Below, in pieces: positions 1 to 36,357 of a stretch of DNA of 36,357 bases. The notes beneath the pieces are model-generated. The model was not told the origin of the DNA. It did no database searches and was given only the letters and a program-made list of their open reading frames with translations. Source of the DNA: Psammoneis japonica (lineage: Eukaryota); contig QPGO01000050.1 in assembly GCA_008632985.1 (NCBI GenBank), positions 496,001 to 532,357 on the forward strand, written 5' to 3'. The position numbers and the translations under genes are program-made. How positions within the stretch are numbered: position 1 is the stretch's first letter; each line of letters starts with the position of its first letter.

Positions 1-849
1 TGTCCTGATCATGCCATTCTTGACCAAGCAAACAATGGCTCTGGTTCAGGACAAATCTAAAATTTGTGTTTTGAGTGCAAAACTTGAGACTTGAGATGAA
101 CAAAAAATGCAAGGTCAGACAAGAACACAATGACACCACCTGCAAACCGCAACTTGAAAATTGAAGCAGCTGACTCTGCAGCTTCCCACGCACTCCCCAG
201 AATGCCAATGGTGGCTCTTTGAGAAGACATGCAAGAAAGGTGAGCTGCTGCTGCACTGCACTGGGAAAACACTGGGGGCTTGACTTGAGACTGTTTGCCA
301 GCTCTTGTTTGCAAGCATCCTGGAAGTGCTCAGTGCAGCATGGCTCCAAAACTTGACCAAAAGAGTTTGGGCTCAACAAACATTGGTGGTGGGGTCCCTC
401 CTCATGCCCCTGTGACTGTGAGAACACCATGCCAGCACCTCAACTTCTTTCCATTTCCCAAAGGTGCAAATGCTTCCTGTGAGGCTGAAACAAAAAAGCA
501 GAGTGTTTCAAAAAGCCAATCTGTGGATCAATTGCATGGTTGATGGCTGCAAAAGAGACAAATCTCAAAGGATTCACAGGGCCAATCTTGGCAGTGGTTG
601 GCCTGTCATCTTGGCTGCAACAATGCCAGCAACAAAGACAAACCTTGTGGGTGCAGACTTTGACTTAAAATGCCACCTCTTTGAAGAAAACAATGAAAAC
701 AGAGACCAGCCAACAGCAGAAATTCAGAAACTCCATTGACCATCCATGTGTCTTCATCTGCAGCCCACACAATGAGGTGCAATCATTGCACTTCAGCTCT
801 CAACTTGGGTCTCAAAGCACTTGGGTCAATGTGGGGCTGCTGTCATTGC

Positions 850-3050
850 TGCATGGTCAGACAGTCCATGGCTGGACATCTGCTGAGCTCACTTGACCAG
901 ATCTGCACATTCTTGCAAAGCTCAACCAGCTCCTTTTCTGGCTCCACATTGAAGCTTCCATCTCCTCTCATCCTTCTTTTGAATCTCAAACAATGGGAAA
1001 AACTCTCATGACAACTGCCAGGTTGGTCAAAGCTGCCTGCGGCACTTGTGGCCATCACATGACCTGCTGATGAGCAGCTGGGAGGTGCTTTGACTCTGCC
1101 TGCATCAGCACGTTGGCTGTGTGATGAAAATGGATGCCAAGGTCAATGATGTCTACACCTTTCAGGAATGACCAAAATCCATTGTGCTCAATCAATGACT
1201 GCTGCACCACCAGGTGCAGGAAGATCATGGTCGTCTCAACCAATCATGTTGCCAAGTCTCCCTGCCAGGTCAGGACTTGGCAAACTGGCATGCAACAAGC
1301 TTGCATGTGGCCACTCTTCACTGTGGCAGTTCTCTTTCTTGTCATGGGAATCTTTCCCACCTTTGCACATCTTTGCATTTTTGTGGTGGCAGATTCTGCT
1401 GGTTCTGGCACATGCAAACCAAGCTTTTGATTTGGCCCAGTTGTTGGCTCACATCTAATTTTTCCATGCTTTGTGCACACTGTTGTGCACTTGGTCCAAG
1501 AGATGCTGGCTGGGGCTGCATTGGTGATTGATGCCACATTGAGAACAATGGCAGAAAGGAGCATTTTGCTGGTCATCAGATCATCTGCCTTTCTTTCACA
1601 GCTCATCTTTTACAGAAGCGGACATGCAGACATGTGGGGCAGCCACCAGCCCACATGCTCAAGCTCACTTGGGCCATTTTTCCAAGGCTCCACATGATGT
1701 TTGACAATGTCAAAATCTAAAAACACAGGGGCTTCCATGAACTTGGCAACACACCAGACTGTCAAACTTTGCATTTTTGAGATTGTGTTGTTCAGAGTCA
1801 TGCCAGTTGCAGGGTGGATGAGCTCCAAAAGAACAACTGCAATCATTCAACACATTTCCAATGACACAAGTGGTGCTGGTTCTGGTCCACCACCATGGCA
1901 CCAGAGGCAGGCAAGTGGCAATTGAGATGTCATTTTGCCGCTCCCAAGACATGTTGCAAAGGGCCAGCTTGTGACCATGTCTCAGCCATCAGATTGCTCA
2001 CACCCAAGAGAAGAGCAGCTTGGACATGGCTCATTTTGCATGGGATCTGCAAATTTGTTCATGAACAGGATTTTTGTGATCAACAACAGCCAATGGAGCT
2101 CAGAGCATTCCTTGCACATGCAAAAGCCATTGCCCCTCAAAACTTGGGTTGCCACTCCATGTGACCCAGTCAAAGAGGGCAAGTTGCTGCAGCACACATC
2201 ATCTCCTGTCATTTGACCTGGTGAGAAGATGTTCCTTGCTTCTTTGTGTTGCACCAGTCTCTGAAGAGCTTTTGCCTTTCCTTTAAGAACTTCCTGAAGT
2301 GTTTCTTCTTTCACAGAAAATTGCTTGAATGAAAGAGAGGTCATCATGAAAAAAAGCTTCCAGCTGATCTCTTGGCCAATGCAAGAGAGACATGAAGTGC
2401 AGCAAGTTTGGAAGATGCTCTGCCCCTGGTCTGTCAATTGCTCTTGCTGGCTCTTGCATGCCATCATCTTCCTGTGAGCACATGCTTCCATGTTCCATGT
2501 GCAAGTTTGTTGCTGACCAACGGCTCAATTGCAGGTTGCACTGCCCACCTGATTTGGCAATCAAGGGGTGTGTGCCAAAAAGGCAATGGATGCTGCCCCC
2601 AAGCATGTCCACATGAAGCAACAACATCCATGATTCTCACGATCTCAACAAGCAAGGGTGCTGGAAGCCAAGTGGCATTGTTGATGCTTTGGTTGCATCT
2701 TTTGAACATGTGTGGGATTTTCCCAACATCACGATGGAGACAGCATGGGTGCTGTGGACTTGGGCAGTGTTTTGCCATTGTCTGGAAGCAAAACAAAATG
2801 GCAAGTTCAACCAAACTGATCTAAATTAGATTTGTGTGTTTTTGCAGAGCAGAGGTCTGCCATGCTGCCAAGTCAAGGGCACAAAAGGCAGAGCTGCGCA
2901 TTTGCCTCTGAGGCCCCACCAGCCTGGAGCTGCACGGGCAGGTGACCAAAGAATTGCTGTTCTTGGCTCTCAAGATGGAGAGAGTGCATGCAAAGTTGCA
3001 AAAAGAAAATGATTTCAGTGCCTGCAAGATCACCTGCTTCAACTCATCAT
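850..3050 (-). pseudogene. Heavily decayed coding-like relic of unknown family
   Basis: Successive minus-strand ORF fragments read as protein-like (e.g. SFKQFSVKEETLQEVLKGKAKALQRLVQHKEARNIFSPG; FMEAPVFLDFDIVKHHVEPWKNGP). No family recognised and limits are approximate. Confidence 0.3.
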
Positions 3051-3056
3051 GAACTC

Positions 3057-3245
3057 ATTTGCTGTGTCTTTTTCTGAAATCACCACTTCCCTTCTTTTCA
3101 TGTCTGTTCACTTTCCTGTTGATGAGTTGTGCTGCCTTTCTTGCTGCAGTTCACAAATTAATTTGCTGCACCTTTTTCTGAAATCACAATTTCTCTTCTT
3201 CACATCTGTTCACTGTCCTCTTGATGAGTTGTGTGTTGCCCTCAT
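3057..3245. repeat. Degenerate tandem duplication, period ~104 bp
   Basis: atttgctg..ctttttctgaaatcac..tctgttcact..ttgatgagttgtg occurs from 3057 and again from 3161. Confidence 0.75.
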
Positions 3246-5012
3246 CTTGTTGTTCTCAAAGCCGCATTTGCGTGGCACATGCATGGCTGCTGCTCTCCAC
3301 AGAAAGCCAGACAAATGGGACTGAGATGCAACAAAGATGGCAAACACAAGAAAATTTGTGTTTTAAAACAACAGGTTTTGCTCTCTTTGTGACTGTTTTG
3401 GCCCTTCATGTTTCCAACTCTTGGCTGATGCTCCAAACAAATTGGTTGCCTGGGCTGTCCCAGTCACAACAATCACCACCTGGCTGAGCTTTGAGGGGCA
3501 GAACAGACATGTTGGTTTTCACCTTTGTCACTTCTGGACCCATTCTGAATTTTGGTTGCCTTGGGATTTTTTGCAGCATGCTGCACAACTTGGCAGCAGA
3601 AGCCATGGCTCTGCTGTGATGGAGCCTGTTTCTAATCTGGAAGACACAAAATTTTGACTGTTGGATTGGAGAGGCTGGTCATTTCTTGCAGTTCTTTGCA
3701 TGGTGCAAATTGGGAAAGAAACAAGCTGCAGCTGTTGCTTGTTTTCTTGCTTGGAGGAGATGAGTGTTGTTCTTCAATTTGGTGCAGTTGGCCACTTTTT
3801 AAACAGAGAGCTGGGGAGAAAAAGTTTGTCTCCATTCATGGGGAAGCCTCAAGCACTTCATCAATTGTGCCCCCATGGATGGGGTTTGGTTTGTCATTTG
3901 ACAGAGCCTGGCTGAGCCTCCTTTTGGTGCATTCCTCACATTGTGCTGAACAATTTGTGCAAGCAAAGTGTTTGCCAACAAAGCTGGGCTTGTCGAAACA
4001 CTCGCACAGCAACGGACAACAACTCAAGCTCTTGGCACCCAGGTGGGAAGGTGGTCTTGTACAATGATGCTGGACAACTCTGGCATGGGAACAGGATGTG
4101 CCTCCTGCAGTGGACAAATGACACTGGCGATTGCTGCAGTTGCACCCAGCCCACAACTCCCAGCAGCCAGGCCGTCATGCTGCTTCAAAGGCTGTGACCT
4201 CCATCTCCACACACTTGAAGCTGAACAAGGCAAGTGCAAAAACAGCTTGCAATCAAGCAAGACCTGTCATTTTTGACAACTCAAAATGTGCACATGCTTG
4301 CAAGTCTTGCTCCTGGGAGCCTGGGCTGGCTCGCCAGCATTGCATTTTGTGCGAGAGAGTGGTGTGGTGGTGGTGAGTTGCATGAGACACAAGAAGTTTG
4401 CCAGTTGGAGTGACAATCCATGTCATGAGAATGCAATCAAAGAAAGCATTCCTTGTGTTGCCATCATGGTGAAAGTGAATCAACAGCTTGGAGGAAGGGG
4501 TGCGTGCTGCCTGAGCTCTCCATGTCTCTCAAAGGAGCACTGTGTGGTGCTGTGCTGCAGAGAGAGCAGCCGAGAAAAAAGACACAAAGATGTTTGGTGT
4601 TGCACAAACAGCACAAAATGTGTTTGTTGCAGCAGTTCATTGGGTTCACCCTTGCAACTCTGCTTCTCAGCTAGTCAGGGGGGTGGACCGAGGCAAGGAG
4701 CCCCTCGACTCCTCGCACAACTTTGCTCATCCAACCTTGTGGCCTTCGAGTTCTCGTACTACAATTAGAAATCTCAAAACCTCGAACATCTCAACGGGCA
4801 TTTTGTATGACTCTTTGAGAACTTTTGGTGTTCGCATCTGTCGCCTCAACTGACAAATAACCAGCCACGAAACCGAACACTTCGAAACGCCCAAGAATGA
4901 CAGCAAATCTTTCACAGCACAACGCTCAACAGTATTACCGTACAATAACACACGCCACGCAACATTCAAGAACTTGTTACAACAAAAGCACAACAGATAC
5001 TACATTAAAACC

Positions 5013-7691
5013 ATGGAAGAAAAGAAGGAAGACAGTCCTTTGCGTAATGGCGATCATGAATACGTACAGCAGAACGAGCAAGTAGTACAAGAGCAATCAC
5101 GAAAACAACAAGAAACTTCTGCACCACGTCGCTCATTCTTCTTCGTGAGGTTGCTTCGCGTCATTTTGATTGACACTCCGCTGCTTCTCTTGTTTATTGG
5201 ATTCGTATCATCGTGGTGTATTCATCGAATTCATGACGACTTGTATGTTCCGTTCTTCAGAGCCGCCACAGTCACGGACGAACGCTTGATGAACGAACAT
5301 ACCTATTATGATCGTCTCTGTTCTCATGTCGACGTGACGGCGGACAATCTGTCGGCCCTCGTGATGAATGCCGAAAAAGACACGTCGGAGAAACTAGTCG
5401 ATACCGTTCTGACACATGGAGGTGCTGTGATTCCCAAGGTGTTAAAGCAAGACACGGTGGAAAAGCTGCGCAAATTTGTAGTGAAGCGCAACGATGAAAT
5501 TGAAGAATTGGGAGAAGCCTATCCCGTATCTCAGGGATACTTGAGATCGTCGTTTGGACTTGATGCGGCAGAAGATCCAATCGTAGCGGTAGCATTAAAG
5601 GAAGTGGCATCGAATGCACTCTTGAAACCAGGAGTGGCAGCCCTGGTGGGACCGGACCCGGCCGTGGCGGAGATTACAGTCATTACCAATTACGAGGGGT
5701 GCTATGAACAAGCGTGGCATTCCGACATTAAGATCGATGGAAATGCGGTCAAGTTTGCAAGGACCTTTACGCATTCCTACTCCTTGTTTGTTCCTTTACA
5801 AGACACAACAGCCGAAATGGGCGCTACCGAAATGTGTCCGGGAACGCATTACTGCGCCAACGAGAATCTCGCAGAAATGTGCGACAAGCACGGGATACAA
5901 CTCAGCGAGGCGTCTCCGGATGGTGTTTGGCACGCTGGAGATGGAGCGCTACTGAGTCAGATTGTTTGGCATCGAGGACAGGCACACACCGACCCAAACG
6001 CCTTGGAACGGATCCTCTTTGTGGTTACCTTTATTTCGCGTCCTCAACCAGAAATTGATCACCGACAGCTCTCACGAGGAACATACTTTCATCTCAAGTG
6101 GAACATGTGGGGACACACCTGGCAAGACTTGATGGATGCAGGCACGTCCATGGCTAAGCCTTGGTCTTACCTGCGTTGTTTGGGATTGTGGAAACCCAAG
6201 GAGCGGAATTGGGGATTTGATTTGCTCACAGCATCGGTTCTTCGGATTGCCAATAACCAGAATGGCTTTGATTCAGAGGATATTCCAGATTTTGTTTCCA
6301 ATGTTATTGAAAAGAAAATTCACTTGCCCAAGATGTTGCACGGACGCATCTTGTTCGAACACGACGATGCCTGGCAAGTCTTTTTGCAAGAAACCATTGA
6401 CAACACGTACATGTGGTTCAAGTGGGGAAATGCGGCCGTCTTGTCAATCTATGTCATTATGGTCGTGGTAGTAAGCTGTGCTGGTGTGGGACAAGATGGG
6501 CACAAGAAACGTATTGTCCCTTCCGCCTTGCTACGCCTTGCCAAGACCCATGCTTTGGTATTCTCATTGGGCTACCTGTTTGTCCGGTACGTGGAACAGT
6601 CTCATTGGGGAAGCAACATTCAAAGGGGGCGAACGTTACCGCCATCATTTCCTCCGCGTGATCCAAAGACACCATTGATCTTTTCTGGGCCAACCACGTA
6701 TCCGGAACGAAACGATATTTTGGTTGGTTCCCGGTTTGACGGTCCGTACCTTGGAGCCTTTAATGATTGGTTGGACTACCACCCGGGAAACCAAAAATTC
6801 CTTCGCCACATTCAAGAGTCAGCCAGTGCTCATGCAATGCACAGCAAGAATACTGTCTTTGCAGATTTTCTTGTTAAGGTCATTGTCGATTCCGTCGGCG
6901 GCACGCGTTTTCTACAACAGGACCATGTGAGCGGCCATTGGATGGTGATGACTGAGGAACAAGCTCAAGACTATACTAGGCGGGCGCTCATGAGACAAGC
7001 TAGTCCCTGGCTAGCAAGTGTCGACAAGGCGCTCAAGTTTCTGCTTGCCGAGTACCGGTTTGGGTTCCACCGCGGGACACGTCTTGCTCGAGACTCACAA
7101 GCGTACTTGTTGCAACTCCGAGACTTGATTTATGGTTTTCAAAAACATCCGTCGTTACCCCAACCACCGCTGGGCTTGGTTCCTCTGTTCCAAAGAGTGC
7201 AGCTGCCGTCACTCCCGTCAGTTGCGGGTTCTGTGCCAAAGCTTTCTGAGCGTCGCCGGGTTGTGAGAGAACGCACACCTTACGACTTGAACGTTGGCGA
7301 CACAATCTGGGGTAACTGGAATGGTGATGACTTGTGGTTTCAGGGTGTCCTGGCTGTAGACTATGGGAATGGCAAGTACGGTATTTCCTACGAAGACGAC
7401 TCTTTCGAAGAAGATGTACCAAAGGCCCGTATTGTCAAGCATGTTCCACTACAGAGCGGCGACCGCGTCTCTGTAAATTATCGAGGCGAAGCCGCATGGT
7501 ACATTGCAGAGGTACTTAGAGTTGGTCCCAATCGAGACATTGATGTCATTTTCGACGATGGAGAAGTTCTTCGAGACATTGACCCACTTTACTATCGCGA
7601 CGGTATTTCCATGTTTGCCAATGTCGTTGTCCTGGATCCAGAGGAAGACAAATACACCGACGTGTTGCTTGATGATCCCCCGATTGATTGA
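5013..7691 (+). CDS. Membrane-associated PhyH-like 2OG-Fe(II) dioxygenase with an HPGN (DUF6824-like) module and two C-terminal Tudor/Agenet-like repeats; single exon
   Basis: Long ORF with first ATG at 5013. Metal-binding triad HxD (QAWHSD) plus distal His (WHRGQAH), PhyH-type strands (LFVPLQDTTAEMGATEMCPGTH), and hydrophobic segments near the N-terminus and mid-protein. Also YHPGNQKF and two Tudor-like units (VGDTIWGNWNGDDLWFQG..ISYEDD; SGDRVSVNYRGEAAWYIAEV..VIFDDGE). Confidence 0.88.
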   Translation: MEEKKEDSPLRNGDHEYVQQNEQVVQEQSRKQQETSAPRRSFFFVRLLRVILIDTPLLLLFIGFVSSWCIHRIHDDLYVPFFRAATVTDERLMNEHTYYDRLCSHVDVTADNLSALVMNAEKDTSEKLVDTVLTHGGAVIPKVLKQDTVEKLRKFVVKRNDEIEELGEAYPVSQGYLRSSFGLDAAEDPIVAVALKEVASNALLKPGVAALVGPDPAVAEITVITNYEGCYEQAWHSDIKIDGNAVKFARTFTHSYSLFVPLQDTTAEMGATEMCPGTHYCANENLAEMCDKHGIQLSEASPDGVWHAGDGALLSQIVWHRGQAHTDPNALERILFVVTFISRPQPEIDHRQLSRGTYFHLKWNMWGHTWQDLMDAGTSMAKPWSYLRCLGLWKPKERNWGFDLLTASVLRIANNQNGFDSEDIPDFVSNVIEKKIHLPKMLHGRILFEHDDAWQVFLQETIDNTYMWFKWGNAAVLSIYVIMVVVVSCAGVGQDGHKKRIVPSALLRLAKTHALVFSLGYLFVRYVEQSHWGSNIQRGRTLPPSFPPRDPKTPLIFSGPTTYPERNDILVGSRFDGPYLGAFNDWLDYHPGNQKFLRHIQESASAHAMHSKNTVFADFLVKVIVDSVGGTRFLQQDHVSGHWMVMTEEQAQDYTRRALMRQASPWLASVDKALKFLLAEYRFGFHRGTRLARDSQAYLLQLRDLIYGFQKHPSLPQPPLGLVPLFQRVQLPSLPSVAGSVPKLSERRRVVRERTPYDLNVGDTIWGNWNGDDLWFQGVLAVDYGNGKYGISYEDDSFEEDVPKARIVKHVPLQSGDRVSVNYRGEAAWYIAEVLRVGPNRDIDVIFDDGEVLRDIDPLYYRDGISMFANVVVLDPEEDKYTDVLLDDPPID

Positions 7692-8120
7692 CAGATTCGT
7701 AAGGGATGGATCCGGTTTGCGTCTAAATTGTAATGAAGATATTGAGTATGAATTTTATAATTCAAGCTGTGCGTTTCTTACAATGGAGCTTCATCTCGGG
7801 CGCCACTACATACAGTAGAGCCACCCGACGTGACAAGCGCGTGGTCGCTGTCGGCACTGATGGCGAAGAAGCAAATAGTCTTTACTACCCACAGCCAACC
7901 TGTGGGGGTAAATAAATAGTGGTCCTTAGAAACTGCAGATTTCTCGATACCGCTATTCTTCCGAGACCTTTATGCTTGGCTGTTCATTCTACCGTACTAT
8001 GACACTCATCAATGCTAAGAGGCTTGCTGGATTGGTGATGTGTCACACATCGGTGAGTAGACTTAAGTACAACTTATTTGAATCTTTCTGTAGCAATCGC
8101 TATGACGTAGGTAGGGCTAC

Positions 8121-9155
8121 TCAAAATGATGCAACTGTCGACACCATACCCCCTCCACTATTTCCGCTGATGATGCCACTATCGCTCGAAGTCGTCGCTT
8201 GCAACTTCAACTCATCGTCGTCACGGCATTCTTCTTTTTCGTCAGCTGCCGATTTATCAACCTGATACAGATACACCCGTGACTGATTATTTTGCTGATT
8301 TTTGCTTGCTCCACACAAAAACTTTGAAAGTAACTTGCTTTCATCCAAGGCTGGGGCGGACATGGACCCTAATTGATAATCGGCCTGACCCGTGACAAAT
8401 TTCAAAATCAAAGGATGCTTTGACAGCCTTCCAGCGCATTCTACAAACGATGCAAGCAAGCAAGTAATGATTAGAATGTTCTCATTAGTAATGGGAGTTG
8501 TAAAAAGGGTCGATGACAATGCAATCGTTTACCATGATGAGGAATTGAGGAAGAATTCGTCGGAGCTTGGTTGAAGGTGTCATCAACCACCTCTTCCATT
8601 TCATCAAACGAAAGAATAGAATCTCCGAAGTAGCATGATGTCAGGAGAATTCCTTTTAAAGAATGGAGTTTCCAGGTTTAGGAAGATGATAAGTTTCACT
8701 GTCACAATCGGCCGCCAGCACTCAGAATGTATGGCTTACTCACCTTCTACTAGGAAGTGAAGGTTCTTCTTGTTGATTCGCTCAGAAGACGTGACATCCA
8801 TGATTTCTAACGCAAACTTAATAACAGAGTACAGATCTTGATTTGAGCATGCTAAGGGGCTAACACCTGTGCAAAAGTTGCGGTAGTTGATTCTGCTGCA
8901 ACCGTCTTCATCCCACATTGTGAAGAGCAAGTCGAAAACTTTGGCATCGTAGTTTGGGTCAAGCTTCACTTGACTCATTGCGCTTCTAAACTCGATTCTC
9001 GATAATTTAAACGATTTTCTTTCCTTTGACATTGCAATGCATACGTGAAGGAGTGCTTTGAGCTTCTTCTTGTCAAGTTTCATCGTGTGTGCCATTGCAA
9101 CCATGGCAAGAGGCCTCTTTGACCCCCCTGTCGAAAGAGGTAAAGAGTTTCCCAT
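8121..9155 (-). CDS. N-myristoylated EF-hand calcium sensor (calcineurin B/recoverin-like); exons 9155-8744, 8652-8533, 8440-8121
   Basis: Starts MGNSLP and has EF-hand loops (FTMWDEDGCSRINYRNF, IMDVTSSERINKKNL). GT-AG introns 8743-8653 and 8532-8441 join the frames as HFLVE-GILLTSCYFGDSILSFDEMEEVVDDTF..PHH-ECAGRLSKHPLILKFV. Confidence 0.85.
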
Positions 9156-9639
9156 CCTTCACATGAACACCAATACTGTAAAAGAGCAGATGGGATACGG
9201 TACGGTAGGAGGTAGGAGCTTCGTGTAGTAGAGTCGAAAGATGCCGCAGTCGTTTGTCGTTGGATAGGGCCCTCTAGCTAGAGTAGGGCTACCGTATTGA
9301 TTTTGTGAGCGAATGTTTCGATCCCAGATTAACGTGCTTATTATTATTATTATTCAGAGTTAAAGCTAATATATGCTACACTTTTTTAAATGCCTCTACT
9401 ATAAAAGTCATCATTCGCTAAAGATATTATAGTCTCATTTATATATCCAACAAGGAATAAAACCACACAAGCACTATTGCCAGGTATGAACCGGCACTAC
9501 TCGTCGACCACCCAACAAGGACGGACGTGTGTTTGTGTCGCGCAGAGTGCGTGGAGAAGACTTCATGTCAAATTCAAATCTTCAGCATCTATTGTGTAGA
9601 ATGGGTAGAATGGCTTCCTTTGGCAAAGTAGTTTGGCAA

Positions 9640-11070
9640 GCCGTGTCCAAGATGAGCATGTTACAATGCAGTCATTTGTGAGTTGCTGTGACAAAGTCTT
9701 CATCATGATGAGTGAAAAGTGTCACAGTTTTTCGCTCACGGCTGCTCCAGCTTTTCATGTGCTCAGGATGCAACAGCTCAGTGTTCTGTTGAAGCAAAGC
9801 AACAAAGTTCATGTTGGCCTGAATTGTGTGCTGATTCTCATTGCTCATTTCATCAGTTCCAGCCATCAATCCCTCGTGTGACCATCCCCAGCTTCTTGGG
9901 CCTGCTCCTCCAGTGCTGGAGGAGGAACAGAGGGTGCAGCTTCTCATTGATCAGCTCACACACAACACCTGTCGGCGACATGGACTGGGCCATCTTTGCA
10001 AGGACATGGGGCCACAGAGCTGTCAGCATGTTCAACAGGACCTCAAGATCATGGCAATGATGAGTCACAAGAACAAACATCACCATCTTGTTGTTTTGTC
10101 TGAGTGAAACAGAGCCACATCCAAAGGAGTCCTCAAGAAAATGTCTTTTTTGCACACAGATTCTTGCTTGGTGCTGTGTGTTGCAGCAAGAAACACACAG
10201 GGTGTTCATTTTCTTCTTGAAGACATGCACAATGCAGTCAGTGCAGTGGTGCACAACTTTTTTCTCCTTGCTGTGACACAATGGCACCCATCTCCAAGAG
10301 GAGCCAGGCAATTCCAAAGCAATGTCCTTGTTTCCACTGCAGTCATTGCTCATGTCATCATTGATGCTGCCCAAGAAAAGTCCAGTGCAGCAAGCAAGAG
10401 CCAATGGCATGCATCCAGGCATTCTCAATTTTTCACAATTGACATCAGTGCCACAGAACAGCAGCACTTGGACCACTGCTCTTTGTTGATGCTCAACAGC
10501 AGTGCCGTGCCAGAACCATCTGTTGTGTGCATGTCAGCACTGTTTCCAATGAGCAAGGCAGCAGCCTGTGCATGCCCTTGTGAGCTTGCGTGATGCAGAA
10601 GCATTTTCTCATTTGAAGGCATGGAGGCATTCTGGCAAACTTGTGTCTCTTGCATCAACACTTCTTGTCACACCACCACAAGACATCAGCAGCTCCACAA
10701 AATTTGCTTGTTTGCGAGGCAGGCAGCACAATGTGGAGAGCCATCCCAAGCACTCCATTGCTTCCCTCCTTTCAAACAAACAGCCACAGTCTCACCCAAG
10801 CATTCACGTGAGCTGCATGTTCCAACAAGAGGCAAACCATTGGCAGGTCTTGACCGCAAACAGCAGCGGCAAGTGGAGTCCTTCCGTCATCATCCAAAAC
10901 GTTCACATGAGAACTGCTGTTTGCTGTGACGAGATCTTGTGCTGCTTGGACATCTCTGGAACACTGTCATCAGACAAAAATCACGTTCAACAGAGAAGGC
11001 ATCTTGCATGTTCTGCTTTGGTTGTCATTGTTTTCAGTTTCTTGTTTCCAGTTTTGGCGTGACTTTGGCG
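9640..11070. other. TpA-depleted hypermutated island 2
   Basis: About 1.4 kb essentially without TA, flanked by TA-rich intergenic DNA (9300-9480 and 11120 onward). Confidence 0.9.
9920..11030 (-). pseudogene. Decayed ankyrin-repeat protein gene
   Basis: The minus strand reads HVNVLDDDGRTPLAAAVCGQDLPMVCLLLEHAAHVNA (~10910-10800), LLHHASSQGHAQAAALLIGNSADMHTTDGSGTALLLSI and VQVLLFCGTDVNCEKLRMPGCMPLALAC. It ends ALWPHVLAKM..VVCELINEKL and has multiple frameshifts and stops. Confidence 0.75.
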
Positions 11071-11362
11071 GCCCCTGCTAACACGGTAAAGATGGCGCGC
11101 GATGATGATATGAACGACGGTTAGTCGGTAAATAATAAATAATTCAAAGACCCTGATCTGAACCCTGTGTCCCAACAAGGGAGTTGTTGTTTCCATCAAA
11201 TAGTTTTCGAACGCAATCCAAGGTAAGGAGAAAGAGAACGACCGGAGTAAGAACCGACTAGCACTTAGGGTACGTTAGTTTTCGAAGCAAGAGAGTGCGC
11301 CTTTGGAGTGAATTGGAAGAATCATTCAACACCTTGAACTGAGACTATATTATACATCGCTT

Positions 11363-12691
11363 CTAATCAATAGTCAATGTTTGGCTTGATTGCTTGGTCT
11401 CGAGAAGAGCCCGGAGGTTTTCACGAACGCTGTCGGCCTTTGCCTTCAAGCTTCGATCCATCGACACCCATTTATCCAGCTGAAGTTCGATGGCTTCAGC
11501 CTTTGCGCAGAAATGGCGTTTCACGCATTCCGAAAATTCAGGATACTGACAGCGTTTTGAATCAAGTTCGCCTTTCAGAAAGTCATCCATTGCATATTGC
11601 AAGGTGTTCGAACGAACAACCTTGTTGTAGGCGGCACTTCGAGTACACCCCGATGGTGTTCCCTTCTGCCGTTCGTAACCAGGCTCGTTGAAATAGGGTT
11701 CCTGGACTAAAATAAGACCCTGAATACTTACCAACACCTGTAGCAAGGTAGATTTGTTGGAAACCCAACCGGGCCCTTGCCAAGTCCCCAAGAGACTAAG
11801 GCAAACCTTCCCGTCCTTGTAGAGGTTCGGATTGAATCTAACCCGTCCACCGCCAGTGGTCAAGAACTTGACCTTTGGTGCCTTAGCAGGATAATCATGA
11901 AGAAATACGTCAAAGAGGAAGCATCCATTGGCATAAGGAGTTCCCTCTGGACCTGTGGAGATTTTAGCAAAGGTGATAGATGCTGAGAAGGATTCCAAAC
12001 AGAGCTCCCATCAGCGAAGTACAGTACGTCACTAACCTGTAATGAGAACACGCATCAAATCCATTCTCGACTCAAGAGCCCTAACAAAGATTGAGCTGTT
12101 GGAATCCACTGGAAGATTGAGCTTGTACTCCAGCAGCTCTCCATAAATGTTATGAGCTCTGCGGAGTATCCGGCTTGGTTGATGCCGCGAGAACGAATGG
12201 CTTGCAAGAACGTCCACAAAATCAAAGCGAACCGGGCCTAAGGTCTGAAGGTAGGATCTATCGGTCTCGTTGGATCCACTTTTTGACGATTTACCACCTA
12301 GGTCAATCTCGATGGCGTCGGCAGTTGAAGGTACGGGAGACTTGAGCCGACCTTCTTTTCTGCGTCGCTTTTTCGCATGCGTCTGACTCGTAGTGTAACT
12401 ATCATCGCATAGGTCAATCACACCATCATCCTTAGGTAGAGAAGCGATCCCATATGGATTGCCCAACTGACTTGCTTTGTCACTGTCATTATCCTTAGGT
12501 AGAGAAGCGATCCCATTTGGATTTCCCAACTTGTCACCGCCGTCTTCGTCGTCGCTGCTCATCAAAAGATCCACCACTTCGATGTTTGTCGTCGAACATG
12601 ACGATTTTTGCTGTGCCGGTGGTTTCGGTTCATTGCTTTTGCAGTTCTCCTTATTGACATTCAGATCATCGTTTGTTATAGAAGACGCCAT
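11363..12691 (-). CDS. Ubiquitin-conjugating enzyme, BIRC6/UBE2O/UBE2Z-type UBC domain with a disordered N-terminus; exons 12691-12037 and 11952-11363
   Basis: [45 protein letters not shown] (catalytic Cys)..[23 protein letters not shown]. An 84-nt intron gttagt..cag lies at 12036-11953. Confidence 0.92.
12428..12530. repeat. 63-bp in-frame intragenic duplication in the E2 gene
   Basis: atccttaggtagagaagcgatccca occurs at 12428 and 12491, giving the peptides [13 protein letters not shown] and [13 protein letters not shown]. Confidence 0.9.
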
Positions 12692-12873
12692 TGTGTCAGG
12701 GATTCACGTTGACAGTGGATTGAATCAATGGGAAACGCACTGCAGCTAATCGAGCATCATTGTCGGTGCATGCCGGTCCACGCTCTGACCACCTGTCCGC
12801 CCGCCCGCGCCCGCCCCGAACCTCGTGCTTTCTGTCCGTCAGTTGTCCGCAGAGAGTGTCGTTGTGTGTTGTG

Positions 12874-13036
12874 TTCAAACATATACATGAACGAATAAAA
12901 AATCGAAAAAGCTGTACGAAATCGAAAAAACAGCACGTACATTCCAACATGCATGAACGAATAAAAAGTCAAAAAAGCTGTACAGCAAATCGGAAAAACT
13001 GCACGTACATTCAAACAAGAATGAACGTATAAAAAT
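12874..13036. repeat. Tandem repeat, ~66-68 bp unit x ~2.3
   Basis: catgaacgaataaaaa..aaaaagctgtac..aaatcg..gcacgtacattc at 12886 and 12952, with a partial third unit at ~13020. Confidence 0.85.
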
Positions 13037-13068
13037 ATAGACTCTCTCCACCCTCGAGGTTCGCCCCC

Positions 13069-16000
13069 CACCGACGGAAGTTTAAGCCAATCAGAAGAGC
13101 TTATTTCAGGTGTACACGTCGAAACCCTTAATTAAATATTTTGAAATACACATCATCTTTGTTTAACGTTTCGTTCCTCTTCTCCCGTAGACAGACACCA
13201 ACCCGACCTCAAATGGGCGCAACACACTGATGACTTCGAGTTCACTGACAAGCTCATCCCTCCATCCGACTTCAAATTTTCAACCCATTTTCGCTCTCAT
13301 TTCTCACTGAAGTTGAGCACCGCGTTGCACATGTTGTTGAGCATAAGTCCTGACGAACAACGAAAATGAAAGACTTCACCAATTGCTCCAGTAGCACCAT
13401 GGGCATTCAATCGCAGAATCGAAAGAGCCCAACGAAAAAGGCGAAGGAAAGCGCATGTTCTCGTCTCGCCCGCATCAGCACAGGCTCATCCCCATCAAAA
13501 CCAGCCCAAGGCAAGTTCAATTGAACGCATTTGGAATGGTTGACGACCGAGTTGACAATGGAAGGAAGGAATGCAAGAGATGCAAACAAGGTCCCACCTG
13601 CAAAAAGGGCCGTGACGAGACCTGTCCCCATTCAAAGCACTGCACGAAGAGTGGGATTGCGGTCGAGGCCGAGAAGAAACTCCGAGACCGTGACAACATC
13701 AGCCACAAGGTTCCAAGTGATGTGAAACACAGTGGCAGAAATTTGGACCCTTCTTTTTTTCAGCCAAGAAGCACTGTGGAATCCAAAAATGACCCTCCAC
13801 CCAACGCAAAGGACCCACCTCCGACTCCGACTGCCGTGATGACGAACGCCAGCACCACAACCAACTTGCTCGAATGCAACCCTCTCTCACCGGAAGTGCT
13901 GAAAGAAGAAGTAAAAAAGCGGATTCCAAAATTTTCTGCGAACAAGTCGGCCTGTCCAGCAAGCACACAAGCACTTGTGTCGCATCTTCACGACTTGTGC
14001 CCGTCCAGATTCAAAAGAGCGATTCGAATGACATCATTGAAGGAGACATCACGGATCGGAAGCTACAATGGTGTCAGAAGAATTTTCCTGCTGGAACTCT
14101 GTCATTCACTGTGCCACGAGATGACAAGTCCATTGCTCCAGATGCTGTGTGCTGTGAGATTGAGGGTGTCACGATTTACATTGTGCAATGGGAACTCAAT
14201 GGCATCGGCATCGAGTTGACATGTGTGGATTGCAGGGGCAGGCTCACACACCAACGATTTGATGTCAAAAGAGGCCATCCACTTGCTCCTGTTTTTGACA
14301 TCAGAGGAACTGCTGATTGGGCCAGCTCCATGTGGTGCAAATGTGACAAGTGCGGATTGTCGTGTCGCAGCAATGACGGGCGTCTCCTGCACTCTTTGCC
14401 GCTGCACCTGCAGATGGCATGCCCAGTCGATGTAAGGCATGCATTGGTAAACAACAGCTTTCACATGACAAAGACCACCACACACTGCATTGATCACATG
14501 ATGCAGCAATGTGGAAATGGCCAGGCGATTTTGGCGTTCCTACACCGAATGAGGGCGGCAGCCTGCAAGGACATGGAAATGTCCTGTTGTTCACAATCAA
14601 TCGCAGCCAAGTCTAAAAAAACAAAGGCACTTTCAGAGTTTGAAGATTGGACTGGACGATGTGGACCAACAGGAGAAAACATTCGGTCAATGTGTGATGC
14701 TGTGGCTGCCTCAGAATTGACCGAGCACGGCACCTCAGACAAGATGCATCACACGCTAGAGATGCAGTTGGTTGGGAGCAGCACAAGTGTCGCGAGTGAC
14801 CATGCTTTTGATCAGTTGAAGAACTGCTCTAAAACTGAAGCAACTGGACTCTTTGCTGTGGTGGTTGAGACCGGTGAGATTGGCTCCGCAGTTTGTGTTC
14901 CGTCCTTGGAAACCAAGGACTGTGCCCATGCAGAAGAACAATTTGCAAAACGGCCAAACGTGCATCCAAAAGTTCATTTCTCAGATGCTTGGCCGAACAA
15001 TGAATCGCTCTGGAAGGAAATGTTTGATTGTGAGATGGACTGTGTCTTGGACTGTGCACTGGATGAACCGCATCAGTCGGACTTTGCGGAAGACACACGC
15101 TGACTTCGGAAAGGCGGTTTCGGATTTGAAGCTAGCTGTGCAATGCATGGCGAGGAGCTTGATGAAGCAAGGGCAATTGAGGCGTTGGCCTCTGGCAAGC
15201 TGAATGGGAAGAAGCACACCACCAAAGAGATCCAGCAGCTCAAGGAGAGCAAGCTGTGGAAGAATTGTGCTCCCAACATTCAAAAGTGGGTGCCACCTTT
15301 GGAAGAAAGAAACAAAAATCTTGATGCGTGGTTTCAGAAGTGCAAGTGTGCCGCGTCACCTGGGGCACCACCGGCACAAGGACGATGTGACCCTGATTCT
15401 GGAAAGCCGCTCTTCACCGAGGACACAAAAGAGGCCGCAGAGAATGGAAAAAAAAAAACAGCTCCTGGTCTCTGTGAAGCAATGAGTCGGGACAAGATGC
15501 ACAGGGTGGTGCTGCCGTCGAAACACTCCAAGTCCCAATTGAACACGCACAAATCAAATGTTGGCACAGAATCAAGACTCGAAAAGTGTCACGATCTTGT
15601 CAAGAATTTTGCAAACACCGGCATGAGATCATCACTTGCCAATTGTTCATCCTTGCGAGGGACGTGTGAGCACAACTGTGACATTCGTGAACGCATTGAA
15701 ATTGATGAAATGACGCCGGAGGAACGCGCAGCGATTCCACATGCATTTCGCGGTGTGGTCGCTCACTGCAACCACAGCAGGTTGCATTTCATCAATGGGC
15801 TTGCCAGGCGTGCTGGAGTGTCACATGATGTCCACCAGAATGTTGGGCTGTTGAAGGAAGACAGTGGTGAGCGATTTTTTTCTGAGCACATGGATCAACT
15901 GGCGACGCTTGATGTGAAGGCACGTGACAACAGCAAGGACGTCAACTGGTGTCCCTTTAAACTGTGCGGGGGAGCAGCACCGAGGTCGCCGCATGCCACC

Positions 16001-16681
16001 AGATCAAATCCATGTGCCAAGAGGAGCAATGTAGAATCTATTTTGGAGCCACCAAAAAAGAAATTGGCGGTGTCAACCAATTTGGAGACACAACATGACA
16101 CAGCGTCGCGCTCCAACATGGTGGCCAGCACTGTGGAGGCGACAGCACCATGACCCGCATCCTCGACACCGACTCCTTCTGTCACAACAGCACCTCCAGC
16201 TTCCTTGCTTCAATTTAATCTGTTTGTTGTGCGGTGGGATTTGTCATGCCACCAAACAACCAGGCAATGCTGCCGCCGATCAACAATTTCTGTTGTTTCA
16301 AAGCAGCTGCTTTCCATCAGCATTTTGGGCACTGCAACGCGAGGAAGGGTTCCTCATGATCAATGGTGTTTGTTTGAGCAGTTTTAAAGCAGTTTGTGTT
16401 TCATCATGTGCAATGCCAGGACCAAAAATTAGGACCGACGGAAGACGACGGAAAACCCCCGCCATCGTCTGCATGATGTCAGCACTTCAACACTAGATTG
16501 TTGATTGCAATTTTTGTGCTTCACTTTTCCTTGCTTGTTTTGCCGCCACAAACTGCTCGAAACAACGCACTTGTGGCACCATTCAAGTCTCTTGACAGAG
16601 GCTTCCTTCTTCTCCATCTCAAAGCATTGACAAGGCTTGCTTCGCTCACCTCCCCTCCCCCCCCCCCTTCTTCCATCGGTG
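13069..16681 (+). mobile_element. Decayed DNA transposon (Mutator-like DDE); ends tentative
   Basis: Contains the transposase relic listed next. Candidate 12-bp inverted termini are CACCGACGGAAG (13069-13080) and CTTCCATCGGTG (16670-16681), each flanked by a C-run. Confidence 0.5.
13399..16153 (+). pseudogene. Frameshifted, hypermutated transposase-like gene (Mutator-type D..D..H..E arrangement)
   Basis: ORFs 13455-14219, 13874-15103, 14853-15203 and 15143-16153 join through frameshifts near 14020, 15050 and 15140. Motifs: CxxC pairs (CVDC, CDKC), VASDHAF, FSDAWP, HWMNRI and GTESRLEKCH..FANTGM. Superfamily assignment is by motif spacing only. Confidence 0.65.
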
Positions 16682-17789
16682 CCCCCCAATTTTCAGCAGT
16701 GGGGCCCTGCAGTGCAGCGTCTCCACCCACCCATGCACAACCTGAAACCCACGCATCGCGGCAATGGGCGATGGCAATTGGCTTTTGCGGGGGCTTTGCA
16801 TTGCTTTTCAATAGAGCTGAAAGGAACACCGGTGCTGTGCAGTGCGTTGTTGCTGTCAGATCAACATGCAAGAAAATGACAGCCACACAAACAGATGGAC
16901 ACGAGAGCACCATGTGCACAAACTTCTGAACAGTTGAAAAGCGTGGACTTTCATGTGGCATTTGTGCACAACACAACATGAACACTGCCATTTGTTCTGG
17001 CAAGAGCCGTTGTCGTCAAACAAAGGTGCACATGAAATCCAGTGCAAAATGTCTGACCGGCACAACAGGTGCGTTCATCTGTGCACAGCCCAACATGGTT
17101 TTGATTGGTGTTGGTTGGTTTTGTCACTGGAGATTCGCTCCCCAGCAGTGCATGCCAGCACATTTTAACACATTGTCACACCGCCACAGTGCTTCTGAAT
17201 GTTGAGGAGTGACTTTTGAGTGACGAAACCAAGCAACACCAATCCAAACCTTTACAATCATCAGCAGAAAATGCAGACGTTCAGCGCGACTCTGCGCACG
17301 TGCTTTTTCTGCATTTTTTGACAGGTTGCAGGTTTGGATTGGTGTTGGACGGTGTTCCTTCTTCACCGAGGAGATCCATTTCCCAGCGCTCAGATTTGCC
17401 ACAGCGCTGCATGTTTGCAAAAAACTGCAGCACTTCCGAATGCCGGAGAGCGAATCTAGAGTGAAGAACAGAAGCATGAACAGACGGTGAAGCCATGGCG
17501 CATCATTTACAATGACCCTGCCCACTGGCATCTCACTGTCGGTCATGGCCGTTTGTTTTCTGTGGATGGTTGACAGGTTGTGCCGGCATGTTGTCCTCGG
17601 TCGCCTGTCATTCTGCTGCTCTTCTGTCATCGCTGGCAAGCATTCCATGTCTGCCATTGCCGGCATTCATGCTCATGAGATTGCAGCATTGACTCTCGTG
17701 GCAACCCCATGGTCGGTTGGTGACAATGGCCTCCGTTCAAACGCAGCGCCCCCATCATTTTCATTGTTTGCAACAACAACAACAATGCT

Positions 17790-17853
17790 GACACACAGCA
17801 GAGGCATCATGTGCTGACCGACACACAGCAGAGGCAACATGTTGTGCTGACTG
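17790..17853. repeat. Short tandem duplication (~30-33 bp x 2)
   Basis: gacacacagcagaggcatcatgtgctgacc followed by gacacacagcagaggcaacatgttgtgctgactg. Confidence 0.8.
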
Positions 17854-20800
17854 ATGATTGAACTTGTGGCAGTGGTTGTCAATGCTGCAGCCTCGTGTTG
17901 TGGCTGCATCAACAAGGACAACAAGAAGAACAAGAAGATCATGAGGTCGCCATGCACTGGAGCCACTTGCACATGCAAGCCCAAATGCAAGGACAATGTG
18001 ACAAACACATCCAATGATGCTGAATCATCATCAAGAAGTTGTCCATGAGCCTTTGATTTTTCACATGTCCACTGCATCTCACAAGTTCTAAGCAGTGGCA
18101 TGGAAACGCGTGTGTGTCTCTTCGTTGTTGTCCTGCAATGGATTTGTCTTTCTTGGAGAATTGCCGTTGTTCTTGCGTTTGCTGCAAAATGGCTCTCTGT
18201 TTTTTTTTTCAAGAAATGTGCTCACTCACTCACGGATTTGGCTGTCTCTCATTGCAATCTGGGTTTTCAGTCCACGCTGCAATTCGTTGTGTCTCATTGG
18301 CATCCACATGAGGCGTGGTTGAACCACAGCACTCAGATTCGAAGCGAACGAAGTGTGGGATCTCATTTTGGATCTGGTGACGCGAGTTTCCAATTTTTCC
18401 AGATTTCCACTTGGTTGCATCGATTTTGCACCTCAAGTGCACTGCAGATGCTCCAGCAGTGAACCACAAGTCAAGAAGGCAAGATGGTGTGATGACAGTG
18501 TGTTGATTGTGAATTTGTTGACTCACTCAATGGGGTTTGTACGTTGTGCAGGATGTCATGGAAAGTCACAGGAAAAGCACCTCCTGCTGCCAGCATGAAA
18601 CAGATGCAGTTGCAGTTGCAAGCATGAGCTGAATTGTTTTTTGTCACATGTTTTCAAGTGGGGGCATTGACAGCACCTCAGTGCCTTCTGCCATTGCCAG
18701 CAGGCTTTGAGCAGATGGTCAAAGAGCCTCTGCCCTGCAACACTGCCATGCAAGAACTGGCCAATGATTGACACCCCCCCCCCCCCCCACTGTGATGCTG
18801 ACCCAAAGGCAGACTTTAGCAAGTGGACAAAGCCAATGGACATTGCCAGAGAAATCAGCCTTTGCATCGACAATCCACCACTGCAGCTGCATTCTGGAAG
18901 CTTGATCAAGATGTTTCCGTCTTCCAGCGAAGAAGGCGGAATGACACTCCACTTGGTGAGACAGATGAGCTTGTCCATTGCAAGCTGGTTGCCATGCTTG
19001 ATTGCCAAGCTGAAATCTGGCAACTGCACCACAAGCGCCACCATCAAGAGGGAATGTCCCTGCGATGCAGACTGAGGCTCATTGGAGCAAACAACCCAGC
19101 CTGCTGCATCTGGATTGGATCCTAGTCCTGCTGCACTTTCCAGACAAGATGCACTGCAAAAACTCTGCAGTGCCTGTCGTCATTGGTCGCAACCATTTTC
19201 CATTTGGAAAAGTGCACGAGCAACCTTTCCCAAAGTCGCCAATTTCATGCTGGTGCTGCCAATGGAGTTCATCACTTGGTGCCCGCATGCTGAAGCTGGT
19301 CTCGCTCTGTGATGGAAATGTGAACACCTGGACATTTCACCCTTCAATGTTGTTTCCTTTTGCAGGTGGGTGGTGGAGTGAGAACCAAGGATTGCACATC
19401 GTGCGAGAGATGACCAAGCCCATTGTGCAGATGTTGCTCTCAAGAAAGGGTCATTTTTTGCTGCAAGGCAGTGCAACACTTCTTGTGGAGGTGCTTGATC
19501 AGAACTTGCTTCTTCTGAAAATCGTGTCTTTTGAATCATTGCTCACGTCGTGTTTGTTGGCTGCTTTTTGTGCCGGACTGCTGATTCCGCCATGACGAGC
19601 CGTCCTTCCATGCGATTTCATGCTGCTGTCCTTTGTCCCAAAGGCGGTCTGCATGCTTGGGTCGACAGGTGAAATGGGGTCATGACAATGTCAAAGCAGG
19701 GATGGAACAATGGACGTGCACGAGAAGGACGCACACCCAAAACAAACCATTGCCACCTTTTGCATTCGTTGTTGACATGCTCTCTGGATGGCACCATCGC
19801 ATGGAGGTTGTGAAACAAATCATGGTCGCTGGATGTGAAGAAGAGAGTGACAGCCACAAGAAAAGACCATGGAACCATGCAACAAGTGAAGAAACATCAA
19901 AGCCTTGAGGATTCTTTGTTGACATGCTGCCAATCTGCTGTTCTGTGAAGCCTTTTCAGCTTGCACAATGTGCTCTAAGCTGCATGATGGGAGAGCTTCA
20001 TCCCAAACCATTGCCTGCCAATGAACAAAATGCTTTCCACTGTTCTGCCACCTCAGATGCTCCTGCAACTGATTGGACGGACAAAACTTGTTGCCCAACA
20101 ATTGCCTCATCTTGCCAGGCATTTCCCACCACACGACTCTTGGTTGTGAGTGCTCACAAATCCACATGCCCTGCGATGCAGTCCAAAGTGGTCTCATCTT
20201 TGCTCTCTTTTTGATGGCAGTCGGAGCACCGCGGGTGCAGCCGGTGTCGCCTTTTGGTCATGACTTGCAAGCTCACATGACAGATGCCTGCCCCCTTCCT
20301 GTCTCAAAATGAAAAGCAGTGACTTGTGGGTTTCTGATGGATTTGCTTTGGGGCACCCTGCGCACAGTGTAACTTGCCTTGTCCTTTGGACATGGTGGGG
20401 AGATTTGCGACCCATTCAATGCCAAGGAAGCCTTGACACAAGCACTGCCAGGTTTTGACATGCAGCTCTTTCTCCCAAACATGTCCACATGCAGAATTCT
20501 GTCCCATGTGATTTGGCCAGCACAGCAAGAGGCTTGCAATGAGCGGTTCCTGAGTCTTGGCTGTCACAATTTCGAGCAAACAATGGAAAGTTTGAGCCAC
20601 TCTATCCAGCGTTTAAGAGGGAGGCATCCATTTTTCTCCCTCTGACAGAATTCAGAATGCCTCTTTGGAATCATCTGTGCTTGGTCATCAATTTTGCTGA
20701 CGAGCTGGATTTCATGGCAATTTGATCCAAAGCAACTGTGGCATCCTCTGACATTGGCGTTTTTAAATGACAATGAACCAGTGTTTTTGTCAAGAGACTG

Positions 20801-21645
20801 CGCTTGTGCTGATGACTTGGATGCAACAAGCATGGCCTCAAGTCGCCGTGGCTGCAACATTGTCTCGAGAAAATGTGACACGCCGGTTTTAATCTCGTGG
20901 GATCATTGCAGTTTGCCGACACATTGGTCACACGTGGTCTTGGTTGCAAATGTCCATCCTGCCAAAGATGCTGGGCGGACGACAGATTCGATGATGTCTT
21001 GAGAGAATTGCAGCTGTGGGAATTGCACCATGCCTTTGTTGGAGCTGTTGAAATGAGCAGCGGAGAGTGAAAGGACGATGCCTTGTGTTCCTTCATGCTG
21101 CACAGACCAACCTGAAGGAAAGGAGCCATTCAAGTGCACATGCTTCGATGGGAAAAGGCAGAAACCACAGCAGCCAGATTAAATTTTTTCAATTGCATGC
21201 GAAACAATGTTTTTCCCTTTGTTTTTAGCCGACCGACCAAGCATCTGAAGCGTCTTTGTTTCCTTTTGCACTGCAGGCAATGAACATCATTGACGTCAGC
21301 AATGGCAGTGGTGCTGCTGCTGAAAGCGGAGATGTGGCTCTGGATGACAATGTTCTCCATTGTCGCCGCACAAGGAGAATTTCGAGCTCAAAGAAGAACA
21401 GCCTCTTTTCGAACAGCAAAAAGAGAATGTTGCGATTCTTCGGTTTTCTAAGAGATGCAGCGTCTGATGAAAAATCGCAAGAGAAAGCAAGTTTGGTGTC
21501 AACAAGGACAACAAATGAGATGTTGATTGCTGCCTTGCATGCCTCAGGCAACTGGTGAGAACTGAGTGGGAAATCCCTGGGAGACACAACAGCAAATGAT
21601 GCCGAGAACTGAGCTTGGAATTGGTGGGGTTTTCTGTGACATTGC

Positions 21646-21675
21646 TGACATGACCATTCCTGACATGACCATTCC
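21646..21675. repeat. Perfect 15-bp tandem duplication
   Basis: tgacatgaccattcc x 2. Confidence 0.85.
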
Positions 21676-22647
21676 ATGCGCCATTGGAGTCAGCGAGCAC
21701 CACATTTCTTCAAATCTGCAATCTTGCTTTTGACTTGATCATTGTGCTCCTTGGCCATTGACATTTCCACGCCTTGTCTCCCATGGCTTCGGATGCAGCT
21801 CTTTGGCCAAGTTGTCATTGTCAGTCCAAGCACCAAATTTTTTTCCCAAGAGAAGCCATGCAAGCTCTGGTGAGAGAAGAGAGTTCAATGATGGACTCTT
21901 CACTCCATCTCCTTGTCGGCAGAAACCTGACTCCTTCAATCATCTTGGTTTTCGAAGCCACCAACATGTTGCCAGGAGTGGACAGGCTGCATGATGATCT
22001 GACATGAGGGATGAAACAAAATGACACTGCATGATGCTCACCTTGCATGCCACCAGCCATGACAAAATGTGCATCAACAACCTGGGGGTTCCAGTGCAGC
22101 CATGGTCCCAGCTGCTCTGAGAACAGCAGCTGCACAGCTGGATGTCTTGACATTGCTTCCACCTGCAAGACCAAGCACTGGTGAAAAGAGTCAATTCAAA
22201 AGTGGCTCCTGCCATCATGCAGGCACAAAAGAAGCATTGAAATCTCTTGCTCAAATGCACCCACATGAAAAAGTGAACCGTTTCCAAAGATTTCCACTTT
22301 TGGCTAACCCACACCCCCAGCACACCTGTGTGCAGCAGGGGCTTGTGACAATTGGTTTAGATTGATGCCACAAGGCTGTGGCATCCACCGGAAACAGCTG
22401 ACAACAACAAAAACAGGGACCAGCACAACACAGCTTCAAAAGGAAAGTGCTCAATGCTTCAATCAGATCATCTTCCTAAGATTGAGGCTGGCGGCACAGG
22501 TGAAATGGGCAGTCTGGAAAGGTTTCAACATGAGAAGGAAAGGGACACAAATTGGCCACCAATTCACACTGAACTGGGCTCAAATTCATGCTTCTGGGAG
22601 CAGCAATGACAGAGAAGTGTTCACAGCATGGAGCAGAGAACTTTAGA

Positions 22648-23045
22648 AGACAATGGGAGGAAGGGGAGTTGTTGATGCCAGAGAGGCATGGACCAAGAGC
22701 AGCCAGCACTTTGGGAAGTTGATCATCCAAAAAGACCTTCAAGACACGCAGAAAATGTGCTGAAACTTGTGCAGACTTGTCGGCACGTGAAAGGATGGCC
22801 AATGCACACTGAGTTGGTCTCTTCTTCAAACTTCTGAAAACAGCAACGATGGGACAATGTCAGCCACACAATGCAGGAAACTCAAACAGACAACAGAGAG
22901 AAGGGGGGTCGTTGACACTTGAGAGGCATGGAGAGAGAGCATTTGGCAGTTTGACGAGTTGTCCGTTGGAAATGACTGCAGAACATGCAGAATTTGTGCT
23001 GAAACCTGTGTGGAACTTTGCACACGAGAACAGAAAATGCTGAGA
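22648..23045. repeat. Degenerate duplication with 240-bp period
   Basis: agacaa at 22648/22888, gagaggcatgga at 22681/22921, and tgtgctgaaac in both units. Confidence 0.7.
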
Positions 23046-25844
23046 AGAATGCCAAGCAAATGAGCCAAGAGAGCTTGATGCAAGTCGTTTTCCACTGCAC
23101 AAGATTGCCAATTGTCACAGAATGAAGGCACATCAACAAAAGAACATGTCTGAATGGGAGGGCATGAACTGTCATCACACCATCAGAAAAAGGCAACATC
23201 CGCACCAGAGCTTGCACAGAAAAACACGCAGATGGTGTGACCATGAAACTGAGACACAGAATTGTGCCCTTGGTCAGATCATCAGGTGCACAGGGTCTCA
23301 CTTTGGCCCCAGTGTGAAGTCAATTTTGGTGGGCTGTGCACATGGAGGTGGAAATGTCTTTTGCAACAAGGACAGCTTGCAGCAGAGACAAGTGATGCAA
23401 AGAGCAAGATCTTGCACATTGACACCTTTTCATGTCATTGCACTTGTCAACAATGGTTTTTCCAATGCAGGTGCAACATCCGATGCCCTGTCACCAGTGC
23501 TGTGATCCTCCTCCTTGGCTGGTGTGTCCCCATGCCAACAAGAACGCCTGCCCAATGTCTTGGAAGTGAGGTGTGCATCTGCAAGAAAGCAGAGACAGAG
23601 ACAGTTGACAAACACAACACAGAATTGCAGGTCTCACTTTGCCATCATTGGCACTTGCAACACAAGGAGGAGCAGGAGTGGCAGACCCAGCCTTGGCCCC
23701 ATTCTTGCATGCCTTGCTGGTGCTCCACTTCATCAGGTTCAAGAGCACACTTCCTGGCAACTTGTTGAGTTCTTTTGCCCACACACATCAAAATCACAAG
23801 TGTCAAAGCAATCGCCACCATCCTCATTTTCATCCTCTTTTGTCTTTGGCCAGAGCTTGCCCAGCCACCCCTTGCACATCTTCCTTCAACAAAGACACAA
23901 GGTCCAGTGATTCAGGTGCTGCAAGCTTGCTCCATTTCATCATTGAGGCAGTTCATGGGGCTCGGACCAATGCACTGACCAATGCACCAGGGACAGCACA
24001 AAAGAACAAAACAAGCAACAGCCCACACATCCTTCTGAGGTTGAAAGTTTTTGCTTCATGTCAGCCTGGGTTCATCACAGCTGTGGCATCTGACCAGTCC
24101 AACACATCAAGATTCAAAGGTGCCAGGCAAAGGATGAGGCATGTCAATCACAAGGCACTTTGGTGTCAAAAGAAAGGCTTCTTCTCTGCACTTTGGGCAA
24201 AACTTGCAAGGGGCCAATCAATCACAAAGATTCTTCAACCATTGGTGCACTCTTGTCATTGTCATCTCAACAGGATGTGACTCTCATTGCTTTGTTTTGC
24301 ATGCTTGTCAAATCCCAATGACTGCAACAGCACAAGACAGGATTGAACAAAAGATTGCAGCACAGACAAAACAAGACTGTTGTCATTGTCATCATCATCC
24401 AGGTTCTGTGCCAGTTGCACAGGGGAGGGGACTGCCTGAGCATTGGGGTGGATGACCAGACGAAGCATCATGACATCATTGAGACAACAAATTTTGTTTT
24501 CTTTTGCTGCCCTTTTTCCTTGTCCTTTTTTGAATGAGCACCCTCAAGTCAACGGACAACAACAACAGCGCCATTGGATTGCAACAGACAGCTGAACAAA
24601 AATCACAAAAAAACAGAGCAGACTGTCAAAAGTCTTGCCTTTGGCAGCTCTATCTGTCATGTCACCCTTCCTTGTCATGCTGACCCTGGTTGAAGATGCA
24701 AGCTGTTGTTTTTCTTGTGTGGCTGTTTGAAGGCTTTGCACATCAGGTCATGAACCCAGAGCAGACAATCACTGGGTGTTTCATCTTCCTCCTGTTGAGA
24801 ATCTGCTTCTCCACCAACTCACAATGTTGACCAATGTTTTTCCAACCGCGAGCCTTGGAAGCAATGGTGTCATTTCCATGGAGCCTTGGCCTTTCATCTC
24901 AGGAGATTCTTCACAATGTTGCCAAACTCATCTTTTGCTTCCCTGTCCACAACTTGGTTGTCAGCCACTGTGAAAAAAGACCAAACAGCGCCAACAGCAA
25001 GATTTGAAACTGTGGAGCTGAGGGAGGAACACAGTCTCCACTGTGAAGATGGGGATGCTCTCTGGACCTGTGCCGCAAAGCTGGCCTTGGGGATGAAGCT
25101 GTTCTGGTGAAGAAATGCTGAGCAGCTGACATGTGCACATGCCGGCTCTTGATGCCACACCACTCAAGGTTGTTAAGCTCCTCTGTGGTTTTCTGGTGCT
25201 GAGTGACAAACTGCCTGGTGAACTTCCCATTTCTCATTTCCAACTTGCAAGTCCAACCATTGGTTTCAATGCAATGGAGCCCACACTTGCATGTCTCAAA
25301 ACAGAAAGACCAGTTGTGGTGCATTGACGGGGCAATGCGGCTTGCTAAAAAAGTGGCATGTGATCTTTTCATGTGCCCTTTTTAGCCTCTCTGGTGCAGC
25401 CCCATCAGCAGCGTTGTTGTCGCCCCCAGAATCTTGAATCTGAGGCATGCCAACAACAACAAAACCAAAAAAGAGGAAAGAAGCAGTGGGAGTGAGATGA
25501 TTGACAACTCATGTTGGGAGGATTGGGATGGAGGGTTTGGATGGGAGGGAATTGTTTCATGTGTTGACATCAATGGCATGCACTTGACACACATCTCTCA
25601 ACACAAGGTTTGTTTTGCAGTGTGCTGCAAGCTCCTCCTTCCAGAGTGTCTTGTCTCACAATGCAAGCATCAAGGCATCAGTGTTGCTGGCAGATTTTTC
25701 CCATGACAAACCACTTCCCACATGTGTGCCACTTCTTTGTGAGTCCTGTTGTGCTCTGTGCTTTGCCAATTTTTGTTGAACAATTTTTTGTGTGACATTT
25801 GGTTGTCATTGTGAAGTTGTTGTGAGAGAAAAGACTTGTTGTTC

Positions 25845-26239
25845 TTCCAACCATTTTCTCCTCCTGAATGGCAACATCTCACATTTGTTTTGAGGTTCAA
25901 TTCATTCAAATCACATTGCCACAATTCAAACATGATGGCACGACATGTTCCGCAAAGTTTTTTTCATTGAAAACTGCCCAATTGAACATGAGACAACAGT
26001 GCCCAGTTTGCGGCAGCAGACACACCAGAAGATGAAGATTTTCCAACCATTTTCTTCTCCTGAATGGCAACATCTCACATTTGTGAGGTTTCATTCATTC
26101 AAATCACATTGCCACAATCCCAACATGATGGCATGACATGTTTCTTCAAGTTTTTTTGTTTTTCATTGAAAACTGCCCAACTGAACATGAGATGACAGTG
26201 CCCAGTTTGGGGCAGCAGACACACCAGAAGATGAAGATG
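25845..26239. repeat. Tandem duplication, 196-bp period, high identity
   Basis: ttccaaccattttc..cagcagacacaccagaagatgaagat starts at 25845 and again at 26041. Confidence 0.92.
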
Positions 26240-29200
26240 TGGGGTCATGCTGACAGCACCGGACAGCAACATTGGGGCCCCACAAATGTCCCACGGAACA
26301 GCCCACGGCTGTGGCAAGCACCTGTTTTGACAAAAATTCAAATGCTGCACTGACAAAGTCAATGCTGAAAAGATGGTCCTTTTTGCAGAACTTCATGCAC
26401 TCTGGTGTTGTCTGTTGCCAGTTCATGCCAACATTTGTGTTTTGATGAGCCGGCAGACTGTGACCACATCCCAAGTGATGCAATCAACTGAGACCATTTT
26501 TAACAATTTCCACTCAACATGGGCTGCCAGCTGCAAAAGACAGCAACAATGGTGTGTGTGACAGCTTGCAGCCTCCCATCCCCACATTGATGAGAAGGGC
26601 CAACTGGGTGGTGGGACAAGCCTTTTTTCCTGCATCTGAAGTCACAATTTTCTTGTTGAGAATGAGAAACCTTGCTCGTGAGAAAATGGTCATGGAGTGA
26701 CATCAGACAAAATTGATTTTGAAGACATTTCCCATGACCAAGACTCAAAGTTTGCTTGTTCATGGAAGTTGACCGGCTCTGTCAAAGAGGTGCAAGTCAA
26801 TGTCACATGGATGTCTTCCAAAGAATCTGCCTTTGTGACCATCATCAGAGTCAAAGTGCACAGCTGCATGGACCTTGTCAGCTGCCTTGTTGCAAGTCTC
26901 AGACTTGTGGCATCTGCCAGAGCTGCGCTGGTCACAAAAAGCACCACCCAGCAAATCACATGTCACTTCAAGCACAGCCACTGTGATTGCAGCATGTTGG
27001 TGGTGTGCAAATCTGAAGAAGTCGTTCACTGCACATTGCAACATGATGCAAACAGAAACTGAGAGACCAGAGCAAAGAATGTGAGGTTCATCATGAGATT
27101 TGTCTGTGGTGTGTCTGAAATGAATCGCTCTTGTTGAGATGCTTGTTGTGGTGCAGTGATCATTTTGTGAGCTTGAAGTGAGAAGCAATGATGTCAAGCT
27201 TTCACTCTCTTGTTGCAACCACCAGCATCGCAGCTGGGCAAGTGTGTTGCATCACCAATGATTGCTTGACTGTCACATGTGCAGACAAAATGAAATGCAA
27301 GAGTTTAGATTGTGGTGCAGTGCAACAACAAACAACAAACATCAAATTTTTTATAAAGACATGCTCAAGATTTTAAATGGGATGTTCGTTTAAAAGTCAT
27401 TGGACATGCTCACATTTTTCTGGGTGCAAGCACTTTGAAATTTTTTGGATCTGCTTTCACACTTCGGCAATGTAAATTTGGCAGCGCATCATTCAACATT
27501 GCAGTTCAGCCATGGAGAAACTTGGCACTGTGTGGGTTCATGCACGACAGCTCGCCATTGCATGTCATCAAGACTTTGAGGCATGCCCCCCATCACAACC
27601 ACAATGATTTGACACACAACACATTGCAGAGCTGTTCTGTGCAGTGCAAAGAATGTGCACATTGTTTGAAGTTTGGTTGAAAAAAAATCATTTTGTGTCA
27701 ACAAGATGTGGGGCATTCTTGTTCAGAGCATGAGAGGGGACAAAAGGTTTTGGCATCTGATGACTGCATGTCCAAAGACAGTTGAGCCATTCCAACCAAA
27801 GCTGTTGAAGCTTGTTGTGAATGATTCAAAGTCTGTTGGCAAAGATGATTTGTCTCTGAGAGGGTGTGTCAATGTTGGGGTCTCTTTGGTGTGTCAGTTT
27901 TGAGGTCGGGAGAGTGCTGGGGGCATGTGCTGCATGAGATCCACAGCAACTCTCTTTCAAAATTGTGGAAAAAAGCAAACATTGTCAAACTCAGTTGACA
28001 ACATTGTGAAACCAAGAAGAGCAGAGCAAAGAATGAACATCACAAAAAATGGCTGTTTGCAGCACAAAGCCATCTGCCATGCACCACAACAAAAAATCTG
28101 TGAGCCACACAGACAGCCGTGGCAAATCACCAGGGGCCATCCTCAACAAGTTGCACATTCCTGGCAAGATGCCTTTGCTTTCCATGCTTGTTTTCTGGTG
28201 CCTGGTTTGTTGCATGTGTGCAATGACACCAACAAGCCCAGTGCAGAAAAAGCCAAAGAATTGCCACAAAAAAATGGGGGCTGGCCTGGAGTTGATGCAG
28301 CCCTGAGCAAGCCCAAGAGGTCAGTGCTTCTTTTCAGGTGGGCACCATGACAACACTTCAATTGTGGCAAAATGCTGCAGGAAAGTTTTCCCCAATTCTC
28401 TTGTCACAGCAAATCTTGATTTTGCCAGTGAGTGATGATGCACACAATGATGCTGGTGAAAAGCGCAAGTGCAAGCAGCCCCTGGACGACAGGTGGGCAA
28501 AAGCACCATCTCAGGGCACTTTCTTGCACCCCATGTGGCACTCTCTTGCACGCCATTGTCATGTCACAAAGATGTGCACATCAGCAAGCACTTGTTGAAG
28601 ACAAACAGAGAGCCAATCTTTTGGAGAAGCAGCATGCTCTGTGTCATCTTCGGGGGTCTTGATGCTCAGTGTCATGTGGCTGGCAAAGAGCAGCTGGCAC
28701 ACCAGCTCTCCACCCCATGTCACAACAAAGGAGAGTGAGAGTTGCAGCCAAAGGACAGAGCTCAGCAATGTGGTCAAGTTGCAAGTGCAACAAACACAGA
28801 CATTCGCAAAACCCTGGTGTGTTGGAATGTAGAGAACACAGAGCGGATCACAAAATGGGCTGGCAACCCACCGCATGCTCACATTGTCAAGCCCATGTGT
28901 GTGTGCAAAGTGGGGAGGGGGGGCTCAGATGCGAGAACCTCAGAGACAATGTGTTGCTGACAAAAAGCCAGACGTGTCATCAAAGGTGGACTTGCATTTG
29001 CGTTCCGACAGGTGGTGCAGGTGAAACTTTGGAGATTATTTGTTGTACAAGGCAGTCAATGCTAGTTTGGATAAAACGATTCAACAAGTTGGTCAAGAAC
29101 GATTCAACGTGGCCCTTCATCAGTGCCGACAACTGCTCCATAGAGCACATGCCCAGTGCACCGATAAAGCCAATTTTCCATGCTCCAACAATGGAACATT

Positions 29201-29329
29201 GCGACAAAGAAATGAAACGAATTGCTACGAGCGAGACTGGGGTTGCGGATGCCCTTGTCTCGACCAAGTTTAAATGAAGGATTCCTTGGCATTAGAAGAT
29301 CCGACAGAATAAGAACCTATCAAACGGGG

Positions 29330-30290
29330 AGTTGCAGAATTGTTTGCGGGGTCCCTGTCGTAAGTATTTCGGTAAAGGAAGCCTGAGTGTGCGCAGCGCC
29401 TTTTAATGGCCGCATTCTGCCGGATGTTCTCCGATTCCACGGCATCAAGCATAGCTGGGCCTGCAGCTGAACAAACGGGATTTCCACCAAAGGCATTGAA
29501 GTTCTCTACACCCATGGATTCAAAAGCATCGGATGTTTCGCGTGTTGTGATAACCGCCGCCATTGGCATTCCGTTTCAGAGAGACTTGCCTGCCGGTGCA
29601 ATGTCAGGCCTACAGAAGACTCCATGCTCTCATCAAAGGAATGCTGAAATGCCCAATGACATTCGCCTAGACGCCTAGACGCCCAAACCCTGTTTGCACT
29701 TCATCAGCAATATAAACTCCTCCCACCTCCCGCACAGCTCCAAGACTCGCCTCCAGACATCCTGTTGGCGGAAGAATGACTCCGCCGACACTCACGCCAC
29801 CCTCAGCAGCAAAAGCACCAATTTTCTCCTGTTTCTGTCTATGATGCTGGCATCCCTTCTTTCCATGTTCGGCGTAGTCAGCACCAGCTGATGTCGCAAC
29901 TCGATGGGGTCCACGCGGTAAATGTCGGGGCAGCACCTTGAAAACATGCTCTCCAAGACTACGCAAGTCGCCAATTAAATCAAATTCTTTAAGTGCAACG
30001 CCAAATCATTCACTTCGCTTCCAGAATGAACAAAGAAAACAACTTCCAACGGTTTCACAAGTTTCCGGATAACCCTCTCTGCCAAAACAGTTGCGTTGGC
30101 GTGCAGACATCGCAAAATGCTCCTGTGCAGCTCGGAAAACGTTTTCATTGTAGTGACCAAGATGAGCTACGTTGATTCTTGTGTCAAGATACCATCGTTC
30201 TGAATCATCCATCAGCACAGAGCCTTTACCCTGGACAAATCGAAGATGTGAACAGACACTTCTATCCTCACGCCTCAACAATCATCAGCG
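29330..30290 (-). pseudogene. Class-III PLP aminotransferase pseudogene (AGXT2/ETNPPL/PHYKPL-like)
   Basis: Fragments in several frames: VQGKGSVLMDD..YLDTRINVAHLGH, RCLHAN..VVFFVHSGSEVNDLAL, GGVYIADEVQTGFGRLG, PDIAPAGKSL*NGMPMAAV (PLP Lys) and FNAFGGNPVCSAAG. There are stops, frameshifts, deletions and a truncated C-terminus. Confidence 0.88.
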
Positions 30291-31177
30291 CGCCTGAATT
30301 TGAGTGGGACACACTCACAACCTTCGAAAAGCAGCTGGATCGGAGGGCAGACACGTTTTCTTTGCTAAGTCGCTTGCGTTTTAATGACGATAAGGTTTCT
30401 CTCTTCTTTTTCCAATTCGGCGTCGCTCATTTGGTCCCTCACTTGTCACGATCGGCACCTGACCTTTCTAACCGAACATAAGAGAGGGACGTGGTCAGAA
30501 CAACGCTGTGGACAAGAGGATTGGCTGAAGCTCTTCCGTGATATACACCAGGTTCAGATCATGACCACATGGGAGTAACATGTGCTCTAGTCTATACTGT
30601 AACACGAAGAAACTGATAGGGCCAACAATAACAACAAAATATATAATAACAACACACAACACACAACACAACATAATCCTCGCAGTTTTTGCAGCGCCGA
30701 AAGCAAACGGAAGCGGGCGGGAGGAGGTTTTGCGGAGTTTGATGGATCGCATGAGCTCAGACCCTGTTGCGCGCGATTTTCGCGCGACTTAAGAACTCCT
30801 CATCGTTCGTGATGCACTTGATACACCTTCTTACACCTCCTTACGCTTGTCCACGGAGAGCTAAGTACTCAATTACACCCTGTTGTACGCCGTGTCCATC
30901 TTGTCCACAGGTGTCAAAAAAAATTCAAAGACAAACGATGGAGAGTAAATAACATATACGGTAGCCATTCTGCCTGGATTCATCATCGCATCCAATCCCC
31001 TTCTCACATTTTTTTCGTGCAAGGCTGTTCACCCACAACAACCGCCCTTTACTTATACCTTCAGAGCTTCAGCTGCTTCACCTTCTACCTTCGCCTCCAA
31101 CATTTTAAAATTTCGGACCGTAGAACCTCGGATGTTCGATACTTTACGTAGCGTTGAATGCTGTCATAACAGACAAA

Positions 31178-33018
31178 ATGGGACGTGTTCATTGGCCTTT
31201 GATGCCTAATTCCGTTCCGGTAGCTTGCTTGCTGCTTGCAACGTTGTCAGCTGACAACAACTTACTACTGACAAGTGCGTTCGGTGGCCGACGGTTACAT
31301 CAGCGGGGGAGAGGTCTCACCCGCATCATTGATTGGACGAAAAACCCCACAGTGCTAAGCACAGCAATGGAAAGCAAGGTTATTGAAACTACAGAAGATA
31401 CTTCTGAAAAATTGGGCGCTTGGGTACCGATCGGATCAAAGTCCGCTCTTTCGGGCTTAGGACCCACTCGCGTCAAAGTAATGGGAATGGACCTTGTGGT
31501 TTGGGAATCTCCGACGAACAACCCAAAGCAGACAAACAAGTGGTGGTCTCGACGCAGCAGAGACTCTCAATGGTCTGTATTATCCGATGCTTGCCCACAT
31601 AGATTGGCTCCCCTGTCTCTCGGTCGGGTGGTACCTGAAACTGGATGCATTGAGTGCCCATACCATGGATGGCAGTTTGAATCCAATGGAAATGTCTCGC
31701 ATATTCCACAACTGGATGGAGATCTTTCTCTTACTATTAAGAGAAAAGCTTCATCACAATCCTATCAGGTTCATCTCACAGGTGATTTGATATGGGCGTT
31801 CTTGCCAACTTTGGTTCACGGCGAATCATTCCCTCAACACTTGCTTCCTGAAGACTACTACTTTGGGCTCAGAGATGACATAGCAAAGAGTGCCAAGTAC
31901 CACGTCCAAGAAATGCCAGCGTCTATGGACTTTCTCGTCGAGAAGTAAGACATTACAGTATTGGAAGGCATGATTGCTTTTGATTCTAACACAAACAGCG
32001 CCGATTTCCTCACGCTTGTTATTCCTTTCTATTGTCAATTCGCCGCACAGTGCTGTTGATCCTTCCCACTTTCCGTTTGCACACCACTCTGTTATTTCGA
32101 GTCGGCAAGATGCGTCTCCCCTGCCCATGGAAATCCTAACCTCCAACTTTACCCATGTCGAAGCTGCGACCTCTTATGAGAGAAACGGTGTTTTTAGAGA
32201 GTAAGGCTTGTTTTCAATTCCTTTGTTTCGGTTCACGTGGGCACTAATGGTTCGGTTTTGCTTTTCCATTACCAGGCGCGTGTATGCGTTCCAGCGACCG
32301 TGTCTGATGTATACAAAGCAAAAGGATCCTCACACCAACGTCTACAGTAGAGGAATACTGGTGTTTGTGGTTCCCGTTCAAGAAGGACGCAGTCGACTGT
32401 TTACGTCGCTTGGTTCCAGCAAACTGTCAAAGCTTCCTTTACCCGATTGGATTATTCATTTGTTGGCAAGACGGTGAGAGATTTTGTCAAAACACATGTT
32501 TTCTGGTCCTCTATCGACGGGTCTCACCATTGTCGCAACCATTCAGTCTCTTTGAGGGCGATATGCTCATTCACGATGCCGAACGGGCCGCTCGAGATGG
32601 TTCCGATCAGCTTGACTATGTAATGCCCACGACGTCAGACAAGAGTGTCGCAGCATTCCGCAAGTGGTTCAAGACGCATGGATTCTCAAACGCACCTCCG
32701 CATACGTTTGGTCCAGCTTCTCCAGAAAACTTGCACGCTTTGTCCCGACAGCAGCAGCTCCACCCATGGTCGGTCCATACAAAGACGTGTTCGAAATGCA
32801 GAGCCGCGCTCTCTAGAGCAAGGTTCGTTCAATACTGGGGTCTTGTTGCGGGTTTGGGATCATCGGTTCTTGCGGGGCGGCGGAATCCATTGCTTTCTGT
32901 TGCTTTTGCAGCCGGAGGCTTTGTGGTCAACGCTGCAGCTGGGCGACTTGTAGACAATCTGGAAGGAAGCACGCACCCAAGCGATATTGATGATCACCTT
33001 ATTCCAAATGGCAAGTAG
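31178..33018 (+). CDS. Plastid-targeted Rieske non-heme iron oxygenase, pheophorbide a oxygenase/TIC55/PTC52 family; exons 31178-31944, 32051-32200, 32276-32473, 32547-33018
   Basis: Rieske motif CPHRLAPLS..ECPYHGWQF and a mononuclear Fe motif EN|AVDPSHFPFAHH formed across intron 1. C-terminal HTKTCSKC is followed by two hydrophobic helices. Three GT-AG introns keep the frame, and the signal peptide ends TSA-F. Confidence 0.9.
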
Positions 33019-33590
33019 TTTAGAGAAATAATAGAGCTCACAAGAGAGATATGAAGCGGTAGCGGTAGCTAGCTACAGCTTAGGTACCGACAGAAGTACT
33101 TTTTAACCTGCCCTCTTTTCTTCCCAGCTTTCTTTTTAAATAAAGACCAGCTACTTTGGCAATTTTCATTTTGTTCTGGTGAGCACGTCTAGTGGCGCCA
33201 TTCCAGACAACAGGTATAACCTGCTCCCATACTGTAGGGCCTACCCGTTACAACAACTGTTGCACTGCGCTCCCCACCACCCGGCACTTGATAAAGCTCA
33301 TCTCGATTTGGTTTACATTTCTTTTTATAGAGTTAAGAGCGCTAGATTTTCTCGTCACTCGTATGTAGTGGAAGGAAACTACCCGCCTGGTTCCTTAAGC
33401 TGCCGGTACGCTGCAGTTTAGTACCCGTAAAGGACAACTCTCTAGAGAGGGAAAGTAGGCTCAGCGCAACAAAAAACGAATAGAGGTTTAGATTTTAAGA
33501 ACATCTATGGTACTACCTAAATGATACCAGGTACCGCAATCTTCCGCCTCTGAGTTTGCACCCGGCATCTAAATCTTTCTTTTCCGAAAC

Positions 33591-34244
33591 CTAATACGAC
33601 TTTCTAGTCATGATAGATGAGGACGCGGGGCTGACACGGGAACAGTCGGGGCACCTTACCAAAACGGCAAACTTCTTGACCTTCATGCGGCTCCTGCATT
33701 CGGTACACCTGACCAAATGCGCATCCCCGCGGACCGACGCCTTGTCTGAATCAACAATCTTGCCCAACATCATATCGGGCTGTCGCTTGGAATGATGAGG
33801 GAACCTCTTGCTGGCCCGAGCGCTCGGCATGGGTGGCTCCACTGGTGCAAAAGGCGGTGGATGTGCAATTCCTTCAATCGGGAGAGGCAAGGGAGCAGCG
33901 CCAGCAGCCTGGTTGCTACTACTGGGTGGCTGGTTGGGGCTCCGCTTTCGCTGATCGTGATAGTGATCGTCTTCCGGAGGAGGCGACTTGTACCCAATAC
34001 CAATTCCGACATTGTGGTCAGGCCTTCCACCATAACCACCATAATGCTCTTCGTCGTTTCGACGAGCCGCCGCTGTGCCAAAGCCGTCACGGCTGCTGGC
34101 GGCACGACCTCCATACGCCGAGTCGTCCCGAGTAGAAGTACGTGGAGAACTGTACAACTCATGGGCACTACCACCACGAGCCGATGTGTCTCCGCCACCA
34201 CCGCCCCACTGGCGGTCATCGTTTTGGTTTCCATAGTATGCCAT
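33591..34244 (-). CDS. Hypothetical low-complexity protein with a C-terminal CxxC..CxxC zinc ribbon
   Basis: First ATG at 34244 (MAYYGNQ), a Gly/Pro-rich body, and VRCTECRSRMKVKKFAVLVRCPDC. Confidence 0.75.
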   Translation of the reverse strand: MAYYGNQNDDRQWGGGGGDTSARGGSAHELYSSPRTSTRDDSAYGGRAASSRDGFGTAAARRNDEEHYGGYGGRPDHNVGIGIGYKSPPPEDDHYHDQRKRSPNQPPSSSNQAAGAAPLPLPIEGIAHPPPFAPVEPPMPSARASKRFPHHSKRQPDMMLGKIVDSDKASVRGDAHLVRCTECRSRMKVKKFAVLVRCPDCSRVSPASSSIMTRKSY

Positions 34245-34890
34245 TGTCACTGAAACAATGTCAACGTTAACACGAATGTTCTTGAATGTGGAGATACGAG
34301 TATGGTTCACGTAAAGTACCAAACTCCGGGTTTTTGTTCGATGAAATACTCGATCGGATAAGAATTGCTAGTTAAGCAAACCACCTTCGAATATATCTAA
34401 CCGCTTCAGTACCGATAACAGAGGTTGCTGCTGAAGACGAGATTGCTGCTGATCCAAAGAGAAGAAGAGTTTTGTACAAAGCCAGCTTTTGGTTGTGCAG
34501 TGTGGCAAGTGACAACAGCGACGCGGCTCCTCCTCCCCATCTTCGGTTGAGGAAATGGTCGACGGATGACTGATGACCGACGGACTGTGACCCTCATAAT
34601 CTCTTCGTTCAGGTTTGAATATGTCAATAACAGAAAGACAGAAATGCCTAAGCAATTTTAAATATCTGTATACAGACTTTATAGCTTATATAACATCATT
34701 ATTACCTTCAAGACTAGATGTCAATATTTCAACGGGTGTTGGCCAACGCATGGGGGCGGCAACAATGCGAATTTCTGGCGGAGACAACGCATGATTTGGA
34801 GATTGTGGTTGCATCGACCGCGGTATCTTGTTGTCACAAAGCGAACATTCATTCGAAAGCCAAGAAGAAAACAAGATATTGATCTGAGCC

Positions 34891-36357
34891 ATGGCGAATC
34901 GAGCTACTCGAAGGAAAAAGACGAACGGACCTGCCGACTTGGTCCCAGAAGACAGTCTCAAGAAGAAGAACATCAACGACGACGACTCTGAACCTCCTCC
35001 AGTCGAACGACACGACAGTGGCACCGAAGAGGAATCTCACGACGAGGGTCACTCTCCATCTCTAGCATCAAAGAAGCCAACAGAAGTTACAAGAGCGCAG
35101 AAGCCCCGACGATCAACGTCTTTCTGCTTATGTTTCTTCGCTCCCTCTTGTTAGAGACCCCGCTAGCACTCTGCTTTGCGATTTATGTCTCGTTGCTCGT
35201 GCTGAACTACCTTCACGATGAGTACCTCTATCCTCAGATGGAGCTTATGAAGTGGTCAGATGAGCGAGCAATCGAAGAAAACACTTATTATTACAGGGTA
35301 TGCGACGCTGAAGACTTGACAGCGACGACGGTGGAGGAATTGGTGATTGGGCCCAACGCAACCACCGAAGAGGCAGTCAAACACCATCTGACGCATGGCG
35401 TTTCTGTCTTTCCTGATTTATTGCCCGACGACCTTTTAGACGAACTCAGGGTCGTTCTGATGGAGCAGAATCAGCACGAAGAAGGATGGTATGTTATTGA
35501 ACCAGAACACCGCTGGTCCTATGGTATCACGGCGAATATGCATCCTGTGATTGCAGAGGCGCTCAAACGGATTGCTGTTCATCCGACTATGCGGCCTTTT
35601 CTGGAAGGAGTCGCAGGCAAAAACCCGTCTGTGATTGAATTCACCGCCATTACCTCCGAATACGGTGCAGCGGAGCAATTCTACCACGCGGATGTGCTAC
35701 CTCATGCGTCCGCTACCAAGAATGTCCGTTCCATGATTCCGTCGTATTCTCTCTTTATTCCCCTCCAAGACACAACCGCAGCCATGGGGCTACTCATGTG
35801 TGCCCTGGATCTCAAGTATGCTCTGAACAGCCCGACTACTGCATGGAGCATGGCTTTCAAGTCAGTGGCGAACAAGATTTGTGGAAAAAGGGAACTGCCT
35901 TTGTGTTTAACCAAGCATTTTTTCATTGCGGTATGGGACACTCGGATCCAAACGGAATAGAGCGCGTGGCCTTTATCATTACGTTTGCCCCGCGTCCGAG
36001 GTATCGACAGGGAGAATTGGAATCTCGTTTCCTCAGTATGGGTGGATCCTATTCCTTGCGATGGGATCACTGGGGCACACCCTGGAGGACCTGGCCGAGG
36101 CGGATACAGCCATGGTGAACCCCTGGCTCACACTGAAAGCCTTGGGCCTTTACAAACCAGCAAACCGTGACTGGGGATGGGACATGATCTCGGTCGCGTC
36201 CTTTCGTATCTCCAACTACGACAATGGATACCAGGTGGACCACCTGGAGGATTTTTTGAACAAGGGCGGATTCAAGTACTTGCCTCGTTTTTTGCAAGGT
36301 ACCATCAATAACGAAAAGGAAGACGAGGATCTATGGTATGAATTTCTAATGGAGACC
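34891..36357 (+). CDS. Paralog of the PhyH-like dioxygenase at 5013; 3'-partial, with three single-base frameshifts as sequenced
   Basis: Colinear with gene 1: ETPL, ENTYYYRVC, QFYHAD, YSLFIPLQDTTAAMG, ERVAFIITFAPRP, LRWDHWG, NRDWGWD. The frame is restored by adding one base to each of the runs at 35121-35123 (TTT), 35786-35789 (GGGG) and 36072-36075 (GGGG). Confidence 0.8.

Follow-up and report, generated by a model that had tools for sequence, protein, structure and literature searches.

To our knowledge, every DNA hypermutation process described in genome defence or innate immunity, whether RIP, APOBEC editing or methyl-CpG decay, changes C to T, and we know of no natural genomic defence that deaminates adenine. 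Fungal RIP, which depends on RID or DIM-2, converts C to T mainly at CpA and leaves an excess of TpA in AT-rich DNA; it acts only on duplicated sequence, is premeiotic, and needs a homologue of the RID-type cytosine methyltransferase. APOBEC-type editing turns C into U on one strand, with strong asymmetry. TadA has its natural site, U-A-C-G, in the anticodon loop, a word that resembles T-A-Y-B, while ADAR targets RNA with a weak 5' preference (U>A>C>G) and favours G at +1. The word depleted by bacterial Vsr (very-short-patch repair) is CTAG. Neither 5hmU nor a TET/JBP gene is known to us from diatoms. Diatoms carry RID-related DNMT4 enzymes, given as of unknown function in the available part of PMC9998398, and, according to the available part of PMC11572971, dinoflagellates, likewise members of the SAR group, produce 5hmU by means of a TET/JBP homologue; the base is enriched on repeats and serves to silence transposons.

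We analysed a stretch of 36,357 nt from Psammoneis japonica (GCA_008632985.1, QPGO01000050.1:496001-532357), hereafter the window, which contains both TA-poor domains and DNA of normal composition. The TA-poor set, pooled from positions 1-4671, 9663-11078 and 13393-29036, holds 65 TA sites in 21,735 nt, compared with 606 in the 14,629 nt of normal DNA that serve as the reference set from the same window; per 500 nt the count is 0-6 inside the domains and 10-44 outside. Within the domains TpA stands at 0.00-0.18 of expectation and TG/CA is approximately doubled, with GC unchanged at 0.45-0.50, and the borders are abrupt, falling within tens of bases. The four domains, none of which is assigned a strand, are D1 (1..4671), which is truncated by the window edge and is erased of TA and CpG alike (14 TA and about 21 CG in 4.67 kb, with TG and CA at about 1.4-2.2 times expectation and a GC of 0.45-0.49); D2 (9663..11078), with 1,416 nt, zero TA and few CG; D3a (13393..21500), which is less decayed, with 35 TA in 8.1 kb and CpG at 0.45-0.85 of expectation; and D3b (21501..29036), with 16 TA in 7.5 kb and CpG at 0.04-0.30 of expectation. 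The split of the last two at 21500 is our own choice, made by CpG level, and D3b looks like an older portion of the D3a island. In a blastn comparison of the window with itself, the domains had no similarity to one another and just four short tandem or direct repeats appeared; the edges of 13.2-18.2 kb and of D2 gave no convincing terminal inverted repeats.

Normal TA and CG density sets in abruptly at position 4672, and the reference DNA from there to 9662, which is covered by contigs of the sequencing runs X1 and X2, includes a 905-aa ORF on the plus strand (4974-7691) with a DUF6824 and a weak PhyH match. The normal DNA at 11079..13392 carries a ubiquitin-conjugating-enzyme gene on the minus strand, and the reference DNA at 29037..36357, of normal composition, includes a Rieske-domain ORF on the plus strand (31154-31948) whose named relatives are diatom proteins only. 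One X2 contig over the ubiquitin-conjugating-enzyme region leaves out an 84-nt intron (11951-12034), which indicates a eukaryotic genome. The X2 contigs resemble RNA in skipping this intron, and they give little or no cover on D1 and on 13.3-17.3 kb.

With single-copy DNA at a depth of approximately 55-60 in X1, the segment at 13.3-17.3 kb is multi-copy (summed contig depth ~190-260), its X1 pieces being 80-95% alike and differing mainly by transitions. D2 has further copies of lower likeness in X1 (summed depth 77-130). D1 is single-copy-like, with positions 1-4041 on one X1 contig at a depth of ~61 and 16 differences (~99.6% likeness). Among the 14 polymorphisms listed for this contig, 6 involve CG and 3 involve TA, and most are transitions at the abundant TG/CA sites, as read without an outgroup.

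The multi-copy segment includes a pseudogene of a multi-copy protein of ~1,000 aa (13398..16207, plus strand), whose matching residues lie in frame 3 over 13398-13928 and shift to frame 2 over 13952-16207, with one in-frame TGA at 15101-15103. It has 471 homologues at E <= 0.001 (best 4.7e-71). A Pfam search of 22 family members returned two weak matches, one to DUF6729 and one to a zinc ribbon, and no reverse transcriptase match in the affected ORF family. From the weak match in one homologue the family may be DUF6729-like, and a relation to Mutator/MULE transposases is possible as a lead only; the affected element resembles a DNA transposon. The family profile had no match among PDB sequences (best E = 0.87), and a word-based homologue search with the pseudogene ORF gave 0 of 1,901 candidates (239-763 aa) at E <= 1e-10. 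Apart from one chance-level match, the 15 stop-to-stop ORFs of D1 gave nothing in Pfam at E <= 0.1, and the D3 ORFs (n=25) and the D1 + D2 ORFs (n=19) had no Pfam match above chance, with none in the D3b ORFs.

The preliminary description had counted about 14 TA sites in positions 1-4670, about 11 of them YTAR; positions 1-4671 hold exactly 14, of which 11 are YTAR, and all are where it had placed them. The D1 survivors (58..4061) comprise CTAA at 58, 1456, 1718, 2822 and 3633, TTAA at 666, 2284, 3159, 3364 and 3800, TTAG at 2827, and, as had also been described, three sites with TAC (CTAC at 1154, TTAC at 1611 and GTAC at 4060). In the window's normal DNA 18% of TA sites are YTAR, compared with these 11 of 14 (binomial p = 1.6e-6). 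The counts of YTAR, one-sided and RTAY sites are 21, 13 and 1 in D3a (13393-21500; n=35) and 11, 5 and 0 in D3b (21501-29036; n=16), while D2 (9663-11078) has no TA in any context. Pooled over the poor domains they are 43, 20 and 2, versus 111, 323 and 172 in normal DNA (chi-square p = 7.5e-18), or, with the one-sided sites resolved into YTAY and RTAR, 43/11/9/2 survivors (YTAR/YTAY/RTAR/RTAY; n=65) versus 111/172/151/172. Equal depletion of all NTAN tetramers, the contrary outcome that had been named beforehand, is rejected by this test and by three other references: plain base composition (1:2:1; p = 4.8e-14), normal DNA minus the four clearest coding spans (p = 2.6e-14), and L001, an intact metagenome relative of the element (p = 9.4e-8).

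Length-normalised survival follows the order that had been predicted, with 0.008 for RTAY, 0.040 and 0.043 for the nearly equal one-sided classes, RTAR and YTAY, and 0.26 for YTAR, and the expected better survival of one-sided sites in the less decayed element is also seen, with 13/35 in D3a versus 2/14 in 1-4671. Three proxies stand in for the ancestral state behind the survival and product figures: base composition, normal DNA from the same window and a single intact relative of 1.8 kb. The survivors may in part be back-mutations at equilibrium, which affects the wording and leaves the forward context dependence unaffected.

The earlier reading of this pattern as a 5'-TAY preference acting on both strands, with YTAR spared, accounts for part of the data. 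It correctly predicts the order of the three classes and the multiplicative spacing between them (LR 73.0 versus uniform depletion, p = 1.3e-17), and a one-parameter TAY model with the M1 coefficients gives 0.008/0.043/0.23, which fits strands acting independently. However, the base at +2 is equally strong: a model with only non-A at +2 does slightly better (LR 84.4). Neither term can be dropped (LR 68.6 and 57.2), the former value being the gain when the +2 term is added to the TAY-only model (1 df, p = 1.2e-16). YTAR is indeed the best-surviving class, but it is still depleted approximately fourfold, and YTAR without A at +2 on both sides is depleted 3- to 11-fold, so that only TYTARA escapes. 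Similarly, TACA survives at 0.107 and TACB at 0.006-0.010, a difference of about ten times that a rule limited to TAY does not provide for. That this rule is complete as it was put forward seems very improbable.

The best model, which rests on the 65 surviving sites, has two binary features per half-site, with a baseline of -0.02, 1.51 for Y at +1 and 1.48 for non-A at +2, and its AIC is 83.3, whereas the TAY-only model reaches 149.9 and the uniform-depletion model 220.9. TARA thus contributes approximately no rate, while each of the two features contributes about 1.5 rate units per strand. The base composition of the surviving half-sites is shifted accordingly: at +1 it is A.51, G.31, C.14 and T.05, compared with.24/.21/.29/.26 in normal DNA, and A occupies +2 in 65% of them versus 27% in normal DNA. 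Survival falls from 1.03 to 0.25, 0.057, 0.003 and 0 as the number of hot features rises from 0 to 4, and the steep drop is present in D1, D3a and D3b each; of the 14 survivors in D1, five have none (TYTARA), seven have one and two have two. The word 5'-TYTARA-3' is essentially intact, with 16 sites in the domains versus 16 in normal DNA, and survival of the pair classes fits the half-site factors multiplied together. The two strands contribute independently. Normal DNA shows no deficit of TA in hot contexts (107 observed, 83 expected).

The loss of TA is independent of the decay of CpG in the same DNA. D3a has lost ~95% of its TA and ~40% of its CpG, and D1, D2 and D3b retain 0.04-0.3 of the CG expected, a pattern that matches methylated-CpG decay for the CpG part only. 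CpG decay has no comparable context dependence (survival of 0.11-0.18 at all flanking bases). CpG loss is a separate and slower process, and CpG decay is unable to explain the TA loss. Among trinucleotides that contain neither TA nor CG none is below 0.78, which means that dipyrimidine (UV-type) targets are not depleted, and AA, CA and GA are not depleted either. A Vsr-type loss of CTAG is rejected, this word being among the best survivors with 5 in the domains versus 23 in normal DNA (ratio 0.22).

These comparisons bear on the possibility that no dedicated enzyme is involved and that TA decays in a context-dependent manner, spontaneously or through damage, in silent, unrepaired chromatin, for example by a TpA lesion that escapes transcription-coupled repair. 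The domains look silent and have sharp borders, and CpG decay, itself spontaneous, is active within them, as such a process would lead one to expect. It would also have to produce near-complete loss at one dinucleotide only, with an asymmetric two-base flank rule, and to do so more quickly than CpG is lost; we know of no spontaneous TA-specific transition process of this kind and consider the explanation improbable.

The direction of change can be read from the products. D3a has gained 32.4 TG/CA per 1000 tetramers, close to its loss of TA + CG sites (28.7), and the gain is focused on YTGY/RCAR and RTGY rather than RTGR. Among trinucleotides, GCA/TGC rises x2.02 and ACA/TGT x1.53, compared with x1.33 for TGA and x1.34 for TGG; the base 5' of TG has no effect. 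None of the 20 conserved-Tyr columns is kept in the pseudogene, where 11 are now TGY, 5 CAY and 4 other, while retention is 58-78% at its conserved I, V, L and N positions; the Ile, Val and Leu columns are too few in number to show direction. All 5 of the His codons follow a purine, and the codons after a pyrimidine are Cys in 4 of 4 cases. By the product counts and the lost Tyr codons, TAY has mostly become TGY, a replacement of A:T by G:C on the strand with the hot 3' flank. A contrast of orientations favours A>G beside the hot 3' flank by 2.81 log-likelihood units, an indirect and modest indication. The Cys:His ratio is 11:5 in the pseudogene and ~35:30 in the Tyr-poor metagenome homologues when one is taken per 90% cluster, and both fit, without proving, the roughly 0.6 of a two-strand model. 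Neither TG nor CA predominates (mean z -0.07 to -0.19), which means that both strands are targeted. Processive action on single strands was considered and set aside, the over-dispersion of TG versus CA being too mild to support it (variance 1.3-1.95 versus 1.0-1.2 in normal DNA).

The Tyr codons also speak to whether the composition might be an artefact, with modified-base calling or assembly error writing TA and CG as TG/CA, or else native to foreign DNA that has always avoided TA and CG. Either would predict the TG/CA excess at constant GC, and the stretch is present in one sample only. Against this, the word-based X1 contigs, at a depth of ~55-60, match D1 with 16 differences in 4,041 nt, and Tyr-poor relatives occur in several other JGI and ENA assemblies: in 12 such homologues from metagenome assemblies, the 151 conserved-Tyr cells hold C in 58, H in 47 and Y in 9. 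Cys and His at conserved Tyr codons imply change from a TA-bearing ancestor, and the grade of decay varies among domains. An artefact or a native composition is hardly credible in view of these observations.

As we read the sequence, the domains are probably transposon-derived silent DNA of a diatom-like eukaryote, struck by a mutator whose specific target is the A:T pair within 5'-TA-3', read in a two-base 3' context. Such a mutator would work on each strand independently and turn the A of TA into G (equivalent to T to C on the partner), at a rate set by the two bases 3' of A, with TAYB the hottest, TARB and TAYA at about half and TARA near zero. Its double-strand target would be an asymmetric four-base word, TAYB/VRTA, and TA would persist only as TYTARA since both strands must read TARA. 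The agent would be an enzyme that reads sequence, and its targeting of silenced or repeated DNA would amount to a genome defence. As to chemistry we lean slightly, as a guess, toward adenine being deaminated to inosine within the DNA, with oxidation of the paired thymine to a base that pairs with G as the chief alternative.

The alternative can be put more specifically: a TET/JBP-type dioxygenase would modify the thymine of TpA to 5-hydroxymethyl- or 5-formyl-uracil in the context 5'-VR[T]A-3' as a silencing mark on transposons, with mutation a side effect of G pairing. 5-Formyluracil does pair with G, the attacked base of an A:T pair is indistinguishable from sequence, and TAYB reads VRTA on the other strand. 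A standing mark would also explain erosion with age, in that one-sided sites are 13/35 in D3a versus 7/30 in D1 + D3b. On the other hand, in D3a the loss of TA is approximately sixfold ahead of that of CpG, which is fast for a weakly mutagenic mark. The dinoflagellate silencing of transposons by TET/JBP-made 5hmU offers a precedent (PMC11572971, in its available part), and the available part of PMC11071213 mentions an early report of Crypthecodinium 5hmU preferentially in TA and TC contexts, but describes a base-resolution map of Breviolum in which 5hmU has no sequence motif. We regard thymine modification as possible yet rather doubtful; if true, it would parallel at thymine what 5mC decay does at CpG.

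Returning to the mutator, a tentative extension is that diatoms, or this lineage together with the hosts of the Tyr-poor metagenome homologues, may own a natural, transposon-aimed mutator of double-stranded DNA that changes A:T to G:C at 5'-TAYB-3'. A scan of metagenomes for independent DNA loci outside the window found one, the relative L001, which is intact and has TA at 0.70 of expectation, and a scan of viral contigs found none, so that at DNA level the rule rests on this window. In a search of mainly open-access literature, we found no report of TpA erasure or of A:T>G:C transposon hypermutation in diatoms or other algae. If the proposal is true, the system would be a genome defence with a chemistry opposite to that of fungal RIP, and its agent would be a natural DNA adenine deaminase, the first to be turned by a eukaryote against its own genome, or else a thymine modification that causes mutations. 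Removal of TpA by A:T to G:C change at a readable target of four bases would add a new mutational chemistry to transposon silencing, and would account for GC-neutral, TG/CA-rich "dead" islands in diatom genomes that RIP indices and similarity-based repeat finders miss. A further implication would be a natural DNA editor, A-to-G or T-to-C, of practical interest. The rule itself (TAYB hot, TARA immune) could be used as a signature in genome scans and to test candidate enzymes by their mutation spectrum in a laboratory host, and the decay of one-sided sites could be used for dating insertions.

Among known systems, the resemblance to RIP lies in a dinucleotide-directed transition hypermutation that ruins transposon copies on both strands in sharply limited segments and spares neighbouring genes. 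RIP, however, creates TpA and lowers GC, whereas the TA-poor domains lose TpA by A:T to G:C change in the context TAYB at a GC of 0.45-0.50. With TpA at 0.00-0.18 of expectation, TG/CA about doubled, GC unchanged and Tyr TAY codons now TGY or CAY, the pattern is not that of RIP. APOBEC-type editing is rejected, the change being at A:T pairs and TG and CA being balanced. Methylated-CpG decay runs in the same domains and, in a similar manner, produces TG/CA from a self-complementary pyrimidine-purine step, but it spares TA, has no comparable flank rule here and lags the TA loss in D3a. ADAR hyper-editing shares the clustered A-to-G change and some 5' U preference, while differing in its RNA substrate and in the weakness of that preference; here Y is favoured and G disfavoured at +1, and AA, CA and GA are untouched. 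ADAR editing fixed via reverse transcription is rejected, given that only TA is lost, that Y is favoured at +1 and that the ORF family is without a reverse-transcriptase match. Dinoflagellate 5hmU is thymine-directed, repeat-enriched and silencing, occurs in a related protist group and has the old report of a TpA/TpC preference, but is described as an epigenetic mark rather than a mutator and lacks a motif in Breviolum (available parts of PMC11572971 and PMC11071213). TadA and ADAT2-ADAT3 act on an A that follows U or T and turn it into I, which is read as G; their natural members act on tRNA, and the DNA activity of adenine base editors is engineered. At the level of pattern only, the TA-poor domains look as a TadA/ADAT-like activity would leave them, with TA lost, TAY turned to TGY, and Y at +1 and non-A at +2 favoured.

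Two kinds of DNA alternate along the 36.4-kb window at equal GC content (0.42–0.52). In three domains, D1 (1–4671), D2 (9663–11078) and D3 (13393–29036, divided here into D3a, 13393–21500, and D3b, 21501–29036), the dinucleotide TA falls to 0–6 per 500 nt versus 10–44 in the intervening DNA, and TG + CA is about twice as frequent. TA is nearly gone from D1 and D3 and entirely absent from D2, and the domain edges are abrupt, being resolved to tens of bases. The intervening, normal DNA carries a ubiquitin-conjugating enzyme gene with an 84-nt intron that is absent from a contig of a matching sequencing run (X2), a Rieske protein gene whose named relatives are diatom proteins only (45–53% identity), and an uninterrupted 905-aa ORF on the forward strand (4974–7691) with a DUF6824 domain (E = 5e-7). 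Since the intron is skipped and the Rieske relatives are diatom proteins, we treat the source organism as diatom-like. The 905-aa ORF also has a sub-threshold match to PhyH dioxygenase (E = 4e-4) and is covered by an X2 contig spanning 4959–7720.

Several smaller features accompany this layout. Two short patches of normal DNA (9330–9500 and 33001–33500) are TA-rich, with 44 and 42 TA per 500 nt, or about 1.0 of expectation, and the first ends approximately 160 nt ahead of the abrupt start of D2. Short tandem repeats at 12424–12531 (45 nt, 93% identity) and 12883–13035 (87 nt, 87% identity) lie in normal DNA beside and within the region of the ubiquitin-conjugating enzyme gene. Within the TA-poor island some 195 nt are duplicated in tandem (25845–26039 and 26041–26238, 88.6% identical). 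In D1 a segment of some 75 nt is directly repeated (3057–3131 and 3161–3233, 84% identical), and the surviving TTAA at 3159 falls between its copies.

The preliminary description, which was made by eye, had proposed for positions 1–4670 that TAY is erased and YTAR spared. The 14 TA sites of D1 are indeed where they had been read (5 CTAA, 5 TTAA and one each of TTAG, CTAC, TTAC and GTAC), so that YTAR makes up 11 of the 14 versus 18% expected (p = 1.6e-6). Several of those at 58, 1718, 2822 and 3350–3364 stand in similar words, such as AAATCTAAAA, with ATTTGTGTTTT-like runs before or after; these may simply be the protected TYTARA context, or a short repeated motif. Across all TA-poor domains (21,735 nt) 65 TA sites remain, whereas the 14,629 nt of normal DNA hold 606, and per-length survival, in which ancestral sequences are represented by proxies, is 0.008 for RTAY (2 vs. 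172 sites), 0.040 for RTAR (9 vs. 151), 0.043 for YTAY (11 vs. 172) and 0.26 for YTAR (43 vs. 111), which is the order predicted. This class bias does not depend on the reference chosen, whether normal DNA (contingency test, p = 7.5e-18), normal DNA minus its clearest coding spans (p = 2.6e-14), a flat 1:2:1 expectation (p = 4.8e-14) or L001, an intact metagenome relative of the D3a element (p = 9.4e-8), and it is present individually in D1, D3a and D3b, D2 being without any TA.

The base following TA is only half of the rule. When each site is divided into two half-sites (TA plus the two 3' bases, +1 and +2, on one strand), the +1 bases of survivors are A.51, G.31, C.14 and T.05 (.24,.21,.29 and.26 in normal DNA), and A occupies +2 in 65% of survivors versus 27% in normal DNA, a signal equal in strength to that of the +1 purine. 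Half-site survival descends from TAAA (0.31) and TAGA (0.21) through TACA (0.11), TARB (0.02–0.10, B being non-A) and TATA (0.024) to TAYB (0–0.018), and TYTARA, which carries R-A on both half-sites, survives at 0.67, with 16 sites in the TA-poor domains and as many (16) in normal DNA, the smaller of the two sets. A/T-richness does not explain this order, since erasure is at its strongest with T at +1 and at +2. We fit a Poisson model, in which the rate on each strand is set by its own 3' flank, to the 65 surviving sites only. The AIC improves from 220.9 for uniform depletion to 149.9 with TAY only, 138.5 with non-A at +2 only and 83.3 with both binary features (coefficients: baseline −0.02, Y at +1 +1.51, non-A at +2 +1.48); the step from TAY only to TAY with +2 has a likelihood ratio of 68.6 (p = 1.2e-16), and a full four-letter flank model brings no significant gain over the two binary features (p = 0.12). 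Relative to a composition-based expectation, survival at sites with 0, 1, 2, 3 and 4 hot features is 1.03, 0.25, 0.057, 0.003 and 0, a steep drop that is repeated in each of D1, D3a and D3b. Hot-context TA is not under-represented in normal DNA (107 sites seen vs. 83 expected). The TAY rule is therefore partly supported but incomplete, and we restate it, at the DNA level from this window, as one in which TAYB is hot, TARA is immune and TAY becomes TGY.

The direction of this change can be read from what the domains have gained. Trinucleotides that contain neither TA nor CG all stay at 0.78 or more of the frequency seen in normal DNA, and every TG/CA trinucleotide is increased, with TG and CA in balance; in D3a the TG/CA gain of 32.4 per 1000 tetramers about matches the loss of 28.7 TA + CG sites. 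The gain depends on the 3' side, with TGC/GCA raised 2.02-fold and TGT/ACA 1.53-fold compared to 1.33 for TGA and 1.34 for TGG, and YTGY/RCAR gaining 12.3 versus 5.6 for RTGR/YCAY; the base 5' of TG has no effect. This means that TAY mostly becomes TGY, an A to G change on the strand with the hot 3' flank, equivalent to RTA to RCA on the opposite strand.

A pseudogene on the forward strand at the start of D3a (13398–16207) offers a view of the same change in codons. It belongs to a family of proteins of about 1,000 aa with 471 homologues at E ≤ 0.001 (best 4.7e-71, 43% identity), for which Pfam gives a single weak DUF6729 match in one member. The protein atlas groups the family with DUF6729 clusters and offers Mutator/MULE transposases as remote leads. 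At 20 conserved-Tyr columns no Tyr is kept: 11 codons now read TGY (Cys) and 5 CAY (His), with other residues at the remaining 4. Columns conserved for Ile, Val, Leu or Asn are retained in 58–78% of cases. All 5 His codons are preceded by a purine, so the opposite strand read TAY too, and all 4 codons preceded by a pyrimidine are Cys. With fitted rates, A to G beside the hot flank beats the opposite orientation by 2.81 log-likelihood units, and the codons thus modestly favor A to G on the hot-flank strand.

The erasure is not peculiar to one assembly, as contigs of a second run (X1, depth about 55–60) and Tyr-poor metagenome homologues agree with it. The X1 contigs differ from D1 at 16 positions in 4,041 nt and carry the pseudogene part of D3a in several copies, 80–95% alike and differing chiefly by transitions. 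Among 14 listed window–X1 differences in 1–4041, 6 are CG↔TG/CA and 3 are TA↔TG/CA (1154, 2947 and 3554), counted without regard to direction; X1 has two of the TA alleles, each in YTAR context. Twelve homologues from JGI and ENA metagenome contigs, some of which share a 90% cluster and so are not all independent, have ≤1% Tyr, and at their conserved-Tyr cells (n = 151) there are 58 Cys, 47 His and 9 Tyr. The twelve include seven of the 150 cluster representatives (P0008, P0081, P0096, P0107, P0110, P0115 and P0139; Tyr ≤0.8%, Cys + His raised, contigs of 1.6–9.6 kb). From these proteins, the same hypermutation seems to have acted in environmental relatives.

CpG is almost absent from D1, D2 and D3b. 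Within the one continuous TA-poor island it stands at 0.45–0.85 of expectation in D3a (8 kb) and 0.04–0.30 in D3b (7.5 kb), so the two losses are separable. CpG survival has no flank dependence comparable to that of TA (0.11–0.18 in the old domains, 0.53–0.75 in D3a), which, with the lack of a hot-TA deficit in normal DNA, shows that the TA flank rule is specific. In the older domains CpG has gone by ordinary decay of the methyl-CpG type, a second and slower clock, and the two losses together could be used for dating insertions. YCGR is the most depleted remaining CpG class in 1–4671 and 9663–11078 (0.03 and 0.05 vs. 0.09–0.29 for the others), mirroring the TA pattern in which YTAR survives best, in small numbers (about 21 CG in D1).

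One self-complementary dinucleotide is almost wholly lost under an asymmetric flank rule two bases long, the process acts multiplicatively on both strands, TG stays in balance with CA, and the loss is sharply limited to transposon-derived, apparently silent segments, in which it outpaces CpG decay. Together these observations fit a sequence-reading enzyme, which we infer from this pattern and which would attack the A:T pair of TA within TAYB/VRTA (V being non-T) as a mutator aimed at transposons or at transposon chromatin. The context-directed erasure and class order of the preliminary description stand, with TAY alone, as too narrow, sharpened to hot TAYB and immune TARA. The sequence would fit attack on adenine or on thymine alike. 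The main rival to adenine is a TET/JBP-type enzyme oxidizing the paired thymine: dinoflagellates have such an enzyme, and its product 5hmU marks and silences transposons (PMC11572971). A TpA/TpC preference was reported for 5hmU in old work, though no motif emerged when it was mapped at base resolution in Breviolum (PMC11071213). We lean slightly toward deamination of adenine to inosine.

This is probably a transposon-directed hypermutation with a chemistry not described in the literature searched, mostly outside subscription journals, where no account of such a TA-erasing process was found. It resembles fungal RIP in that dinucleotide-directed transitions destroy transposon copies inside sharp limits. 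RIP, however, converts CpA to TpA and lowers GC, whereas here TpA is destroyed by A:T to G:C changes with GC unchanged, a departure from the chemistry that defines RIP. ADAR-type, APOBEC-type and Vsr-type patterns, each tested on the domains, were not found there. Diatoms have DNMT4 enzymes related to RID, described as of unknown function (PMC9998398). These could be relevant to the CpG part of the pattern, not to TA. The tRNA adenosine deaminase TadA acts at U-A-C-G, a site that resembles the T-A-Y-B context of the window.

Follow-up and report, generated by a model that had tools for sequence, protein, structure and literature searches.

The 36,357-nucleotide stretch of Psammoneis japonica DNA analysed here (the window) holds two open reading frames, 13874–15103 (409 residues) and 15143–16153 (336 residues), which lie in the same frame and contain a single tyrosine between them. 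This count was first made in an earlier note on the sequence, in which the frames were read as a transposase with tyrosines recoded to cysteine and histidine, and it is borne out here. The locus raises the question of what has removed the tyrosines, and whether the loss belongs to this protein or to the DNA around it.

Conserved tyrosines are replaced by cysteine and histidine

Measured from stop to stop, the two frames also hold one Tyr (13793–15100) and none (15104–16150). Tyrosine makes up 0.1% of the query, compared to 1.7–5.5% in 41 aligned relatives. The median among the best 150 matches is 3.6%, and about 26 tyrosines are expected for a protein of the query's length. Tyrosine is the majority residue in 18 columns of the alignment with the 41 relatives, and the query has it in none of them: Cys is found in 10, His in 4, and Leu, Phe, Met and Asn in one each. 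In comparison, 170 of the 287 remaining conserved columns are retained by the query (Fisher p 2e-7). The relatives, left out one at a time, retain on average 74% of the Tyr columns, with a minimum of 35%.

Fourteen of the 18 Tyr columns are altered to Cys or His as predicted by a change of TA to TG or CA. Among 78 single-step mismatches, 21 are of this type (16 TA to TG and 5 TA to CA). Per opportunity, there are 21 TA-type changes in 318, compared to 11 in 921 for other transitions and 36 in 3833 for transversions. Invariant or nearly invariant residues are lost as well, with a Tyr found in 39 of 41 relatives changed to His, a Thr found in 38 of 41 changed to Ala, and an Arg found in all 41 changed to His. 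The proposed route from Tyr to Cys or His, and from Thr to Ala, through TA to TG or CA is supported by these counts.

Seven motifs had been expected to revert to natural-looking ones when TAY codons or threonines are restored, and six of them do so. ACPV..RHA corresponds to AYPV..RYA (Tyr in 36 and 29 of the 41 relatives), QCGNG to QYGNG (28 of 41) and FFSEHM to SEYM (39 of 41), while the Ala of DHAF and of SDAWP is Thr in 38 and 35 of the 41 (DHTF and SDTWP, respectively). For SCCS, restored as SYYS, the first Cys position is Tyr in 37 of 41 and the second has Tyr as a mere plurality (16 of 41). The exception is EKCH, proposed to be EKYH, where 32 of 41 relatives have Phe rather than Tyr. Relatives of normal Tyr content carry Tyr or Thr at the recoded positions, and the refuting condition named in the earlier note, homologs outside TA depletion with the same Cys, His or Ala, is not borne out.

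Organization of the element

The gene is located in a multi-copy element (Table 1), the limits of which are given by contig breaks at 13250/13269 and ~16600–16652, together with the summed depth, in a sequencing run of the same organism. The true N-terminus (ATG at 13400) lies in frames other than that of the two ORFs. The shift into the main frame occurs near 14000–14040, and copies of the element carry differing indels at 13986–14035. The initial ~45 residues of the 409-residue ORF are not real protein, based on the homology of the upstream frame and pLDDT values below 50 for residues 1–48 of the AlphaFold model.

The TGA between the two ORFs (15101–15103) falls inside a stretch that is read in another frame (15057–15146), and a plain nonsense codon splitting the ORFs is rejected. 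Around this stretch, other copies show +1 at 15043, +1 at 15055 and −2 at 15144. After the main frame resumes, recoded Tyr codons are found at 15266, 15341, 15500 and 15887. The C-terminal Cys motif follows the family consensus QxxxCC...RxGRPPHDxxC. The copy has at least three frameshifts as well as CpG decay, for example the change of the invariant Arg292 to His. The suggestion that the element was disabled largely by missense change is thus correct as to the missense changes, to which the frameshifts and the CpG decay have to be added.

Table 1. Positions of the element, the parts of its gene and the TA-poor blocks in the window.
Feature	Position	Strand	Evidence or content
Presumed DNA transposon, multi-copy, ~3.4 kb	13260–16620	+	Contig breaks, raised depth
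True gene start, MGIQSQNRK...	13400–13470	+	E 0.012 (weak alone); fits family consensus MGxQSQxR
N-terminal part with CxxC...HxxxC zinc-finger-like motif, second frame	13500–14042	+	E 4e-10
Main-frame core	14043–15040	+	10 of the 14 recoded Tyr codons; D309 (14798–14800); D371 (14984–14986)
Frameshifted stretch with conserved HWMNRISRTLRKTH motif, another frame	15057–15146	+	E 6e-7
Main frame resumed: insertion domain and helix with invariant E566 (15569–15571) and E570	15147–16150	+	
In-frame TGA (16151–16153), then C-terminal Cys motif QCC...RGRVPHDQWC and TAA (16385–16387)	16151–16387	+	
TA-depleted block with the transposase	13190–29036 (approximate)	.	TA o/e 0.0–0.13 per kb; TG and CA 1.5–2.0
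Second hypermutated block	1–4670	.	Over 1–4000: TA o/e 0.03–0.06, CG o/e 0.04–0.09
Third hypermutated block	9663–11078	.	Zero TA; between host genes

Fold and family of the transposase

An exhaustive protein search finds 787 relatives, the nearest only 36% identical. A word-indexed search with the read-through ORF gave none at E ≤ 0.001 among 8000 candidates, and neither transposase ORF has a match in Pfam. The MULE, Mutator and Transposase_mut profiles match 0 of 42 family members at E ≤ 0.1. DUF6729, for which a literature search found no papers, gives a weak match in 6 of the 42 and is below its cut-off in one of these. The family profile has no matches to PDB sequences at E ≤ 1. A language-model search finds Mutator/MULE clusters at 0.77–0.80.

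A search with the AlphaFold model (pLDDT 78.7, pTM 0.79), using the program VIA-align, finds 15 chains with Z scores of 8 or above. At the top are retroviral integrase cores, with Z 9.8 over 135 aligned residues (rmsd 4.8), and the ISCth4 transposase of the IS256 family, with Z 9.7 over 336 aligned residues (rmsd 6.3). IstA, TnsB, Hermes, Tn5, Mu, P element and piggyBac come next. Foldseek alone gives none at E ≤ 0.001, and its best matches are the same proteins (E 0.02–0.03). Asp309, Asp371, Glu566 and Glu570 are invariant in 42 sequences. In the model, Asp309 is on strand 305–311, Asp371 is just past strand 367–370, and Glu566 and Glu570 are on helix 565–576. The transposase has, as modeled, a DDE, RNase H-like fold, and its catalytic Glu is predicted to be Glu566 or Glu570. 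This fold, the invariant D/D/E residues and the multiple copies of the element uphold the assignment as a transposase.

As in the Mutator/MULE and IS256 DDE enzymes (ISCth4, PDB 6xg8), the RNase H-like core of the model appears to be interrupted by a large helical domain ahead of the catalytic Glu, and a zinc-finger-like motif at the N-terminus is also common to them. The query differs from Mutator/MULE in its Pfam relationships, where the weak DUF6729 match stands alone and MULE, Mutator and Transposase_mut are missing. The family is an uncharacterised eukaryotic one outside the recognised transposon superfamilies, and its nearest solved fold is of the IS256/Mutator type.

A transition-tolerant alignment of the element ends scores 38.5, a value that the best among 50 shuffles also reaches; any terminal repeats would be blurred by hypermutation. 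No flanking inverted repeats were seen at 5 metagenome loci. Scans of viral contigs (viral_contigs) with the relative P0065 and with the 409-residue ORF gave no matches. The low-Tyr public relatives (P0065, P0103, P0089, P0038, P0059 and P0118) are metagenome proteins.

TpA is lost from three blocks of the window

The tyrosine depletion is regional and not peculiar to the ORF, which sits within a 15.8-kb TA-poor block. The window as a whole has 676 TA (o/e 0.27). The TA depletion to which the loss of Tyr is due affects three sharply bounded blocks, one of them with the ORFs, at TA o/e of 0.0–0.13 and TG/CA of ~1.7–2.0 (Table 1). At the edges of the block with the transposase, the TA density jumps in less than 100 bp. 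The CG o/e in this block is 0.35–0.9 up to ~22 kb and 0.12–0.2 beyond. Host ORFs (PhyH/DUF6824, UBC and Rieske) are located in DNA with TA o/e of 0.45–0.95, demonstrating the restriction of the footprint to repeats with normal host flanks. Every named homologue of the neighboring host ORF is from a diatom. The block at 1–4670 has no recognisable protein domain, and beyond the transposase ORFs, 72 frames of at least 100 residues in the TA-poor blocks have 0 Pfam matches.

Compared to host DNA, the blocks show changes per dinucleotide of −0.0391 for TA, −0.0363 for CG and +0.0784 for TG and CA together. The gain in TG and CA (0.078) equals the loss of TA (0.039) plus that of CG (0.036), and therefore the TpA loss is balanced by the gain in TpG and CpA. 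This balance demonstrates the footprint, and its direction is demonstrated by the Tyr columns and the rates of TA-type change given above. The GC content is 0.480 in the blocks and 0.477 in host DNA, and the element contains 316 TG and 342 CA.

The segment at 16.6–17.5 kb is TA-poor yet has single-copy depth. Therefore, the present copy number is not required, or the repeats are old. A self-comparison of the window finds only 6 local repeats, and the within-window duplicates show 7 TG/CA swaps. As this number does not suffice for a mutation spectrum, the spectrum was taken from the run contigs and the metagenome pairs.

Copies are mutated independently

The run of the same organism contains 96 contig pieces that are at least 80% alike on 12000–17500, with likeness ranging from below 90% to at least 99%. 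The summed depth over the element is ~200–300, compared to ~55 in the flank (4–5 fold). The run contigs have 543 differences from the window (435 transitions and 108 transversions). Among the 40 of the 543 that are listed, there are 33 events, including 7 swaps between TG and CA, 4 cases of TA against TG or CA, and 14 of CG against TG or CA. The TG/CA swaps demonstrate that each copy was mutated separately, as duplex DNA. The preference for duplex DNA over RNA editing expressed in the earlier note is confirmed by these swaps, by the presence of both products and by the effects on non-coding flanks.

Environmental relatives show graded stages of TA loss. A total of 149 family stretches were confirmed in metagenome contigs; the search for these loci used a peptide pattern with Tyr as its last residue, which excludes fully mutated copies by construction. 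Across 72 metagenome copies, the TA o/e of the ORF is correlated with the share of Cys and His at the Tyr columns (rho −0.60, p 2e-8). One copy (L004) has a TA o/e of 0.24 and 3 Tyr, 9 Cys and 5 His at the Tyr columns, with an intact ORF of 1012 residues, normal flanks and an adjoining diatom-like gene. In near-identical metagenome pairs, the TA-type substitutions number 45+2 of 61, 27+3 of 53, 18+3 of 37 and 30+1 of 68 (44–77%), their direction being based on TA as the ancestral state, which rests on the Tyr columns.

The bases around the altered sites reveal a context rule, R-T-A-Y. For 117 events compared with 283 retained TA, the base 3′ of the mutated A is C in 54, T in 51, A in 9 and G in 3 (p 8e-18), and the base 5′ of the T is G in 48, A in 39, T in 20 and C in 10 (p 2e-8). 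The residual TA in the window has densities relative to host DNA of 0.01 for RTAY, 0.05 for RTAR, 0.04 for YTAY and 0.25 for YTAR.

A proposed mechanism for the loss of TpA

The locus is very probably a dead ~3.4-kb transposon copy with a DDE transposase, in a diatom nuclear genome, that was ruined by hypermutation of TpA to TpG or CpA. A single gene of ~1000 codons (13400–16387) would encode the DDE, RNase H-like transposase. After insertion, this copy and the surrounding repeats would have been hit by a process that turns TpA into TpG or CpA, in effect an A:T to G:C transition at the A of either strand of the palindromic TpA. The process would be fastest in R-T-A-Y, with a slower decay of CpG to TpG or CpA in parallel. 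Tyr codons (TAY) would present the preferred T-A-Y target and become TGY (Cys), or CAY (His) after a purine, and T|A steps spanning codon borders would give Thr to Ala, Asn to Asp and Ile to Val. The process creates no new in-frame stops, because TGA can come only from TAA. As a result, the frames remain open while missense change destroys the protein.

Such features suggest an enzymatic, targeted genome defence. Its chemistry may be the deamination of adenine by a TadA/ADAT2-like deaminase acting on DNA, a plausible candidate though by no means an assured one. A thymine-modifying route is less likely, and routes of another kind make up the remainder.

Comparison with known systems

The closest parallel is the chlorarachniophyte Bigelowiella natans, for which de novo TpA to TpG/CpA hypermutation is described in the integrated DNA of giant viruses and virophages (Mettrop et al., bioRxiv 10.64898/2026.01.13.699255, 2026). 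According to the abstract, Results and Discussion of this preprint, the changes there are exclusively TpA to TpG and TpA to CpA and are confined to foreign DNA in a normal surrounding genome, and the TpA-poor coding sequences are enriched in DDE endonuclease and reverse-transcriptase domains (bioRxiv 10.64898/2026.01.13.699255). The long-term footprint, TpA depletion with CpA and TpG gain, is the same as in the window. As far as those sections describe B. natans, there are several differences. The host there is a rhizarian and here a diatom (Stramenopiles), and what is hit there is viral DNA, compared to old repeats and a family of DNA transposons here. The Rho of the viral region is 0.45, compared to the near-saturated TA o/e of 0.0–0.13 in the window, where TA loss is moreover coupled to CpG loss. 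Mutation rates are measured in B. natans and inferred here. The R-T-A-Y context found here is unstated in those three sections; the supplementary Table S2 or Fig. 2B may hold the context.

Fungal RIP resembles the process in the window in being limited to transitions on duplex DNA, in acting copy by copy in repeats with a dinucleotide preference, in stopping sharply at the repeat edge and in killing transposons. Its polarity, however, is opposite. RIP changes C to T mostly at CpA, raises TpA, lowers GC and creates stop codons, which the process in the window cannot do. RIP is rejected as the cause, as TpA is erased rather than enriched and the GC content of the blocks is that of host DNA. APOBEC3, a deaminase-type defence against vertebrate retroelements, shares the context-specific hypermutation and the lasting footprint in integrated copies. 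Its target is C in cDNA that is still single-stranded in the course of reverse transcription, and its changes are strand-asymmetric and make stops, whereas the change in the window is at A:T, symmetric and on resident DNA.

Alternative explanations

A different chemical step, considered unlikely, is the modification of thymine. The T of R-T-A could, for instance, undergo JBP/TET-type oxidation to 5-hydroxymethyl- or 5-formyl-uracil, and mispairing of the product with G would give T to C. TpA is palindromic and R-T-A-Y symmetric, and A to G on one strand is T to C on the other; 5-formyluracil is mutagenic in this direction. Against it, the T-A-Y context is similar to U-A-C, in which TadA acts on its natural substrate. 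An ADAT2-like adenine deaminase is proposed in the B. natans preprint, in the sections considered here (bioRxiv 10.64898/2026.01.13.699255). Thymine modification contests the chemical step alone and not the finding of TpA hypermutation.

It is highly improbable that the TG/CA excess is an artefact of sequencing or assembly, produced when long-read base-calling misreads repeats with many modified bases (5mC in CpG, an altered A or T in TpA). Both affected dinucleotides could bear symmetric modifications, and the sequencing platform of the assembly and its runs has no record. However, a k-mer assembly of the run (~55x word depth) gives the same TA-poor sequence, with 3 different letters in 16652–17500 and 1 in 12000–13250. 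The copies hold fixed, differing TG or CA outcomes at one site, and independent metagenome assemblies carry the same signature in graded form. In addition, the B. natans text reports its de novo events from Illumina NovaSeq data (bioRxiv 10.64898/2026.01.13.699255).

It is also scarcely credible that the element was always TA-poor, through a TA-avoiding donor or selection, with Cys and His native to its lineage. The distance of the nearest relative (36% identity) and the absence of an unmutated sister copy among those seen from the same genome would allow it. This reading is opposed by the loss of the (near-)invariant Tyr, Thr and Arg, the frameshifts and the TG/CA differences between copies. 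Unrelated adjoining repeats and non-coding DNA are depleted as well, host genes 100 bp away are spared, and near-identical environmental pairs differ chiefly at TA.

Just as hard to sustain is ADAR-like editing of dsRNA made from the element, with reverse transcription returning the edits to the genome: the predicted DDE fold implies a DNA intermediate, the two strands are affected to a similar extent (316 TG, 342 CA), resident copies differ in their changes, non-coding DNA is affected, and G, which ADAR prefers 3′ of the edited A, is the rarest base there (3 of 117). ADARs are not known outside animals. The A-to-G change with a 5′ U/T neighbor does match the ADAR preference, as given in the Discussion of the preprint (bioRxiv 10.64898/2026.01.13.699255).

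Implications

A literature search for TpA depletion or hypermutation in diatoms found only the B. natans preprint, and TpA hypermutation is in print solely for that species (2026 preprint, as far as its abstract, Results and Discussion go). Hypermutated repeats escape annotation, with no Pfam matches and no word-based protein matches. Because TAA and TAG vanish, long false ORFs arise in all six frames. Gene-callers should be warned that long frames may stay open in hypermutated elements (1012 residues in L004) although the protein is, judging from its sequence, dead.

With the near-saturated footprint in diatom transposons, the process is found in a major algal group that is amenable to genetics, in which it acts copy by copy on ordinary transposons, and the R-T-A-Y rule narrows the search for the enzyme. 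The balance of the evidence leans modestly toward an enzymatic editing defence in diatoms that changes A:T to G:C at RTAY of duplex DNA in transposons and repeats, aimed at chromatin or guided by RNA, a mirror image of RIP that produces missense changes only, with Tyr codons hit best, and possibly an old SAR trait shared with Bigelowiella. If this is true, the extent to which RTAY, the half-sites and YTAR are lost would provide a clock for dating transposon insertions.

The transposase and its family

The 409-aa and 336-aa ORFs reported in the earlier note are present, share a common frame, and contain a single Tyr between them. Neither has a match in Pfam, and a word-indexed protein search with the read-through ORF of the two (the query) gives no match. 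In an exhaustive phmmer search through 1.84 billion representatives, 787 relatives reach E values of 0.001 or below, 143 of them 1e-30 or below. The best has an E value of 6e-103 (36% identity, ~1000 aa). The relatives, which come from both genomes and metagenomes, are all proteins with no name.

An AlphaFold model of the query, built on the family alignment, has a pLDDT of 78.7 and a pTM of 0.79. Foldseek finds nothing with this model at E ≤0.001, although its best rows are nonetheless integrases and ISCth4. With VIA-align, over 48,161 chains, the model matches retroviral integrase cores (Z score 9.8) and the IS256-family transposase ISCth4 (Z score 9.7, 336 residues aligned), with IstA, TnsB, Hermes, Tn5, Mu, P element and piggyBac in lower rows. 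Asp309, Asp371, Glu566 and Glu570 are invariant across the family, and the model places Asp309, Asp371 and Glu566/Glu570 as would be expected of a DDE triad. With these fold matches and invariant residues, the earlier identification as a transposase is accepted, the protein being a DDE, RNase H-like enzyme.

A language-model search has DUF6729 clusters at the top and Mutator/MULE clusters at 0.77–0.80. The DUF6729 match is weak and seen in 6 of the 42 aligned family members. The family is not assigned to Mutator, because the curated profiles have no match and no terminal repeats were found for the element or in the metagenome loci inspected.

Recoding of conserved residues

The query was aligned with 41 relatives having 1.7–5.5% Tyr, which gives 18 Tyr-majority columns. 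The tabulation of homologs at the Cys, His and Ala sites bears out the recoding claimed in the earlier note: the relatives mostly have Tyr at the 18 columns, where the query has Cys (10), His (4), Leu, Phe, Met and Asn (1 each), and no Tyr. Retention in the query is 0/18 at these columns versus 170/287 at other conserved columns (Fisher p 2e-7), and relatives under the same treatment retain on average 74% of the Tyr columns. Six of the seven proposed motif reversions are supported; the exception is EKCH, whose Cys column is Phe in 32 of the 41 relatives.

Among 135 mismatches of the query at conserved columns, 78 correspond to a single base change (16 TA>TG, 5 TA>CA, 10 CG>TG/CA, 11 other transitions and 36 transversions). 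Per opportunity, the rates are 21/318 for TA-type changes, 10/277 for CG>TG/CA, 11/921 for other transitions and 36/3833 for transversions. Changes at columns other than Tyr (three Thr to Ala, and Asn to Asp, Ile to Val, Ile to Met and Leu to Ser) fit T|A steps that span codon borders. Arg is also poorly retained (7/22), and its losses include CGN>CAN/TGN changes, such as invariant Arg292 to His, the signature of CpG decay.

The reading frame was followed in a six-frame scan by the family profile, with the query left out of the profile. The TGA at 15101 was considered as a nonsense mutation splitting the two ORFs and rejected, as it lies inside an out-of-frame stretch. At precisely 15043, 15055 and 15144, other copies in the same organism show length differences of +1, +1 and −2 bases, respectively. 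The view that the element is disabled largely by missense change holds for the Tyr and Thr recoding, but frameshifts are present as well and the copy is more broken than it first appeared.

Features of the window (o/e, observed/expected dinucleotide frequency)
Feature	Position	Strand	Remarks
Hypermutated block	1 to ~4670		TA o/e per kb 0.0–0.13; TG, CA 1.5–2.0
Host ORF, 945 aa, uninterrupted	4854–7688	+	PhyH-like and DUF6824 domains
Hypermutated block	~9663–11078		TA o/e per kb 0.0–0.13; TG, CA 1.5–2.0
Hypermutated block, contains element	~13190–29036		TA o/e per kb 0.0–0.13; TG, CA 1.5–2.0
Gene start, ATG	13400	+	MGIQSQNRK; family profile
Second-frame stretch, CxxC...HxxxC motif	13500–14042	+	E 4e-10
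409-aa ORF	13874–15103	+
Shift into frame of 409-aa ORF	near 14000–14040	+	family profile
Other-frame stretch with conserved HWMNRISRTLRKTH motif	15057–15146	+	E 6e-7; main frame resumes after
336-aa ORF	15143–16153	+
Second TGA, in frame	16151	+	followed by family C-terminal Cys motif and TAA stop (16385–16387)

TA depletion in three blocks of the window

Over the whole window, o/e values are 0.27 for TA, 0.56 for CG, 1.53 for TG and 1.52 for CA. The anomaly is restricted to three blocks with sharp edges. The DNA between them has TA o/e of 0.45–0.95 and carries the PhyH/DUF6824 protein, a ubiquitin-conjugating enzyme and a Rieske protein. Relative to this host DNA, the blocks differ per dinucleotide by −0.0391 for TA, −0.0363 for CG and +0.0784 for TG+CA, at the same GC content (0.480 and 0.477). 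The losses of TA and CG thus balance the gain of TG+CA, if both dinucleotides become TG or CA.

As a result of this anomaly, all six frames are unusually open in many regions, including that of the transposase, and TAA and TAG are scarce. On the + strand, there are 390 TGA, 26 TAA and 15 TAG between 13.8 and 29 kb, and 109, 69 and 51, respectively, between 29 and 36.3 kb. The process cannot make in-frame stops, since by the genetic code TGA arises from TAA only.

The 945-aa host ORF has 94 homologs, every named one from a diatom, and its best unnamed match is 54% identical. Flanked directly by a hypermutated block on each side, the ORF is itself spared, having 35 Tyr and TA o/e of 0.45–0.76.

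The ~12 kb 3′ of the element (16600–29036) is as TA-poor as the element itself, and its frames of at least 100 aa have no Pfam match. CG o/e falls from ~0.35–0.6 to 0.12–0.2 at ~22 kb, which suggests that this region comprises at least two repeats of unequal age. In contigs from a run of the same organism, 16600–17500 has single-copy depth except in one bin. Within the region covered by these contigs, summed depth peaks at 16968–17151 (515 vs ~57 around), overlapped by an imperfect inverted repeat (17097–17147/17200–17250, 80% over 51 nt); this stretch may be a small high-copy element, for example a MITE. A long C run on the + strand (G on the −), interrupted by one T, is located at 16646–16667, approximately the right-hand limit of the element. 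A tandem duplication at 25845–26238 has a unit of ~196 bp, and its copies (88.6% identical) differ by a TG/CA swap and other changes.

Mutation of resident copies

Alignment of the contigs to 12000–17500 at a likeness of at least 80% gives 96 pieces. Their summed depth is 200–300 over ~13.26–16.6 kb, versus ~55 in the unique flank, and they differ from the window by 435 transitions and 108 transversions. The 40 differences listed of these 543 represent 33 events: 7 single-site TG<->CA swaps, 4 TA vs TG/CA, 14 CG vs TG/CA, 6 other transitions and 2 transversions. Small duplicates within the window provide 7 further swaps. A swap arises when two independent hits strike one ancestral TA. Such swaps between resident copies, with both strands affected, agree with the earlier argument for duplex DNA rather than RNA editing.

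Sequence context of the target

Near-identical pairs of metagenome copies provide 117 events, compared with 283 TA sites retained in both copies. The base 3′ of the mutated A is C in 54, T in 51, A in 9 and G in 3 (p 8e-18), and the base 5′ of the T is G in 48, A in 39, T in 20 and C in 10 (p 2e-8). The target is therefore R-T-A-Y, palindromic in itself. The window shows a concordant effect without any alignment. With host DNA taken as 1, the residual TA density of the blocks is 0.01 for RTAY (2 sites left), 0.05 for RTAR (11), 0.04 for YTAY (11) and 0.25 for YTAR (43). Among the products, enrichment is strongest for RTGY, YTGY, RCAR and RCAY (1.66–1.95 times host density; the rest 1.30–1.39). 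Tyr codons, being T-A-Y, are ideal targets. In small numbers, a purine precedes 4/4 of the codons changed from Tyr to His, matching the rule, and 6 of the 10 changed from Tyr to Cys, a pyrimidine preceding the other 4.

Environmental relatives

A scan of metagenome contigs finds 79 family loci, with whole-locus TA o/e of 0.39–0.73; because the pattern used for the scan had Tyr as its last residue, its reach was copies short of full mutation. For 72 loci with at least 8 Tyr columns covered, TA o/e of the ORF is correlated with the Cys+His share at the 18 columns (rho −0.60, p 2e-8). Unmutated copies retain 16–17 Tyr. In four near-identical pairs, substitutions are mostly at TA (TA-type plus swaps 45+2 of 61 in L007/L023, 27+3 of 53 in L006/L005, 18+3 of 37 in L041/L026 and 30+1 of 68 in L054/L043).

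The clearest intermediate stage among these loci is L004 (TA o/e 0.24), with 3 Tyr, 9 Cys and 5 His at the Tyr columns and TA-normal flanks. Its transposase ORF (L004 3362–6400, 1012 aa) is intact despite replacement of 14/18 conserved Tyr by Cys/His. The named relatives of the adjoining dehydrogenase gene are mostly from diatoms (closest Amphora 69%, Phaeodactylum 52%).

Six public metagenome proteins (P0065, P0103, P0089, P0038, P0059 and P0118) have Cys/His at the Tyr columns of the family and 0.3–1.8% Tyr where tabulated (P0059 is not in the table). They are probably further hypermutated copies.

More TA-poor, TG/CA-rich stretches are observed in family-bearing contigs: L018 1201–2400 and L028 401–1200, outside the transposase match, and L028 3601–4000 and L045 1–1200, overlapping it. 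Those beyond the match indicate that other repeats of these organisms are affected too.

Mechanism and implications

Taken together, the data show a transition process at TpA that acts on both strands of resident DNA, copy by copy, and in repeats only. It outpaces CpG decay: stretches that retain a CG o/e of 0.35–0.9 have already lost almost all of their TA. We infer that the footprint reflects an enzymatic defence. An ADAT2-like adenine deaminase could act at TpA, and the T-A-Y context fits this idea. The natural substrate context of TadA is U-A-C, which resembles T-A-Y. A thymine-modifying route would leave an identical footprint, and we give it a small probability. ADAR-like editing is unlikely, as G is the rarest base 3′ of the mutated A, both strands are affected, and the element moves as DNA. 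A sequencing artefact is likewise an unlikely source of the TA-poor sequence.

Our searches turned up a single precedent, a 2026 preprint on Bigelowiella natans (bioRxiv 10.64898/2026.01.13.699255). According to its main text, integrated DNA of giant viruses and virophages acquires de novo TpA->TpG/CpA changes at ~6e-7 per site per generation; the authors propose an ADAT2-like adenine deaminase. The change is the same, but there it is in viral DNA with a measured rate, whereas here it is read from a sequence footprint. The main text of the preprint has no mention of diatoms or flanking context, and in a full-text literature search no paper was found that describes diatom DNA as TpA-depleted or hypermutated at TpA.

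As L004 illustrates, hypermutation spares long open frames, and gene-callers will list such frames as proteins. What is new here is a diatom case of a process previously described in one preprint, together with the sequence rule R-T-A-Y and a clear read-out at the protein level.
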